The position numbers were made by a program, and so were the translations under genes. DNA of 64,000 bases from Bdellovibrio sp. (GTDB lineage: Bacteria > Bdellovibrionota > Bdellovibrionia > Bdellovibrionales > Bdellovibrionaceae): assembly GCA_036676395.1 (NCBI GenBank), contig JAKFCY010000002.1:1024001-1088000 (forward strand), in the 5' to 3' direction. Positions 1 through 64,000 of the stretch are shown piece by piece; positions within the stretch are counted from its first letter, which is position 1, and each line of letters opens with the position of its first letter. A model generated the notes under the pieces. The model was not told where the DNA came from and did not search any database. It saw nothing but the letters and a program-made list of their open reading frames with translations.

Positions 1-38
1 CATAAAGATTCTTACTGGAAGCTTGTTGAAAAATAAAC

Positions 39-395
39 TTAATCAACTACAGTCGCGCAAACGCCTAAAGCATTTTTTTCGACGTTAGAAATCTCATCGA
101 TAATAAAATTTCGCATGTGCGTGATTTGATTTTCAAGTTCGGTGTGAGTTCTGAAAATATCGCCGTTGGTGCAAAGAGTTTTATTTAAATAGCGCAAGTA
201 CGAGAAAAGAAATTGCTTAACTTGATCATTATTTTTATTTTGATAAGTGTCGACCACTGTGCTGATGGATTCAAAGATTTGTTTAACATCTTGTTTTTTT
301 AACGAAATAGTTTCGCTGTTTTTATAGCGATCAATAAGACCGTTAATTTGCGTGTAAGCTTTCATTATTTTTTCTGTAACATTTAGTGCTTCCAT
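39..395 (-). CDS. hypothetical protein
   Basis: 118-aa ORF, no recognisable motif. Confidence 0.55.
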   Translation of the reverse strand: MEALNVTEKIMKAYTQINGLIDRYKNSETISLKKQDVKQIFESISTVVDTYQNKNNDQVKQFLFSYLRYLNKTLCTNGDIFRTHTELENQITHMRNFIIDEISNVEKNALGVCATVVD

Positions 396-432
396 AGGGT
401 TTATGTTAGCAAGTTACGCAGGGAGTTCAATG

Positions 433-460
433 AAAAACCCGATCCGATTGGACCGGGTTT
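433..460 (-). terminator. probable intrinsic terminator of the cupin gene
   Basis: minus strand AAACCCGGTCC-aatc-GGATCGGGTTTTT just after the stop at 466. Confidence 0.6.
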
Positions 461-465
461 AAAGT

Positions 466-909
466 TTAGTTGTTCGTAATTAAACTTTTCTCCATCATCA
501 CATCCCATTTTCCGCGAACGTCTACAAAAAGGATACATTCTGCACCCGGAGCACAGACCGTTGTGTGTTTCTGTTTATTCTTATAGGTGAAAAAAGATCC
601 CGGCGTTAAACGGTGTTCGGTGCCGTCCATCGTTATAATCATAGTTCCGGCAATAACAGTAGCATATGTTACACTGCTGTGATGATGCATAGGCACGCTA
701 ACACCAGCGTCAAACTTGTGCATAGCATGGTGATTCCCTTTTTTCAGATCACCTTCGACCACAGCGACCTGAATGCCCGGCGTCTCTGGTACGGCTGTCC
801 ATTTCATGTCTTTGGCTTCTATGAATACGGCGTTTGAATCTTTCATTTTCGCGAAAGTGCTGATTGAAAAGATGGTGATTAAGATTGAGATTAGTGAAAT
901 ACGTTTCAT
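466..909 (-). CDS. secreted cupin-domain protein (DUF4437-like)
   Basis: signal peptide; cupin motifs PMHHHS...VIAGTM and LTPGSF...KHTT. Confidence 0.75.
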   Translation of the reverse strand: MKRISLISILITIFSISTFAKMKDSNAVFIEAKDMKWTAVPETPGIQVAVVEGDLKKGNHHAMHKFDAGVSVPMHHHSSVTYATVIAGTMIITMDGTEHRLTPGSFFTYKNKQKHTTVCAPGAECILFVDVRGKWDVMMEKSLITNN

Positions 910-1040
910 TGGTAAAATCCTTTCGGGGTGGTTGTTCTATAACCGAAAGGATTTAGCAATTATGTGACCATGTGCTTTGGGTCAATTTGGGAGAAGTTAT
1001 TTTGGATTCATCAATTCCGCGAGCTGTGATCTAATTGCTC

Positions 1041-1400
1041 CTAGAACTGTTTAAAATTACAAGATACTGAAAGGCGTGGTCCATTCGGCAAATTCAAATC
1101 AGTAAATGAATCGTTGTGAGGGTAAGTTGGTACTCTCGCGGTGGTAAACAGAATGGATTTTTCATTTTGAGTAATTGTGGTATAAATGGTGTCTAAGTTT
1201 ACATCCCAATTTACTTCGTATTTGTAGCCATTTAATACAGTGGCTTGCTTCCAGTTTAAATGTGTTTGTTCGCCTTTGGCCATTACGGCTTTTTCAAGCT
1301 GTTCGCCGGGGTTTTGAGACCAAGCTTCGCAAACCATTTCTAAGGCAGATGCCTGTAAACTGAATGTAAGAAAAGAAGATACGATGAAAAATTTAACCAT
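1041..1400 (-). CDS. secreted hypothetical protein
   Basis: signal peptide ending ASA; GGAG SD upstream; terminal Cys pair. Confidence 0.65.
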   Translation of the reverse strand: MVKFFIVSSFLTFSLQASALEMVCEAWSQNPGEQLEKAVMAKGEQTHLNWKQATVLNGYKYEVNWDVNLDTIYTTITQNEKSILFTTARVPTYPHNDSFTDLNLPNGPRLSVSCNFKQF

Positions 1401-1434
1401 AAAATGCTCCAGTCGATATTTCTGAATGTATACA

Positions 1435-1914
1435 CTATGTAATCGTTAATTCAACTTCGTAAATTCCGCGAGCGGCGATTGCTTTTTCGGGGCTTTTAAT
1501 AGGTCGTACATCAGTCAGCTCCCAGGCGTAATAGCCTGGTTCCCATTTTGTGGCACAAGCTGGCGTAATATCAGATTTTTCAAAGGGCCTGACGTTTTTA
1601 ATCTTAACGATGGCCACAGGAACTCCATCAGGATCGATTTCGCCTTCTTGGCGCAGAAAATTTTTATTTTCGATGATAAGCAAGTCATCAGCGAAGCCTT
1701 CGGGTGGTAACCATGACCTGACTTCGATCGTTTTTTCGCCGCGGGCGATTTTAGTTCCGCTAGGGTAGACGATGGATAGGGCCTTGAACTTTATTACGGG
1801 CTTAGGATTAAAGAATTTAAGAAACACGTACCAGTAAGCGAAAATGAACAGGGCAAAGACTGCGACAAAAGCCAGAAAGAAAAATAACATCCACGGCTCA
1901 AAGCTTTGCATCAT
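1435..1914 (-). CDS. ASCH-domain protein with N-terminal TM helix
   Basis: ALSI..P....IARGEKTIEVRSW (GxKxxExR) and YAWEL..VRP motifs. Confidence 0.75.
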   Translation of the reverse strand: MMQSFEPWMLFFFLAFVAVFALFIFAYWYVFLKFFNPKPVIKFKALSIVYPSGTKIARGEKTIEVRSWLPPEGFADDLLIIENKNFLRQEGEIDPDGVPVAIVKIKNVRPFEKSDITPACATKWEPGYYAWELTDVRPIKSPEKAIAARGIYEVELTIT

Positions 1915-2367
1915 TTAGGGTGAAGCTTCTGATTCAGTAGAGATGTCGCACTTTGAACAAAAGCCATAAAACAACATAGACAGATTTGCCTTAGAAAAGT
2001 CGTGAATGTCTTTGAGGGCTTTTTCAACTTTTTCAAAAAGTTCAGCATTTCCCTTATTCATTTTTCCGCAGGATTTACAGATGTAGTAATGGTGCATTTT
2101 TTTGCCAAAAACGTACTGATAGACTTTTCCGACTTTGGGTAAGTCTAATTCTTGAATTAAGCCTAATGAAATAAATTTTTCGATATTTCTATAAATAGTC
2201 GTTCGATCAACGTCTTCAATATGTTTACTTAAATAATCGTACAATTCTTTAATGGGAACATGGCGACTTTTATTATCTAAAAAAAATTGAATGAGTATTT
2301 CTTTAGATGGGGTCATGCGAAGCCCCTTTGATTTTAAGTAAGTGATAAGTTCAGCATGTTTTTTCAT
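1915..2367 (-). CDS. Fur-family transcriptional regulator
   Basis: GLRMT, TIYRNI, HHYYICKSCG and C-terminal GFCSKC. Confidence 0.9.
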   Translation of the reverse strand: MKKHAELITYLKSKGLRMTPSKEILIQFFLDNKSRHVPIKELYDYLSKHIEDVDRTTIYRNIEKFISLGLIQELDLPKVGKVYQYVFGKKMHHYYICKSCGKMNKGNAELFEKVEKALKDIHDFSKANLSMLFYGFCSKCDISTESEASP

Positions 2368-2379
2368 AATACACCGTGA

Positions 2380-2401
2380 TTATTGCCTAATGATGCAATA
2401 A
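2380..2401. promoter_or_regulatory. palindromic operator TTATTGC-N8-GCAATAA in the Fur/YoaK divergent intergenic region
   Basis: perfect 7-bp inverted repeat; second copy at 4022-4043. Confidence 0.55.
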
Positions 2402-2410
2402 CATTCAAGT

Positions 2411-3145
2411 ATGTTTCAACATAAGATAAACGATACAGCAAGCCTTAAAACTTACTTTGATTGGTTTGTTTTAAGCTTTCTGGCTGGAAGTATTAATACG
2501 GGCGGGTACCTTGCGTGTCACCGTTTTGTGTCTCATTTAACTGGGTTTGCGACGCTTGCGGGCATCTCGTTTGAGAGGTTAAACCTACTCGAAGCTTTCG
2601 GAACTTTGTTGGTGCCCATATTTTTTGTGGCCGGTGTTATGTTATCGGCTTATTTAACTGAACGAAAACATGTACACAAGTTACGGGCGCAAAAATATTC
2701 GCCGGTGATGGGATTGGTAGCTCTTTTATTGGGAATCGTGGCCTTAGGCGGAAGTCTTAACTGGTTTGGCCAGTTTGGTGACCCTGCGCAAATCAAACAT
2801 GACTTTACATTGCTGGCTTGTCTTTGCGGCGCTTGTGGATTGTTAAATGGGGCAATTACTTCGGCTTCTGGTTTTACCATCAGAACAACTCATTTAACGG
2901 GGCTGGCTACAGATCTTGGTTTAGGGTTAGTGCGTACTAAATTACACGGTTTAACCGGCGACGAAAAAGCTCGCGAGACTAAGGCCAATTTACTGCGTAT
3001 GGGAACAATCATTTCATTTATTGTCGGGTCGCTTGCTGGTGCTTTTGTATTTATGCGGTTTCAATATAAAGGATTTTTATTTCCGATGTTGCTTTCAATT
3101 TATTTTTCTTATGTCGCGTATAAGGCGCAAGCGCAAAAGGTCTAA
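2411..3145 (+). CDS. YoaK/DUF1275 family membrane protein
   Basis: LSFLAGSIN..G, FVSHLTG and RTTHLTGLATD motifs; multiple TM helices. Confidence 0.85.
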   Translation: MFQHKINDTASLKTYFDWFVLSFLAGSINTGGYLACHRFVSHLTGFATLAGISFERLNLLEAFGTLLVPIFFVAGVMLSAYLTERKHVHKLRAQKYSPVMGLVALLLGIVALGGSLNWFGQFGDPAQIKHDFTLLACLCGACGLLNGAITSASGFTIRTTHLTGLATDLGLGLVRTKLHGLTGDEKARETKANLLRMGTIISFIVGSLAGAFVFMRFQYKGFLFPMLLSIYFSYVAYKAQAQKV

Positions 3146-3150
3146 ATTTA

Positions 3151-3597
3151 TTAAGACTTTTCAGCGATGCGTGCTTTAACTTTTAACAGGGCTAATGACA
3201 GCGATATTGACATAAAATCAGAAAATACAGAGTAAATTTTATTATTATTTTTTATGTTTGGCAATTTTTGATAAGCCCATTTTTTTTGTTCTTCAGACTC
3301 AAAAATATTTATGATAAGCACGTTTTTTCTGGCTTTAGCTTCGGTCAAACATTTTAAAATCGACCCATACTTGTCTTGCAAACACCAATCCAGAATTAGA
3401 ATATCGAATATCAATGCAGACTTGAATATGAGCTTTCCATCCGGGGCCGAACGCGAACTTTGACAAGCGACAAGGTCACCAAGAATAAACCGGATCACTG
3501 CTTTGATGGATTTATTGGGCGAAATAATTAAAGCTTTTGCTCGTTTCTCGTATTTACTTATTGGCATGTGTTGCGTCTGTGCAAAAATTTGATTCAA
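3151..3597 (-). CDS. hypothetical protein, degenerate receiver-like (start may be 3567)
   Basis: KALII...FDILILDW pattern resembles a REC domain. Confidence 0.4.
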   Translation of the reverse strand: MNQIFAQTQHMPISKYEKRAKALIISPNKSIKAVIRFILGDLVACQSSRSAPDGKLIFKSALIFDILILDWCLQDKYGSILKCLTEAKARKNVLIINIFESEEQKKWAYQKLPNIKNNNKIYSVFSDFMSISLSLALLKVKARIAEKS

Positions 3598-4012
3598 GCT
3601 CGGTTAATTTTTGCACGACTAAACGGTCAATGTCTGTGCTTTTCAGATTTTCAGAAGCCGCTATGACTCGCGATACTGTTTTAATAATATCGTGCAGTTG
3701 AACAGAGATACTTTTTTTATGTTTTTTTAACGCAATTTTTTTCTTTTCAACGGCAGAGAGGTTTTGCATCTCTTTAATTCTATCGGGCTGCATGTAAGGA
3801 TTGTCGGTGTAAGCATTGCTAGAGACGGATTTTTTTTGCGCAAGCAGGCTTAATTTATTCTCGATGGCCTTAAGCTCTTCTAGGCGGGTGAAGAGTATTC
3901 GATTAAGAGTTTGAATTCGTTCATTCTTTATCGGAGCCAGTGCGTCACAAACATGCAGCATGGCTAAATAAACATTTAAATTTCGTAATTGTTCGGTCGT
4001 TTCCATTCTCAT
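3554..4012 (-). CDS. hypothetical protein
   Basis: 152-aa helical ORF. Confidence 0.5.
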   Translation of the reverse strand: MRMETTEQLRNLNVYLAMLHVCDALAPIKNERIQTLNRILFTRLEELKAIENKLSLLAQKKSVSSNAYTDNPYMQPDRIKEMQNLSAVEKKKIALKKHKKSISVQLHDIIKTVSRVIAASENLKSTDIDRLVVQKLTELESNFCTDATHANK

Positions 4013-4021
4013 ATATGATTA

Positions 4022-4043
4022 TTATTGCAATATGTTGCAATAG
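4022..4043. promoter_or_regulatory. palindromic operator TTATTGC-N8-GCAATAG
   Basis: same arms and spacing as 2380-2401; lies in a divergent intergenic region. Confidence 0.55.
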
Positions 4044-4086
4044 TAAAGACTTGCCATGACATAACATTATGGCCTATGAATGAGGA

Positions 4087-4515
4087 GTGAATTATCAATC
4101 AAAGTCATTACAAATACCTGTTGAGCTTTTTTACACTAAAAACCATGAGTGGTTAGCTGTCGATGAGAATGTCGTTACTTTTGGGATTACCGAAAGGGCC
4201 TCACAAATGCTGGGAGAAATTTTATACGTAGATCTTCCAGATGAAGGCAGTCGTATCAATATCGGGTCTCAGGTGGCATCACTTGAAGGTGTTCGCGATA
4301 TCATGGATTTAATCGCCCCGTTCAGTGGTACCGTGCTTGAGATCAACCCGCGGCTTCTGGAAGATCCAGCTTTAATCTCTGATGATGCTTACGGCGAAGG
4401 CTGGCTATTTACGGCTGAATTAGATCATGAAAAAGATCTGGCTCAACTTGTTAGACATTCAGAATACAAACAGCAGTTATTATCGCAAGACAACACTTCT
4501 GATGCCGCAAAATAG
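4087..4515 (+). CDS. gcvH: glycine cleavage H-like protein (lipoyl Lys replaced by Arg)
   Basis: YTKNHEW, GIT, LGEILYVDLP, APFSGTV.EIN, D.YGEGWLF; LEGVR in place of ESVK. Confidence 0.8.
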   Translation: MNYQSKSLQIPVELFYTKNHEWLAVDENVVTFGITERASQMLGEILYVDLPDEGSRINIGSQVASLEGVRDIMDLIAPFSGTVLEINPRLLEDPALISDDAYGEGWLFTAELDHEKDLAQLVRHSEYKQQLLSQDNTSDAAK

Positions 4516-4870
4516 TGAAAACATAAAAATCTATATTCTTAGCTTTAAGCCAGATTTGGTCGCAGACGCAATTTCTTATCTCAGTAAAAAAAAGTTTGAT
4601 GTTTTGGTGTTTGAATCTGCAGTCAAATTGATTGAAGCTATGAAAGCAATAAAACCAAAATGCGTCATGTTAAGCTCTGATGCGATAGAAAATTTAGAAG
4701 AAATTCCTAAAAAATTAGCCCTTCATTTTAAGGTTCCGGTGGTTGGTTACGTCGAACAAGAAAACATGTTGTCTCTTGCGCGGCTTCACAAAATGCAGAC
4801 AGAATATAAAATTCGGCCTCCAATAACAGGTGCCGCAAGTTATAGAGTGATTCAAAAAATCATTTCTTAA
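4502..4870 (+). CDS. hypothetical protein, receiver-like alpha/beta fold
   Basis: ATG at 4502 overlaps the end of gcvH; alternating beta/alpha pattern. Confidence 0.45.
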   Translation: MPQNSENIKIYILSFKPDLVADAISYLSKKKFDVLVFESAVKLIEAMKAIKPKCVMLSSDAIENLEEIPKKLALHFKVPVVGYVEQENMLSLARLHKMQTEYKIRPPITGAASYRVIQKIIS

Positions 4871-5088
4871 ACTATTTTAACTGAATGATTACCGAAGACC
4901 ACAACTTGGCCGGCAGTTAACTTTAAGGCTTTTCTTGTTTCGACTTTGCCATCAACACGAACCTGGCCAGCTTCGATAACAGACTTAGCCTGGCCACCAG
5001 TTTCACATAGATTAGCGACTTTTAATAAATTTTTTAGTTCGATATGTTCGTGACCATCTAGATCAAATTCGATTTCTTGAAGTTTCAT
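4867..5088 (-). CDS. S4-domain RNA-binding protein (YaaA/YbcJ family)
   Basis: IELKNLLK..NLCETGGQAK..I..G.V.VDG..ETRK. Confidence 0.9.
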   Translation of the reverse strand: MKLQEIEFDLDGHEHIELKNLLKVANLCETGGQAKSVIEAGQVRVDGKVETRKALKLTAGQVVVFGNHSVKIV

Positions 5089-5100
5089 AATATTTTTTTT

Positions 5101-5808
5101 CTATGTCATGATCTGAACATCTGGAAGTGTACTTATGTGGGTGCGCATTTTTTTAAGTTGATCTTCGCGAGTTTTATTTTCGTCATCAGTAGACATCAGC
5201 GTTAATGCTTTTGCTAAACGTTCGCCTTCGGCCATAGGGCTAGAGCGATGGCTGAAAACGTGTTTTAGCTTCATAACCTGAGCATAAGTAGTTTCAAATT
5301 TTTCAGCTAAGATTTTTTTAGCTTCTTGTTTTTGACCCAGTTGGTAGGTGATCCACGCCCATGAATAAGAAGATTCATTAAAGGTCTTTTTTAAAAGGTC
5401 ACTGCTATCTTTTATTTTCTCAAGATTAGAATTTGAAAGGGGTTCATCCCAGTTTGATTTTTTTTCAATAGCTTGTTGCATTACATTTGTGACGTGATTC
5501 AAGGTAATAGCTTTTTCTTTATCAGTTTTTAAATAGGCAGGAATCTTGAAATCTTTAACTTCGAAAACGTCTTGCGCTAATAACGATAATTTTAGAATGT
5601 GAGCTTCATTTTCACTAAGCTTTTCGCTGTTTTGTTTTTTAGTGTAAAAGCTGATAACTTCAGAGACCGGAAAAGCTTGTTGCTGCATTGGGGGAGCCAA
5701 AGACATGTCAGCGGCCATTTTAGCAAAAATCGTTTCGCTGGTAAACAACACGACCAGTAATAAAGCTAAAAAAGTTTTAAAGTTCAGATTGTTCTGTGTA
5801 TAATTCAT
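5101..5808 (-). CDS. secreted helical (TPR-like) hypothetical protein
   Basis: signal peptide; WAWITYQLGQKQEAKKIL TPR-like helix pair. Confidence 0.6.
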   Translation of the reverse strand: MNYTQNNLNFKTFLALLLVVLFTSETIFAKMAADMSLAPPMQQQAFPVSEVISFYTKKQNSEKLSENEAHILKLSLLAQDVFEVKDFKIPAYLKTDKEKAITLNHVTNVMQQAIEKKSNWDEPLSNSNLEKIKDSSDLLKKTFNESSYSWAWITYQLGQKQEAKKILAEKFETTYAQVMKLKHVFSHRSSPMAEGERLAKALTLMSTDDENKTREDQLKKMRTHISTLPDVQIMT

Positions 5809-5922
5809 GGTGTATCCCCAGTGTTATAACTTAAATGCTAACTTTACTTGAGCAGGTTTGTAAACATGATAAATATTGCGACACAGCTAGATCATCTTCG
5901 CGCTATCGTGTTGCGCCTGACT

Positions 5923-6963
5923 ATGAAGAGCAGCTATTTACGTGAAATTTACTGTGATCGTTCATATCGGCTTAGCTTAAGTTATATTTTATTAAGCGCC
6001 ATTTACCTGTTCTTAAGCTTGAAATATTCAGTCGTTCTTTTGATCTTAGGGCCTCTGCTTTTGGGGTACCCGCACTTAGTCGCAAGCTATCGCTTCGTGC
6101 AAAAAACAAATTTAGGATGGTCTTTGCGCTTGCAAACAACGGCCGTTTTTCGTTTTTTTATTTTTTTAACGGCAAGTTCATTGTTTATTCGTTTTGCATT
6201 GCCAAAGTTTATAAATGTACCGCAACTACCTTATGGCGTTTGCGAAATCTTATTATCGTTATCTGTTTTGGCTATCGTAAAAATAAAATTAAACTCAATC
6301 TTTGATATATTGGTCGCAGCAATGACTTTAGTGTTAACAGCAGGGGTTTTAAAACTAGCCTGGCATGACCCGCTGGCCTTTGTCGGCATTGCTTTAATTT
6401 TTCATAATTGGGTGGCCTTTGGTCATTGGTTTTTTGCGGCCAAAGATTATAAAAATAGGGCAGTGGCCTTTTCGGCGCTACTGATCTTTGCGCTGATTCA
6501 TTTTGTAGTGCTGTTAGGTTATTTCGATGCGCAGATTTTATTTCCAGAAATTAGTTTTCTTTCTGAACAGTCATTTGGCGTACGCGGTTGGGTCTTAGCG
6601 CCCTGGACATCCGATGAAATGATCTGGAACCGCATCATCGTTTTATACACCTTTGGTTTGTCGGTGCATTATTTTATTTGGTTGCGAGCGATTCCGCAGT
6701 GTTTAGATGAAAAGTCTGTTCCGAATTCATTTCGCAATAGTTTGCGACAGCTGCGTAAAGACTGTGGGCCAAAAACGACAAGTGTGCTTTTACTTGTAGG
6801 AACACTGGTTGGTTTAGCGATGTGGTTTCACACAGCCCTTGCTGGCCGAATCTATTTTGGGATTGCGATGTTGCATGGATGGATCGAGATGGTGTTTTTG
6901 ATGATCGCATTGAGCGCGTATTTTTTGAAATTACTTCTTCGATCTGCGCCACGAACGAATTGA
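5923..6963 (+). CDS. polytopic membrane protein with four spaced His motifs
   Basis: many TM segments; GYPHL, FHNW, VHY and LHG motifs; ORF track start is 5848. Confidence 0.65.
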   Translation: MKSSYLREIYCDRSYRLSLSYILLSAIYLFLSLKYSVVLLILGPLLLGYPHLVASYRFVQKTNLGWSLRLQTTAVFRFFIFLTASSLFIRFALPKFINVPQLPYGVCEILLSLSVLAIVKIKLNSIFDILVAAMTLVLTAGVLKLAWHDPLAFVGIALIFHNWVAFGHWFFAAKDYKNRAVAFSALLIFALIHFVVLLGYFDAQILFPEISFLSEQSFGVRGWVLAPWTSDEMIWNRIIVLYTFGLSVHYFIWLRAIPQCLDEKSVPNSFRNSLRQLRKDCGPKTTSVLLLVGTLVGLAMWFHTALAGRIYFGIAMLHGWIEMVFLMIALSAYFLKLLLRSAPRTN

Positions 6964-7028
6964 GCTGGCTTTTGCAGACCTTTGGCTCTGGATCTTGTAT
7001 ATGTCACACATAAGGCTACCATAAAGAG

Positions 7029-7265
7029 ATGAAAGTCTTTAAATCGCACATCGAAAACACCTCTATTTTTCTTGCTTGTGAAGACTCGTCAGGAAATGTC
7101 TATCAATCAAAGATGCTTATTAGCAGTGAAGCCGAGTACACGGCCTTGTTAGCGCGTTTAAAAATGCGCCCCGATGATAAAGTTATGCTTGATAATAATA
7201 TCACGACAGCAGATATGGTTTATGTTTCGCTTTCACGTCGAATTGCTAGCCGTATTAAGAAATAA
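7029..7265 (+). CDS. small hypothetical protein
   Basis: 78-aa ORF with purine-rich upstream sequence. Confidence 0.5.
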   Translation: MKVFKSHIENTSIFLACEDSSGNVYQSKMLISSEAEYTALLARLKMRPDDKVMLDNNITTADMVYVSLSRRIASRIKK

Positions 7266-7268
7266 AAA

Positions 7269-9107
7269 TTAAAACCGATCCGGTAATAACTTTTTTAGTC
7301 GATCTAAGAAAGTAAACTTTTCTTTACCCAAGCCGGGTGATGGATGACCATCGACCCGTAATTGAAAAAGAAAATAGGGCGGAATACATGATCCCTTGCC
7401 ACTAGAAGTTCTGGCGCAGATATAATCATCACGGCAAAATTTATCAGAATCACATTCTTGCATCGAGGCCGGTCTAACGTTTTCACTCAAACATTTAGCA
7501 AATGGTATTTTACCAGTAGCTAAACAGCTATTGAATTCATGTAGGATAGCGATAGATCCACAAGTTTCACCAGCTTTTAAGTTTGCACAAGAGCCTGCGC
7601 ACATGCCATTCGGAAAGCCCACAGATGTGTCTTCACAGACTGAATTGCTGCCGCAGAAAGAATCTGTCGACAATTTAAGACTGTCTTTTTTGGGATTCGT
7701 ATTGTGAACCATGCGTGCGGCTGTACACGGTGATCCTGAAATTTTACTTGTCGGAACGCAAATTCCTGTAGGGCTTATCACTTTATCTGCTGTTAAAGAC
7801 TGGCACTCGTAACCTTCACTGCAGGTCCAAGCTGCAAAAGATGGATCACCTAAGCCACAATGACTTCCCATTTTACCTTCGCCAGAAACAGCGCGCACTG
7901 AAAGCGGGCGGCTATGGGGAAGGTTTTCTTTTTTCTGGATGGCTTCAATAAAAAGGCTGCGGCGTTTTTGATCTAACAAAAAATGCGGAGATGAAGATGT
8001 GAAAATAGAATTTACGGCATCAGTCGCAGCTTTATCCTTACCTAAGAAGTGAAACCCGGCAACTGTTCGGCCTTGGTGGCAGCCGATGCAAGACATATCA
8101 TTTAATCGTCGCAGTAATCCCATCGAAGTTTTAAACGAACTATAATCTTTTAATTCTGTTTCAGAAAAATCCTGGGCTTTAAAAAGTTGCGAGAAATTTG
8201 CGTTATGAGTGCGGTGAGTTCCATGCAGGGCTACCGAAGTTGCTTTAGTCGCCAAAAATTTTTCAGGAATTACAACAATCCCGTCATCAATGTTTTTAAG
8301 GTTCTTTTTTTCGGTTAGCCACGTAAGTAGTTCTTGGCGAAGTTTTTTGTCTGCTAAAAGTTTTTTTACATCTGGCGTGTTTTCAAGTGTGCCTAGAGTA
8401 GTTTTTCCATTTTTCGGCGTAAAAACCCGTAACATGTATTCAGCGTATCCTGCCATATCAGGGCGAATCGTTGATGGCCAGCGTACTGACTGCATATTCA
8501 CTTCAATTGATTTTAGTTCGCCTAAAGTAAGACTGTTTTTTGACAGACTAGAAATGTTTCCTTTTTCAGTAAGTGCTACAAACTCGGTCCATTTCTGAAG
8601 TGGGGTGAGACAGCCATCAGAACCATTTGGAATCCAAAAAACTGAATTGATCGTCATAGGTAGGCGTGAATAAGTCGAAGGTTGCGCCAATGTCTTATAA
8701 GATAGGCGATAGATAAAACGAATCTCGCCACAGCTTTCGGGGTGAAACGACAACCGATCCATGCGATTAACGATTCCTACTAGTTCATACGACGCATAAT
8801 TTGAAATTAACCACTGTGAATCAAAAAGGCGGTGTGAACCTTTCATCGAAATGAAGAGTTTGGGGTCTTCTTTTTTAAGGTCTTCGATTTCAGTCCCTAA
8901 ACTTTTTGCGATAAACGCGTAGGAAGGGTTTTTTAAGAGAAGTTCGTTGTTGGCGCGAGGGATAGGTTCATTAAATACAAGACGGGCTATATCAAAACCT
9001 TGTGATTCTAATTGGATAAGAGTTTGAGGATTGTCGATAAAGAGTGTGGCTGCCTGAGCTTGGCAAAAGCTGAAAAAAAATAAAACAAGAGGCAAGTAGA
9101 TTTGCAT
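7269..9107 (-). CDS. secreted protein with CxxCH motif and Cys-rich C-terminus
   Basis: signal peptide (AQA); SCIGCHQ; many Cys in the last ~200 aa. Confidence 0.7.
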   Translation of the reverse strand: MQIYLPLVLFFFSFCQAQAATLFIDNPQTLIQLESQGFDIARLVFNEPIPRANNELLLKNPSYAFIAKSLGTEIEDLKKEDPKLFISMKGSHRLFDSQWLISNYASYELVGIVNRMDRLSFHPESCGEIRFIYRLSYKTLAQPSTYSRLPMTINSVFWIPNGSDGCLTPLQKWTEFVALTEKGNISSLSKNSLTLGELKSIEVNMQSVRWPSTIRPDMAGYAEYMLRVFTPKNGKTTLGTLENTPDVKKLLADKKLRQELLTWLTEKKNLKNIDDGIVVIPEKFLATKATSVALHGTHRTHNANFSQLFKAQDFSETELKDYSSFKTSMGLLRRLNDMSCIGCHQGRTVAGFHFLGKDKAATDAVNSIFTSSSPHFLLDQKRRSLFIEAIQKKENLPHSRPLSVRAVSGEGKMGSHCGLGDPSFAAWTCSEGYECQSLTADKVISPTGICVPTSKISGSPCTAARMVHNTNPKKDSLKLSTDSFCGSNSVCEDTSVGFPNGMCAGSCANLKAGETCGSIAILHEFNSCLATGKIPFAKCLSENVRPASMQECDSDKFCRDDYICARTSSGKGSCIPPYFLFQLRVDGHPSPGLGKEKFTFLDRLKKLLPDRF

Positions 9108-9145
9108 AACTCATAGTTGTCTGAATTCATGCTAAAGGCAAAAAT

Positions 9146-9174
9146 AAAAAAACCGATTATGTCTAATCGGTTTT
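9146..9174 (-). terminator. probable intrinsic terminator
   Basis: AAAACCGATTA-tgtc-TAATCGGTTTT hairpin with a U-tract on the minus strand. Confidence 0.6.
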
Positions 9175-9209
9175 AAACTTCGCATTTGAGTGCCACTTTG
9201 CAGGAGCAG

Positions 9210-9673
9210 TTATTTACATTGTTTATCGTTAATCAGTAATTCTTTGGGTGCAGATTCTAAGATGAACTCTTGGCTGAAGGTACCAAAAACGAGTTTAGCT
9301 TTTGTTTTGCTAACGTGCGGATCGCACTTAAAAAGAAAATCAATAACACCTTGATCATCCGTGCGTCCTTTGTAATGGCCACTTTTTAACTTGAGTTGCA
9401 TATCTTTCAGCTTTAAAGATTTAGTGCTTCCAAACCCATAATCACATGTGACTTTCATTCGAAGTCTACAGATGCCATTTTTATCGCTATTTTTTCTTAC
9501 AAAAAAGCCATAGTCGTCGTTACCAGGCATAAAATCTTTTTCTTCAGTGGTTCACCGATTCCTACGTTAGGCACAAACACAGGTTTTATTTTTGTGCCCT
9601 TAAGAATAATTCTTTCCTCTTGTGCCTGAGTTTGAATTGATAAAAATATGATTAGAAGTAGGATTAAATGCAT
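9210..9673 (-). pseudogene. frameshifted secreted protein (or sequencing indel)
   Basis: ATG at 9673 encodes signal peptide MHLILLLIIFLSIQTQA but stops at 9497; the body continues in the 9210-9530 frame. Confidence 0.55.
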
Positions 9674-9691
9674 ATCAAAATCTTAGGTACT

Positions 9692-10459
9692 TTAGTTTTT
9701 CTTTTTTAATATAAATTTGAAGGTTTGTTCAGTAGGATTTGGTGCTATGTATTTAGCTTCTTCAATAGTTTCATAGCCTTCTTTTTCAACGATAAATGTG
9801 TATTCACTATTTGCATCAAGTCCCTTTTGGCAGGCAGTTTGACCAATATTAATATTAGGATCTTTGATTGAAATAGTTGCGCTAGATGGATCGGATTGAA
9901 AATTCACATGCACTATCACTTTTTCCAAACTGTTTTTGTATTTAGTATAATCAGCAATTGTCGGAGCGCGCTGACTAGCTGTAACGGCATATGCAAGAGA
10001 ATCATGAACGACGCTGCCGATCGCCATGTCAACGCTAGCCATTTTTAACGCGTAATCCATAGAATCTTTTTTGATAGCCGCAGCTAATTTTTTGTCTTTT
10101 ATTTTAGTGTTGATAAATTGTGATTCTAAGATTTTGGCGTACTCGCTTTTGATAAAATTAACTCGCCAATTCTGTAGTATTTTTCTAGCGATGTTATCGT
10201 TGACTAACGTGTTAGGTGTTGATTTTACCCACGAGTGAAAATTTTCACGTGAAGTGGTTTTATATCCTGTAGTTTCAAGAGAGCATATTTCAGCTAGAAA
10301 ACGAGCTCGTGCTGATTCTGAAATTTTTTTCTTTTCGACTTTAATTTCGGCATCAAGAGAATGGTTAATAATTCCGGATGTTTCACAGTTGTTTAGCTGG
10401 GCTTTCGCGAGACTACCAACGGTCAATAGGACTAAAAGATTAAAAATATTTTTATTCAT
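9692..10459 (-). CDS. secreted protein with C-terminal PEGA-like domain
   Basis: GGAG SD, signal peptide; SDPSSATI...IGQT...YTFIVEKEGYE. Confidence 0.65.
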   Translation of the reverse strand: MNKNIFNLLVLLTVGSLAKAQLNNCETSGIINHSLDAEIKVEKKKISESARARFLAEICSLETTGYKTTSRENFHSWVKSTPNTLVNDNIARKILQNWRVNFIKSEYAKILESQFINTKIKDKKLAAAIKKDSMDYALKMASVDMAIGSVVHDSLAYAVTASQRAPTIADYTKYKNSLEKVIVHVNFQSDPSSATISIKDPNINIGQTACQKGLDANSEYTFIVEKEGYETIEEAKYIAPNPTEQTFKFILKKKN

Positions 10460-10961
10460 GATAACTCCAAATATTAAAGATGTAGCCAAGCCCGATTGAA
10501 CATATTGCGCAAAGAAACCTGTAAAATTCTTTAGATAGGTACATTACTGCTACACTGTTTTTTGGTTTTAATGCTATTTGATTTTGACTCATTTGGTTTA
10601 GGACTTCATACATAGATTTATAGCCATAGAAGAACGCGATACTCACGGCGGTTACCCCGAATACAATTGTATATATTGTTAACTCACTTTTCTTTTTTGA
10701 GTTGTGTGTAATCCCGAGAACTGCAAATAATGCTCCAGATAATGTAAGTAAAAAAGTATTTAGTTGTACTATTAAATCTATGGATTTTGAATTGAACTCG
10801 CTGAGGCTTTGAGAAATGTTCGTATAGTTATTAAATTGTGTTTCCCAAAAAAAATATTCATAACCGACAGCTATACAGATAATCAAAAGAGAAACGATTT
10901 TAGTTCTGGTGGTTTTTTCTAAGAATAGGTTTAGTAATGATTTTAGTAAATTAACTTTCAT
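10452..10961 (-). CDS. hypothetical membrane protein
   Basis: about 4 hydrophobic segments; AT-rich codon usage. Confidence 0.6.
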   Translation of the reverse strand: MKVNLLKSLLNLFLEKTTRTKIVSLLIICIAVGYEYFFWETQFNNYTNISQSLSEFNSKSIDLIVQLNTFLLTLSGALFAVLGITHNSKKKSELTIYTIVFGVTAVSIAFFYGYKSMYEVLNQMSQNQIALKPKNSVAVMYLSKEFYRFLCAICSIGLGYIFNIWSYHE

Positions 10962-11144
10962 TTATAAAATTTAATAAATTCTTAGCTTACTTGTCGAACA
11001 AATTTAAAATAATACGCGACAACTAGACTACTTGTAGATATCTGCTGCCGATCCTTCGAAATAGCTAAGATGAATGTTAGGGATGGTAAGCGAAGTTTTT
11101 TGGTCTCTAGATCTTTATTTTGTCGGTATTAGCGAAACTGTTTG

Positions 11145-11438
11145 TTATTTTGAAGGGGATTTTGGTTTGTGCTCTTTGTTTTGTATCAAATACCAAGCAT
11201 CAGTTCGAAGCCAGCCATAACTGTTTTCAGTTACTTCAGATATTATGAATCGGCCTTTTGTTGCTTTCTCGCGAATTTTTATTGAAATCTCTTCTGCAGA
11301 GTAAGTCGAAATAAGGTAGAACATGTTCGGCAAGTCATATCTCCAAGTGTGTACTTCATCAATCTCATCGATATAATTTCTTATTTCTTCTCTGGTCCCA
11401 ACAGAGTCATTGTATACAAGAAGGTAAGCTTTTTTCAT
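11145..11438 (-). CDS. small ferredoxin-fold protein (Cas2/VapD-like hypothetical)
   Basis: YLLVYND N-terminal strand, beta-alpha-beta-beta-alpha-beta pattern, C-terminal GWL...W. Confidence 0.55.
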   Translation of the reverse strand: MKKAYLLVYNDSVGTREEIRNYIDEIDEVHTWRYDLPNMFYLISTYSAEEISIKIREKATKGRFIISEVTENSYGWLRTDAWYLIQNKEHKPKSPSK

Positions 11439-11809
11439 TACTTATCCTCTCTTGAGGTAATAGCAATTGGCTTGGGTATAATATCTAAGATCTCTTCATC
11501 TTTAACAATTAATGGAGAGCTGTCGCCCTTTTGTTCGATAATTTCCAATGATCTTTTCTTAATTTGATAGTCTTCAGATTGTAACTTGTCTCGGTCGAAA
11601 AAAAGCAGAAATATAAAACCGAATATTGCAGCAAGTACAGGGGTAAAAATTAGAAGTATAATCCAAGTGGGTGGTTGGCTAACTACTGATACGACTACTA
11701 ATGCTGGAATCGTAACAATGGCACAAAGCCATAAAATCGGATTTAGAGCACTAGAAACTTTTAAGTTTCCGCCTGCTTCTATTGATTTTGAAGCTATGTT
11801 ATTTTTCAT
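11438..11809 (-). CDS. two-TM membrane protein
   Basis: two TM helices then DRDKLQSEDYQ; ATG 11809 preferred because the longer ORF runs into tRNA-Glu; TAATG overlap with the next gene. Confidence 0.65.
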   Translation of the reverse strand: MKNNIASKSIEAGGNLKVSSALNPILWLCAIVTIPALVVVSVVSQPPTWIILLIFTPVLAAIFGFIFLLFFDRDKLQSEDYQIKKRSLEIIEQKGDSSPLIVKDEEILDIIPKPIAITSREDK

Positions 11810-11842
11810 TAAGATATGCTCGCTTGTAGCAGTTAGAAAATT

Positions 11843-11918
11843 TGGCGTTCCCAAGGGGATTTGAACCCCTGTATCCTCCGTGAAAGGGAGGTGTCCTAGG
11901 CCACTAGACGATGGGAAC
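11843..11918 (-). tRNA. tRNA-Glu(TTC)
   Basis: 76-nt cloverleaf GTTCCCA...CCTCC-CTTTCAC-GGAGG...GGTTCAAATCC...GCCA. Confidence 0.97.
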
Positions 11919-11950
11919 CCGTTGGACTTCGAAAAAAACTACCATAAAAA

Positions 11951-12026
11951 TGGTGGCTCGCGATGGATTCGAACCATCGACCCCTTCATTAAAAGTGAAG
12001 TGCTCTACCAGCTGAGCTAGCGAACC
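11951..12026 (-). tRNA. tRNA-Lys(TTT)
   Basis: 76-nt cloverleaf GGTTCGC...CTTCA-CTTTTAA-TGAAG...GGTTCGAATCC...ACCA. Confidence 0.97.
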
Positions 12027-12115
12027 GTTTAATCGAGTCGTCAATTTCATATAACTTCTCGGGGCAGTCAAACTTTTTTTATAAAAAGTTTTTGATGCCC
12101 AATTCAAGGTCAGAA

Positions 12116-13414
12116 TTAGTCTTTATAGAGTGGTTTTACCCATAAAGTTTGCTCTCTATCTGGGCCAACTGAAATAATATCGATCGGAGTGCCCAATTGG
12201 CTCTGTACGTAATTGATATAAGCAGTCGCTTTGACCGGTAAATCCTGAAGGGTTTTTACCTTTGTAAGATCTTCCTTCCAACCTGGGATGTATTCGATCA
12301 CAGGCTCAAGCTGAGCAACTAATTCAGTCGATGTTGGGAACTCGTGAATGATCTCGCCATTCAGTTTATAGGCTGTTACAACGCCGACTTTATCAAGGCA
12401 TGAAAGAACATCTAATTTCATCATCGCAAGGCTATTAATGCCGTTTAAACGGATCGCATACTTAAGGGCTACTAGATCTAACCAACCGCAACGACGCGCG
12501 CGTCCTGTAGTTGAACCGAATTCGTGACCTTCTTTTTGAATTTGTGCCCCAACGTCGTCTTTTAACTCAGACGGGAACGGGCCGCTGCCAACGCGTGTGC
12601 AATAAGCTTTAAACACACCTACGATTTTAGATAAGTGATGAGGGCCAAGGCCCGCAGACACTGAACCAGAACCAGCTAAAGTGCTAGAGCTTGTCACATA
12701 CGGGTATGTGCCGTGGTTGATATCTAAAAGTGTACCTTGTGCACCTTCGAATAATAATTTTTTATTCAATTTTAGCTTTTGTGAAACGAATAATGACACA
12801 TCTGTTAAACGGTAAGGGCGTAATTCTTCAATCACTGGCTTAATTTGCTCTAAGATCTCTTTTGCCGATAATTCAGGAGCATCATAAAGATTTTTAAGAA
12901 GAACGTTTTTTTCTTTGATCGCAAATTCGATTTTTTCTAATAGGTCTTTAGAATCAAAAAGATCAGACATAATTAAGGCTCTACGAGACGCACGGTCTTC
13001 GTAAGCCGGGCCAATGCCTTTGCCAGTGGTGCCGATTTTACCTGCTTCTAAGGCTTTTTCGCGCGCTTGATCTAAAGCCTTGTGATACGGAAGCAACACA
13101 GTCGCATTATCTGCAATTAATAATTGCGCGTTTGTAAGCGGAAGACCCGTTAATTTTAGTTTTCTGATTTCTTCAGCTAAACCTAAAATATCGATCACAA
13201 CACCAGAGGCAATCACGCAGGTTTTATCTGAATGTAGAATTCCTGATGGAATTAAATGTAGAACTGTTTTTTGGCCATTCACAACTAATGTGTGGCCGGC
13301 GTTTGATCCGCCTTGAAAACGTACAACTGTATCTGCATGTGATGCAAAAACGTCGACTAATTTACCTTTACCTTCATCGCCCCACTGAGCCCCAATAACA
13401 ACAACTGCTGACAT
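12116..13414 (-). CDS. purA: adenylosuccinate synthetase
   Basis: GAQWGDEGKGK, IGTTGKGIGPAY, GTYPYVTSS. Confidence 0.98.
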   Translation of the reverse strand: MSAVVVIGAQWGDEGKGKLVDVFASHADTVVRFQGGSNAGHTLVVNGQKTVLHLIPSGILHSDKTCVIASGVVIDILGLAEEIRKLKLTGLPLTNAQLLIADNATVLLPYHKALDQAREKALEAGKIGTTGKGIGPAYEDRASRRALIMSDLFDSKDLLEKIEFAIKEKNVLLKNLYDAPELSAKEILEQIKPVIEELRPYRLTDVSLFVSQKLKLNKKLLFEGAQGTLLDINHGTYPYVTSSSTLAGSGSVSAGLGPHHLSKIVGVFKAYCTRVGSGPFPSELKDDVGAQIQKEGHEFGSTTGRARRCGWLDLVALKYAIRLNGINSLAMMKLDVLSCLDKVGVVTAYKLNGEIIHEFPTSTELVAQLEPVIEYIPGWKEDLTKVKTLQDLPVKATAYINYVQSQLGTPIDIISVGPDREQTLWVKPLYKD

Positions 13415-13429
13415 AATCTTATTTTTCCT

Positions 13430-14410
13430 TTAGTCATTAAACATCATACTGCCCCAATTATTCTGAAACGGGAGAGTATTTTGAGTTTTATTCGTTTTTA
13501 AAAAATCTATACATAAATTTGTAGCTTCCAGCGAAGCTTTCGCGAAAGCCTGTTCAGTCATAGCACCAATATGCTGAGTTAAAACCACTTTTTGTGATTT
13601 TAGTAATTTTGATTCACGTGAAAGCGGTTCTTTGGCAAAGACATCAAGGCCGCACATGCGCACAACACCTTCATCAAGGGCATCAACCAGGTCATCTTCG
13701 TTGATCACCGAGCCGCGAGACGTGTTAATCAACACCACATCTTTATTGGTGTATTCAAAATGTGAGCGGTTCATCATGTTTTTAGTCTCTTTAGTCAGAG
13801 GCACATGAAAAGAAATAATATCTGATTGTTTTAATAATTCTTCGTAAGATGAACGTTCTAATTTTAAAGTCTCGAACACTTCATCTTCTTGGTACGGATC
13901 AAAAGCCACAACATTCATAGCGAACGCTTTGGCAAAGCCTGCAATTTTTTGCCCGATACGGCCAAGACCAACAATACCGATGGTTTTACCGGCTAATTCA
14001 AAACCAGCAGGTAATTTTTCGCGATCCCATGTTCCGGCTTTGATTTGTTTATGTGATTCTTGGATCGGGCGGTGAGTGTTTAAAATTAAACCCCACGTAA
14101 GTTCTGCTGCAGATTGGGCGTTCGCATTTGGCGTGTACATCACCTGAATGTTTTTTTCTTGGGTAGCTTGTAGATCAATATGATCAAAGCCACTTGTGCA
14201 AGTGATGATTAGTTTTAAATTCGGAGCCGAAGCTATAAGTTCGCGGGTAATTTTTGTTTTACTGCGAATAATCAGGCCTGTGGCTTTTGCTAAGTGGTCA
14301 GCTAATTCATCTATACTGGTTAGTTTAACAACATCAGCAAGGTTAGAACTTTTTAAAGTCACTAGTGCTTCGGTCGAGAATTTTTCGCTGATAACGATGT
14401 ATGGTTTCAC
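13430..14410 (-). CDS. D-2-hydroxyacid dehydrogenase (SerA-like, no ACT domain)
   Basis: GIVGLGRIG, INTSRG, LDVF..EP, HIGA; GTG at 14410 overlaps the upstream TGA. Confidence 0.85.
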   Translation of the reverse strand: MKPYIVISEKFSTEALVTLKSSNLADVVKLTSIDELADHLAKATGLIIRSKTKITRELIASAPNLKLIITCTSGFDHIDLQATQEKNIQVMYTPNANAQSAAELTWGLILNTHRPIQESHKQIKAGTWDREKLPAGFELAGKTIGIVGLGRIGQKIAGFAKAFAMNVVAFDPYQEDEVFETLKLERSSYEELLKQSDIISFHVPLTKETKNMMNRSHFEYTNKDVVLINTSRGSVINEDDLVDALDEGVVRMCGLDVFAKEPLSRESKLLKSQKVVLTQHIGAMTEQAFAKASLEATNLCIDFLKTNKTQNTLPFQNNWGSMMFND

Positions 14411-15558
14411 AGATTTTCCTTTAACCATAATAGCGAAGCATCGCGTACAGTTTGTAAGTCTAGACTCATTCCGAAATCATTTAACCCTGCGGCTAAACGT
14501 TCAGTGGTCTGGTGCAGATCTTGGTCAGTGATATAACCCATGTGACCTAGGCGAATGATTTTACCTTTTAATTGGTCTTGTCCGCCCATCACAGTGACGT
14601 TGTAAGCTTTTTCTAAGTGTTCACGAAATTTTGCGCCATCAAAACCTGTGGGTAGGGTTAACGCGGTCACCGAATCACTCGGAGCTTTTGAATACACTTC
14701 AAGGTTTAAAGTTTTAGTCATCGTGCGTGTGTAATCTGCACGACGTTTAATAGTTTTATATAAACCTTCTAAGCCTTGTGTTTTGATATCTTTTAACACG
14801 AAAGCTAAGGCTCTGATTAACGTAACATTAGAAGAGAAAAATGTTTCACCTTTGTCATTTGCAACTAACTCGCGGCGAACATCAAAATAATATCTTGGTG
14901 TAGGGTTAGCTTTAATTACTTGCCACGCTTTTTGCGAGAATGAAATTAAGCTTAATCCTGTGGGTAACATAATCGCTTTTTGGCTGCCAGCAACTAAACC
15001 ATCAATCTGCCATTGATCCATCGGTAGCGGCATTGCACCTAAAGCTGTGATCGCATCGACTAAAAACAACGCTTTCGTTTTTGCGACGATGTTTGCTAGT
15101 TCCTGAATCGGGTGAACGCTCGCCGTACTTGTTTCACAAGCTTGCGTCATTACGATTTCAGTATCTGGATTTTCATCTAAGAATTTTTTAACATCATTTG
15201 GATTAACGGCAGAACCCCATGGCACATTTAGTTTGTGAACTTTGGCGCCAAACACTTCAGCCATCTCGGCCCAGCGTTCGCCGAATTTTCCAGAGATAAT
15301 CGCTAAGACTTTACTTTGTGGTTTAATCACATTGATGAGTAAAGCTTCCATGCCGCCAGAGCCCGTGCTTGTTAAAATAAAAACTTTTTCGTTTGTAACA
15401 AATAAGGTTTTCAAATCAGCGAGTACAGATTTTAAAATTTGATCGAACTCGGGTGTGCGGTGATGGATCATCGGTAACGATAATATTTTTTGGACTTCCG
15501 GATGCAGTTGTACGGGACCCGGTGCTAAAAGTAAGGATTTCGATGTATCAATTGACAT
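14407..15558 (-). CDS. class V PLP aminotransferase (alanine-glyoxylate/serine-pyruvate family)
   Basis: LLAPGPV, HHRTPEF, VDAIT, GSQKA, IRLGHMG. Confidence 0.9.
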   Translation of the reverse strand: MSIDTSKSLLLAPGPVQLHPEVQKILSLPMIHHRTPEFDQILKSVLADLKTLFVTNEKVFILTSTGSGGMEALLINVIKPQSKVLAIISGKFGERWAEMAEVFGAKVHKLNVPWGSAVNPNDVKKFLDENPDTEIVMTQACETSTASVHPIQELANIVAKTKALFLVDAITALGAMPLPMDQWQIDGLVAGSQKAIMLPTGLSLISFSQKAWQVIKANPTPRYYFDVRRELVANDKGETFFSSNVTLIRALAFVLKDIKTQGLEGLYKTIKRRADYTRTMTKTLNLEVYSKAPSDSVTALTLPTGFDGAKFREHLEKAYNVTVMGGQDQLKGKIIRLGHMGYITDQDLHQTTERLAAGLNDFGMSLDLQTVRDASLLWLKENL

Positions 15559-15588
15559 TTTCGGCCTTTCCGCGGTTTGATTACAACA

Positions 15589-16167
15589 ATGAAACCACAC
15601 TTTGTCGAAGCTTTTATGCTCGCTTTTACCCTATGTATTACAGGTTGCGCTTACAAACTTAGCAGCAAGGTTGATACGCTTCCGCAGAATGTGCGAGTGA
15701 TTTATGCGCCGTTGTTTAAAAACGTCTCTACCGAACCTGGTTTAGAGGTTTACTTTACCAATTCTATGAAACGCGAGCTTTTAAACTCGAAGGTAGTTAA
15801 ACTTGTTGATTCTGAATTAGTTTCAGATGCTGTTTTGTACGGAAGAGTGTCTAACGTTGAGATCGTTTCTGAAGAAGGGGCAATTGAGGCCAAAGACACG
15901 CAGTTTTTGCCTAAAAATACGATCTTAAGCACGACAACAAAAATTACGGTGACCGTGGATTTAAGACTTCAGCGCAAAAATTCTTCTGAAGTGTTGTGGA
16001 GCAGTCAATTTAAGCAGAGCAGAAACTACACACCGCCGCAGCTGACTTTGCCAGTCATTAATTCGGCGAACAATCTTTACAATCTATCGGCTCGCAGGCA
16101 GACTTTAGAAACTTTATCAGAAGAGATGATGCAGCTCGCATTTGACCGTCTGGTAGATAACTTTTAA
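15589..16167 (+). CDS. lptE: LPS-assembly lipoprotein LptE-like
   Basis: lipobox ITGC-AYKL; position upstream of holA. Confidence 0.7.
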   Translation: MKPHFVEAFMLAFTLCITGCAYKLSSKVDTLPQNVRVIYAPLFKNVSTEPGLEVYFTNSMKRELLNSKVVKLVDSELVSDAVLYGRVSNVEIVSEEGAIEAKDTQFLPKNTILSTTTKITVTVDLRLQRKNSSEVLWSSQFKQSRNYTPPQLTLPVINSANNLYNLSARRQTLETLSEEMMQLAFDRLVDNF

Positions 16168-16191
16168 TACGTATATTTTTTAAAGTAGCTA

Positions 16192-17193
16192 ATGGCGATA
16201 ATTGATCAAAATAAATTTTATAAAGATTTAGAAACAGGAAATGTTGCTCCTGTTTATTTTATTTTTGGTGATGAGCCATTTCTGATCGATCAATGCGTGA
16301 ACCGTTTTAAATATGGTTTGTTAGACGAAAATTCTTTAGATTTTAATTATTCATTATTTTACGCAGGCGATGCCGATATCTTTGCGATTAAAGACACGGT
16401 TGAAACATTGCCGGTGTTTGCGCAACGTCGTGTGGTGATTTTAAAAAACTCGCACGAATTAAAAGACTCTGAGTGGAACGAATTAGAATCTGTTTTTAAA
16501 AATCCCGTTGATTCAACTTGTTTTGTTTTATTTGCCGATAAAATCGATAAACGCAAAAAACATTTTAAAAATGTTATGGATATCGCCTCATCTATAGAAT
16601 TTAAAAAACCCTACGATAATGAAATTCCCCGTTGGATTAATTACTATGCCTCTCAGTATGAACTTAAATTAACCCAAGCTGCAGTTCACAGGCTGCACCG
16701 TTTGGTGGGTAATAATTTATCTGAAATCTATGCGCAGTTAGAAAAAATCAAAGTTTATCTAGACGGTGCAACCCATGTTGAAGCCGAACATGTCAATGCT
16801 GTCGTGTCTAACAGTCGTGAAGAAAACGTTTTTGATTTTACTAAAGCCGTCGGGCAAAAAGATCGTGTTCGTGCGCTAGAACAAATCGTAAATTTATTAG
16901 ACCAGGGCCAAAGTGAAATCGGAATCGTGAATTTACTGGCTCGGCATATGAGAATTTTATTAACTGTGCGTACGGGTTTGGATCAGGGCATTGGCGGCGC
17001 AAAACTGGCCAATCTTGCGAATGTTTCACCTTATTTTGTTGATGAATATGCAGCCCAAGCTAAAGGCTGGCCAGTGCGTAAACTTGAAGATTCATTGGTT
17101 CTTCTTGGCGAAACAGATAAAGCTTTAAAATCATCGCCGTTATCAAGTCACATCTGGCTTGAAAACCTAGTTCTTAAATCATGTTCTATGTGA
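16192..17193 (+). CDS. holA: DNA polymerase III delta subunit
   Basis: PVYFIFGDE.FL, LPVFAQRRVV, DKRKK, ENVFD. Confidence 0.93.
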   Translation: MAIIDQNKFYKDLETGNVAPVYFIFGDEPFLIDQCVNRFKYGLLDENSLDFNYSLFYAGDADIFAIKDTVETLPVFAQRRVVILKNSHELKDSEWNELESVFKNPVDSTCFVLFADKIDKRKKHFKNVMDIASSIEFKKPYDNEIPRWINYYASQYELKLTQAAVHRLHRLVGNNLSEIYAQLEKIKVYLDGATHVEAEHVNAVVSNSREENVFDFTKAVGQKDRVRALEQIVNLLDQGQSEIGIVNLLARHMRILLTVRTGLDQGIGGAKLANLANVSPYFVDEYAAQAKGWPVRKLEDSLVLLGETDKALKSSPLSSHIWLENLVLKSCSM

Positions 17194-17307
17194 CGGCAAA
17201 AACTGTCTCATTGTATATCTCTTGAATAGTTTTTAACCGCCAAAACCCATATATTGCTTAATGCGATGGAATCGATATCGCTATGAGACATCTCGAAGAG
17301 GTGTTTT

Positions 17308-17586
17308 ATGAAGATGACCCATATCCTTGCGGCTTTAACATTATTATTAGCTACGCTGACTTTTCACGTTGAAGCGTCTGCCACTTACTCTAAAAAAACC
17401 TTTAAGGGCCAAGTTATTGATGTCAATCAAGACGAAGAAGGTGCCTCGATAGTTGTAAAAGCAGCTAATGGTCTTACGCAATCTATATATGCGCCTCGCT
17501 CACGCGCTAATGATCAAATCGTTGAACGCGCCATTAAAGCTCGTGATACCAAAACTAATTTTACAATTTCAACTCAGAATTTATAA
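17308..17586 (+). CDS. small secreted hypothetical protein
   Basis: GAGG SD; signal peptide ending ASA. Confidence 0.65.
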   Translation: MKMTHILAALTLLLATLTFHVEASATYSKKTFKGQVIDVNQDEEGASIVVKAANGLTQSIYAPRSRANDQIVERAIKARDTKTNFTISTQNL

Positions 17587-17598
17587 GAAGGCGCATTC

Positions 17599-19470
17599 AT
17601 GAAAACAATTAAATTAGCCCCGTTTATTTTAGGTATGGTTTTCTCAGCTCAGGCATTGGCTCAGGTAGTTCCAGCAGGATTAGCCGCAGTGCCTGCAAAT
17701 GTTATCACTCCGGTGGTATCTACTGTGGCCGTGCCGTTAACGAGTGAAACACTGGTTCTGCGCAGCCAAGGTGCTTTACTGCAGCATGTGTACTTAAATA
17801 AAGTAAACGAATTACTTATGTTAGCTGATGCTGAGGGTATGCAACGTGACTGGTTTGTGGATGACCAAGTTGCCAATTTATTAAATTCTTATGCACAGGC
17901 AAATAATGCAAACGAACTGCGTAAAGCGGCTTATAACGTTGTTTACAAAATGATGACGATTTTAAATCGCGGTTATGTTCAGCCAGAACAACTCGGCGAC
18001 AAAACTCTTATTAGTGTTGCAAAAATCAAAGGGTCGGCGAAAGGGTTGCCGGCATTGATTCAAAAAGAATTATTTCGTTTTGAAAAGGGTGAAATCTCTG
18101 CCGAGCAATTATTTGCAACGTTTCGCCCGAAAAATGCAAGTTATTCAAGATTATTATCAATGTATCAAAAAATTTCGACAATGTATAAAAACGGTCAGGT
18201 GTCAGATGCAGAAATTCCTGCTGCATTGACGGTAATTAAAAAAGGTTCAAAAGATACAGCTTCGATTAAATTTGCCCGTAAGCGTTTAGCTTTATTGGGT
18301 TACCCGAACAACGAACTTGATGCAGCCTACACTGACGACTTAAAACTTGCGATCGAACAGTTACAAGAAAATAATCTTTTATCTATTGATGGCGTTATCG
18401 GTAAAAATAGCTATGGTTTAATAACTACACCTATTGCGCAAATTATTACACGTTTAAAGATTAACTTAGACCGTTCTCGTTGGTTACCAGATGATTTAAG
18501 TTCTGAATTTGTTCACGTAAATTTAGCAGCACAGCGTTTTTTCTATTATAAAGATAACGCCATTGCTTTAACTTTCAGAACTATTAATGGAGCGAAAGAT
18601 CGTCCAACTCCAATTTTAACAAGTAAAATCACAACGATGATCTTAAACCCGACTTGGACAGTTGCGCCGACTCCTTATTTTAAAGATAAAACTAAAATGT
18701 TTTCAGGCTGGGGTGGGCTTGATGATGTGAATGAAAAACGTTACACATTTTTAGTTGAAAATCTAAAAATTATCGAAGAGTACAATCAGCAATACAAAAT
18801 GGCTACTGGCGAAGAATATCCTTTCATCGATGTTATCAGAAGATTTACGAACCCAATGGATAACACGATTAATGCCACGACAGAAAACTGGCCAGCTTTT
18901 ATGAAGCTATTTCAAGACGAAAAAGCAAGATTTGAAGCCACTGGTTTAAGACCAGATAAAACAGCCCGCGCTTTGCGTATCGTACAAAGACCGGGTGGTG
19001 AACAAAATGCATTAGGTTGGATTAAGTTTCCTCTTAACGGAACAAACAGCATTTATATGCATGATACTAACGATAGAAAGTTATTTGGCAATACTGACCG
19101 CATGTTGAGTTCTGGTTGTGTTCGTATGGAAAAACCTTGGGATTTAGCCATCATGTTACTTGGTGGTACTCGTGACCCATTAACTGGAGAATATCTTGGG
19201 GCGACGATTGATCCGTTAACTGGAATGTCTCATACAGTTGAGTCTTTACACGCCAGAACTATCACGCGTTTTCCGATTGCGGATAGACCAGATCCAAATT
19301 TAGACCTAGGTCGTTCAGTGCCAGTTTACTTTCTTTACGATACGGCGCACATCAATGACATTGGTCAGATGACATTAGTTAAAGATAACTACGGTATTGA
19401 TTTAGACATGTACAAGCTGATGATGGGAATTCCATTAGTGAGCACTGTAGAAGATCCAGCAGGAGAATAG
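17599..19470 (+). CDS. L,D-transpeptidase (YcbB/LdtD type) with PG-binding domain
   Basis: L..DGVIG PG-binding motif, NPTW, NALG.IKF, IYMHDT...SSGCVR catalytic His/Cys. Confidence 0.9.
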   Translation: MKTIKLAPFILGMVFSAQALAQVVPAGLAAVPANVITPVVSTVAVPLTSETLVLRSQGALLQHVYLNKVNELLMLADAEGMQRDWFVDDQVANLLNSYAQANNANELRKAAYNVVYKMMTILNRGYVQPEQLGDKTLISVAKIKGSAKGLPALIQKELFRFEKGEISAEQLFATFRPKNASYSRLLSMYQKISTMYKNGQVSDAEIPAALTVIKKGSKDTASIKFARKRLALLGYPNNELDAAYTDDLKLAIEQLQENNLLSIDGVIGKNSYGLITTPIAQIITRLKINLDRSRWLPDDLSSEFVHVNLAAQRFFYYKDNAIALTFRTINGAKDRPTPILTSKITTMILNPTWTVAPTPYFKDKTKMFSGWGGLDDVNEKRYTFLVENLKIIEEYNQQYKMATGEEYPFIDVIRRFTNPMDNTINATTENWPAFMKLFQDEKARFEATGLRPDKTARALRIVQRPGGEQNALGWIKFPLNGTNSIYMHDTNDRKLFGNTDRMLSSGCVRMEKPWDLAIMLLGGTRDPLTGEYLGATIDPLTGMSHTVESLHARTITRFPIADRPDPNLDLGRSVPVYFLYDTAHINDIGQMTLVKDNYGIDLDMYKLMMGIPLVSTVEDPAGE

Positions 19471-19477
19471 TCATATC

Positions 19478-19942
19478 ATGAAAAATATTTTAATCGGTTT
19501 TTTCTTAATCAGCAGTACGTTAACAGCAAACGCCAACGATATCGCACAGAACGTAAATTCTGAGTTGGCTAAAGTAGAAACCGAAATGGATGCTTGTGGG
19601 GCTGTCATGCCGGTCAACAAGCTGATAGCCCTTGGTAAAAAAGATCGCTCAGGTTCAATCGTTGATTCTTTAATTGCAGCTTTAAAAAATGATAAGCTAG
19701 GTGCTTATTCTAAATCGGGTGCTGCAATGGCTTTGGGTCAAATCGGAGACGCACGTGCCATAACTGATTTACAAAAGTCAGCTGATACAGCCACAGACGC
19801 TATGTTAAAATCTATTTCTCAAGATGCTATTTCGTTAATTAAGGGCGAATTTAAAAGTGAAGGTAAAATTTATGTTTATTCATTCGCAATTAAAAAACTA
19901 AAAACTGATTGCGAATCAGGAATTTCAGAAATCGTTAAATAA
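19478..19942 (+). CDS. secreted HEAT-repeat protein
   Basis: signal peptide; LIAALK...AAMALGQIGDARAI..L. Confidence 0.7.
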   Translation: MKNILIGFFLISSTLTANANDIAQNVNSELAKVETEMDACGAVMPVNKLIALGKKDRSGSIVDSLIAALKNDKLGAYSKSGAAMALGQIGDARAITDLQKSADTATDAMLKSISQDAISLIKGEFKSEGKIYVYSFAIKKLKTDCESGISEIVK

Positions 19943-19943
19943 T

Positions 19944-20005
19944 TGCTTAATTTTCGACGCTCTTGTTTTCGGTTTACACTTTTTTTGTAAACCGAAATAC
20001 AGAGT
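19944..20005 (+). repeat. dispersed hairpin element, copy C (expanded loop)
   Basis: TGCTTA-N5-CGAC-GCTC...TTTCGGTTTACA-loop-TGTAAACCGAAA...GAG. Confidence 0.55.
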
Positions 20006-20039
20006 AAAAAAAAGCCAAGGTTTTATCCTTGGCTTTTTT
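20006..20039. terminator. bidirectional intrinsic terminator
   Basis: A8-GCCAAGG-ttttat-CCTTGGC-T6 between convergent genes. Confidence 0.8.
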
Positions 20040-20085
20040 ATTTGTGAAACGCGCTGCTCCCGAAAAAGGGACGGCGTACCTAAAA

Positions 20086-21249
20086 TTATCTTTCAGAGAT
20101 CGGTTTTACATTGCGTTGTGGAGCGCCGATGTACTCAGATAACGGGCGGATAATTCTGTTATTCGCCGTTTGTTCCATAATGTGCGCTGACCAACCTGTA
20201 GTGCGCGCCATGACAAAAATTGGAGTAAAGAAATCGATTTCAAAGCCCATCATGAAGTAAGCAGGACCTGCTGGGAAATCTAAGTTAGGGTAGATTTTTT
20301 TCTTTTCGACCATGACTTTTTCTAAAGATGTGTACATCTTCATCCATTTTTGTTCGCCAGTGACATCAGCCATAACTTGCGCGTACTTTTTCATTGTCGG
20401 AACACGTGAATCCCCTGATTTGTAAACGCGGTGACCAAAGCCCATCACTTTACGTTTGTTTGCTAACGCGTCTAACATCCACTGTTCAGCTTTTTCTGCA
20501 TCTGCGATTTCGATCATCATGTGCATGACCATTTCATTGGCGCCGCCGTGTAAAGGGCCTTTTAAAGCGCCGATACCAGCAGTTGTTGCAGAATAAATGT
20601 CAGATTGAGTTGAAGTTACAACACGTGCTGTGAAAGTCGACGCATTGAAAGAATGCTCAGCGTATAATACTAAAGAGACGTCAAAAGCTTTAACTACTTT
20701 TGCATCTGGCACTTTGCCAAAACACATGTGAAAGAAGTTTTCTGCGATTGATAAATTAGGGTTTGGCGCAATAAAGTCTAAACCTTTTTTAAAACGGTAA
20801 TCAGCAGCAACCATAGTTGGGATTTTTGCTAATAAACGGATCGCTTTATCCATGTTTACAGCCGGAGATGCATCCCAGATTCTTTCGTCTTCACAACCTA
20901 AAAACGAAACACCTGTGCGGATAGAATCCATCGGGTGACACTTTTTAGGTAGAGCTTTGATAACATTTAAATTGTCTTTAGAAATATCACGTAATGATTT
21001 TTCTTTGGCAGAGAATTCAGCAAGCTGAGCTTTATTCGGCAGTTCGCCGTTATACATTAAGTACGCTACTTCTTCAAAAGAGCAGTTTTCAGCTAAATCT
21101 TGAACAGGGTAACCACGGTAGACTAATGAATTTGTCTCGGCATTTACTTTAGATACAGATGATGTATCCATAACAACGCCTTCAAGACCTTTTTTAACGT
21201 TCATTTTTTCTGGTTCAGCTACGTAATCCGGATTGATATATTCAGCCAT
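20086..21249 (-). CDS. prpC: 2-methylcitrate synthase
   Basis: GLEGV, YAEHSFNASTF, GPLHGGANE, MGFGHRVY, PNLDF; in the prp operon. Confidence 0.92.
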   Translation of the reverse strand: MAEYINPDYVAEPEKMNVKKGLEGVVMDTSSVSKVNAETNSLVYRGYPVQDLAENCSFEEVAYLMYNGELPNKAQLAEFSAKEKSLRDISKDNLNVIKALPKKCHPMDSIRTGVSFLGCEDERIWDASPAVNMDKAIRLLAKIPTMVAADYRFKKGLDFIAPNPNLSIAENFFHMCFGKVPDAKVVKAFDVSLVLYAEHSFNASTFTARVVTSTQSDIYSATTAGIGALKGPLHGGANEMVMHMMIEIADAEKAEQWMLDALANKRKVMGFGHRVYKSGDSRVPTMKKYAQVMADVTGEQKWMKMYTSLEKVMVEKKKIYPNLDFPAGPAYFMMGFEIDFFTPIFVMARTTGWSAHIMEQTANNRIIRPLSEYIGAPQRNVKPISER

Positions 21250-21277
21250 GGTTTCCTCTTTCTTTTATATTTTTTTA

Positions 21278-22180
21278 TTATGTGTTTAATTTAAAATTAA
21301 AAATCGATTGGTCAAACGAGTTGTACGCTTCGTAATTTGTTAGATCGTACAATTGTTGACGAGTTTGCATCATTGGAATTGCTTCTTCTTGAGAGCCAGT
21401 CTTTTTGATAATATCAAGACCTGCAGAAGTTGCACCCATGGCTAAACGTAAAGTTGTCACCGGATAGATCACCATGTTGTAACCCAGGTTTTCTAATTCA
21501 GTTTTAGAATATAATTTGCCTTTACCGAACTCAGTCATGTTCGCTAACAGGGGAACACTGATCGCTTTTCGCATCGCTTCGAATTCTTTTTCGTTTTGCA
21601 TAGCTTCTGGAAAAATCATCTCAGCACCGGCATCCACATAAGCTTTTGCGCGGTCGATGGCTTTATCTAAGCCTTCTGAAGCACGTGAATCTGTGCGCGC
21701 GATAATTAAAAAATTTGCATCTAATTTTTTACCGTTAACTGCAGCTCTGATTTTTTTAGTCATCTGTGAAGTTTCAACCACTGATTTATTATCAAGGTGG
21801 CCGCAGCGTTTTGGATTTTCTTGGTCTTCAAGATGGCAACCAGCCAGACCCATTTCGATAAATTCTTGGATCGTGCGGGTTACATTCATGGGTTCGCCCC
21901 AACCAGTATCTGCATCAATGATAGATGGTAATTTAGTTGTGCGTGCGATTTGGCGACCACGGTTTGCAACTTCTGTTAAAGTTGTCAAACCGATGTCTGG
22001 ATAGCCTAGATCATTTGATAGAACTGATCCCGAGATGTAAACACCGTCAAAACCTTTTTGTTCAATCATCATACTCGTCAGCGGAGAAAATGATCCAGGA
22101 AACTGTAAAAGTTTTCCCGTTTTTAATTGATCACGAAAATTCTTTCTTTTTTCAGCCGCTGTCAGAGTAGGAAACATCAT
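21278..22180 (-). CDS. prpB: methylisocitrate lyase
   Basis: DADTG, EDQENPKRCGH, LANMTEFGK. Confidence 0.95.
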   Translation of the reverse strand: MMFPTLTAAEKRKNFRDQLKTGKLLQFPGSFSPLTSMMIEQKGFDGVYISGSVLSNDLGYPDIGLTTLTEVANRGRQIARTTKLPSIIDADTGWGEPMNVTRTIQEFIEMGLAGCHLEDQENPKRCGHLDNKSVVETSQMTKKIRAAVNGKKLDANFLIIARTDSRASEGLDKAIDRAKAYVDAGAEMIFPEAMQNEKEFEAMRKAISVPLLANMTEFGKGKLYSKTELENLGYNMVIYPVTTLRLAMGATSAGLDIIKKTGSQEEAIPMMQTRQQLYDLTNYEAYNSFDQSIFNFKLNT

Positions 22181-22206
22181 AATTAGCTCCATTCGCCTTC
22201 GGCGAA

Positions 22207-23715
22207 CTAGAAAATACCTTTTTGGTCGCGTTTGTTGTTGATTAATTTGTCGATTGGAATCTGAACGTTTAACTGTTGAACTTCAGCAGCGGTTAATTCA
22301 GGTAAGCGCTCGCATAAAGAAATGAAACGGTTACGTTCTTCTTTTGTGATCACTTCAGACGTTAACGTATCAAACTTGCGGATATAATCTGCGCGTTTGA
22401 ATGGTTTTGCTCCTGCAGGATGGGCGTTAGCTACGCCTAATTCATCAACGATTTTATCACCGTTGTTCATAGTGATTTCTACACGACCACCGAACATTTT
22501 TTTGTTTGGATCTTGGTCATGGTAAGCTTCAGTCCATTTTGCTTCTTCAGTCGTTGTGATTTTGTTCCATAAACGAACTGTGTCTGGGCGGTTAGCGCGC
22601 TCAGGAGCATAGCTGTCTACGTGGTGCCAAGTGCCATCTTGTAAAGCTACGGCGAAGATGTACATGATCGAGTGATCTAATGTTTCGCGAGACGCTTTAG
22701 GGTCCATTTTTTGTGGATCGTTAGCGCCTGTACCAATAACGTAATGTGTGTGATGAGACGTGTGGATCACAACAGATTTAACATCATCAAAGTTTGAAAT
22801 TTTAGTTTTCATACGCGAAGCTAAATCGATTAACGCCTGAGATTGGTATTCAGCCGAATGTTCTTTAGTGTAAGTTTCAAGGATAGCGCGTTTTTCTTCG
22901 CCAACTTCTGGAAGTGGTACAACGTATTTACCGTCTTTACCATCTAAGCAGTAAGCAATAACTGAATCTTCACCTTCATAAATCGGAGACGGCGCTCCTT
23001 CACCGCGCATTGTTCTATCAACTGCTTCGATAGCTAATTTACCAGCGTGAGCAGGTGCATAAGCTTTCCAAGAAGAGATTTCACCTTTACGAGATTGGCG
23101 AGTGGTAAATGACACGTGAACCGCTTGTTGAATTGCTTGAAACACAGTTTCAGTTGGTAAACCTAAAAGCGTACCGATGCCGCCAGCAGTAGCCGGGCAT
23201 AAATGCGCAATGTGATCTTTTTTATGTTTGTGTAAGCAAATTCCTTTGACTAGGTCTACGTGTAATTCATAACCAGCAACGATAGCTTTTAATAACTCTT
23301 TACCGTTTTTACCAGTTTGTTGAGCCACGGCTAAGATTGGTGGAATGTTATCACCTGGGTGAGAATAATCTGCGGCTAAGAAAGTATCATGGTAATCTAA
23401 TTCACGAACTGCAGTTCCGTTAGCCCAGGCTGCCCATTCACAAGAAAATTTTTGATCATTTGGCATTCCAAAAACTGTAGCACCACCAGCGCGTGGGTGC
23501 GCAAGCGCCATTGCGCGAGCTGAAGCTACCGGGTGACGGTTAGCGGCTGCGATAGCCACAGAAGCATTGTCGATAATGCGGTTAATAACCATGTCGATAA
23601 CGTCTTCTTTGATGGGAGCATTATCAGTACAGATTTCAGCCATTTTCCAAGCAAGTTGGTCACGGCGCTCAAGTTTTTCTTTAGATGGGTAAACGCGAAC
23701 GGTATGTTGACGCAT
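22207..23715 (-). CDS. prpD: 2-methylcitrate dehydratase (MmgE/PrpD)
   Basis: RELDYHDTFLAADYSHPGDNI, ISSWKA, ETLDHS. Confidence 0.93.
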   Translation of the reverse strand: MRQHTVRVYPSKEKLERRDQLAWKMAEICTDNAPIKEDVIDMVINRIIDNASVAIAAANRHPVASARAMALAHPRAGGATVFGMPNDQKFSCEWAAWANGTAVRELDYHDTFLAADYSHPGDNIPPILAVAQQTGKNGKELLKAIVAGYELHVDLVKGICLHKHKKDHIAHLCPATAGGIGTLLGLPTETVFQAIQQAVHVSFTTRQSRKGEISSWKAYAPAHAGKLAIEAVDRTMRGEGAPSPIYEGEDSVIAYCLDGKDGKYVVPLPEVGEEKRAILETYTKEHSAEYQSQALIDLASRMKTKISNFDDVKSVVIHTSHHTHYVIGTGANDPQKMDPKASRETLDHSIMYIFAVALQDGTWHHVDSYAPERANRPDTVRLWNKITTTEEAKWTEAYHDQDPNKKMFGGRVEITMNNGDKIVDELGVANAHPAGAKPFKRADYIRKFDTLTSEVITKEERNRFISLCERLPELTAAEVQQLNVQIPIDKLINNKRDQKGIF

Positions 23716-23769
23716 GTCAGTCTCCTATAAATTACTTTTTCAGTAGTTAAACAACCCTGAAAAATTAAC

Positions 23770-26577
23770 CTAGAAGATACCGACTGACAAATGAAAAGCC
23801 CCTTCTGACTCGTAGCTCTTTCTGTCGAGCTTTCGGGCATATTCTAAATTAAGCGGACCCACTGGCGTATTGTAGCGTAAGCCTACTCCGGCAGCATCGC
23901 GGTAACGGTCTTCGAATGAAATATGGTCAACAATCACTTCGCCGCCGTCGTAAAACACAGCCCCAGCCAAGTTTTCAGAGCCAAACAGCGGAAATCTGAA
24001 TTCAGATTTGATTAATTGGTAAACTGAATAATTGTCTAAACGGTAGCTGGCCGGTAACTGTAAATTAGTGGTCGGGAAAAATTCGCTCGATTCAAAACCC
24101 CGGATTGTGCTTCTGCCGCCTAAAATAAAACCTTTTTTATCAAAGGGAACACCAAATTCATGCGTGCCCAGAGTTTTAACATAACCGGCACGGTAAGAGT
24201 TAACCCAGATCAAACCTTTTTCTTCCCAAATGGGGCTGTAAAGTGTGAACTGGCCGGTGGCGCGGTAAAAATCATCGACATTGTGATTACCCTCGGATGA
24301 ATATTCTAAAGTCAGGCGTGTCCAGTGGCCATCGGTCGGGTTTAAAATATTATCACGGTAATCAATATCAATTGTTGGCCCGATGGTGACGATCACCAGA
24401 TCTTGGCGGGTATAGCCAAATTTAATTTCATCGTCTTTATCAATGCCTTCATCGACGTAATTAGAAATGTTGGGTAATTCAAAAATTCCGGTAATGTGAG
24501 ATGTAAAATCCTGTTCAAACGAAAACACTGTTTGATTGGTGATCGTTGATTTACGAATGCTGATATCTGAAATTTCGCGGGCTGTGGTGTAGTTCACGCG
24601 AAAACGCGCGCGGGTATCAAATAAATAAGGTTCAAGGTATCCAGCAGTGGCTTTATATTCGACAAAGTTAATAATTTCAGGATTGTACTTAGCTTCACCT
24701 CTGAGTGAAGCCCCACGGCCCCAGCCGCCGATATTGCGATAAGCGATGCCGGCAAAGCCATGCAGAGTTAAATTATTTTCGTTAGTTATACCGGCACCTG
24801 CGGTAAAAACGCCGGGCTTACGTTCGTTGACGCGCACGACGACCGTGCGCTCTTGCGTGCTGGTGTTGGCTTCAAGCGTGTAAATTTCAATGGTCGAAAA
24901 ATGACCCGTTCGTTGTAAGCGGGTGGTTGATTCATCAAGTTTAGTCGGTGTTAAAAGTTCGCCGACTTTAAAATCAAGTTCAGTTAAGATCAGTTTAGCG
25001 TGAGTCATGTCGTTACCTTCGATTAAAATCGAACCAACGCGAATTTGCGGACCTTCGAAAATATCTACACGAATTGAAGCTTCAGTTAAACTGTCAGAGT
25101 ATTGAATTAGATTTTTATTTTCAGACAGTAATTTTGATTCGATAAACCCATTATCAGCATAAAACACTTTTAAATTATTTAAAGCCGTTTCAAGTTCGAT
25201 CAGGCTAAGTTTTTGCCCGGTTTGCAGAGCTAAAACTTCGTTAATTTTATCTGTCGAAAAAAACTTATTGCCAGTGATGGTGATCTTATCAATTGTTGCC
25301 TGTGGGCCTTCTTCGATTTGTAAAACCACAAGGGCTTTATTTGACCTGCGGTTTTCTGAGCCGACTTGAATACGAGAAAGTTTTGCGTTTACAAACCCTT
25401 CATTCTGAAGATAAGTGATCAGATTTTTGGCGGCCTGTTCGACATCAGCCTGAATTAAAACGTGTTCTTGGGTTTTAGATGAAGATAATTTTTCGAACAA
25501 ATTAACATAATACTTTTCTGGTCGAGAAATATTACCAATGACTGAAATTTTATTAATTTTAACCAGGGGGCCTTCATTGACATTTAAGGTGATAATATTT
25601 AATTCACCTTCTTTACGTTCGAAATGTAAAACTTCGCAGAAAGCGTAACCTTCAGCCAGGTAGCGTAATCTGATTTTTTCGGCCAAATCCGAACCAAAGT
25701 TTTGATCGCTGGTAAAGTACTCATCAAGTTTTAAGACTTCGTTAAACAAAACCGGTTTATTAATTGAAAGTTCATTGGCATCTTTATGCTGAAACCGCTG
25801 GCCAATGATTTCAATTTTATACTTTGGCAGCGGTGTTAACTTAAAATTTAAACGGGTGCGCTGTTCATCGGCACTAAACGTGATCGACGGCGAAGGAATA
25901 TTTACTAGGTAATAACCTTCTGCATTTAAAGATTTTCTTAAACTTTTGCTGACGGTCTTAAGATTGGTGTCAGATAAAATTTTACCTTTACCGTTCCAGG
26001 TAAAATCGCGTTCAATTTTAAGGGTTTCATCGGCAGGTAAACCATCGATTTTAATCTCAGAAATCCTGGTTTTTTTGCCAGAGTTAACATCAATAAATAC
26101 TTCGCGGGTTGTCGTGCTTTTGTTGACGATGCGCGAACTAATCTGCACCTTGCGGTACCCGATATTTTTAAAATAATTTTGCAGACGTTCAACCGCCGCA
26201 GCAATTTTGTTTTCGTCCTGAGCGTCGGCTAAGTTTAAAGCTAATATTTCTAAAGCCTCTTCTTCATCGATTTCATTAAGATTTGTGAAGTTAATGGCTT
26301 CAACTTTTGAGCTTAAGGTGCCGACTAAATAAAGTTCATCATCTTTTTCAACGACTTTAAGCTGGGTAAAATTAAGGTCGCGGTGGATATCTTTGATTAA
26401 GACTGAAATTTCTTCGGCAGTAAAACTTTTCTGTAGTAAAGCCGGGTGCTTTTTTGCCAGCGGCGCTATGATATCTGCCGGCCAGTCATTCAGATTGAAC
26501 GCAGGATATGTCTGTGCAAACGCAGGGCGCACGATGAATAAAAATAGCAAAGAGCATAATAAGCTTTTAGTTAGCAC
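23770..26577 (-). CDS. tamA: Omp85-family protein (TamA/BamA-like) with multiple POTRA domains
   Basis: POTRA repeats, GG.STIRGF, GVGLRYNTPVGPL, terminal Phe; adjacent to tamB. Confidence 0.8.
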   Translation of the reverse strand: MLTKSLLCSLLFLFIVRPAFAQTYPAFNLNDWPADIIAPLAKKHPALLQKSFTAEEISVLIKDIHRDLNFTQLKVVEKDDELYLVGTLSSKVEAINFTNLNEIDEEEALEILALNLADAQDENKIAAAVERLQNYFKNIGYRKVQISSRIVNKSTTTREVFIDVNSGKKTRISEIKIDGLPADETLKIERDFTWNGKGKILSDTNLKTVSKSLRKSLNAEGYYLVNIPSPSITFSADEQRTRLNFKLTPLPKYKIEIIGQRFQHKDANELSINKPVLFNEVLKLDEYFTSDQNFGSDLAEKIRLRYLAEGYAFCEVLHFERKEGELNIITLNVNEGPLVKINKISVIGNISRPEKYYVNLFEKLSSSKTQEHVLIQADVEQAAKNLITYLQNEGFVNAKLSRIQVGSENRRSNKALVVLQIEEGPQATIDKITITGNKFFSTDKINEVLALQTGQKLSLIELETALNNLKVFYADNGFIESKLLSENKNLIQYSDSLTEASIRVDIFEGPQIRVGSILIEGNDMTHAKLILTELDFKVGELLTPTKLDESTTRLQRTGHFSTIEIYTLEANTSTQERTVVVRVNERKPGVFTAGAGITNENNLTLHGFAGIAYRNIGGWGRGASLRGEAKYNPEIINFVEYKATAGYLEPYLFDTRARFRVNYTTAREISDISIRKSTITNQTVFSFEQDFTSHITGIFELPNISNYVDEGIDKDDEIKFGYTRQDLVIVTIGPTIDIDYRDNILNPTDGHWTRLTLEYSSEGNHNVDDFYRATGQFTLYSPIWEEKGLIWVNSYRAGYVKTLGTHEFGVPFDKKGFILGGRSTIRGFESSEFFPTTNLQLPASYRLDNYSVYQLIKSEFRFPLFGSENLAGAVFYDGGEVIVDHISFEDRYRDAAGVGLRYNTPVGPLNLEYARKLDRKSYESEGAFHLSVGIF

Positions 26578-29500
26578 TATTTAAACTCCTTCTTATATTC
26601 GAGATCCACGCCGTAATTACCTTTATCGTTTTCATTATTTTGAATAATGCTGGTTTCATTAGTGTCTGTCTGATTTTGATAATTTAAATTCAGCGAGTAA
26701 TCAGGGTGAAACAGCCATTGTAATTTTACTTCATTACTTTGTTGTGAACCGGTCAAGGGTCTTGAATACGAAGCATTGATTTTTTTAGTGATTTTACGGC
26801 TGACCACCACTTTAGGAACCGCAATATTTTTAGTTGAATCAACTGAGGGAGCAATTTGTACGTTAAGGCCCAATTTTTCTTGAATCTGCTTATTAAATTT
26901 AGACTGATTAGAAATAGCCGCAATCACTTCAAGACCGGTTTGTTTTTGCTGGGTATCTGAAGTTAAGTTTTGGTCTTGTTTGGCAGAGGTAAAACCTAAA
27001 GCTAATAATGAAAAGATATCATTTTCACTTAACGGTGGTTGCGACGTCGGTTTGATTGACAGGGTTTTAGCCTGGCCCGAAATCAATAAAGTGATGTCGT
27101 AATCACTGACCCGTGAACTGGCGTTTAAAAAGATTTCGGGATTTATATCAGCCGTTTTTTGATCGCCGGGGTTGAAAATCACAAAACCGGTTAAAATATC
27201 AAAGGGCTTATCTTTAAAGATAAGTTTACTGCCCTGGGCGATATCAACACGGCCAGTGATAATCGGAATTTCAGGTGAGCCGGTAATGCGTAATTCGCCA
27301 GTGGCTGTGCCTTCTAAGATCGAATTTTTAATAATAATCCCTTTAGAAAATTTAGGATTCACATCCAGTAACAGTGTAGGGCTTTGTTGGTTTAGCTGTT
27401 GCGGGGGCAGATAACGGCTTGGTGCCAGCGTCAGCTTCATATCCTCGTCGCCGCCAGAGAATTCTTTAGTCACTAAGCCCTGGTCAATGTTGTAATCAAT
27501 TTTTAACGTGTACGGAATCCATGACCCTAAGATCTTAACTTTGACTAAACCCGATGTTTGCATTTGCGGCGGAAACTCTAAATCAACGCGCGAACTTTCA
27601 GCCTGTATATTAATATCAATATTTTGGGTGCCTAAAAAATTAATAAATCCAAATCCTGTAATAGGTGATTGGTTTAATTGCGCTTGTACATTTGAAATAA
27701 TTAATTTCGACTGTGAAAAATCAAGGGCTGCGTTGATTTCTTTAATCGGGTACGGAAACCCTTTGAATTGCACAACCCCGTTTTTAAGAGCGCCGTCGCC
27801 GGCTAAAGATAATTTATGCGAATTTAAATTTAGACCGAAATCAAATTCAAGCTGACCATTTAGATTTTCTAAAAACGGCACTAAAAATTGTAACGGGCGC
27901 AGTAAAATTTTGCCGTTAAAATGAATCACCGAGTTTTGTTGGCTAATATCAAGGTTTTGATCGGCGCCACGCAGGCTAATCGGCGTCAGCGTTTTTAACC
28001 CAGAGGCAAAAATAATTTCACTGGGGCGTTGTAATTTTAAAGTCTGGTTGCTTCGCTGTAATAAAAAATTATTCAGCTTAATAAAACCTTTTAAAGTTGT
28101 TAGATCGATCTTACGCGAGCGCAAATCGACCTCGGCAGTAACCAGCGCCGTTGTATCGACTGACGGAGGCGGAATTTTAATCAACGGCAAAAACGTCAGG
28201 GGATTTAAATCACGTAACTGCGCTTTAATAATAAAATCATGGCTATCATTAAATGGCAGTTGCAGTGCTGTTTGGGCTTGGCGGCCAAACACCTGGCCAT
28301 TAAAACTTAAGAAGTTTCTATTAATAATCACATCACCCTGGCTTGATAAGAGCGATTGGCCTTCGATGGTGAAATCACGCAATGAAGTTTGGCCAGAGAT
28401 CTGAATGCGATCAATCGTTTCTGTGACTTTGCCATTCAGAGATATTAAGCCCGTTGATTTGGGTAAAAGTTTAACAAAGTGATCTACTTCTTCGGCGCGT
28501 AAATTTTGTGAAGTAATATCTAAATTGAAACGGGGATCGTTTTGTTGGGTGTCAATGTGCCCGCCAACGATAATTTGGCCAGAAGGCTTAGTTAATAACA
28601 CGCGATCAAAATTTACTTTTTCGCCAGTAGCATTAAGATTTGCAATCAATTGATTAAAAGACTCTTCAGCAACAGCACCGCGATTAAGTTCTGCCTGTAA
28701 GCTGTATTTCATTTTCCAGAAGTCTAACGGGCCAGAAAAAGCCATGGCTCCTTGGCCTTGGCCAGTCAGCGTAAAAGGCAGATAAAAACGATCTTTTAAA
28801 ATCGAGATTACGCTTTTTCCGTAAAGTTTTGGAAGTTTAACATCACCATTAATAGAAGAATCTTGAAAATTTATTTCAAGGCCCCCGTTGTACAGACTTT
28901 TTTCGATTTCGCCCGAGATATTATGCAATGTTAAGGCAGAGGCTTTATAACCTAGATCGCCCGAGATATTGCCAAGGTGAAATTTGTCGATATCAAAGTT
29001 TTTAGCATTAAGTTTTGCATTAATAACGCCCCAGTCTGTTGTGCCATTGGTGTTCAGTTCGCCAGAGATAAGACCTTTTAAATTAAGATGGGCTAAATTG
29101 TCGATATGAGCTAATTCAAAGTTCGTCGCTTTAAACTTCATATCAAAGCCCTCATCGAATCCAACTTTACCGGTTGCGATGAACTCAGATGTGGCAAGCT
29201 TTGCCTGCGCCTCGTAAGCGACACCTTGTAAATTTAAGTTAACTTTGCCGCCGACCAGGGCTTTTTTAACCTGCACGATGTATTTATCATTTTTAAGACT
29301 GGATTTGACCCAGATGTTTTCAGCGATGATTTTAGTATCGCAATTAGAATCAAAGGGTAAAAGCTGGCCTGTGCAATTTGCTAAAACCGAGGCATTCAAG
29401 TCAGCAGGAATATTTTTTAGTTCAAGTGAGTTAAATAATTTTTGTAAGTTAAATTGGCTAACCTGAACTTTGCTTTTAAATTTAAACGGCTTTTCTTGGC

Positions 29501-30569
29501 TAAATTGCACATCAGTTAAGTGCGCCTGGCCCGCTGGGTGATCAAGGTTGATTTCGTCAAAGGCCACGTTATTGTCTTTAAAATTCATTTTAATTTCGGC
29601 ATTGCCGAACTTGATAAAATTGAATTTCAGGTTTTCGGTTTGTAATAAGAAGTGTCCAGAATTTTTTGTAAAGCCTGCACCTTGCAATTGGCCAGAAAAT
29701 TTTAATTGGCCTAAGATCTGTGGCAGGCGCCGATTTGTCGTATCGAAAAAGTAATAAAATGGTTTTAAGTTTTCAAAGATAAGGGTGCCATTCGTTTTAA
29801 CAGCGAATTCAGGCTTAATCATCGCCATTCTAAAGTTATTTAAAGTGCCGCTGGCATTAATAAATGAGTTTTCAACTTTTGAAGTTAATTTATGTAATTC
29901 AAGTTTGTTTTCGCTTAATGACGCCTGCCCGGATAGACGTATTGTTGCCCCGGTGATTTTAGAAATATTTTTTGTAACCAGTTCATGTTCAGAATCAGAT
30001 AAGGCGATAACCAGGGTTTTCTGTTGATTAGCGACAGTGAGTAAATCGATATTTGATTTAAGCTGAGCCGCCTGGCTTTGAATTTCGAAAGTGAGCTGCG
30101 TGTCGTTGATCACGACTTTATCGACGGGAATTTTAGGTAATAATTTAAATAACGGCTTTAGATCAATTTCTTTGTTATCAGTTTTAGGTGTTAAGTTTAA
30201 AACCGTTTCATTTAAATTAATTTTAGCATCATCTAAACGTAAGTAAGATATATTAAGTTGCCCGATTAATAAATTAAACGGGTCAATTTGCAGGCGAACA
30301 CTTGGAACCGTTACTGTATTGCTGGCATCTTTATTTAAAGTAACACTAATATCGTTGGCATAGGCCTGAAGTTTAATTAAAGAAAAATCCAGAGTGCCAA
30401 CTTCTAGTTTAACCAGGTCTTGCATTTGATTAAGTTTAGGAACTTGGTCTTTTACGGTTTTTAAAACCCAGGGTTTGATCGTGGTTAACCACAATACACC
30501 CAAAAGCGCTAATGAAACAGCCGGCGTTAAAGCCAGACTAATCTTGGTGGAACTCTTCACGATTTCCAC
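26577..30569 (-). CDS. tamB: translocation/assembly module TamB (DUF490)
   Basis: N-terminal TM, long beta-rich body, SQPPLSENDIFSLL.LG, C-terminal DLEYKKEF. Confidence 0.8.
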   Translation of the reverse strand: MEIVKSSTKISLALTPAVSLALLGVLWLTTIKPWVLKTVKDQVPKLNQMQDLVKLEVGTLDFSLIKLQAYANDISVTLNKDASNTVTVPSVRLQIDPFNLLIGQLNISYLRLDDAKINLNETVLNLTPKTDNKEIDLKPLFKLLPKIPVDKVVINDTQLTFEIQSQAAQLKSNIDLLTVANQQKTLVIALSDSEHELVTKNISKITGATIRLSGQASLSENKLELHKLTSKVENSFINASGTLNNFRMAMIKPEFAVKTNGTLIFENLKPFYYFFDTTNRRLPQILGQLKFSGQLQGAGFTKNSGHFLLQTENLKFNFIKFGNAEIKMNFKDNNVAFDEINLDHPAGQAHLTDVQFSQEKPFKFKSKVQVSQFNLQKLFNSLELKNIPADLNASVLANCTGQLLPFDSNCDTKIIAENIWVKSSLKNDKYIVQVKKALVGGKVNLNLQGVAYEAQAKLATSEFIATGKVGFDEGFDMKFKATNFELAHIDNLAHLNLKGLISGELNTNGTTDWGVINAKLNAKNFDIDKFHLGNISGDLGYKASALTLHNISGEIEKSLYNGGLEINFQDSSINGDVKLPKLYGKSVISILKDRFYLPFTLTGQGQGAMAFSGPLDFWKMKYSLQAELNRGAVAEESFNQLIANLNATGEKVNFDRVLLTKPSGQIIVGGHIDTQQNDPRFNLDITSQNLRAEEVDHFVKLLPKSTGLISLNGKVTETIDRIQISGQTSLRDFTIEGQSLLSSQGDVIINRNFLSFNGQVFGRQAQTALQLPFNDSHDFIIKAQLRDLNPLTFLPLIKIPPPSVDTTALVTAEVDLRSRKIDLTTLKGFIKLNNFLLQRSNQTLKLQRPSEIIFASGLKTLTPISLRGADQNLDISQQNSVIHFNGKILLRPLQFLVPFLENLNGQLEFDFGLNLNSHKLSLAGDGALKNGVVQFKGFPYPIKEINAALDFSQSKLIISNVQAQLNQSPITGFGFINFLGTQNIDINIQAESSRVDLEFPPQMQTSGLVKVKILGSWIPYTLKIDYNIDQGLVTKEFSGGDEDMKLTLAPSRYLPPQQLNQQSPTLLLDVNPKFSKGIIIKNSILEGTATGELRITGSPEIPIITGRVDIAQGSKLIFKDKPFDILTGFVIFNPGDQKTADINPEIFLNASSRVSDYDITLLISGQAKTLSIKPTSQPPLSENDIFSLLALGFTSAKQDQNLTSDTQQKQTGLEVIAAISNQSKFNKQIQEKLGLNVQIAPSVDSTKNIAVPKVVVSRKITKKINASYSRPLTGSQQSNEVKLQWLFHPDYSLNLNYQNQTDTNETSIIQNNENDKGNYGVDLEYKKEFK

Positions 30570-31621
30570 TCCACTAACAGGGCTTCAGCAGAGCGGTAAA
30601 AAGGAACAACTTGTAAAATGCTTTCCATTAAGCGGATCGCGAGGTCTTTTTTGCCTAAACCGTGGTAAGCAATCGCTTTTAAATAAGTAGCGCCAAAAGC
30701 GGTGTCGGTCGACTGGCTTTCTTGATTTTCAAGATATTCTAAAATATGCAGCAGCTCTAAGTATTTTCCGGCCTCTAAGAGCGCTTCAGCGCGCAGCCAG
30801 TTTCTGGCAGATGTTTCTGGAGCTTTTTCTAAAACGTTTAAACAGGCTTCATATAATTCAAACTGAAAAGCCAAGATAGCTAAATTGTATAATTGATCAG
30901 GCTGATTTTGTTTTAAATCGTCAGCGATTTTCATGATGTTAGCGTGCATTTCAGTTAAAAACTGTTCGTTGTTCGCACTTTTATCAAGGCTGGTTTTTGG
31001 TTTAACGAGCACACGTTTTGAAATGACCCGCTCTAAGATTTCGTCGGCTTTTTTTTCTAAGTGGGCTTGTTTTAATAAACCGATCTCTAAATCTTGTGGG
31101 TACAGTTTAGTTAACTGCTGGATGACGGCTTCTTCTTGGTCTTGCAATTGCGCCGTACGATAGTGATTGAGTTGTTCGATCAATCTGGTTTTCTGGCGCA
31201 GACGATCTTCGGTGTAATTTTTTTGAATCTCTTTTAATTCTTTCGCGACACTGACTGAAAAAGTTTTTACGAAAGGTTGCTGTAGGGCAGTGGCTTCGAA
31301 AGGTTGTTTTTCGATGATCTCTTCGCAAACATTAAAGGCCTGGTCAGTGATCGGTTTATTTTGCTTTGATAAAGCTTCAATCAAAAAGCCTGTCGGAAAT
31401 AATCCGATTTTTCCGCGTTCGACACATTTTACATAAAGTTTTTTTAATAAATCAAACCGACCGCAGGTGATTAAAAAATGCGAAAGCCCTTCAATCTCTG
31501 AAGGGCTTAGAACTTCCATTTTTTCGTATTTAGCGACTAGCTCGCGGCTGACAAACTCGGTCGAGGTGCCCTCTTGAAAGTAATTATGAATTTCAATTTC
31601 GAGGCTGTTTGTTCCGGCCAA
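30557..31621 (-). CDS. TPR-containing hypothetical protein
   Basis: C-terminal TPR-like helices (YLKAIAYHGLGKKDLAI). Confidence 0.7.
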   Translation of the reverse strand: MAGTNSLEIEIHNYFQEGTSTEFVSRELVAKYEKMEVLSPSEIEGLSHFLITCGRFDLLKKLYVKCVERGKIGLFPTGFLIEALSKQNKPITDQAFNVCEEIIEKQPFEATALQQPFVKTFSVSVAKELKEIQKNYTEDRLRQKTRLIEQLNHYRTAQLQDQEEAVIQQLTKLYPQDLEIGLLKQAHLEKKADEILERVISKRVLVKPKTSLDKSANNEQFLTEMHANIMKIADDLKQNQPDQLYNLAILAFQFELYEACLNVLEKAPETSARNWLRAEALLEAGKYLELLHILEYLENQESQSTDTAFGATYLKAIAYHGLGKKDLAIRLMESILQVVPFYRSAEALLVEWKS

Positions 31622-31642
31622 AACCGATCCTTGGTTTTAAAT

Positions 31643-32209
31643 TTATTTTTGACTTACGCGCTCTACGTAAGCGTCTTCTGTAGTATCAATTCTTAAAATA
31701 TCGCCTTCGTTGATATGAAGAGGAACGTTAACTACTAATCCGGTTTCCATAGTTGCATGTTTTGTCGCGCCAGTTACACGGTCACCTTTGATGCCGGGCT
31801 CTGTTTGAGCTACTTTCATGTTAATAGCTTTTGGAAACTCTACGTTCACTGGTTTATCGTTATAGATTGTGATAAATACCGCTAAATTTTCGATTAGATA
31901 ATTTTTAGCATCGCCGACTTCGTGATCCATCATGCAAATTTGTTCGTAGTTGGCTTGATTCATAAAATTATAACCGTTGTCGTCTTTGTATAAATAAGTC
32001 ATCTCAACGTTTTCAACATTTGGAACTTCAAATTTTTCGCCAGACTTGAAAGTGCGCTCTAAGTTTTGTCCAGTTAATAAATTTCTTAATTTTGTGCGTG
32101 AGAACTGATTTCCTTTTCCCGGTTTAACGTGTTGGAAATCAACGATCACATAAGGATTACCTTCAACCATGATTTTTAAATTTTTTCTAAAATCTGCCGT
32201 TTCGTACAT
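31643..32209 (-). CDS. efp: elongation factor P
   Basis: HVKPGKG, PGIKGD, METG..VNVP. Confidence 0.97.
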   Translation of the reverse strand: MYETADFRKNLKIMVEGNPYVIVDFQHVKPGKGNQFSRTKLRNLLTGQNLERTFKSGEKFEVPNVENVEMTYLYKDDNGYNFMNQANYEQICMMDHEVGDAKNYLIENLAVFITIYNDKPVNVEFPKAINMKVAQTEPGIKGDRVTGATKHATMETGLVVNVPLHINEGDILRIDTTEDAYVERVSQK

Positions 32210-32264
32210 ACATACTCCAAAGTATTATTTATTTAAATATCTCATGAGTTTAGCTGCTAACGAG

Positions 32265-33125
32265 CTAGTTGTGAACTAATCGCTCGTTTTGCATGGCGAT
32301 TATTCTGCGCAGCAGTAAATCGAGAGCTTTTTGTTTTTTCTCGATGATAAGTGCTTTTTTAGATTCAGAAATTTTTGATTCTGCTTTAGGGCGTATTTTT
32401 TCAGCAGTTTCGTATTGCGAAAGCTTGAGTAAACGCGACTCGATTTCAGAATGAGCTCCGAATTCAGATTTGCATTCATAAAGCAATTTAAGCGCTTTAG
32501 CGTAATCTTGGCGCATAGAAAAGGCATCTATCAAAGATAAAATACGCTCTAGTTTTGGCGATATTTGCCCAAACGGAGCCGTGCTTGGCTCTGGCGCAGA
32601 TGGTTCTGGAACTTCAGCCATTTTATTTAACGATTGGGCTGAGAAATCCTTATCTGCATCGATGTCATCATCAGCAGTCAGCATTTCTAATTTTGCCACT
32701 GCTTTGCGCGCCACTGGGTGCGTTTGATTAAACATTAATACTTTTTTAAAATCAGCTAACGCTTGTTTGTGGCGGCCCATGCGCACATAAAGATCAGCAC
32801 GCATAAGGTAAGCTTGCCAGTTTTGCGGGGCTAGGCGAATCGATTTTCCGAGCAAGGCTTCAGCTTCGGGAAAATGATTTCTTGTTTTTAAAATGCGAGT
32901 TAAAATTAACATTCCGCTGACAGAGTTTGGATGAAAATGTAAGCCCTTTTGAAGAATGTCATAGGCTTCATCAGTCATGTCTTTTTCTAAGTAAAGATCA
33001 GCTAATTGGGGAAAAGATAACGAACGTGGATTTTGCTCAAGCTCTGCTTGTAGGCTTTCGATTTTCTTCGTAGATAAATCTTTTTTAGGCATTCCATCTT
33101 GTGTCATCTGAATTAATTCTGGCAT
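32265..33125 (-). CDS. tetratricopeptide repeat protein
   Basis: several TPR motifs (LADLYLE..., AYLMRADLY.RMGRH.QA). Confidence 0.8.
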   Translation of the reverse strand: MPELIQMTQDGMPKKDLSTKKIESLQAELEQNPRSLSFPQLADLYLEKDMTDEAYDILQKGLHFHPNSVSGMLILTRILKTRNHFPEAEALLGKSIRLAPQNWQAYLMRADLYVRMGRHKQALADFKKVLMFNQTHPVARKAVAKLEMLTADDDIDADKDFSAQSLNKMAEVPEPSAPEPSTAPFGQISPKLERILSLIDAFSMRQDYAKALKLLYECKSEFGAHSEIESRLLKLSQYETAEKIRPKAESKISESKKALIIEKKQKALDLLLRRIIAMQNERLVHN

Positions 33126-33166
33126 TATATTGATTATGCTGCAAGCGTATATAGTAGGTGAAGATT

Positions 33167-33706
33167 ATGATTATTTTAGGAATTGACCCAGGGTCACGAT
33201 TTTTAGGTTTTGCAGCGCTTGAAGTAACGAGTGCACAGCCACTTATCATGAAACCCCTTGAATACGGCGTTCTTAAATTTAACGCCGATGAAAACCTAAG
33301 CCAAAGATTATTAGAAATTGGCGAAGGCATTGCTGATCTAATGAAGAGTTACAAACCAGATCAGATGAGCTTAGAAAAAATCTTTTTAGGAAAAAATGCG
33401 GATAGCGCTTTTAAATTAGGTCACGCTCGTGGTGTGGTGATTTACGAAGCCCTAAAGGCAGGTGTCGAAGTTCATGAATACGCAACGCGTGTTGTGAAAA
33501 AAGGCATTACTGGCAACGGGGGATCTGAAAAAGAGCATGTGCGCTTAGTTGTGCAGAATCTTTTAAAACTTCCGCCGGTTAAATCTTTAGATGCCTCTGA
33601 TGCCTTGGCGATGGCTTGTTATCATGCTACACAATTACGTTTTACAGCGCTTAAGAAAACTATCGCAAAAGCGACCGGTAAGTCTAAAGGAGAGATATCA
33701 GCATGA
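33167..33706 (+). CDS. ruvC: Holliday junction resolvase RuvC
   Basis: ILGIDPG, LGHARG, DASDALAMA. Confidence 0.96.
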   Translation: MIILGIDPGSRFLGFAALEVTSAQPLIMKPLEYGVLKFNADENLSQRLLEIGEGIADLMKSYKPDQMSLEKIFLGKNADSAFKLGHARGVVIYEALKAGVEVHEYATRVVKKGITGNGGSEKEHVRLVVQNLLKLPPVKSLDASDALAMACYHATQLRFTALKKTIAKATGKSKGEISA

Positions 33707-34296
33707 TCGGATTTTTAGAAGGTACAGTATTTGATGTAACCGCTGATAATTTTATTTTAAAAGTAAATGGCGTGGGTTACGAAATCATGGCCACGACGCA
33801 AACTTTATCTGATGCCCAGGTTTTGATGGGGCAAACTTTACCGTTATGGATTTATTCGCACGTGCGTGAAGATGCGTTTTCACTTTTTGGTTTTTTGACA
33901 AAACCAGAAAAAGAATTTTTCATGCAATTATTAAAAGTAAACGGCATAGGGCCGAAGATGGCTTTAACCGCAATGTCTGGCGCGCCAATGGCGCAAATCC
34001 AAACTTGGATTGAAGCCGGCGACGCCAAAGCTTTATCGGGTCTTCCTAAGATCGGTAAAAAAACGGCAGAACAAATCGTTTTAACTCTTCAAGGCAAACT
34101 TGTGATTATTGAAACTAAAGGTAAAGCCGGTGTTAAAGCCAGACCTGAAACTCACAGACAAATTGCTTCGGCTTTAGTGAATTTAGGTTTTAAGTCAAAT
34201 TTAGTAGAGCAATTTGTTGATTCAGTTCCTGTAAGCGCCACTTTAGAAGATGGCGTTCGCCAAGGATTACAAAAATTGACTGGCCAGACGTTATGA
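33703..34296 (+). CDS. ruvA: Holliday junction branch migration protein RuvA
   Basis: VNGVGYE, HVRED..LFGF, VNGIGPK, IGKKTAE. Confidence 0.96.
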   Translation: MIGFLEGTVFDVTADNFILKVNGVGYEIMATTQTLSDAQVLMGQTLPLWIYSHVREDAFSLFGFLTKPEKEFFMQLLKVNGIGPKMALTAMSGAPMAQIQTWIEAGDAKALSGLPKIGKKTAEQIVLTLQGKLVIIETKGKAGVKARPETHRQIASALVNLGFKSNLVEQFVDSVPVSATLEDGVRQGLQKLTGQTL

Positions 34297-35291
34297 CAAG
34301 AATTATTGAATCGGGTCAATTCGAGGCCGAAACAAAATGGGAAAACAAACTTCGTCCGCAAAAGTTCGAAGAGTTTCCTGGCCAAGATGAAGTTAAAGAA
34401 AAACTTAAAGTGTTTTTGCAGGCGGCAAAAAACCGTAAAGAGCCACTTGATCACACGCTGTTGTTTGGCCCACCAGGATTAGGTAAAACTACGCTTGCGC
34501 AAATTATCGCCCATGAATTAGATGTTGAAATTAAAATCACTTCAGCTCCGGCGATTGATAAAAAAGGTGATTTAGCAGCCATTTTAACAAGTTTAAAACC
34601 ATTTTCGATTTTATTTATTGATGAGATTCATAGATTGCACACTTCGATTGAAGAGTATTTGTATACAGCAATGGAAGACTATTACATTGATATCGTGACG
34701 GGCGAAGGTTTAGGGGCGATGTCGATGAAATTTCAATTAGCCCCGTTTACTTTGATCGGTGCTACGACACGTGCAGGGTTATTAGATAATCCATTTCGCG
34801 ATCGTTTCGGTATTCAAGAGCGTTTACAGTTTTATGATAAAAGCTCGTTACAGCAAATTTTAATTCGCTCAGCTAAATTACTAGAATTAGAAATGGAGCC
34901 CAACGGCGCTGAAGAAATCGCTCGCCGTGCGCGCGGAACTCCGCGTGTAGCCAATCGTTTGTTAAAACGTGTGCGTGATTATGCGCAAGTTAAAGGTAAC
35001 GGCGTGGTTACAGAAAAAATCGCTTTATATGCCCTTGATCAATTAGGGGTCGATAAACATGGCTTAGACGATATGGATCGTCGTATTTTAAAATTAATGG
35101 CAGAAAAATATGAAGGCGGCCCAGTGGGAATTGAAACCATGGCAGCAGCTTTGGGTGAAGACCGCGAAACGTTGGAAGAAGTTTACGAGCCTTTCTTAAT
35201 TCAAGAAGGCTTAATTCAAAAAACACCTCGCGGAAGAACATTGACCCAGTATGCAAAGGACTTAGATGTTTTTTCAAAAAACAATTCGTAA
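34293..35291 (+). CDS. ruvB: Holliday junction helicase RuvB
   Basis: GPPGLGKTT, FIDEIHR, GATTRAG, RGTPR. Confidence 0.98.
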   Translation: MTRIIESGQFEAETKWENKLRPQKFEEFPGQDEVKEKLKVFLQAAKNRKEPLDHTLLFGPPGLGKTTLAQIIAHELDVEIKITSAPAIDKKGDLAAILTSLKPFSILFIDEIHRLHTSIEEYLYTAMEDYYIDIVTGEGLGAMSMKFQLAPFTLIGATTRAGLLDNPFRDRFGIQERLQFYDKSSLQQILIRSAKLLELEMEPNGAEEIARRARGTPRVANRLLKRVRDYAQVKGNGVVTEKIALYALDQLGVDKHGLDDMDRRILKLMAEKYEGGPVGIETMAAALGEDRETLEEVYEPFLIQEGLIQKTPRGRTLTQYAKDLDVFSKNNS

Positions 35292-36171
35292 AACAGTAGA
35301 AGTAAAAGGTGTCGGCATTCACTCAGGCGAACCGTGCACATTACGTTTTAAACCAGCTCCGGCAAACACGGGTGTCTATTTTATTCGCGCCGATTTGCCA
35401 GGAAAACCATTTTTAAAAGTTTCAGCCACCAACGTGCAGGCTGTCAGTTACCAAACCGTTGTGGGTGGTGATATGTTTAAGGTGGCAACGATTGAACACT
35501 GTGTTTCATCGTTATCAGCCTTAAGAATTGATAATATATATATTGAATTAGACGGTCCAGAGATTCCGATCTGCGATGGCAGTTCAATTTATTTCACACA
35601 AGCTTTAATGAACGCAGAACTTATCGAATTAGATGAGCCCAGAAAATACTGTTATATCACTGAACCGATCAGTTATTCTGAAGGCGATAAACATGCCTAC
35701 GTGCTTCCATATTACGGGTTACGTATTGCTGTGACTATTGATTTTCCGCATCCTGTGATCGGTAAAGAAACTATTGATTTAGAAATTACCGAACAATCTT
35801 TTGCCCGTGAAATTGCACCAGCAAGAACTTTTGGATTTTTAAAAGACGTCGAACAATTAAAAGCCTCTGGTTTAGCTAAGGGTGGTTCATTAGATAATTG
35901 TATTGTGTTGGATGACACTAAAGTGATTAATCCAGATGGTTTACGTTACAAAGATGAATTTGTTCGCCATAAAGTATTAGATGCCTTAGGCGATTTAGTG
36001 ACTTTAGAAATGCCATTGATGGGTCATTTAATTTTACATAAAGCAGGTCATGATATTATGAACAAATTAGTTCGTAAAATCGTATCCCAACCGCAAAGCT
36101 ACCGTTTTGTTGAATTAGGCGCCGATGTGTCAAGCGAGATGAAAAAATTCTCTCAGTGGAGCGTAAGCTAA
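35266..36171 (+). CDS. lpxC: UDP-3-O-acyl-GlcNAc deacetylase
   Basis: GVGIHSG, TIEH, EIPICDGS, ARTFGF, HKVLDALGD. Confidence 0.96.
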   Translation: MFFQKTIRKTVEVKGVGIHSGEPCTLRFKPAPANTGVYFIRADLPGKPFLKVSATNVQAVSYQTVVGGDMFKVATIEHCVSSLSALRIDNIYIELDGPEIPICDGSSIYFTQALMNAELIELDEPRKYCYITEPISYSEGDKHAYVLPYYGLRIAVTIDFPHPVIGKETIDLEITEQSFAREIAPARTFGFLKDVEQLKASGLAKGGSLDNCIVLDDTKVINPDGLRYKDEFVRHKVLDALGDLVTLEMPLMGHLILHKAGHDIMNKLVRKIVSQPQSYRFVELGADVSSEMKKFSQWSVS

Positions 36172-36175
36172 AAAC

Positions 36176-36610
36176 ATGGGGATGAAGTTATCTCCTGCAG
36201 CTGATGTTTTTGTTTTAAATTCAGAAAATAAAGTTTTATTAGTCAAAAGAACCGACAACGGTTTTTGGTGTTTGCCTGGTGGCAAGCAAGACCTTGGCGA
36301 AACACCGGCAGAATGCGCCGTTCGTGAATGTTTCGAAGAGTCAGGTTATAAAGTTAAAATCACAGGTTTATTAGGCGTGTACAGCTCGCAATGTTACGAA
36401 TACAAAAATTACCCCTGGAAAGACAACGAGTTCTGCCATGTCTGTTATCGCGCCGAAGTGATTGGTGGCGAACCGACTTTATCGCATGAAACCAGCGAAA
36501 TCGGCTGGTTTGCAGAAAACGAAATTCCACCTTTGTCAGACGGGCATGATGTGCGCATAGCGTTTGGATTTAAAATGCGTAACGAAAAATTCAACGGCCA
36601 TTTCGAATAA
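36176..36610 (+). CDS. NUDIX hydrolase
   Basis: Nudix box GG...GET...AVRECFEESG. Confidence 0.9.
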   Translation: MGMKLSPAADVFVLNSENKVLLVKRTDNGFWCLPGGKQDLGETPAECAVRECFEESGYKVKITGLLGVYSSQCYEYKNYPWKDNEFCHVCYRAEVIGGEPTLSHETSEIGWFAENEIPPLSDGHDVRIAFGFKMRNEKFNGHFE

Positions 36611-36615
36611 ATAAA

Positions 36616-36672
36616 TGCTTATAAAACGACACTCGGGGTTTCAGTCAACATTGTTGACCTAAACCCCGAGCG
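36616..36672 (+). repeat. dispersed hairpin element, copy A
   Basis: 40/57 ungapped identity to 48709-48765 with covarying stem. Confidence 0.7.
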
Positions 36673-36733
36673 AAAAAAATGACACATTATTATTCACTTG
36701 TGGAAAGGTTTTAATTCTTTAAAACTGCTTGGC

Positions 36734-37144
36734 ATGGCTTTTAAAAAAGTGAATGAAAATACGCCGTTTACTAAAGCGGTGATTAAGATGGTTAAAAAGA
36801 TTCCTAAAGGAAAAGTGGCTAGCTACGGGCAAATCGCCAAGATTTCGGGGAACGCTGGTGGTTCGCGTGGGGTTGCGTGGATTTTACATGCGTGTTCGAA
36901 GAAGTATAGACTGCCCTGGCATAGGGTGGTTAATTCGCAAGGTAAGATCTCTTTTGATAAAACGACGAAAGAATTTAGAAACCAGAAAAATCTTTTGCAA
37001 AAAGAAGGCGTGGTTTTTTCTGACAGCAGCGTGGTTAATTTTAAAAAGTTTCGCTGGAGTAAAATGAAGGCTCCGAAAAGAAAAATTTCGGCGGCTATTT
37101 CTGGTGAAACACCGGCAAAAAAACAGCCTAAAATGTTTGGATAA
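36734..37144 (+). CDS. alkyltransferase-like protein (MGMT family, YbaZ/Atl)
   Basis: IPKGKVASYGQIA; PWHRVV (Trp in place of the catalytic Cys). Confidence 0.88.
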   Translation: MAFKKVNENTPFTKAVIKMVKKIPKGKVASYGQIAKISGNAGGSRGVAWILHACSKKYRLPWHRVVNSQGKISFDKTTKEFRNQKNLLQKEGVVFSDSSVVNFKKFRWSKMKAPKRKISAAISGETPAKKQPKMFG

Positions 37145-37147
37145 ATT

Positions 37148-37486
37148 ATGAAATATAAAATGTATGGAATTCCTAATTGTGACACGGTTAAAAAAGCGCG
37201 CGTGGCTTTAGAGAAAAAGAAAATTGATTATGACTTTGTTGATTTTAAAAAGACTCCACCAACTGCTGATGATTTAAAACGTTGGGAAAAAGCTTTTGGT
37301 GAATTGCCGGCGAATAAAAAAGGGCCTACTTTTCGTAAAATTAAAGAAGAATTTGAGTCGGCAAGTTATCATGAACAGGTTAATTTATTGTTAAAAAACA
37401 GTTCAGCAATCAAACGGCCAATACTTGAGTCAAATAGCAAAGTAGTGTGTTTTGGCTATGATGATGAGATTTATAAAAAAATTTAA
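37148..37486 (+). CDS. ArsC/Spx family protein (YffB-like)
   Basis: YGIPNCDTVKKAR, IKRPILE. Confidence 0.88.
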   Translation: MKYKMYGIPNCDTVKKARVALEKKKIDYDFVDFKKTPPTADDLKRWEKAFGELPANKKGPTFRKIKEEFESASYHEQVNLLLKNSSAIKRPILESNSKVVCFGYDDEIYKKI

Positions 37487-37575
37487 ACCCGTTGACCTTA
37501 GCGTCACGAATTAAGAAACGCATATACCTAGACACATTTCTCGATGGGCATACGATATGATTGGAGGACTTGTTT

Positions 37576-38874
37576 ATGGACGGCACCACAGTTAACGCCC
37601 TAGAGATTATCAGAGATATATATAATGTCGATCAGCTATTGTCCGGTAAAAAATATATTCGCGAGTTAGTAAAAAGATTAGCACAAACTTTGAAAGTAAA
37701 ATTTGTTATGGTTGGACATGCGATTGAACCATTCGCGAAAAGTGTTCAAACAGATTATCTATTTGCGAATGGAAAATTTGTCGACAATGTCATTTACGGA
37801 CTTGAAGGAACGCCGTGCACAGAAGTTTTATGTGGAACGCGCGTGAATTGTTACAGCGCGAATGTGCAAGCGCAATTTCCTCATGATCAGATGCTCAAGG
37901 ATATGAATGTTGAATGTTATATGGGAGCACCTTTTTTACATACGGATGGTGGTCTGATAGGGTTACTGGTCATTATGGATGACCGTCCTTTTCAGGATTT
38001 AGATTTGGCCACAGCTGTTGTTGAATTTTTTGCAGCTCGTATCGGAACTGAGTACCGCAGATTAGCCGCTGAAGAGTCGTTAAAGCGAAGCAATGTAGAT
38101 TTAGAAAAACTTGTCGAGACGCGCACTAAACAGCTTATCTCGCAAGAAAAATTGGCCACGATTGGACGTATAACTTTGGGAATTGCTCATGAGCTGAAAA
38201 ATCCGTTGAATATAATTATCAACGGTTCAGAACTTTTGCAGGAATCGGGTGTCGACGCTGCGGATCGCCGACGCACATTAGATATGATTCGCCAACACGG
38301 GCTTCGGGCAAATGATATTATCACTAGCATGCTTAAACAGGCTAGACAGGATGCGGACATGACGCCAGAGAGCGTGGATATGTCAAATTTACTTAGGCAC
38401 GCTTTGGATGTTTTCTTAAAATCGATGACTGATTTAGATCTCAAAGCAAAGCTCACTCAGAAAATTAATATCGCACCGCAAGTGCAGGCAAACCTGATTG
38501 ACGTGCCAGCGATCGAACGAGTTTTCATTAATATCATAGATAATGCAGCTTATGCTCTTGGCGAAAAATTACTTAAATCACCATCATCGTTTAAACCCGA
38601 ATTGCAGGTTGAACTGAGTTTTCAAAACTCACGCTGTCGAATTCGCGTCAGAGATAATGGCATTGGCATACCCACAAAACATCTGACACATGTTTGTGAT
38701 GAATTTTACACAACGAAGCCGCCTGGCGAGGGAACGGGCTTAGGTTTATGGGTTGTAAAACAGAATATAGAAAAAAACCGCGGATCTATTAAGATTGAAA
38801 GCCGTGAAAATGAATTTACTGAAGTTGTCATCGAGCTACCAGCACAGGGGCGTGTGGCCGAGGTTGGTTTATGA
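37576..38874 (+). CDS. GAF-domain sensor histidine kinase
   Basis: GAF (GTPC..V, YMGAP), H-box AHELKNPL, N/G boxes DNGIGI, FYTTK..GEGTGLGL. Confidence 0.92.
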   Translation: MDGTTVNALEIIRDIYNVDQLLSGKKYIRELVKRLAQTLKVKFVMVGHAIEPFAKSVQTDYLFANGKFVDNVIYGLEGTPCTEVLCGTRVNCYSANVQAQFPHDQMLKDMNVECYMGAPFLHTDGGLIGLLVIMDDRPFQDLDLATAVVEFFAARIGTEYRRLAAEESLKRSNVDLEKLVETRTKQLISQEKLATIGRITLGIAHELKNPLNIIINGSELLQESGVDAADRRRTLDMIRQHGLRANDIITSMLKQARQDADMTPESVDMSNLLRHALDVFLKSMTDLDLKAKLTQKINIAPQVQANLIDVPAIERVFINIIDNAAYALGEKLLKSPSSFKPELQVELSFQNSRCRIRVRDNGIGIPTKHLTHVCDEFYTTKPPGEGTGLGLWVVKQNIEKNRGSIKIESRENEFTEVVIELPAQGRVAEVGL

Positions 38875-39278
38875 CGGCAACCACTCCTTTAGATATTGTG
38901 ATGGTTGATGATGAATCTAGTGTGGGAACTTTATATGAAATGAAATTTCGTAAGCCGATTCAAAAAGGCCATATTCGCTTTCACTTTTTTGAAAATGCAA
39001 AAGACTGCTTAGATTACCTTAAACAATCACCGAGGCATCATGGGTCGGAAGTGCTGCTAACTGACATCAACATGCCTGAAGTCTCTGGGTTTGAATTGTT
39101 AACTAAAGTTAAACAAAATTTTCCAGACATTAATGTCTTTATGATGAGTGCTTATGACGATGAGTCGAGTATTCGAAAATCGATGCAGCTGGGGGCGAGT
39201 GGTTATTTCACTAAGCCTGTAAATTATAAAGAGCTGCAATCTCGGATAGAGGCTGATTATGGAGTCAGCCTCTCGTAA
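38871..39278 (+). CDS. single-domain response regulator
   Basis: VDDE, LTDINMP, MSA, FTKP. Confidence 0.93.
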   Translation: MTATTPLDIVMVDDESSVGTLYEMKFRKPIQKGHIRFHFFENAKDCLDYLKQSPRHHGSEVLLTDINMPEVSGFELLTKVKQNFPDINVFMMSAYDDESSIRKSMQLGASGYFTKPVNYKELQSRIEADYGVSLS

Positions 39279-39453
39279 TTTCACTTATGCCTAAAAGCTG
39301 TGCATAAATTCCATAGCTCAAGCCTTCAAAAAATTAGATTAATTGCCCTTTTTGAGAGGCGCTGGTAGCTTCGTGGTCTCTCAAAATTTAACCACGCGAG
39401 CGCCTTGGGTGTGAGCGGGAAAAAGTCGTGCTTAATGCACGCAGGAGTACAGT

Positions 39454-40560
39454 ATGATTATCGGAGTTCCAAAGGAAATTAAAATCAGCGAAAACCGCGT
39501 TGGTATGACTGAAGCGGGTGCTAAACAGTTCACTAAAGAGGGTCACAAAGTGATCATCGAAAAAGATGCTGGTGTTGGCAGCGGTATTACGAATGAGCAA
39601 TACGAAAAAGCTGGCGCAACTATCATTGATACTAAAAAAGAAGTTTACGCTAAAGCTGATATGATCATGAAAGTGAAAGAACCACTTCCTGCTGAATATG
39701 AATTAATGCGCGAAAACCAAATCATGTACACGTACCTTCACTTAGCTGCTGAACCTGAATTAACTAAAGTGTTATGTCAGAAAAAAGTTAAAGCGATCGC
39801 TTACGAAACTATTCAATTAGAAAATGGTTCTTTGCCATTATTAACTCCGATGTCTGAAGTTGCAGGCCGCATGGCAACTCAGGTTGGTGCTTTCTATTTA
39901 CAAAAAGATCACGGTGGCAAAGGTATTTTATTAGGTGGTGTAACAGGAGTTATGCCAGGTAAAGTAACGATCATCGGTGGTGGTGTTGTAGGAACAAATG
40001 CCGCGAAAATGGCCGTAGGTCTTGGCGCACAAGTTACAATCTTAGACGTATCAACGGCTCGTTTAGAGTACTTAGATGATATTTTTCAAGGTCGCGCACA
40101 AACTTTATTCTCTAATGCAAAAAATATCGAAGAAGCAGTTCTTGATTCTGACTTAGTTGTTGGTGGTGTACTTATCACTGGTCACAAAGCTCCGACATTG
40201 GTGACTAAAGACATGATCTCAGGAATGAGAAAAGGTTCTGTAGTTGTAGACGTTGCGGTTGACCAAGGTGGTTGTATCGAGACTTGCCGTCCGACTTCAC
40301 ACACGACACCAACTTATGAAGTTGATGGCGTAATCCATTACTGTGTACCTAATATGCCAGGTGTTGTGCCTCGTACTTCAACTTACGCTTTAACTAACGT
40401 AACTTTAAAATACGGTTCAATGATCGCAGCTATGGGTGTTGAAGATGCTATCGCTAAAAACAAACCTTTAATGAAAGGTTTAAATGTTTACGGCGGCTAC
40501 GTATGTTACGAGCCAGTAGCTAAAGATTTAGGTATGGAATACCGTCCGTACAAAATCTAG
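39454..40560 (+). CDS. ald: alanine dehydrogenase
   Basis: [39 protein letters not shown]. Confidence 0.97.
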
Positions 40561-41289
40561 TTAGTATGCTATCGCAGTGTTGCCCCAGTCTTCAGTTTTG
40601 ATCAGGGGCACACGGTGTATATGTAATCTCAGTAAAACCTCTTTATGAGGGTGATTAAATTTGGCCATACGTGATTGCACGATGGCCATTTTTATTTGTG
40701 GCAGGTTCTTTAAGAGTAAATCGCTGGTGCTTGTGCGGCTGCCGTGATGACCTAACAGTAAGTAATCAATTTTGTGCGTTTTAAGGCGATTAGCCCAGGT
40801 TTTTTCCATCTTTTTAGAAGAGTCGCCCGGGATTAAAATATTTTTGTATCTGTACACCAAAGAGCTATCGTTCTTATTCGAAAAATCACTGGGTTTAAAG
40901 ATACGCTCTTGCTGTAAGTCATCCGACTTTGCACATAAGGGAATCTTGCGGGTTAAACGTTTTGCGGGAATCGATGTGTGATCAAGCTCACTCCAGCAGA
41001 TTTTAGGAATATATTTAACCAACATCGAATAATAAGCGTAATGATCTAAATCTGGATGCGATAAACTTAAAGTGTTTTGTTTGTTTTTGCAGAGTTTTAA
41101 AAATAAATTCTGATTTTTTCTCCAGGGCCCGAGTTCGCCGCCAAAATCAAAGTGCTTACATTCATCAGGTGTGACGGCAGTGATCCATTGCCCTTGGCCA
41201 ACATTCCAAAAGATCACGTATAAATACGATGATTTATTTGCACATATAGTCGAATGCAGAAATAGCCAAAAAAATATTAATTTAGACAT
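40561..41289 (-). CDS. ComEC-type metallo-beta-lactamase domain protein (separate C-terminal part)
   Basis: NVGQG, SHPDLDH, NDSS, PGD, GHHGS.TS, HPH. Confidence 0.8.
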   Translation of the reverse strand: MSKLIFFWLFLHSTICANKSSYLYVIFWNVGQGQWITAVTPDECKHFDFGGELGPWRKNQNLFLKLCKNKQNTLSLSHPDLDHYAYYSMLVKYIPKICWSELDHTSIPAKRLTRKIPLCAKSDDLQQERIFKPSDFSNKNDSSLVYRYKNILIPGDSSKKMEKTWANRLKTHKIDYLLLGHHGSRTSTSDLLLKNLPQIKMAIVQSRMAKFNHPHKEVLLRLHIHRVPLIKTEDWGNTAIAY

Positions 41290-42173
41290 GTCACTGGCTT
41301 TCTTGTGAAATAATTTAAAAATAAGTGAAGCGCGATAATTAATACCCAGTTAATAAAAATCATTTTTTCGCTATCGTAAGGGCGAAAAATCACGGTGAGT
41401 TCAAGTTTAGATAAAATCATATTCAAACTAACTATTAAAAAATCGAATATTGAGCCTAAAAATGGAAATAGAAATACAGCTAAAGCGAGCGGAAATAAAA
41501 CGTACTCTAAAAATTTAGTGAAAAGGGTGGAGACCCCGATGGATGCCGGTTGTGGAATACCAATAAAATTAAATGTCGCTAAGTATTGAAAATAGAAAAT
41601 AGAATTTTTTAAAAACGAATTTGCCTTGGCGAAAAAATAACCGATCACACTTAAAGTCAGGGCTGCAATCCAGCTCATTTGCAGCGATAAAGAATTGATC
41701 CACGCTGGCGAAAGGATTAAACAAATCAAACCCGACACTAAAACTAGGTTTTCAGTTTTCCATTTTAAATTTATTTTTTCAATAACTGCTAAAATGAGCA
41801 GCGCTATAAAACTGCGCATGATGGGCGGATTGAAATTGCAAATGCCACAGTACAAAAATAAGAGCGAAAATGTAGCTACTTTGTTACATAATAAATATAG
41901 AATTATTTTTCGCAAAATCATGAGGTGAGATGCCGATACAACAAATAAATGAATTAGCCCCGACGCGATTAATAAATTCGACTGCGCAGGGTCAGAAAAG
42001 TTTTTTCCGCACACTAAAGCTTGTAAGGATTCAAAAGATCTTACATGGTCGGACGCTGCTTCAACACAAGCCGAATGGAGTTGTGAACAAAATCCGATCA
42101 AAAAATCAATAACCGAAAAGCGGATGGTGTGTGATATTAACACTATGTAGATTAAAATATAGACGAAGTTCAT
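41277..42173 (-). CDS. comEC: ComEC/Rec2 competence membrane domain
   Basis: SGLIHLFVVSASH, P.IMRS, SLQMS; multi-TM. Confidence 0.75.
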   Translation of the reverse strand: MNFVYILIYIVLISHTIRFSVIDFLIGFCSQLHSACVEAASDHVRSFESLQALVCGKNFSDPAQSNLLIASGLIHLFVVSASHLMILRKIILYLLCNKVATFSLLFLYCGICNFNPPIMRSFIALLILAVIEKINLKWKTENLVLVSGLICLILSPAWINSLSLQMSWIAALTLSVIGYFFAKANSFLKNSIFYFQYLATFNFIGIPQPASIGVSTLFTKFLEYVLFPLALAVFLFPFLGSIFDFLIVSLNMILSKLELTVIFRPYDSEKMIFINWVLIIALHLFLNYFTRKPVTCLN

Positions 42174-42426
42174 GCGTTCTATGCAATTGCAAAGCGCACA
42201 AATTTAAGATTTCTAAAATTTTTTTTAAGATTTATTGGCTTTTTTAGAAATGATTAATTTAATCAAATACTTAACTGAGGTTGAATTATAAGCAAATCGC
42301 TGAAAACACTGATAATCAACGGGTCCAAAGTCCAGAAACATGAGTTAATAACATTTTATGTGGATAAGTCGGATAACTTTATTGAATTAGGTTCAAGAGT
42401 TGAGTTTAATTATATCAGGGGGCGAC

Positions 42427-42867
42427 ATGAGATTTTCACTTCTTATCACTTTACTATTTTTTTCATTTTTCAGCTGCCAGTCAATGAGCAGGAATTCTAA
42501 GTCAACAATTTCGGCGCCTAAAAAAACTGTGTCTACTAAATCGCCAGCGACAAAAATTGCAAAAAAAGTAGATACAGTTAAGCAACCTGCTGTAAATCCA
42601 GCGTTGGGGCAAAAAAGTATTTACGAAGAGTTAACCGGAAAAAAACGCGTGTCTGCGAAAAAAGCACCAACTCGTATTTTAGAACTGGCACGTGATGCGA
42701 AATGGAAACGTGATTACGTTACCGCGCTTAAAAGATACAACACGATTATAGTTAAATATCCAAAATCAAAAGAAGTGCGCCAAGCGTATTTAGATAAAGC
42801 AGCTTTGTACCGCGAGATGGGCTTATTGCAACAATCTAAATACAATATGGAGAAGGCTAAAAAATAA
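42427..42867 (+). CDS. lipoprotein with C-terminal TPR
   Basis: AGGGGG SD; lipobox FFSC; Y..IIVKYPKS TPR-like segment. Confidence 0.7.
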   Translation: MRFSLLITLLFFSFFSCQSMSRNSKSTISAPKKTVSTKSPATKIAKKVDTVKQPAVNPALGQKSIYEELTGKKRVSAKKAPTRILELARDAKWKRDYVTALKRYNTIIVKYPKSKEVRQAYLDKAALYREMGLLQQSKYNMEKAKK

Positions 42868-44441
42868 TGATTTGTCGCTTTAGAAAAAGCATCTTTGTAA
42901 CGGCAGCAGCAATCAGTTTTATTTTTCTTCCAGCCTTGAGCCAGGAAGACCCTGCTGCGCCATCTGCGCCTCCTCCTCCTCCTCCTGCGGCTCCAGCTGG
43001 TCAAGAGATGCCGGCAAGCCGGCCTAAATATGATATCGAATTAAATAAAGACAGTAGTTCATTTGTTCCGGATCCAGATTCGTTAGATCCGTTACCTTTA
43101 AAAAAAGAATCGTTAAAAGAAGACGATGAGCCTGTATTAGATGACATCAAATCGATTCTTAAAACTAAGGCTAAGAAGCCAAAAGCAGGTGCTGCTAAGC
43201 CTGGTGATGGTGCAGCTGCGGCTCCGGTAAAAAAAGCCAAGAAAAAAGTTACACGTAAAAAAGCTAAAAAATCTGCGCCGGTTGTTGATACTTCGAACTT
43301 ATCACCAGATGATCCAGATTTGGCTTTAGAACAAAAATTTAACGACATCTATAATAAGTATAATATCAATCCTACTTCTGATGATGTTTGGGGAGCCGCC
43401 TCAAGCAAAGCCGCTCAAGTGTATGACGTGCAAAAAGGCGATACGTTATTTACGATCAGCCGCACATTATTTGGTGATCCTCAATTTTGGCCAAAAATTT
43501 GGGCCTTAAACAATGGCGGCATTACAAATCCGCATAACATTGCGCCCGGAACTAAAATTTATTTTTATCCAGGTGATGGTGGAGCAGCCCCGTCAATGTC
43601 TGTGGGGAGTGAGTCTCCTGAACGTGCGGCATGGGTTGATCCTGATGCGCCCGTTATTCGTGATACGACAACGAAACAAAACACCGAATTTAATAAATTA
43701 GTTCAAGAAGGTGTTAAGGGTAAAACTGACGTGCAAAATATTCCGCCGAGTTTTCCGCCCTTTTCGGTGAGCTCGAAATATTTTGCGGCGGCTAAGTCGA
43801 CAAAATTTTTAATTACACCGGCAGCTGAAATCGTAGATCGTGATCCGGAAAACCCTTTTATTTTAACTTCGTCGATAATCACGACTGAATATAAGGTGAT
43901 GGAAAAAAATGCGAACTCGTTAGTTTGTAAAGATAACCAGTATGTTCCTGCGGTTCTTAAGATTGGCAAGAATGCAAAGCCCGGCCGCTACAGTATGTTG
44001 GTGCAAGAGAGTTTTAACTTTGGTCAGCTAAAACGTACGTATATTTATCGCATTATCGGCGAAGCGGATGTGGGCAGTGATGAATCGCTTCGTATTTCTC
44101 AGTGTATTAAACCGGTCAATACGGATGTGTTGCTGGTAAGCAGCGAAGATCTTGCTGAAGTAAAACCGCCGAGTGAGTTAATTCCCAATACCCGTTCACA
44201 GATTATTGAAGGTGTTGAAGTGAATGCTCAGCAGTATTATTATGCTCATCAATATGTGATCTTAAACATGAGTCAGTTGCCAGCCCTTGAAGGCGCTGAT
44301 TTAAAAGTCTATTCGGCATCAGCCGGTGGCGTCGTCGGAGAGATTCGTATTTTAAAACGCACGGGCACTATGGCTATTGGCTATGTGATGAATAACGATG
44401 ACCTGGTTCAGGTGGGTGATCGGGTGATTATTCCGGAATAG
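42867..44441 (+). CDS. LysM peptidoglycan-binding protein
   Basis: signal peptide, Pro/Lys-rich linker, YDVQKGDTLF.IS..LFGDP..WPKIW..N..ITNPH.I.PG. Confidence 0.85.
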   Translation: MICRFRKSIFVTAAAISFIFLPALSQEDPAAPSAPPPPPPAAPAGQEMPASRPKYDIELNKDSSSFVPDPDSLDPLPLKKESLKEDDEPVLDDIKSILKTKAKKPKAGAAKPGDGAAAAPVKKAKKKVTRKKAKKSAPVVDTSNLSPDDPDLALEQKFNDIYNKYNINPTSDDVWGAASSKAAQVYDVQKGDTLFTISRTLFGDPQFWPKIWALNNGGITNPHNIAPGTKIYFYPGDGGAAPSMSVGSESPERAAWVDPDAPVIRDTTTKQNTEFNKLVQEGVKGKTDVQNIPPSFPPFSVSSKYFAAAKSTKFLITPAAEIVDRDPENPFILTSSIITTEYKVMEKNANSLVCKDNQYVPAVLKIGKNAKPGRYSMLVQESFNFGQLKRTYIYRIIGEADVGSDESLRISQCIKPVNTDVLLVSSEDLAEVKPPSELIPNTRSQIIEGVEVNAQQYYYAHQYVILNMSQLPALEGADLKVYSASAGGVVGEIRILKRTGTMAIGYVMNNDDLVQVGDRVIIPE

Positions 44442-44461
44442 TTATTGAAACAACTACGGTT

Positions 44462-45313
44462 ATGAAAAAAGCCGTACTGTTTAAAGCCCTGCAAAGACAT
44501 TTAGGATTCCGTAATCCGGATTCTATCTTACAAATCACACCTGAAATTATAAATAAGCTGGCGCCGCAAGAATTGATCTTGAGTGAGCGTTATTTGCTGA
44601 GTCTAAAAGACAAAGGCATTCAGTTTACTTATCCGGGCGATGCGCTTTATCCCGCAAGTTTTTATCAAATGTTAGAGCCACCATTATTTTTAGAGTACGT
44701 CGGTGAGCCCGTGTGGATGCATAAACAAATTCTGGCCATTGTCGGCGCGCGAAAAATTCATCCGTTTACAGATCGTTGGCTGCGCTTTGAGATTCCACTG
44801 TTTTTAGAAGCTAGGCCTGATATAGCCATTGCCAGCGGTGGCGCTGTTGGCGTTGATCAGTGTGCGCATACTGTGGCGATTAAATCAGATCGGCCGACGA
44901 TTGTGGTCTTGCCGTGCGGGTTAGAGAATTTGTTTCCGAAAAATTTAAATACATTGAAGAAATTAGTTTTGCAAACGGGTGGATGTTTTTTATCTGAATT
45001 CGAGAGTGAACAAAGTGTGCGTAAACATCTTTTCTTTTTTCGAAATCGTTTAATTACCGCGTTAGCGCAAGTCACGATGGTGGCGCAGGCTGAAAAAAAG
45101 AGTGGAAGTTTTCTTACAGTTCATCACGCACTTCAAAATGGACGCACGATGGTAACTCTTCCTGCGCATCCGATGATGTTTGAATTTTCTGGAAACCAAC
45201 ATTTAATGCGTGAAGGGTGTTTCTATGTGCTTACAAACAAGGATTTGCTTAATTTTTGGGAGGCTGAATGTTGGTCTGGTCGGGGTTTGACACTAGATAT
45301 AGACCGCATTTAG
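44462..45313 (+). CDS. dprA: DNA-processing protein DprA
   Basis: AIVGAR, SGGA.GVD..AH, RNRLI, SGS..T..AL..GR. Confidence 0.9.
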   Translation: MKKAVLFKALQRHLGFRNPDSILQITPEIINKLAPQELILSERYLLSLKDKGIQFTYPGDALYPASFYQMLEPPLFLEYVGEPVWMHKQILAIVGARKIHPFTDRWLRFEIPLFLEARPDIAIASGGAVGVDQCAHTVAIKSDRPTIVVLPCGLENLFPKNLNTLKKLVLQTGGCFLSEFESEQSVRKHLFFFRNRLITALAQVTMVAQAEKKSGSFLTVHHALQNGRTMVTLPAHPMMFEFSGNQHLMREGCFYVLTNKDLLNFWEAECWSGRGLTLDIDRI

Positions 45314-45404
45314 TTAAATTGCTTGACCCCTGCCACTAGGTCTAGTGAAGGCAGTGACTAAGGTCAATATTCTTCAGAAAAGTGAAATAATCTAAAAAAA
45401 CCTA

Positions 45405-45434
45405 TTGAGAAAAAAAGAAAGATGCATCTAAAAT
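45405..45434 (+). promoter_or_regulatory. candidate sigma70 promoter TTGAGA-N18-TAAAAT
   Basis: near-consensus hexamers pointing into an intergenic region with no ORF. Confidence 0.45.
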
Positions 45435-45440
45435 AATAAT

Positions 45441-45507
45441 AAGGGAGGGGCGATGTGGTCATGGATGACCCTGGTTGTATGGATGCAGCTACATCGTTCC
45501 GTTTTTC
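45441..45507 (+). ncRNA. candidate small RNA with two AUGGAU stem-loops
   Basis: 12-bp closing stem 45447-45458/45489-45500, two internal GGA hairpins, U-tract. Confidence 0.45.
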
Positions 45508-45524
45508 TTAAATTTAAAAATTAC

Positions 45525-45555
45525 AAAGACGAAGTCACTCTTCGTCTTTTTTTTT
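45525..45555. terminator. intrinsic terminator
   Basis: AAAGACGAAG-tcact-CTTCGTCTTT followed by a long T run. Confidence 0.8.
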
Positions 45556-45577
45556 GTCTTTTTTCTATTCGGGATTC

Positions 45578-46675
45578 TTACGATAATTTTTTGTGAATTT
45601 GGTTAGCCGATACGACAGCGAAAATAAAATTCGCCACCCATGGGCCCATGTAAGGTGGAAGTCTTTGGCTGCGTGATAAGCCTTCGAAGGCAATGTAAAC
45701 AATAAAGTACCCGACGATAAAAGCCACCGACACCACAAAGCCGGATGACTTGCCAGAACGGCGATCGTTGATGACTCCGTAACCAACGCCGACTAACCCG
45801 AAAATCAAGCAGGCAGCGGCTAAGGCGAATCTTTTGTGAAACTCAACAGCGAAGCCGACCTTTTCATTATCTTTGAGTGTGGCGTCGTTTAAGCGCTCTT
45901 GTAACTCGTTATAGTTTAATGAGGGCGGAGATTTTTTACGTTCTTCAAATTTAACCGGATCGTTTAATAAAACATCGTAAGAATCAAATTCAACGACAGT
46001 GTGAGCCTGGCCGCGACGATGAATCTGGCCTTTGAATAAACGCAACAACACGCTGTGACCTGGGTTGTCTAAATCAGGAATGATATGACCTTGCGGTGCG
46101 ATGATGGTTAAGGGCGAACTTGGATTTTTATCATCGTAAATAAATAAATCCTGAAGTAGGCCTTCTTCTGAATTCACTTTATTGGCGTAAATCACCATAT
46201 CAAAAAAGCCTTCTGAAAAAGTGCCCTCTTTGATGCTGGCAGCGGCTTTGGTGTTGCCAAGGTGAGTGATTAATAATTCGAATTGGCGATTTCCCCATGG
46301 GGCAACATAGAATGCAGTTTGCGCTGAGAGAACACTGATCACCAAAGCAAAGGCTACGGCCGGAGCCAGAATTGTGCCCCCGTGATAGCCAGCGCCTTTA
46401 AGGGCGATGATTTCAGAATCAAGAGATGCGCGGTTGTATGTCATCAGAATCGCAAACAGCAGCGACATCGGTAAGATCATCGGTAAGAATGAAATGCTCA
46501 TATAACCCATGATGTCTAAAATAAATGAAAATTTAATTCCATGAACTAAGACGAATTCAGTTAGACGAAGGGCTTGAAACATCAACAAGATCGAAATAAA
46601 TACCAACACACCCAGAATAAAGGTGGGAACCATTTCAGAGAGTAAATAAAAAAATACGCGGCGTGATTTCCACAT
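45578..46675 (-). CDS. lptF: LPS export ABC permease LptF
   Basis: LP.SLL..IL..YNR...DSEI.ALK.AG, EGTF, EFHKRFAL. Confidence 0.85.
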   Translation of the reverse strand: MWKSRRVFFYLLSEMVPTFILGVLVFISILLMFQALRLTEFVLVHGIKFSFILDIMGYMSISFLPMILPMSLLFAILMTYNRASLDSEIIALKGAGYHGGTILAPAVAFALVISVLSAQTAFYVAPWGNRQFELLITHLGNTKAAASIKEGTFSEGFFDMVIYANKVNSEEGLLQDLFIYDDKNPSSPLTIIAPQGHIIPDLDNPGHSVLLRLFKGQIHRRGQAHTVVEFDSYDVLLNDPVKFEERKKSPPSLNYNELQERLNDATLKDNEKVGFAVEFHKRFALAAACLIFGLVGVGYGVINDRRSGKSSGFVVSVAFIVGYFIVYIAFEGLSRSQRLPPYMGPWVANFIFAVVSANQIHKKLS

Positions 46676-46735
46676 CTCGAGATAGTATAAATAATTTCTT
46701 TGCTATCGTCATTGGTTGGATTCTAGAATAGACCT

Positions 46736-47536
46736 ATGGATAGAGTACTTATCGTCACAGAAGAAGCCGTTTTTGCCTCGCATGTAGAAAAAACTCTGAT
46801 CGAGGTCGGCTTTGAAGCGGCTTTATTGAATAACGAAAATGGTTTGCAGCATAAAATTTTTGAATTCCAGCCAGATATTGTTGTTGTAAAAGGTGGTTCG
46901 GCCAAGCTTTCTTCGATGCGCGTTGGCCAAGTTTTAAAAGAAATCATCAAATACCAAGGTAAAGTCATTCTGATTTTAAATAAAAATCAAAACATTGATC
47001 CCCATGATATTAACCGCGTAAAAATGGATTATTTGTTATTTGAACCAGTTGGCGCAGTTAAAGTAGTTTCTCATGTTTTGAACCTAGTCACCGAACATCG
47101 CGATGCTATTCGTGGGCGTCTGCAGAAAATCGCTGACAGTGATCCCAACTTTCGCAAACAAGAAGAAAACTTTATGGTTTCTGGAAAAAATGCGGATCAC
47201 GAGATGATTCATGTGACCGGTAAGGCAGATAAAACCGCAGTGACCCATGTTAAAAGTAAAGAAGGCCTCGCTCACGAAGAGATGCAGCATATCAAGGAGC
47301 AGTTCGAGAAAGAATTGATTGATAATGAGGCGTTACACCACAAGAAAATAGAGGCTTACGATAATGCTATCAGTAATCTCGATGCAGACTTGAAGTTAGG
47401 CCATAAAAAGAGGCATGCTAATGAGAAGCAAAAGGCATTACGCAAGGAGCTTCTGGTTGATCCTGGCCAAGAAAAGTTGGACAGTCTAGATCAGGATCGC
47501 CGAAAGTTTGCGATCGCTTTAACAAAAAAGAGGTAG
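46736..47536 (+). CDS. hypothetical protein with N-terminal pseudo-receiver domain
   Basis: RVLIV.EE...FQPDIVVV pattern lacking the phospho-Asp; charged C-terminus. Confidence 0.6.
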   Translation: MDRVLIVTEEAVFASHVEKTLIEVGFEAALLNNENGLQHKIFEFQPDIVVVKGGSAKLSSMRVGQVLKEIIKYQGKVILILNKNQNIDPHDINRVKMDYLLFEPVGAVKVVSHVLNLVTEHRDAIRGRLQKIADSDPNFRKQEENFMVSGKNADHEMIHVTGKADKTAVTHVKSKEGLAHEEMQHIKEQFEKELIDNEALHHKKIEAYDNAISNLDADLKLGHKKRHANEKQKALRKELLVDPGQEKLDSLDQDRRKFAIALTKKR

Positions 47537-47566
47537 GTCGCGCCGCAGGCGCACAAAGGGGTAAAC

Positions 47567-47890
47567 GTGGCAAAAACACAACCAGTAACAGATTCAAGTT
47601 TTCAAACTGACGTATTAAACTCTTCAACTCCAGTTCTTGTAGATTTCTGGGCTGAGTGGTGTGCACCCTGCCGCGCTCTAGGTCCAAAACTAGAAGAAGT
47701 CGCTACTGAATTAGAAGGTAAAGTTAAAATCGTAAAAATGAACGTTGATGAAAATCCAGCGACACCAGGCCAATTTGGTATTCGCGGAATTCCAGCAATG
47801 CTTTTATTCAAAGACGGAAAACAAGTGGGCGAGTTAGTTGGAAATCATCCAAAAGAACGCATCACTGAATTTTTAACGACGCACGCTTAA
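47567..47890 (+). CDS. trxA: thioredoxin
   Basis: VDFWAEWCAPC, IRGIP. Confidence 0.95.
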   Translation: MAKTQPVTDSSFQTDVLNSSTPVLVDFWAEWCAPCRALGPKLEEVATELEGKVKIVKMNVDENPATPGQFGIRGIPAMLLFKDGKQVGELVGNHPKERITEFLTTHA

Positions 47891-47927
47891 TTGCACTTAA
47901 TTTAAAAAATTAGTTTAGGAAAAAGTC

Positions 47928-48194
47928 ATGAGCCAAACAGTAAAAGTAACAATGGTTAAAAAAAATCCGTGTCCTTATTGTGAACGGGCTATGACTTTTT
48001 TCGATAACCGCGGCATCAAAGTAGACATCATTGATTTAACTGGAAAACCAGACGAGTTAATGGAGTGGAAAACGAAAACCGGGTGGATGACAGTTCCAAT
48101 CATCATGATCAATGATCAACTTATCGGTGGATACACTGATCTAAAAGCCTTAGACGAAGAGGGCAAGTTAAATCCTCTTTTAGGCATCGCCTAA
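47928..48194 (+). CDS. glutaredoxin
   Basis: CPYC, TVP, IGGYTDL. Confidence 0.92.
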   Translation: MSQTVKVTMVKKNPCPYCERAMTFFDNRGIKVDIIDLTGKPDELMEWKTKTGWMTVPIIMINDQLIGGYTDLKALDEEGKLNPLLGIA

Positions 48195-48623
48195 ATAAAT
48201 TAAGTTAAATCTTTTTTGCAATCCGGATGCATTGTTCTTTAATCCCATTCTGGCTAGATTGCGTGCTAGTTTTGATCTCGCGCTCGATGCTGAAACTAAA
48301 AGATTAAATCGACATCTTTCCTCATAGGTTAAGCGAAGCTTTCGCGAAATAGTCTCAGCTTTTTTGCGAGAGAGGCCTTTCTTGTTTCTAAAAATGCGAC
48401 TTAAATGGATCGGGTCGAGTTTAAGATCTGCCGCGAATGAGCGTAAAGAGTAAAATGAATTGGTTTTTCTACGTAAGTGAAACTCTTCTTTAAGAATATT
48501 AATATAAAGCAATCTATCCATGACTAAGGATTTTTTTTGCTCACGATTTTTAGCATAGGCCAATTTTGATTTCATCTTTTTTTGATCGTTCATGCGGAAT
48601 GATAGATGCAAAAAAAGCGGCAT
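48180..48623 (-). CDS. HTH protein, TIGR02147-like N-terminal domain only (start uncertain)
   Basis: LKEEF..RR..N..YSLRSFA.DL.L...LSRI..NKKGLS. Confidence 0.65.
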   Translation of the reverse strand: MPLFLHLSFRMNDQKKMKSKLAYAKNREQKKSLVMDRLLYINILKEEFHLRRKTNSFYSLRSFAADLKLDPIHLSRIFRNKKGLSRKKAETISRKLRLTYEERCRFNLLVSASSARSKLARNLARMGLKNNASGLQKRFNLIYLGDA

Positions 48624-48708
48624 AACTCTCAGTTGTTTTTAGATCAGTAGAGTGACGAGAATGATGGTGGTCCGGCTTATCGGATCTAATAGCGGATGTT
48701 TTAGTAAT

Positions 48709-48765
48709 TGCTTATTAAACGACGCTCGTACTTTGGGACTACATTGTAGTCTGAAAGTACGAGTG
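48709..48765 (+). repeat. dispersed hairpin element, copy B
   Basis: 40/57 ungapped identity to 36616-36672 with covarying stem. Confidence 0.7.
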
Positions 48766-48776
48766 CCGAAAAGGGT

Positions 48777-49793
48777 CTAACTTAATAGTTTTTCTAAATG
48801 GGATTTGAATTCGATGGGTTTTTTGTGAATTTTTACCTGGTCGAAAACTTCTCGGGCTTTTGGTGAGGCTAATCTTAATTGGCTTAACCATTGTTTGGTG
48901 CGTGCTGTGGCGAAGTGATCATTTACATAGATGGTGCAAGCGTTGAAGAACGGTACGATTAAGGCTAGAGATTCCTCTTTGTTTGTAGAGAGGTTGTCAT
49001 TTGGAAATTCAGTTATCGCCTTAGCTGCTAAGTGGGCTTTTATATCTTTAAATATATATGGATTTCTTAGAGCCCCGCGGCCGATCATGAAATCTTGGCA
49101 GTCGGTTTCGGTTTTGCATTTTTCGAAATCGCCGATATTCCAGATTTCTCCGTTGGCGATGATTTTTACTTTTGTGGTCTGTTTGATTTTTGGAATCCAT
49201 TCCCAGTAGGCTGGTGGCTTGTAGCCGTCGGTTTTTGTTCGGCAATGAACTGTAACCCACGTTGCACCTGCGTCTTCGCAGGCTTTGACGTTATCTAAGC
49301 TTGCGCTTGGATCATCGAAGCCTAATCTTACTTTGGCGGTGACGGGTGTTGATAGCGGAACTGCTTTTCTAACTGTTTCTACGATTTTAAAAACTCGGTC
49401 GGTGCATTTTAGTAAACTGGCACCGCCGTCGTGGCGATTTACGGTTTTTGCTGGGCAGCCGAAATTGAGATCGATGCCTAGGGCTCCCATTTCATGGGCG
49501 CGCAATGCGTTTTCGGCTAAGGGGCCGGGTTGTCCGCCTAAGAGTTGCACGAATACGGGAGTTCCGCTTCTGGTTTTTGAACCCGTGGCTAATTCTGGAC
49601 AATTGCGTTCGAAAACTTTGTACGGGTGAAGCTTGTCGGTGACGCGTAGAAATTCGGTCACGCATTGATCGATGCCGCCAAGACTAGTTAGTAAATCACG
49701 CATGGCCCAATCAGTTACACCTTCCATCGGAGCGAGAAAAAGTTTTGCTGGGGCGGTGCCCTGATTTTGACTAGGTGACATGTTAAGCGACAT
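48777..49793 (-). CDS. tRNA-dihydrouridine synthase (DusC-like)
   Basis: LAPMEGV, DLNFGCPAK.V, VTAKVRLG, ANGEI, MIGRG. Confidence 0.92.
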   Translation of the reverse strand: MSLNMSPSQNQGTAPAKLFLAPMEGVTDWAMRDLLTSLGGIDQCVTEFLRVTDKLHPYKVFERNCPELATGSKTRSGTPVFVQLLGGQPGPLAENALRAHEMGALGIDLNFGCPAKTVNRHDGGASLLKCTDRVFKIVETVRKAVPLSTPVTAKVRLGFDDPSASLDNVKACEDAGATWVTVHCRTKTDGYKPPAYWEWIPKIKQTTKVKIIANGEIWNIGDFEKCKTETDCQDFMIGRGALRNPYIFKDIKAHLAAKAITEFPNDNLSTNKEESLALIVPFFNACTIYVNDHFATARTKQWLSQLRLASPKAREVFDQVKIHKKPIEFKSHLEKLLS

Positions 49794-49807
49794 GCCTTAG
49801 GTAATAG

Positions 49808-50260
49808 CTATTTTTGTCCGAGTTTGCAAATGTGTTCGAATTCGGCTTTGGTCACAGGGCTTACAGAAAGTCGGCCTTGCTTGAGTAAAATCATCTCTTT
49901 TAGCTTAGGGTCGTGTTTAATTTGATCTAAGCTTATGAGCTGCTTAAAAGTGCTGTGATATTTAATTTCAGTGCAAAACCAGATTGGTTTTTCTTTGGTA
50001 GCTTTTTCAGCGTAGTATTCTGATTTTTTATCAAATTGGAGTTTATCTGGTTGGGCTAACTGGCTGACCTCGGCGATGCCGATGACTCCAGAAGGCTCTG
50101 CATTTGAGTGATAAAATAGAACTTGATCGCCAATTTCCATGCTTTGCATGAAATTGCGAGCCGTGTAGTTACGCACACCTGTCCACCAAGTGGTTTTGTC
50201 TTTTTTTAGATGCTCAATCGAGAATACATCAGGTTCTGATTTCATTAGCCAATACTTCAT
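49808..50260 (-). CDS. EVE-domain protein
   Basis: YWLMKSEP, GVRNY.ARN, FYHS, RLSV.PV. Confidence 0.92.
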   Translation of the reverse strand: MKYWLMKSEPDVFSIEHLKKDKTTWWTGVRNYTARNFMQSMEIGDQVLFYHSNAEPSGVIGIAEVSQLAQPDKLQFDKKSEYYAEKATKEKPIWFCTEIKYHSTFKQLISLDQIKHDPKLKEMILLKQGRLSVSPVTKAEFEHICKLGQK

Positions 50261-50327
50261 AACTTTATTGCTAACACAGCTTATTGAAGATTTGCATCTT
50301 TAACTTCTTAGGTTAAGATTTTGGCTC

Positions 50328-51188
50328 ATGAAAAAAGCAGTAAAATCGACAAAAACTAATGTTAAATCAAAAGTGAAAACAAACGCTAATTATACTTTAA
50401 TTACCGGAGCTTCTTCGGGAATTGGTGAACAGCTTAGTTATCTATTAGCCAAAGAAAATAAATCTTTAGTGCTTGTGGCTCGTCGTTTAGAGCGCCTTAA
50501 AAAAATTCAGGCGCAATGTATGAAATTGGGCGCTGCTGATGTGCAAATTTTTTCTTGTGATGTTGCTGATAAAAAATCTGTTTTATTAGCTGCTAAGAAA
50601 ATTAAATCTACTGTCGTGAATAAAAAATCTCTTCAGGTGGGTACACTGATTAACAATGCGGGTTTAGCTGCGGGCACAGAATTAGTGCAAGCTGCTAAAA
50701 CGCGTGATTGGGATCAGATGATTGATACCAATGTAAAAGGCCTGTTGTGGCTTACGCGTGAATTTTTTGATTCAATAATTTCTGAGCAAGGTCATATTGT
50801 GAACATGGGTTCAGTGGCTGGTCGCCTAGTTTATGAAGGTGGCGCCGTGTACTGTGCAAGCAAATTTGCGGTGCGTGCTTTATCTGAAGGCTTTCGTATG
50901 GACCTTAAAGGCACGGGTGTGCGAGTGACAAACATCGAGCCGGGAATGGTGAACAGTGAATTTAGTCTAGTTCGCTTAGGAAATCAGCAAAAAGCCGATG
51001 CGATTTACTCTGAAATGTCGCCGCTGAGCCCCTTGGACATCGCGCAAAATATTTTGTGGTGTTTGAGTCAACCTGCGCATGTTAATATTCAAGAGCTTGT
51101 TATTTATCCGACCGATCAGGCCAGCGTTGGCCAAGTAGTTCGCGGTGAGAAAAGTATTAAGAATTTAAAGTCTAAAATTAAAATCTAA
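50328..51188 (+). CDS. SDR oxidoreductase (YdfG-like)
   Basis: TGASSGIG, NNAG, YCASK, IEPG. Confidence 0.9.
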   Translation: MKKAVKSTKTNVKSKVKTNANYTLITGASSGIGEQLSYLLAKENKSLVLVARRLERLKKIQAQCMKLGAADVQIFSCDVADKKSVLLAAKKIKSTVVNKKSLQVGTLINNAGLAAGTELVQAAKTRDWDQMIDTNVKGLLWLTREFFDSIISEQGHIVNMGSVAGRLVYEGGAVYCASKFAVRALSEGFRMDLKGTGVRVTNIEPGMVNSEFSLVRLGNQQKADAIYSEMSPLSPLDIAQNILWCLSQPAHVNIQELVIYPTDQASVGQVVRGEKSIKNLKSKIKI

Positions 51189-51200
51189 AAGGAAATAGTT

Positions 51201-52595
51201 ATGAGCGAATTTCGTATTGAAAAAGACACTATGGGTGATGTTAAAGTTCCGGCCACGGCGTTGTGGGGCGCCCAAACTCAACGTTCAACTGAAAATTTTA
51301 AAATCGGTGGCGATCGTTTTCCGCGAGAGATGATTAAAGCCCTAGGCGTTTTGAAAAAATGTGCGGCGATGACAAACGCTGATCTTGGATTATTAGATAA
51401 AGCCAAAGCAGAATTTATTATTAAAGCGGCTGATGAAGTCATTTCTGGAAAACTTGATGCGCACTTTCCATTAGTTGTTTGGCAAACTGGTTCAGGCACA
51501 CAAACAAATATGAACGCGAACGAAGTGATCGCCAATCGCGCGATGACGATGCAAAATTTGACTTTGCCAAATAAAGCGGTTCATCCAAATGATGACGTGA
51601 ATAAAGGTCAAAGTTCTAATGATACATTTCCGACAGCGATGCATATTGCAGTTGCTGATCAATTACATTCTCGACTTATTCCGATGATGCTAAAGCTTCA
51701 TAAGGCTTTAGAAACAAAGTCTGCTGAATTTAAAGATATCGTAAAAATTGGCCGTACTCACTTGATGGATGCTACTCCATTAACTTTAGGTCAGGAATTT
51801 TCTGGTTACACGACACAAATGAAAAATGGCGTTCAGCGTATCAAAAATACTTTACCGCATGTGCATGAATTAGCATTAGGTGGAACCGCAGTCGGTACGG
51901 GATTAAATACTCATATTGATTTTCCGAAAAAAGCTGCGGCAGCAATTGCGGCTGAAACGCATATTCCGTTTGTGACAGCTCCTAATAAATTTGAAGCATT
52001 AGCTTCGCATGATGCTTTAGTTGAATTGCATGGTGCTTTAAAAACTGTGGCTGTGTCATTGATGAAAATTGCCAATGACATTCGTTTGTTAGGATCTGGT
52101 CCGCGTTGTGGCTTTGGTGAATTAAATTTGCCAGAGAATGAACCAGGGTCTTCAATCATGCCTGGTAAAGTAAACCCAACACAATCTGAAGCAATGACGA
52201 TGGTGTGCGCTCAAGTTCTTGGCAACGATGTGGCTGTAAATGTTGGTGGAGCTACCGGACATTTTGAACTAAATGTTTTTAAACCAGTTATTGTGTTTAA
52301 CTGCTTAAACTCAATTCGTTTAATCGCGGATGCGTGCGAAAGTTTCACTGATCACTGTGTTGTTGGCATTACAGCAAACACAGCTCAGATTAAAAAACAC
52401 TTAGATAACTCTTTAATGTTAGTCACAGCACTTAATCCGCACATCGGTTATGACAACGCGGCAAAGATCGCCAAGACCGCACATAAAAACGGAACGACTT
52501 TAAAGGAAGAAGCTGTTAAGCTAGGGTTATTAACTGCCGAAAAATTCGATGAAGTTGTTCGTCCTGAAACAATGATTTCTCCACTCGGTAAATAG
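51201..52595 (+). CDS. fumC: class II fumarate hydratase
   Basis: [30 protein letters not shown]. Confidence 0.97.
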
Positions 52596-52619
52596 AACAG
52601 TCAAAAGTTAGGTAAATAA

Positions 52620-53498
52620 TTGAAGAAACTTAATCCGTTATTAGCAAAGTCGACATGGTTGGAATCTGGTGACATCAAACCTTATGTGTTTGTGCGCCCA
52701 GAAAATCAGATTGCTCAGCCGGGGACTCGTCATCATTTGGATTGGTTTATTCATGAACCTATTTATAAAAATCCGTTAAATTTAAATGAGCTTCCTTTTG
52801 CCGATGCGATTTATCAAATCGAGTGGAAGTCTTTTGGTAAACAAGACTTAGCGATTCCGCGTTGGGTATTTTATGACTGCGCGGCGATGCCTGGCTTTAT
52901 TGCCGGTTTTGCCGGTCGCACATCGAAATTACCAAAACAATTAGTTAAAGATCTTGGAATTCCAGAATCTGAAGAATGGTGTCCGTTATCTTTATTTATT
53001 ATTATTCCGACGATGCACAAAGGGGAGTGGGTGGCCTACGATCTTTGTTCGGTGAATTCATTTTTACCGAAAGAGCAGCAGTACCACGGCCTTGGCTTTT
53101 TATCTAAGGCGTTTGCTTTATGGTATGCCAACGTTGAGCAGTGCTCGGGCATGACCCAGTGGGGATCACCATCATTAAAATTACATTCACACTACGGCCA
53201 CTTAGAATTAATTGGTTCGTATGCTCCGCTACACACGCACGCAAAAACGATGACCTATCGTTGTGATGTGAATACCGATTGTTGGGAAAAGTTTTTTACT
53301 AAAGAAGAAGATATGGCATTTCTTGAAAAATGTGCCCCTTCTGGAAAAACGATTGATCCAAAAAGTGAACAGTCGATGATTGAAATGCAAAATTTAATAC
53401 AGCAAAATCTTGGCCCTTATTATTTAAGTGCTACCGAAATTGCTAAACAAGAATTAACAGCGCCTTTAACAGTGTATCATTTAAAGAAAGAACGCTAG
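52620..53498 (+). CDS. conserved-looking hypothetical protein, possible GNAT-like fold
   Basis: 292-aa ORF; QYHGLG..SKA segment resembles GNAT motif A. Confidence 0.6.
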   Translation: MKKLNPLLAKSTWLESGDIKPYVFVRPENQIAQPGTRHHLDWFIHEPIYKNPLNLNELPFADAIYQIEWKSFGKQDLAIPRWVFYDCAAMPGFIAGFAGRTSKLPKQLVKDLGIPESEEWCPLSLFIIIPTMHKGEWVAYDLCSVNSFLPKEQQYHGLGFLSKAFALWYANVEQCSGMTQWGSPSLKLHSHYGHLELIGSYAPLHTHAKTMTYRCDVNTDCWEKFFTKEEDMAFLEKCAPSGKTIDPKSEQSMIEMQNLIQQNLGPYYLSATEIAKQELTAPLTVYHLKKER

Positions 53499-53526
53499 GC
53501 TTTGCCTAGACAGAAGAGAGAAAATC

Positions 53527-53964
53527 ATGGCTGAATTAACGTTACCCGCAGTTGCTAAATCGTTCCACACTCATTGCAAAAAATGTGAAGGCGATCGTTA
53601 TCACATCGTTTTAGCTCACACATCTCCGACAAAAGCGAAAATCGAATGTGAAGTTTGTAAATCACGTAAAACGTACACATTGCCTAAAACGGGAAGCGCT
53701 TCTCCAAGTGCAGTTCGTTTAAGTGCTAAAGGTACAAAAGCTAAAGCTAACTCTGCAAAATCGCACACAGGCCAATACGAAGTTTATAATTCAAACCGTA
53801 TGGCTGATGAAGCGACTCCTTATTCAATCAAAGGCAGCTTTAAAGAAACACAAAAATTAAACCATGCTAAATTTGGTATTGGTTTTGTGACTAAAACTTA
53901 CGACGAAAAAATCGATGTGATTTTTTCTGACGAAGTTCGCACGTTAATGCAAAACCGCAAATAA
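53527..53964 (+). CDS. Zn-ribbon plus Tudor-like domain protein
   Basis: CKKC...CEVC; C-terminal HAKFGIGFV...IDVIF. Confidence 0.7.
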   Translation: MAELTLPAVAKSFHTHCKKCEGDRYHIVLAHTSPTKAKIECEVCKSRKTYTLPKTGSASPSAVRLSAKGTKAKANSAKSHTGQYEVYNSNRMADEATPYSIKGSFKETQKLNHAKFGIGFVTKTYDEKIDVIFSDEVRTLMQNRK

Positions 53965-53996
53965 TCTTACACTAATTATCAGTATAGTTATCTATC

Positions 53997-56006
53997 GTGA
54001 ATAAGTGGACCCAAGGACTCAATCCAGAGCAAGGCGATGCTGTGAACCATAATCACGGCCCGCTGCTTATTTTAGCCGGAGCCGGCTCGGGTAAGACTAC
54101 GGTTTTAGTTTCACGCACGGGGCGTTTGATCGACGAAAAAATCGCCAAAGCCGAAGAGATCTGCGTTTTAACTTTTACGAATAAGGCCGCGCGTGAATTA
54201 AAACACCGCGTGCAAGTTAAAGTCGGGATTAAATCAAAGGGGCTATGGGCTGGAACCTTTCATTCGTTTGGTTTACAGCTTTTGCGTAAAAATCATAAAC
54301 TGTGTGGTTTGCCAGCCCAGTTCGGTATTTTAGACCAATCTGATTCGCAGGCGGTTTTGAAAGACCTAGCTAAAAATCTGCGTAACACCACTAAAGATAA
54401 ATTCGATTTTTCAAAAGTCTTAGAACTAGTAAATCAACTGCGCGCTAAAAAAACTTTACCTGTTGAATTAGAAGAGTATCACGAAATGGCGATGGCTTTA
54501 ATGCCTGGCTATGAAAAAGAACTCTTACGATTAGGCGTGGTGGATTTTGAAGGTTTATTATTAGAACCTTTAAGATTATTTCAAAAACATCCTGAAGTTT
54601 TGGTGCAGACGCAAGAGCGCTTTAAGCAGATCATGGTCGATGAATTTCAAGATACGAATCAAGAGCAGATGAAATTAATTCGCGCGATTTCAGATTCGCA
54701 CACCAATCTTGCGGTCGTAGGTGATGATGACCAATCGATTTACGGTTGGCGTGGCGCCGAGATTCAGAATATTTTAAATTTTCCGAAAGAATTTAAAAAC
54801 TGCCAGGTGATTAAATTAGAGCGTAATTACCGGTCGAGCGAAAACATTTTAGATTTAGGCAATGCCGTTATCGCTAAAAATGCAAAACGTCATGGTAAAG
54901 TTTTACGTTCTGAAAAAGCCAAAAAAATTGAACACCAAAAACCAGAGGTCTTTGTTTTAGATAACGAAGATGACGAAGCCGACTTTGTTTGTCGCGAAAT
55001 TCAAACAATCAAAGCTGCCGGTGGTAAAAATCGTGATATCGCGATTTTATATCGATCTAACACGCAAGGTGCCTTTATCGAAACCAGTTTGCGCAAAGGC
55101 CAAATCCCTTACAGCATCACTGGTGGCACTTCGATCTTTGATCGTAAAGAAGCCAAAGACTGGTTAGCGTATTTAAAACAATCTTTAAACGATGATGAAG
55201 TTTCGTTTCGCCGGATCGTGAATCTACCGCCACGTGGTTTGGGTGAAAACACTTTAGATAAGCTGATGGCTTACGCTGAAGAAGTTGAGCTGAATTTGCC
55301 GCAAGCTTCGAAAAAATGGGATAAAGCGGGGCTTCCTGAAGATAAAGGTAAAATCTTAGATAATTTTAATGAATGGATGTGGACGTTTCCGCAACGTCTG
55401 TTAGATGACACTTCAATTGGTGAAACCATTTCTAAACGTTTTGAATTTCTGGTGCGTGAAATTGGTTACCGTGACCACATGATCAAAAACTCTGAAGGCA
55501 TGGCCTTTGATAAAAAATGGCAAGTCGTTGAGATCGTCGGCCGAATTTTAGAAAGTTATGTGGGGCGCCGTGAACCTTCGATTGGCACGCTGAAAGATTT
55601 CGTCGATAGCATGCAGCTTCGTGATGATGTCGGTAATGAAGAAGTAAAAGACGAAGTGCAGTTGATGACGTTTCATGCCTCGAAAGGTTTGGAATTTCCG
55701 AATGTCATTTTAGTGGGTGTTGAAGAAGATTTGCTTCCGCATAAACGTTTAGGCGGTGATATCGATGAAGAGCGCAGACTTTTTTACGTTGGCATCACGC
55801 GGGCGCAAGAAAAGCTGACTTTAAGCTATTGTCGTCAGCGAAAAAAGCAGGGTGTGGTTCGGCCGGTGTCGCCATCGCGGTTTTTACTAGAGGTAGATCA
55901 AAGTCTTGTTGTGTGTCACGAAATGGGAAACCGTCCCGTTTCGGCCGATGAGCGTGAAGATCTTGTTAAGAACTTTTTAGCTAAATTTGATTCTGCAAAA
56001 AAATAA
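53997..56006 (+). CDS. UvrD/Rep family SF1A helicase
   Basis: AGAGSGKT, VDEFQD, GDDDQSIYGWRGA, NYRS, TFHASKGLEF, EERRLFYVGITRA. Confidence 0.95.
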   Translation: MNKWTQGLNPEQGDAVNHNHGPLLILAGAGSGKTTVLVSRTGRLIDEKIAKAEEICVLTFTNKAARELKHRVQVKVGIKSKGLWAGTFHSFGLQLLRKNHKLCGLPAQFGILDQSDSQAVLKDLAKNLRNTTKDKFDFSKVLELVNQLRAKKTLPVELEEYHEMAMALMPGYEKELLRLGVVDFEGLLLEPLRLFQKHPEVLVQTQERFKQIMVDEFQDTNQEQMKLIRAISDSHTNLAVVGDDDQSIYGWRGAEIQNILNFPKEFKNCQVIKLERNYRSSENILDLGNAVIAKNAKRHGKVLRSEKAKKIEHQKPEVFVLDNEDDEADFVCREIQTIKAAGGKNRDIAILYRSNTQGAFIETSLRKGQIPYSITGGTSIFDRKEAKDWLAYLKQSLNDDEVSFRRIVNLPPRGLGENTLDKLMAYAEEVELNLPQASKKWDKAGLPEDKGKILDNFNEWMWTFPQRLLDDTSIGETISKRFEFLVREIGYRDHMIKNSEGMAFDKKWQVVEIVGRILESYVGRREPSIGTLKDFVDSMQLRDDVGNEEVKDEVQLMTFHASKGLEFPNVILVGVEEDLLPHKRLGGDIDEERRLFYVGITRAQEKLTLSYCRQRKKQGVVRPVSPSRFLLEVDQSLVVCHEMGNRPVSADEREDLVKNFLAKFDSAKK

Positions 56007-56014
56007 TAAGCCGT

Positions 56015-56087
56015 TGTTTCAGACTGATACGGTTTTGTAAACAAAGAGAATAATAATCCTTCAAAAATTGTCAAATATGCCGACAAG
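56015..56087 (+). promoter_or_regulatory. conserved upstream block of fibre gene 1
   Basis: TGTTTCA-N3-TGATACG, GTAAACAAA, TGTCAAATATGCCGACAAG; matches 63046-63119. Confidence 0.55.
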
Positions 56088-56093
56088 TTACCT

Positions 56094-59000
56094 GTGGTGA
56101 ACGTACGTTGGCAGATCAAAAATCTGAATCTTTTTGCAATCGTGTTTGTATTCATATTTATGAATACACTATCAGTTTTTGCCGCACCAAATCGCACAAC
56201 CTATCAAGCTAAAATTGTAAAACCAGATGGCTATCCCCTTGAATCTTCGAGTGTAAATTTTAAATTTACGATTTTAGATCCAACCGGAAGTTGTATTTTA
56301 TATGCTGAGACTTATTCTTCAGTGAATATGTCTACAACTGGCGGATTAATTTCTTTCTCATTAGGGTCTGGAGTTAAAACATATCCAGTATCAGCGACGA
56401 CTTTTGAACAGGTTTTTTCTAATATCACGCCGACGTTATCTTGTGATGCCGGTGGGCCTCCAAGTTATTCTCCGGCCAGCAGTGATGCGCGAAAAATCGT
56501 GATGCAGTTTCATGACGGCGCTGGTTGGCAAACCTTACCAGCGATGAGTATTAATGCTGTGCCCTATGCAATGTATGCCAGTGAAGCTTCTAGCTTGAAT
56601 GGTAAAACTGATGCTGACTTCGTTCAACTTGCAGCGATGCCAACGTGTTTAACGACAGAAGCGCTTCATTACAACGGCACTAGTTTTTCGTGCGTGAATA
56701 CAGCAAGTGTTTCTGCAGCGGCAGTGGTTTCTGCTTTAGGTTATACTCCGGCAGATGCGGTGAGTGTGACAGCGCTAAGCTCTTCGCTAGCGACAACAGA
56801 TTCGGCAGTGTCTGCTGTATCAGCTTCTGTTTTTTCAGTCGCCGCTAATGTCGCTTCAGTTTCTTCAAGTGTGTTTGCTGTTTCTTCGACGGTTTCATTA
56901 TTAGCTAATACAGTTTCTGCGATCACGTCTTCGCAATGGACATCCAGCGGAACAGCAGTTTATTACAATTCTGGAAATGTGGGAATCGGCACAGATAATC
57001 CCATCACCACGTTGGAAGTGAACGGAGCAATTACGGCGACGAATGGTGCGGGCACATTAAATTTACGTGCAGGTGCTGTGCAAGATCACACTTACATGCA
57101 ATTTTTTGCTCGCAGTGCCAGTCCAACAACGCGAACAGGTTATTTTGGCTATCCGTCAGTCGGCACGAATCAGCTGAATATCTTTAATGAAACTGCAACT
57201 GGTGCTATTGGATTTGGAACTAGTGGAACCTCTCGCATGGTGATTACTTCTGCCGGCAATGTCGGTATTGGTTTACTGGCTCCAGTAACTAAATTAGAAG
57301 TTTCTGGCGGTGTGCGAATCAGTATGGAAGCCGCAGCTTGTAGTGTAAGTTACGCCGGAACTTTACGTTATAATTCTGGCTTAGTCGAATATTGTAATGG
57401 CGCTTCATGGTCAGCATTTGGTGTAGCCGGTGCAGGAATTACTTTAGTTAATGGTTCATCTTCGGGCACACAAACTTTTGTAACAGGAATTAGCGGAACT
57501 AATTTTAATATTACGACAAATAACGGAGTTCACTCGTTTAATATTCCGTTAGCAGCATCAGCTTCTGTGACTGCAGGTTTGTTATCGAATGCAGATTATG
57601 TAACTTTTAATAATAAAGTAAGTGCAACTTCATCTTCAGTGATTTCTGCATTAGGCTATGCGCCAGCAAGTGCATCAACAGTGGCAACTGTTCAGGCAGA
57701 TATTAACTCAGTGTCTGCAGCGGTTGCTGCAACAAACACAAATGTTGCAGCAGTGTCTTCAACTGTGGCCGCATTGCAATCTTCTGTGACTTCATTATCT
57801 TCAAATACGGCGGCAAGTTTTGCGGCTATTACTTCTTCGCAATGGGTAACGAGTGGTTCAACGATTAATTATTCGGCAGGTAGTGTGGGTGTGGGTACTG
57901 CGGCTCCAGTGACTAAACTAGAGATCGCAGGTGGTGTTAAAATTAGTATGGAAGCCGCAACTTGTGCTGTAAGTTTTGCTGGTACTTTACGTTATAACTC
58001 GGGTTCAGTTGAATTTTGTAATGGCACGACTTGGGCCGCTTTCGGAGTTTCAACTTCAGGTTTAACTTCGTTAAATGGATCTAGTTCACAAACGCAAACT
58101 TTTGCAAACGGCGCAACAGGTACTCAGCCTGCATATGTTACGGCAAATGGAGTTCACATTTTAAATATTCCGTTAGCGGCCACTGGTTCTGTGACTGCGG
58201 GTTTATTATCAAATGTTGATTACGTTTCATTTTCAAATAAAGTAAATGCAACAAGTGCAGCTATTATTTCTGCTTTAGGTTATACTCCTGCAAATAATGC
58301 AGCTTCAGGCACTTATGCCGTTAAATCTAATAATTTATCTGATTTAACATCAGCAACCGTAGCGCGAACTAATTTAGGCTTAGGATCGATCTCTGTATTA
58401 AATTCGGTTGATCTAAGCGGATCACAAGCGACAGGAACTTTGGCAGCAGCAAGACTACCGGCATTTAGTGGTGATGCGACCAGTTCAGTAGGTTCTGCGA
58501 TTTTAACTTTAACTTCGGTTGGTTCAGGAGTAACAAGTGGATCGCAATACACGAAAGTCACTGTTGATGGCAAAGGCCGCGTAACAAGTGGCGCGCAGTT
58601 GTCTGTAACAGATGTAACAACCGCTTTAGGTTATACTCCGGCAAGTGCTTCGGCATCTACGCAGTGGGTAACCAGTGGTACTACTATCAATTATTCAGCT
58701 GGTAATGTCGGGATCGGCACAGCTGCTCCGCAGGGCCCGCTACATATTTTATCAAGTTCACCGAATGCCATTGTTTTAGAAAGATCGAATTCTAATAATT
58801 CGCATATTGAATATAAAAATACCGCAGGTAGTGTTTACGCGGGATTAAACTCTGGGGGCTCTTATGCCATCGGGCCAAATTTGAATTTATCATCAAGCCC
58901 TTTTCTTACAGTGACTAGTGCTACAGGTAATGTGGGGATTGGTATTGCATCACCGCAAGAGCAGCTGCATTTAAGCAGAGTTTTAAAATTTACGAATAGC

Positions 59001-61562
59001 GTTGGAGTAAGTAACTTTCGTGCGCCAACAGCAGATAGTTTCAGGATTTTTAACCACGACGACCAGAGCACTGGTAATGCTTACGGCACTGGTGATAATA
59101 ACGCGATTATTTTTGAAAATGTCGACAGTAATAATCCGGCACCAGATGACAGTTTTTATTTTATAAATCATGGATCGGCTGGACCTGTGCTTGCCTTGGC
59201 CATTAAGGGAAGTGGCAATGTCGGTTTAGGCCTAACAAACCCAACTGCTAAATTACATTTAACTTCTGGTTCGACTTCAATTGCGCCAGTGAAACTGACA
59301 GCGGGTAATTTATTATCAGCTCCGCAATCGGGAGCGATTGAGTATGACGGAACATCTTTTTACGTAACTGATGGTGCAAATTCGCGTAAAGCTCTTCTTA
59401 CTGATACAAATGGTTATTACGCTGTTAATACTCTGACATCTGCCGGTCATATGATTTTAGCACCGACGGGTTCAGTTTTTGTTTCTTCGACCGCTGTTTC
59501 AACCAACTCGAACACTGGCGCATTAGTAGTGAGTGGCGGAGTAGGTGTTGGCGGAAATATTAACGCCGCTGGAAACATTTCAACTACTGCAAATATGCAA
59601 GCGGCGTCGATCACGGCGACCAGCGGATTTATTTCTCCGTATATTGCTGGTGGTGTGGCCTCAGGTGGTGCGATCACAATTGATTCAACGACAAATGCCG
59701 GTAAAGGAAATATTTATTTAAATCCTAATGGCGGCAAAGTAGGTATTGGTTATAATTCACCAGCCGGAAAACTTCATATCGGTGGATCACTGTCTGGAGC
59801 TTATCGTTCATGGATGGATAACGGTATACTGATTGGAAAATCTGGTGATAGTGATGGTGGTTACTTTGGTCTGAAAGACGAAGGCGTGAATCGTCAAGAT
59901 ACCGTGATCGCCTGGGGCGATGATGCGACTGAAACTTTAAGATTTATTCATACTGCAAGTGGTGGCGCTTCTGACGGTGCTGAAGCCATGCGAATTACGG
60001 CTGCCGGCAATGTCGGTATCGGAACATCAGCACCTGCCCAGAGATTATCGGTGAACGGTGATATGGGTATTACCGGTGATTTGAAAATGAATGGTAACGA
60101 TAGCTATATTTGGACCAACGGAACAGGTACAGGATATACAGGAATTTGGGATACAGCTAATTCTAGACCATTACTTTTTACTTCTGAAAATTCAGGCAAC
60201 GTAGGTATTAAAACGACAGCTCCAATTACAGAGCTAGATGTCAGCGGAAGTGTTTTGGTTCGTGGGCAAAATATTTTTATGAGTCATGATGCTGGTACAA
60301 ATGTGAATAATGATTATTTTAATTACGATGATAATGCAGTTTTGGGTACTGGCGGCGTGTTTTCGTTCTTTGCAGATTCTGCGCGTGGCCTAAGTTGGAC
60401 TGGCGCGAACGGTGCTATAGCAGCTCGGGCTGGGTATTTCGTAAATAACGTATCTATCGGAACATCAGCAACGACGAGAAACCTTGAAGTGAATGGTTCA
60501 ATCAATGCCGGTGGTATGGTGGCAGAGACTTTTACTTTCGGAATCGATGGCACTGTGAATGGAACGTGGGCTATTGGCTCTTTATCAAATAATGGAACTG
60601 TCGTGCATGCAACGTTTGATCTTCACGTGCATAACGGAAGCACGATTGATGCGTTGAAGTTTCAAGTAAGTCTTCCGACTTATTCAAATGGAACTTTCTA
60701 TTCAGGCTGGCAAGAGCTTCCGGTCGCATTTGGAAGCTCGGCATGGAATGGTCAGAAAAACTATGTTGTTGATGTGTTGCGTACGTCGGCCTCTTCAGGT
60801 AATCCGATTTTCTTTCGTGTCAGAAATAAAGGCGGGAATGGATCAGCTTCAAGTATGAAAGTGCGTATGACTTATAACAGTGATCAAACTTTTACCCGTA
60901 TCACTCACCAAAATACTGTCGGTACTGCATTTAATGCAGGAACTGCTGCAGCCGGTGGTCCGGTTGATGGTATGTATGGAGCGCTCGAGTATTCATTTCC
61001 GGTAGCTATTGGTCAGGGCTGGAAACCAACAAATCATGATGGTCTATTTGTTAAAAACAGTGGTTATGTCGGTATCGGCACAAGTACTCCAAGCGAGATG
61101 TTAGAAGTCAGTGGCAGTGTGAAAGCCACATCTTACTTATACACTTCTGATCGCAGATTAAAAAAAGATATCATCACTTTGCCAGATGCTTTAGCTAGCG
61201 TCTTAAAACTTCGCGGGGTAAATTTCGTTTGGAAAAACAATAATGAAAAAACCGTGGGTTTTATCGCGCAAGAAGTTGAAGAAGTTTATCCTGAACTGGT
61301 AAAAACTGATAAAGTCTCAGGTTTTAAAGCGGTTCAGTACGGAAATATCGTAGCAATTTTAGTTGAAGCGATTAAACAAGAAAACAAAGAGCGTTTAGAG
61401 GCGCAAAATCGCTGTGAAGCTCAAATTGCAAACGTGCAACGTTCAGTGGCTAGTGTCAGTGATAAATCGGATGCGCGTATTAATCAGCTTGAAAAAGAAA
61501 ATCAAGAGCTTAAAAACCGCTTAGAAAAAATCGAGAAATTCTTAAACGAAAAAGTAAAATGA
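56094..61562 (+). CDS. phage-tail-fibre-like trimeric adhesin with C-terminal S74 chaperone (MAT-like)
   Basis: signal peptide, VPYA motif, repeated GNVGIGT units, SDRRLK...GFIAQEV S74 domain, terminal coiled coil. Confidence 0.88.
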   Translation: MVNVRWQIKNLNLFAIVFVFIFMNTLSVFAAPNRTTYQAKIVKPDGYPLESSSVNFKFTILDPTGSCILYAETYSSVNMSTTGGLISFSLGSGVKTYPVSATTFEQVFSNITPTLSCDAGGPPSYSPASSDARKIVMQFHDGAGWQTLPAMSINAVPYAMYASEASSLNGKTDADFVQLAAMPTCLTTEALHYNGTSFSCVNTASVSAAAVVSALGYTPADAVSVTALSSSLATTDSAVSAVSASVFSVAANVASVSSSVFAVSSTVSLLANTVSAITSSQWTSSGTAVYYNSGNVGIGTDNPITTLEVNGAITATNGAGTLNLRAGAVQDHTYMQFFARSASPTTRTGYFGYPSVGTNQLNIFNETATGAIGFGTSGTSRMVITSAGNVGIGLLAPVTKLEVSGGVRISMEAAACSVSYAGTLRYNSGLVEYCNGASWSAFGVAGAGITLVNGSSSGTQTFVTGISGTNFNITTNNGVHSFNIPLAASASVTAGLLSNADYVTFNNKVSATSSSVISALGYAPASASTVATVQADINSVSAAVAATNTNVAAVSSTVAALQSSVTSLSSNTAASFAAITSSQWVTSGSTINYSAGSVGVGTAAPVTKLEIAGGVKISMEAATCAVSFAGTLRYNSGSVEFCNGTTWAAFGVSTSGLTSLNGSSSQTQTFANGATGTQPAYVTANGVHILNIPLAATGSVTAGLLSNVDYVSFSNKVNATSAAIISALGYTPANNAASGTYAVKSNNLSDLTSATVARTNLGLGSISVLNSVDLSGSQATGTLAAARLPAFSGDATSSVGSAILTLTSVGSGVTSGSQYTKVTVDGKGRVTSGAQLSVTDVTTALGYTPASASASTQWVTSGTTINYSAGNVGIGTAAPQGPLHILSSSPNAIVLERSNSNNSHIEYKNTAGSVYAGLNSGGSYAIGPNLNLSSSPFLTVTSATGNVGIGIASPQEQLHLSRVLKFTNSVGVSNFRAPTADSFRIFNHDDQSTGNAYGTGDNNAIIFENVDSNNPAPDDSFYFINHGSAGPVLALAIKGSGNVGLGLTNPTAKLHLTSGSTSIAPVKLTAGNLLSAPQSGAIEYDGTSFYVTDGANSRKALLTDTNGYYAVNTLTSAGHMILAPTGSVFVSSTAVSTNSNTGALVVSGGVGVGGNINAAGNISTTANMQAASITATSGFISPYIAGGVASGGAITIDSTTNAGKGNIYLNPNGGKVGIGYNSPAGKLHIGGSLSGAYRSWMDNGILIGKSGDSDGGYFGLKDEGVNRQDTVIAWGDDATETLRFIHTASGGASDGAEAMRITAAGNVGIGTSAPAQRLSVNGDMGITGDLKMNGNDSYIWTNGTGTGYTGIWDTANSRPLLFTSENSGNVGIKTTAPITELDVSGSVLVRGQNIFMSHDAGTNVNNDYFNYDDNAVLGTGGVFSFFADSARGLSWTGANGAIAARAGYFVNNVSIGTSATTRNLEVNGSINAGGMVAETFTFGIDGTVNGTWAIGSLSNNGTVVHATFDLHVHNGSTIDALKFQVSLPTYSNGTFYSGWQELPVAFGSSAWNGQKNYVVDVLRTSASSGNPIFFRVRNKGGNGSASSMKVRMTYNSDQTFTRITHQNTVGTAFNAGTAAAGGPVDGMYGALEYSFPVAIGQGWKPTNHDGLFVKNSGYVGIGTSTPSEMLEVSGSVKATSYLYTSDRRLKKDIITLPDALASVLKLRGVNFVWKNNNEKTVGFIAQEVEEVYPELVKTDKVSGFKAVQYGNIVAILVEAIKQENKERLEAQNRCEAQIANVQRSVASVSDKSDARINQLEKENQELKNRLEKIEKFLNEKVK
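57262..58294 (+). repeat. intragenic duplication, ~410-bp units at a 624-bp offset
   Basis: APVTKLE..GGV.ISMEAA.C...ISALGY.PA occurs twice (about 57262-57670 and 57886-58294). Confidence 0.85.
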
Positions 61563-63025
61563 AAAAGCTTTTAGTTTTATTGCTTTTCATGCCCATGTTG
61601 ATCGCAATTAATAACCTGACTGATGGTTTTCGTATTGCTGCCAATGGCGGCGAAACAAGAGTTTACGCCAAAGACGGTGGGGCGCAAGGCGCATGTTACG
61701 CCGTCAAAAATCATCATGCGACGAATGATTTATTTGTGCCGACAAAATCCACGGCAGAGTGGACTTCATTTGTTAGTAATACTCCAACATTTGTAACTAA
61801 AACTTTATGTCAGCCAAAATCTTGTCTTGAAATTAAAAATTTAATGGGAAATCCCGCCGATGGTTTATACACCATCGATTCTGATGGTGACGGTGCGAAT
61901 ACCGCGTACCAAGCTTATTGTGATATGACCACTGATGGCGGTGGCTGGACCAGAATTTTTCGTCATCATCTGCAAGGCGGATATTTTGCGACGGTCTCTG
62001 GTGCTATCACTGCAAATATTGCAACCCCGACGGCAGATCTGTATTCAGTGTTAGATAAAATTCCTGATTTTTTAGACAGCGGAAAATATAAATTTCGCCA
62101 AACCTGGCCAGGTTATGCAAAGAAAAATATTTGGCTGCAATCGACTAATCCACTTTTGGATGTGGATGCGGCAGGAGTTGTAGCAATTGCGGTGAATGCC
62201 CATAGTGATACTAGACAGCTTTACTGGGGCGGAATTGAATTGGGTAACGGAACTCATAGCGCAACTAACGGAAACGCCTCTTTGTTAGATGGATCTGTTG
62301 AACATACCAATTGGTTTTACGGCATAGGGCAAGCCTCGGTTTGGAATTCGGGAATTCCTGCAGACACCTCAGTGTCTTCGCTTGGTGTAAGTGAAACCGT
62401 TTTATGGATTAAAGATGAAGGTGTCTACGCGTATCGTAATTCATGCAAAGCGATTTTGGATGCGGGTGAGTCAACCGGAAATGGACTTTACACGATTGAC
62501 CCGGGCAGTATGGGTTCACCGCTTCAAGTTTACTGTGACATGACCAGCGATGGTGGTGGCTGGACGCGAGCTTTTTATCACACAGCCTCGGGATCGCTTT
62601 TTGTGAACAATGCAGAAGCGCTTTCAAGCAATCAGGCAGCACCACTGACGACAACAAAATATTCTATTTTAAGTCGCCTGTCAGGATTTTTGCGTGCCGG
62701 AAAATTTGAATTAAAAATAGATTGGCCAGCTAGTCCGAATCCGAATATTAGAAATTGGTGGACACAAACTAGTGATTTTACTTCGCAACCCGTGGCAGGT
62801 TATATCGGCGTTTCAATCGGCACATCAACCCAAGGTTGGGGCGGGCTAGAGTACGGAACTCCGGGCACAACGCTTGCCGATGGTTCGGTGGGAACAGGTT
62901 CTTATTGGTATGCGATAGGTTTAAATGCACTTTGGGGAGCAAACAATCCGGGGTTGCCTTCGTCGGAAGAAGTCGCTGGCGCGCCAGACACTGGCGTGCC
63001 CCGAGTCGAACTCTGGGTTAAGTAA
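61559..63025 (+). CDS. secreted protein with two fibrinogen-related (YCDMxxDGGGW) domains
   Basis: SC..I...GLYTID...YCDMT.DGGGWTR twice; ATGA overlap with the fibre gene. Confidence 0.85.
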   Translation: MKKLLVLLLFMPMLIAINNLTDGFRIAANGGETRVYAKDGGAQGACYAVKNHHATNDLFVPTKSTAEWTSFVSNTPTFVTKTLCQPKSCLEIKNLMGNPADGLYTIDSDGDGANTAYQAYCDMTTDGGGWTRIFRHHLQGGYFATVSGAITANIATPTADLYSVLDKIPDFLDSGKYKFRQTWPGYAKKNIWLQSTNPLLDVDAAGVVAIAVNAHSDTRQLYWGGIELGNGTHSATNGNASLLDGSVEHTNWFYGIGQASVWNSGIPADTSVSSLGVSETVLWIKDEGVYAYRNSCKAILDAGESTGNGLYTIDPGSMGSPLQVYCDMTSDGGGWTRAFYHTASGSLFVNNAEALSSNQAAPLTTTKYSILSRLSGFLRAGKFELKIDWPASPNPNIRNWWTQTSDFTSQPVAGYIGVSIGTSTQGWGGLEYGTPGTTLADGSVGTGSYWYAIGLNALWGANNPGLPSSEEVAGAPDTGVPRVELWVK

Positions 63026-63045
63026 TCTTAACATGATTTAGGTTT

Positions 63046-63119
63046 TGTTTCATTCTGAAACAGTCCAGTAAACAAAAAACAAAATTAATCTTCATTTTAA
63101 TGTCAAAAATACCGACAAG
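63046..63119 (+). promoter_or_regulatory. conserved upstream block of fibre gene 2
   Basis: perfect palindrome TGTTTCA-TTC-TGAAACA, GTAAACAAA, TGTCAAAAATACCGACAAG. Confidence 0.55.
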
Positions 63120-63128
63120 AATACTGTG

Positions 63129-64000
63129 ATGGACGTTGCTGGAACCACTAAAAATTTGAATGTTTTTAGATTGTTAGTCGTTTTTATTTTTTTAAACGCG
63201 TCGCTAGCTTTTGCCGGTCCAAATCGCACAACTTATCAAGCCAAAATTATGAAGCCTGATGGTTACCCCTTAGAAGCTTCAACCGTAAATTTTAAATTTA
63301 CAATTTTAAATCCAGTGGGCGATTGTATTTTATATGCTGAAACTTATTCTTCAGTGAATATGTCTTCAACAGGTGGATTAATTTCTTTTGCTCTGGGTTC
63401 TGGAGTAAAAACTTATCCAGTATCGGCTACAACTTTTGAACAAGTTTTTTCTAACATCACACCAAGTTTATCTTGTGATGCCGGTGGCCCTGGGAATTAT
63501 GTGCCATTGGCCAGTGACTCAAGAAAAGTTGTTATGCAGTTTCATGACGGTGCAGGATGGCAGACACTTCCTGCAATGAGCATCAATGCGGTACCGTATG
63601 CGATGTATGCCAATGAATCTTTAAAATTAAATGGCAAAGCTGACACTGATTTTGTGCAGGTCGCAGCGATTCCGACATGTCTATCAACTGAAGCCCTTCA
63701 GTATAACGGAACCAGTTTTTCATGTATAAGTACGACAAACGTTTCTGCAGCCGCTGTTGTTGCAGCTCTGGGTTACACGCCGGCAACGGGTGCAAGTGTT
63801 ACAGCACTTTCTTCTTCGTTATCAACAACGGATGCAACTGTAGCTTCGGTTTCATCAGCAGTATTTTCTGTATCTTCAACGGTGTCAACTTTAGCAAGCT
63901 CTGTAGCGGCAAGTTTTACTTCGATCACTTCATCGCAGTGGTTAACCAGTGGTACGGCGATTTCATATGATTCTGGATTTGTCGGTATCGGCACAGCATC
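63129..64000 (+). CDS. second fibre adhesin paralogue (runs off the window end; absent from the ORF track)
   Basis: hand translation MDVAGTTKNLNVFRLLVVFIFLNASLAFAGPNRTTYQAKIMKPDGYPLE..., open to 64000 and closely similar to the N-terminus of 56094. Confidence 0.9.
   Translation, partial: MDVAGTTKNLNVFRLLVVFIFLNASLAFAGPNRTTYQAKIMKPDGYPLEASTVNFKFTILNPVGDCILYAETYSSVNMSSTGGLISFALGSGVKTYPVSATTFEQVFSNITPSLSCDAGGPGNYVPLASDSRKVVMQFHDGAGWQTLPAMSINAVPYAMYANESLKLNGKADTDFVQVAAIPTCLSTEALQYNGTSFSCISTTNVSAAAVVAALGYTPATGASVTALSSSLSTTDATVASVSSAVFSVSSTVSTLASSVAASFTSITSSQWLTSGTAISYDSGFVGIGTA

Follow-up and report, generated by a model that had tools for sequence, protein, structure and literature searches.

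Of the features that recur in bacterial chromosomes, small tagged palindromes belong to the least understood, and to our knowledge little mobile DNA has been described from Bdellovibrio-like predators. The 64-kb stretch of Bdellovibrio sp. DNA analysed here (64,000 nt, hereafter the window) contains two imperfect hairpins, A and B, each preceded by nearly the same 15-nt leader, which an initial annotation made from the sequence had read as a dispersed, REP-like family under selection for structure. Are these elements indeed members of such a family, and if so, of what kind: a repeat that is copied between sites, an RNA module, or ordinary hairpins at the ends of genes?

Results

A family of tagged hairpins

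Copies A and B were found where the initial annotation had placed them (Table 1), with a gapless identity of 40/57 and a tag identical at 14 of 15 positions. When A was compared with every 57-mer of the window on both strands (mean 14.4 matches, s.d. 3.3), B was the best non-self match, at 40. The exact tag pattern occurs at A and B and nowhere else in the window, and relaxing it to as many as three mismatches gave six occurrences against 6.28 expected, no excess over chance. An unfiltered covariance-model search of the 64 kb returned A, B and a third copy, C, thereby locating an element that the annotation had mentioned, and no others, the next forward score being 13.4 bits. Three further copies (A′, D and E) were present in a related Bdellovibrionota metagenome-assembled genome (MAG). 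All six score 65–85 bits with the model, compared to at most 22.5 bits for the next forward match in 301 kb, confirming the claim of a dispersed family. A descriptor scan of the window and of the loci L004 and L012 for further copies with a CTC...GAG-footed hairpin found none, as did the model searches.

The copies follow a common plan, in units of about 57–63 nt, of TGCTTA, five A/T positions and CGAC, followed by an imperfect stem of 18–20 bp. The CGAC foot tag proposed in the annotation does belong to a conserved single-stranded 5′ tag, but this tag is longer, and both TGCTTA and the stem foot CTCG/CGAG are conserved at least as well as CGAC itself. The hairpin of A combines the CTCG/CGAG foot with a 2 × 2 internal loop and a 3-nt apex, that of B has a 1 × 1 internal loop and G.T wobbles, and that of C carries a 7-nt apex loop and offset bulges in its outer stem. 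All six copies are intergenic and fold, over a length of about 43 nt or more, with the outer stem broken in D.

Table 1 Copies of the element and neighbouring features in the window
Feature	Position	Strand	Remarks
Copy A	36616..36672	+	tag 36616-36630; hairpin 36630-36672; 85 bits
Copy B	48709..48765	+	tag 48709-48723; hairpin 48723-48765; 83.9 bits
Copy C	19944..20006	+	tag 19944-19958; hairpin 19958-20006; 80.8 bits
NUDIX hydrolase gene	36176..36610	+	upstream of A, same strand
MGMT-type DNA-binding domain protein gene	36734..37144	+	downstream of A
dus (tRNA dihydrouridine synthase)	48777..49793	-	its stop codon is closely followed by B, which is on the other strand
147-aa ORF	48180..48623	-	downstream of B on the minus strand; weak TIGR02147-like match (25.6 bits, cut-off 50)
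HEAT-repeat-like ORF	19478..19942	+	upstream of C
Citrate-synthase-family gene	20086..21249	-	convergent on C
Two-way terminator hairpin	20008..20039		canonical-looking, with a GC-rich stem between an A run and a T run; adjoins the end of C; outside the family

Searches of the window against Rfam 15 at gathering thresholds returned two tRNAs and nothing else, while E-value searches with A and B gave at best 19.1 bits, against thresholds of 40–99, in generic hairpin hits to microRNA models; the family is thus absent from Rfam. Blastn comparison of copy B with plasmids and of copy C with phages gave no match, and literature searches on Bdellovibrio REP sequences and Bacteriovorax intergenic palindromes turned up no description of an element of this kind. 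The dispersed tagged-hairpin family is real, undescribed and REP-like, its function and mechanism being only proposed.

Paired changes in the stem

Strong hairpins are formed by both strands of A and B, with energies of −25.1 to −33 kcal/mol and z-scores of −5.3 to −6.6. Of 200 shuffles, 0 folded as well, and the favoured strand is minus in A (−31 vs −25.1 kcal/mol) and plus in B (−33 vs −26.9 kcal/mol). A hairpin scan of the 64 kb gave four strong hairpins, namely A, B, C and the terminator beside C. The five double pair changes claimed between A and B are genuine Watson–Crick to Watson–Crick replacements, at stem pairs 7, 8, 9, 16 and 18, and at each of the eight left-arm positions where A and B differ, the partner base differs too; the remaining three double changes fall on imperfect positions (A.C to G.T twice, C.T to G.G). 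Across the copies, 9 of 20 stem pairs are changed on both sides, matched by 0/500 shuffles, and 86.7% of the cells in the alignment are paired, compared to 26–47% in slid controls, both counts coming from six sequences only and being favoured by an alignment (A5) that was fitted to the model. The stem parts that stay fixed are the foot (R-CTCG / CGAG-Y-G), a TTT/AAA block and the AC/GT closure of the apex. The second stem pair is G.U in five copies and A.C in the sixth, and exchange between G.U and A.C is the usual wobble-for-wobble exchange in RNAs. In this pattern, the proposed selection for structure is not separable from self-correction of the palindrome through template switching, nor from gene conversion between one copy and another.

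Orthologous and non-orthologous copies

The MAG and the window are 84.4% identical in coding DNA and 71% between genes. Site A, the one site comparable between the two genomes, is occupied in both by the orthologous pair A and A′, and no empty-site allele, as sought by the initial annotation, was seen. The MAG locus L004 (contig JAZKGG010000010.1) ends about 380 nt short of the place expected for an orthologue of B. The pair shares 16 of 19 leader columns within a spacer that is 49% identical overall (79/161 columns), and conservation of the tag at an orthologous site of this age points to a role for the host, rather than a purely selfish one. Of the 40 stem columns, 27 are shared between A and A′, and A′ has more of them in common with D (34), C (32), E (32) and B (31) than with A, whereas C in the window and E in the MAG, at non-syntenic loci, share 38 of 40. 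That these non-orthologous copies are more alike than the orthologues is in keeping with a repeat that is copied or that homogenises itself. In its loop A′ carries a 37-nt insert, for which the DNA examined gave no other match.

The strict tag pattern has 14 matches in the whole collection, compared to about 35 expected by chance (our own arithmetic, with equal base frequencies), and only two of them lie in the related MAG, suggesting that the copy number may be low. The other 12 loci were rejected as family members, given that they have no hairpin and score at most 22.5 bits, and share the tag by chance.

Genomic setting

The elements are extragenic and placed at gene 3′ ends, starting 5 nt (A), 22 nt (A′) and 1 nt (C) past the stop codon. 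Orientation to the neighbours is mixed, A being sense to the NUDIX hydrolase gene and B antisense to dus, as originally described. A canonical terminator lies at most 25 nt away at three of five sites (C, D and E), although a simple terminator scan does not list the one beside C. E follows an ABC-F gene, and D is found on the same strand downstream of an orphan c-di-GMP-I riboswitch, between the terminator-like hairpin of the riboswitch itself and a further terminator. The DNA at the 147-aa ORF beyond B is not homologous to the related MAG. Within the window the copies are spaced 12–17 kb apart in housekeeping DNA, and the G-rich strand carries four of five sites, a bias that is not significant. 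Neither a Y1/HUH (RAYT) gene nor any other transposase was detected in 104 kb (61 window ORFs, 24 re-scanned with NCBIfam, and 17 L012 ORFs), and the copy-flanked RAYT/TnpA(Y1) gene that the annotation had suggested looking for was accordingly not found there.

Comparison with known systems

The closest described counterparts are the GTAG REPs of the REP/RAYT system, which are extragenic imperfect palindromes of 20–40 bp with stems of 5–13 bp, mostly 6–9 (PMC3733652), and whose recognition in E. coli depends on a bulge in the palindrome and on a conserved motif ahead of it (PMC3733652; PMC8266576). Similar to these, the present elements are extragenic imperfect palindromes at gene 3′ ends in either orientation, keep a conserved motif unpaired to one side of the stem, and show complementary stem changes, which in the REPs occur between subfamilies, as well as G.T pairs (PMC3733652; PMC8266576). 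However, they are longer, at about 43 nt or more, and have a 15-nt tag instead of the GTAG tetranucleotide, neither strand of any of the six copies having GTAG or GTRG beside the stem, and stems of 18–20 bp instead of 5–13 bp (PMC3733652). Their copies also differ much more in stem sequence and form neither dimers nor clusters, and no RAYT gene accompanies them in the 104 kb. Their copy number appears low, with three in 64 kb and two strict tag matches in the related MAG, compared to tens to hundreds of REPs per genome.

A CGTC-tagged REP superfamily without a dedicated transposase has also been described, and its members have 8–9 bp stems starting A-T, loops of 4–5 nt and a CCA tail (PMC3733652). 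Beside the foot, the minus strand of B, C, A′ and D reads CGTC and that of A reads TGTC, a variant that the same paper lists (PMC3733652). Unlike the CGTC REPs, the copies have 18–20 bp stems starting C-G / G.T, loops of 3, 7, 13 or about 39 nt and no CCA tail. Their motif, part of which is paired, is on the 3′ side of the hairpin on the minus strand, apparently in contrast to the published tag.

The subterminal hairpins of IS200/IS605 elements are read as single-stranded DNA together with a nearby short sequence and act on the lagging-strand template (10.1101/279083). The present elements resemble them in combining imperfect hairpins with a nearby short sequence; however, IS200/IS605 ends are distinct left and right pairs flanking tnpA/tnpB, whereas here single hairpins without cargo are found, and the window and L012 ORFs gave no Y1_Tnp or OrfB hits. 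With intrinsic terminators they share a strong hairpin at a gene end, but differ by the absence of a T tract on either strand and by the conserved 5′ tag.

Discussion

We favour, with a probability of roughly 0.4, the reading of these elements as a lineage-specific, REP-like family of tagged palindromes of Bdellovibrionota that is copied or homogenised and is read by a trans-acting protein. One strand would fold, either as transient single-stranded DNA or as a transcript, and the putative protein would recognise the internal loop and the AC/GT closure of the apex in addition to the tag, the fixed foot and the fixed TTT/AAA block, being indifferent to the other stem sequence provided that pairing is kept. 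Copies would be located where they do no harm, at the 3′ ends of genes and next to terminators, and would be re-copied to new sites or homogenised against each other, such that paralogues can outmatch orthologues in likeness. The REP-like label of the initial annotation is supported by the repeat-like dynamics, with C and E near-identical and A and A′ less alike, but not by a RAYT/Y1 gene in the 104 kb. Weighing against the favoured reading, the family may hold only a handful of copies, unlike classical REPs, and its stem sequences vary far more between copies than those of typical REP families.

A further possibility, to which we attach less weight, is a cis-acting RNA module in 3′ untranslated regions and non-coding transcripts, where the single-stranded tag, together with a helix of roughly two turns whose internal loop is fixed, would form a binding or processing site, such as one for RNase III-type cleavage or a 3′-end stabiliser, with pairing kept by selection on the RNA. 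This overlaps with the favoured REP-like explanation, because REPs can also act as RNA, and an RNA-level role is as likely as one as single-stranded DNA. Four of five sites are sense to the upstream transcription unit, and both the G.U/A.C exchange at the second stem pair and retention of the tag at the orthologous site within a poorly conserved spacer are consistent with an RNA. However, B is antisense to both neighbours and has no plus-strand gene or Rfam RNA upstream, D lies past the terminator-like hairpin of the riboswitch with its outer stem broken, the strand preference of folding is inconsistent between A and B, and the likeness of C and E across genomes, against that of the orthologues, is hard to derive from vertical descent alone. 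A sigma-70 promoter inside the tag had no support, and a boxA/nut-like antitermination site was rejected, the rrn boxA consensus being matched, by eye, at 5–8 of 13 positions and inconsistently between copies.

That the copies are ordinary intrinsic terminators or stabiliser hairpins which share ancestry, without a family-specific function, is very improbable. Every copy does sit at a gene 3′ end, a short T-rich run is present 4 nt past the stem on the minus strand of A, B and A′, and B would be sense to dus on that strand. Yet no copy has a qualifying T tract on either strand, A and B are not among the 24 terminator-like sites in 36000–50000, and C is likewise unlisted, which speaks against the plain sense-strand terminators that the initial annotation had named as its refutation. 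A would stop antisense transcription only, in C and D the A/T polarity of the 5-nt spacer is reversed and a real terminator is already present alongside, and a 15-nt tag (14/15) next to three of the four strongest hairpins in 64 kb is unexpected for unrelated terminators. Relics of a single-strand mobile system, either solo IS200/IS605-type ends or orphan integron attC sites, would explain an imperfect hairpin with a conserved flank, a possible bias to the G-rich strand as lagging-strand template, and stems that vary in sequence but are conserved in structure, in line with attC logic. This origin is nevertheless about as improbable, given that tnpA, tnpB and intI are absent from the 104 kb, that a single hairpin type is found rather than a left and right pair, that no AAC/GTT core boxes were seen at the ends (by eye), and that the widely spaced copies form no array. 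It is most improbable of all that the element encodes a peptide. An (A/T)TG overlapping the tag opens a frame of 13–15 codons in all five tagged copies, and the peptides share M/L-L-[IN]-[KF]-R-[RH]-S-x-F; but a Shine–Dalgarno-like run is absent from the 20 nt upstream of every copy, E has no start, variation tracks stem pairing rather than codon position, and an open frame of about 13 codons is, by our own arithmetic, roughly a coin-flip in DNA of 40% GC, the copies moreover being homologous.

Beyond the REP-like reading that we favour, it is conceivable, although unlikely, that the elements represent a previously undescribed, self-propagating or self-homogenising hairpin class confined to Bdellovibrio-like predators, in which a non-RAYT protein would read the 15-nt single-stranded tag and a helix of two turns by its shape. 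This module would then serve as RNA as well, with D in the read-through zone of an orphan, merRNA-like c-di-GMP riboswitch transcript that would gate its expression.

If the family amounts to a handful of conserved 3′ hairpins, it would be a modest annotation item. A native repeat family, on the other hand, would aid strain typing and the finding of safe insertion sites. It is a clean case, in which tag and stem are both long and all stem differences between A and B fall on pairs, and one orthologous site together with near-identical non-orthologous copies in two related genomes would make structure selection, palindrome self-correction and inter-site copying distinguishable in searches of complete genomes.

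Copies of the element and maintenance of their pairing

Copies A and B of the tagged hairpin carry the sequences first quoted for them, and their gapless identity of 40/57, with 14/15 over the first 15 bases, was confirmed. Among all window 57-mers on both strands, B is the best non-self match of A (40; background mean 14.4, sd 3.3). Within the window, only A and B carry the exact 15-nt tag, and looser tag matching there gave chance matches only (6 found vs 6.28 expected). Each copy forms a very stable hairpin whichever strand is folded (0/200 shuffles equally stable). The five stem pairs reported to change on both sides are borne out, all from Watson-Crick to Watson-Crick, and 8/8 differing left-arm positions have a changed partner; three A/B changes fall at the imperfect stem positions, which remain imperfect as described.

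Coordinates of the copies and neighbouring features (L004 and L012, two loci of a related Bdellovibrionota MAG)
Feature	Location	Strand
Copy A	window 36616-36672	+
Copy B	window 48709-48765	+
Copy C	window 19944-20006	+
Tag-overlapping frames in A, B, C	window 36615-36662, 48708-48749, 19943-19990	
ORF preceding C	window 19478-19942	
Segment syntenic with L004	window 26680-48185	
Apical insert of A'	L004 9948-9984	
GAF histidine kinase/response-regulator pair	window 37561-39278	
Sequence in place of the pair	L004 9055-9123	
comEC	window 40561-42173	-
comEC, Competence domain	window 41277-42173	-
comEC, metallo-hydrolase part	window 40561-41289	-
Non-homologous DNA past the glutaredoxin stop	window 48195-48776; L004 1-147	
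FliA-like promoter	window 48677-48703	-
TIGR02147-like ORF	window 48623-48180	-
Fibre protein genes	window 56094-63025	
Riboswitch region	L012 9918-10335	-
c-di-GMP-I riboswitch	L012 10241-10331	-

The search for further copies yielded copy C, which begins 1 base past the stop codon of an ORF. A simple hairpin scan of the 64 kb detected four strong hairpins, namely A, B, C and a terminator-like one directly after C. A genome-collection scan using the tag and first stem bases as query returned 14 loci, none of them the window itself, of which 12 have no hairpin (≤22.5 bits by covariance model) and fit chance, with ~35 chance matches expected by arithmetic. The other two, L004 and L012, belong to one Bdellovibrionota MAG. 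L004 is syntenic with the window (84% identity by blastn; 84.4% in coding and 71% between genes by full alignment) and carries A', the orthologue of A flanked by the same NUDIX hydrolase and MGMT-like genes. L012, which is non-syntenic with the window, holds copy D, tagged with a broken outer stem, and copy E, an intact hairpin with no recognisable CGAC tag. A covariance model built from five copies and run on the window and collection loci gave 65-85 bits for all six, which represent five independent sites (A/A' being one) in 104 kb of relevant DNA. With filters off, A, B and C scored 81-85 bits and their reverse strands 37-50 bits; since the next window match scores only 13.4 bits, these three plus-strand copies are the only ones in the window.

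From its 5' edge (usually AA, then one A/T) the element reads TGCTTA, five A/T bases and CGAC, whose final C opens the stem; the second stem pair, G.T (A.C in copy A), is followed by the foot CTCG/CGAG, 3-4 variable pairs, a TTT/AAA block, an internal loop or mismatch at pairs 13-14, 5-7 pairs ending in AC/GT, a loop of 3, 7, 13 or ~39 nt and an A-rich 3' flank. The apex tolerates insertions, as the loops differ (7 nt in C, 13 nt in E, and in A' an insert of 37 nt that includes a small hairpin and has no other match in the 104 kb). In 5/5 tagged copies a 13-15 codon frame starts at an (A/T)TG that overlaps the tag; these frames lack a visible ribosome-binding site and are probably a by-product.

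In the six-copy alignment fitted to the covariance model, 86.7% of cells are paired, compared with 26-47% for slid partner columns, and 9/20 stem pairs have both-side changes, equalled by 0/500 column shuffles. Because the copies are six related sequences and the alignment is fitted to the structure, these values show that pairing is maintained, not how. Of the selection for structure proposed in the initial annotation, the maintained pairing stands, but paired changes need not mean selection, because template switching inside inverted repeats can make and maintain hairpins and invert spacers (excerpts of PMC8794818 and PMC8604942).

Genomic context and the RNA alternative

The window is an ordinary Gram-negative chromosome of 40% GC (ruvCAB, lpxC, tamAB-like, efp, lptF/G, dus, prp). 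An 1822-aa Bdellovibrio mosaic adhesive trimer (MAT) chimeric fibre protein (NF053851, 162 bits, cut-off 60) with a Peptidase_S74 chaperone domain is encoded here; a fibrinogen-like GGGWT-domain protein of 488 aa comes next, and the two genes have the look of fibre genes with which a Bdellovibrio-like predator recognises prey. comEC appears as two ORFs with a 13-nt overlap, one holding the Competence domain and the other the C-terminal metallo-hydrolase part; the gene is either naturally split or frameshifted. The histidine kinase and response-regulator pair is replaced by ~68 nt in the otherwise syntenic MAG locus.

The main rival explanation, that the element is an RNA module located in 3' regions, is plausible and only a little less probable than the REP-like reading given below. 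A, as initially noted, and A' lie directly behind the same same-strand gene, C directly follows a same-strand gene, and E lies downstream of an ABC-F gene and that gene's terminator. D shares its strand with an orphan c-di-GMP-I riboswitch (63.3 bits) 220 nt upstream and is antisense to the lytic-transglycosylase gene preceding it; B was confirmed as antisense to dus and is also antisense to the next minus-strand ORF. Folding revealed no consistent strand preference, and by manual count hairpin A matches B at 31/43 positions reverse-complemented and 27/43 directly. GC skew is positive throughout the window and L012, so the tagged strand is the G-rich strand at 4/5 sites, too few to test. Rfam comparison gave no family at threshold (best E-value-mode matches, generic hairpins at ≤19.1 bits). 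Plain sense-strand termination, considered at the outset, did not hold for the window copies: A and B are absent among the 24 terminator-like sites of 36000-50000, C is likewise uncalled, and no T tract lies behind the stem on either strand.

The L012 riboswitch region has a promoter-like site just upstream and runs over ~410-430 nt through the riboswitch, its own terminator-like hairpin, more hairpins, copy D and a final canonical terminator, with no ORF >43 aa downstream on the same strand. Its size and the missing ORF are reminiscent of the 445-nt merRNA of B. bacteriovorus, which its authors found nowhere outside the Bdellovibrio lineage (excerpt of PMC3627812). B borders a variable segment, since blastn and tblastx found the window and MAG DNA after the glutaredoxin stop non-homologous. 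A sigma-28 (FliA)-like promoter, TAAAACAT - 11 nt - TCCGATAA, was made out by eye on comparison with the consensus; it is located just beyond B, and a TIGR02147-like ORF starts 54 nt downstream of it. FliA-type sites drive B. bacteriovorus attack-phase genes (excerpt of PMC3627812).

Orthologues, paralogues and a REP-like reading

Comparison of orthologues with paralogues is the most informative result of the analysis. A and A' share 27/40 stem columns; for A' the count is 34/40 against D, 32 against both C and E, and 31 against B. C and E have 38/40 in common, clearly exceeding genome-wide identity, though their loci are unrelated (HEAT-like ORF and citrate-synthase-family gene around C; ABC-F and Mrp-type ATPase genes around E). 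This pattern is not expected if hairpins under independent constraint descended vertically; it is expected if copies move to new sites, undergo gene conversion with one another, or are held very strongly to a single variant. Something maintains A and A', since their tag is conserved (16/19 columns, vs 49% identity across the whole spacer) and both are still near-perfect hairpins.

The closest known systems are tagged REPs (excerpt of PMC3733652). As in CGTC-tagged REPs, the minus strand reads CGTC beside the foot, or TGTC in A, a variant tag of that superfamily, for which, likewise, no transposase is known; the element lacks the stem, loop and tail features that define these REPs (same excerpt). 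Unlike GTAG-tagged REPs, the element has no GTAG. The substrate required by E. coli TnpA-REP is an imperfect palindrome with a bulge and, ahead of it, a conserved motif (excerpt of PMC8266576); the element is built on this plan and is at most a candidate member of that group. The RAYT/TnpA(Y1) gene suggested initially did not appear, no transposase of any kind being found among 61 window ORFs, 24 of which were scanned twice. Blastn gave no match in plasmid and phage sequences, and full-text literature search returned no such element for Bdellovibrio-like bacteria.

Our tentative reading (probability about 0.4) is that the element is a REP-like tagged palindrome that a putative protein recognises in folded, single-stranded form; this reading and the RNA explanation are not exclusive, because REPs are often transcribed (excerpt of PMC3733652). 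Such a protein would need tag, foot and shape, and the family may spread between safe sites at 3' ends or become homogenised across them.
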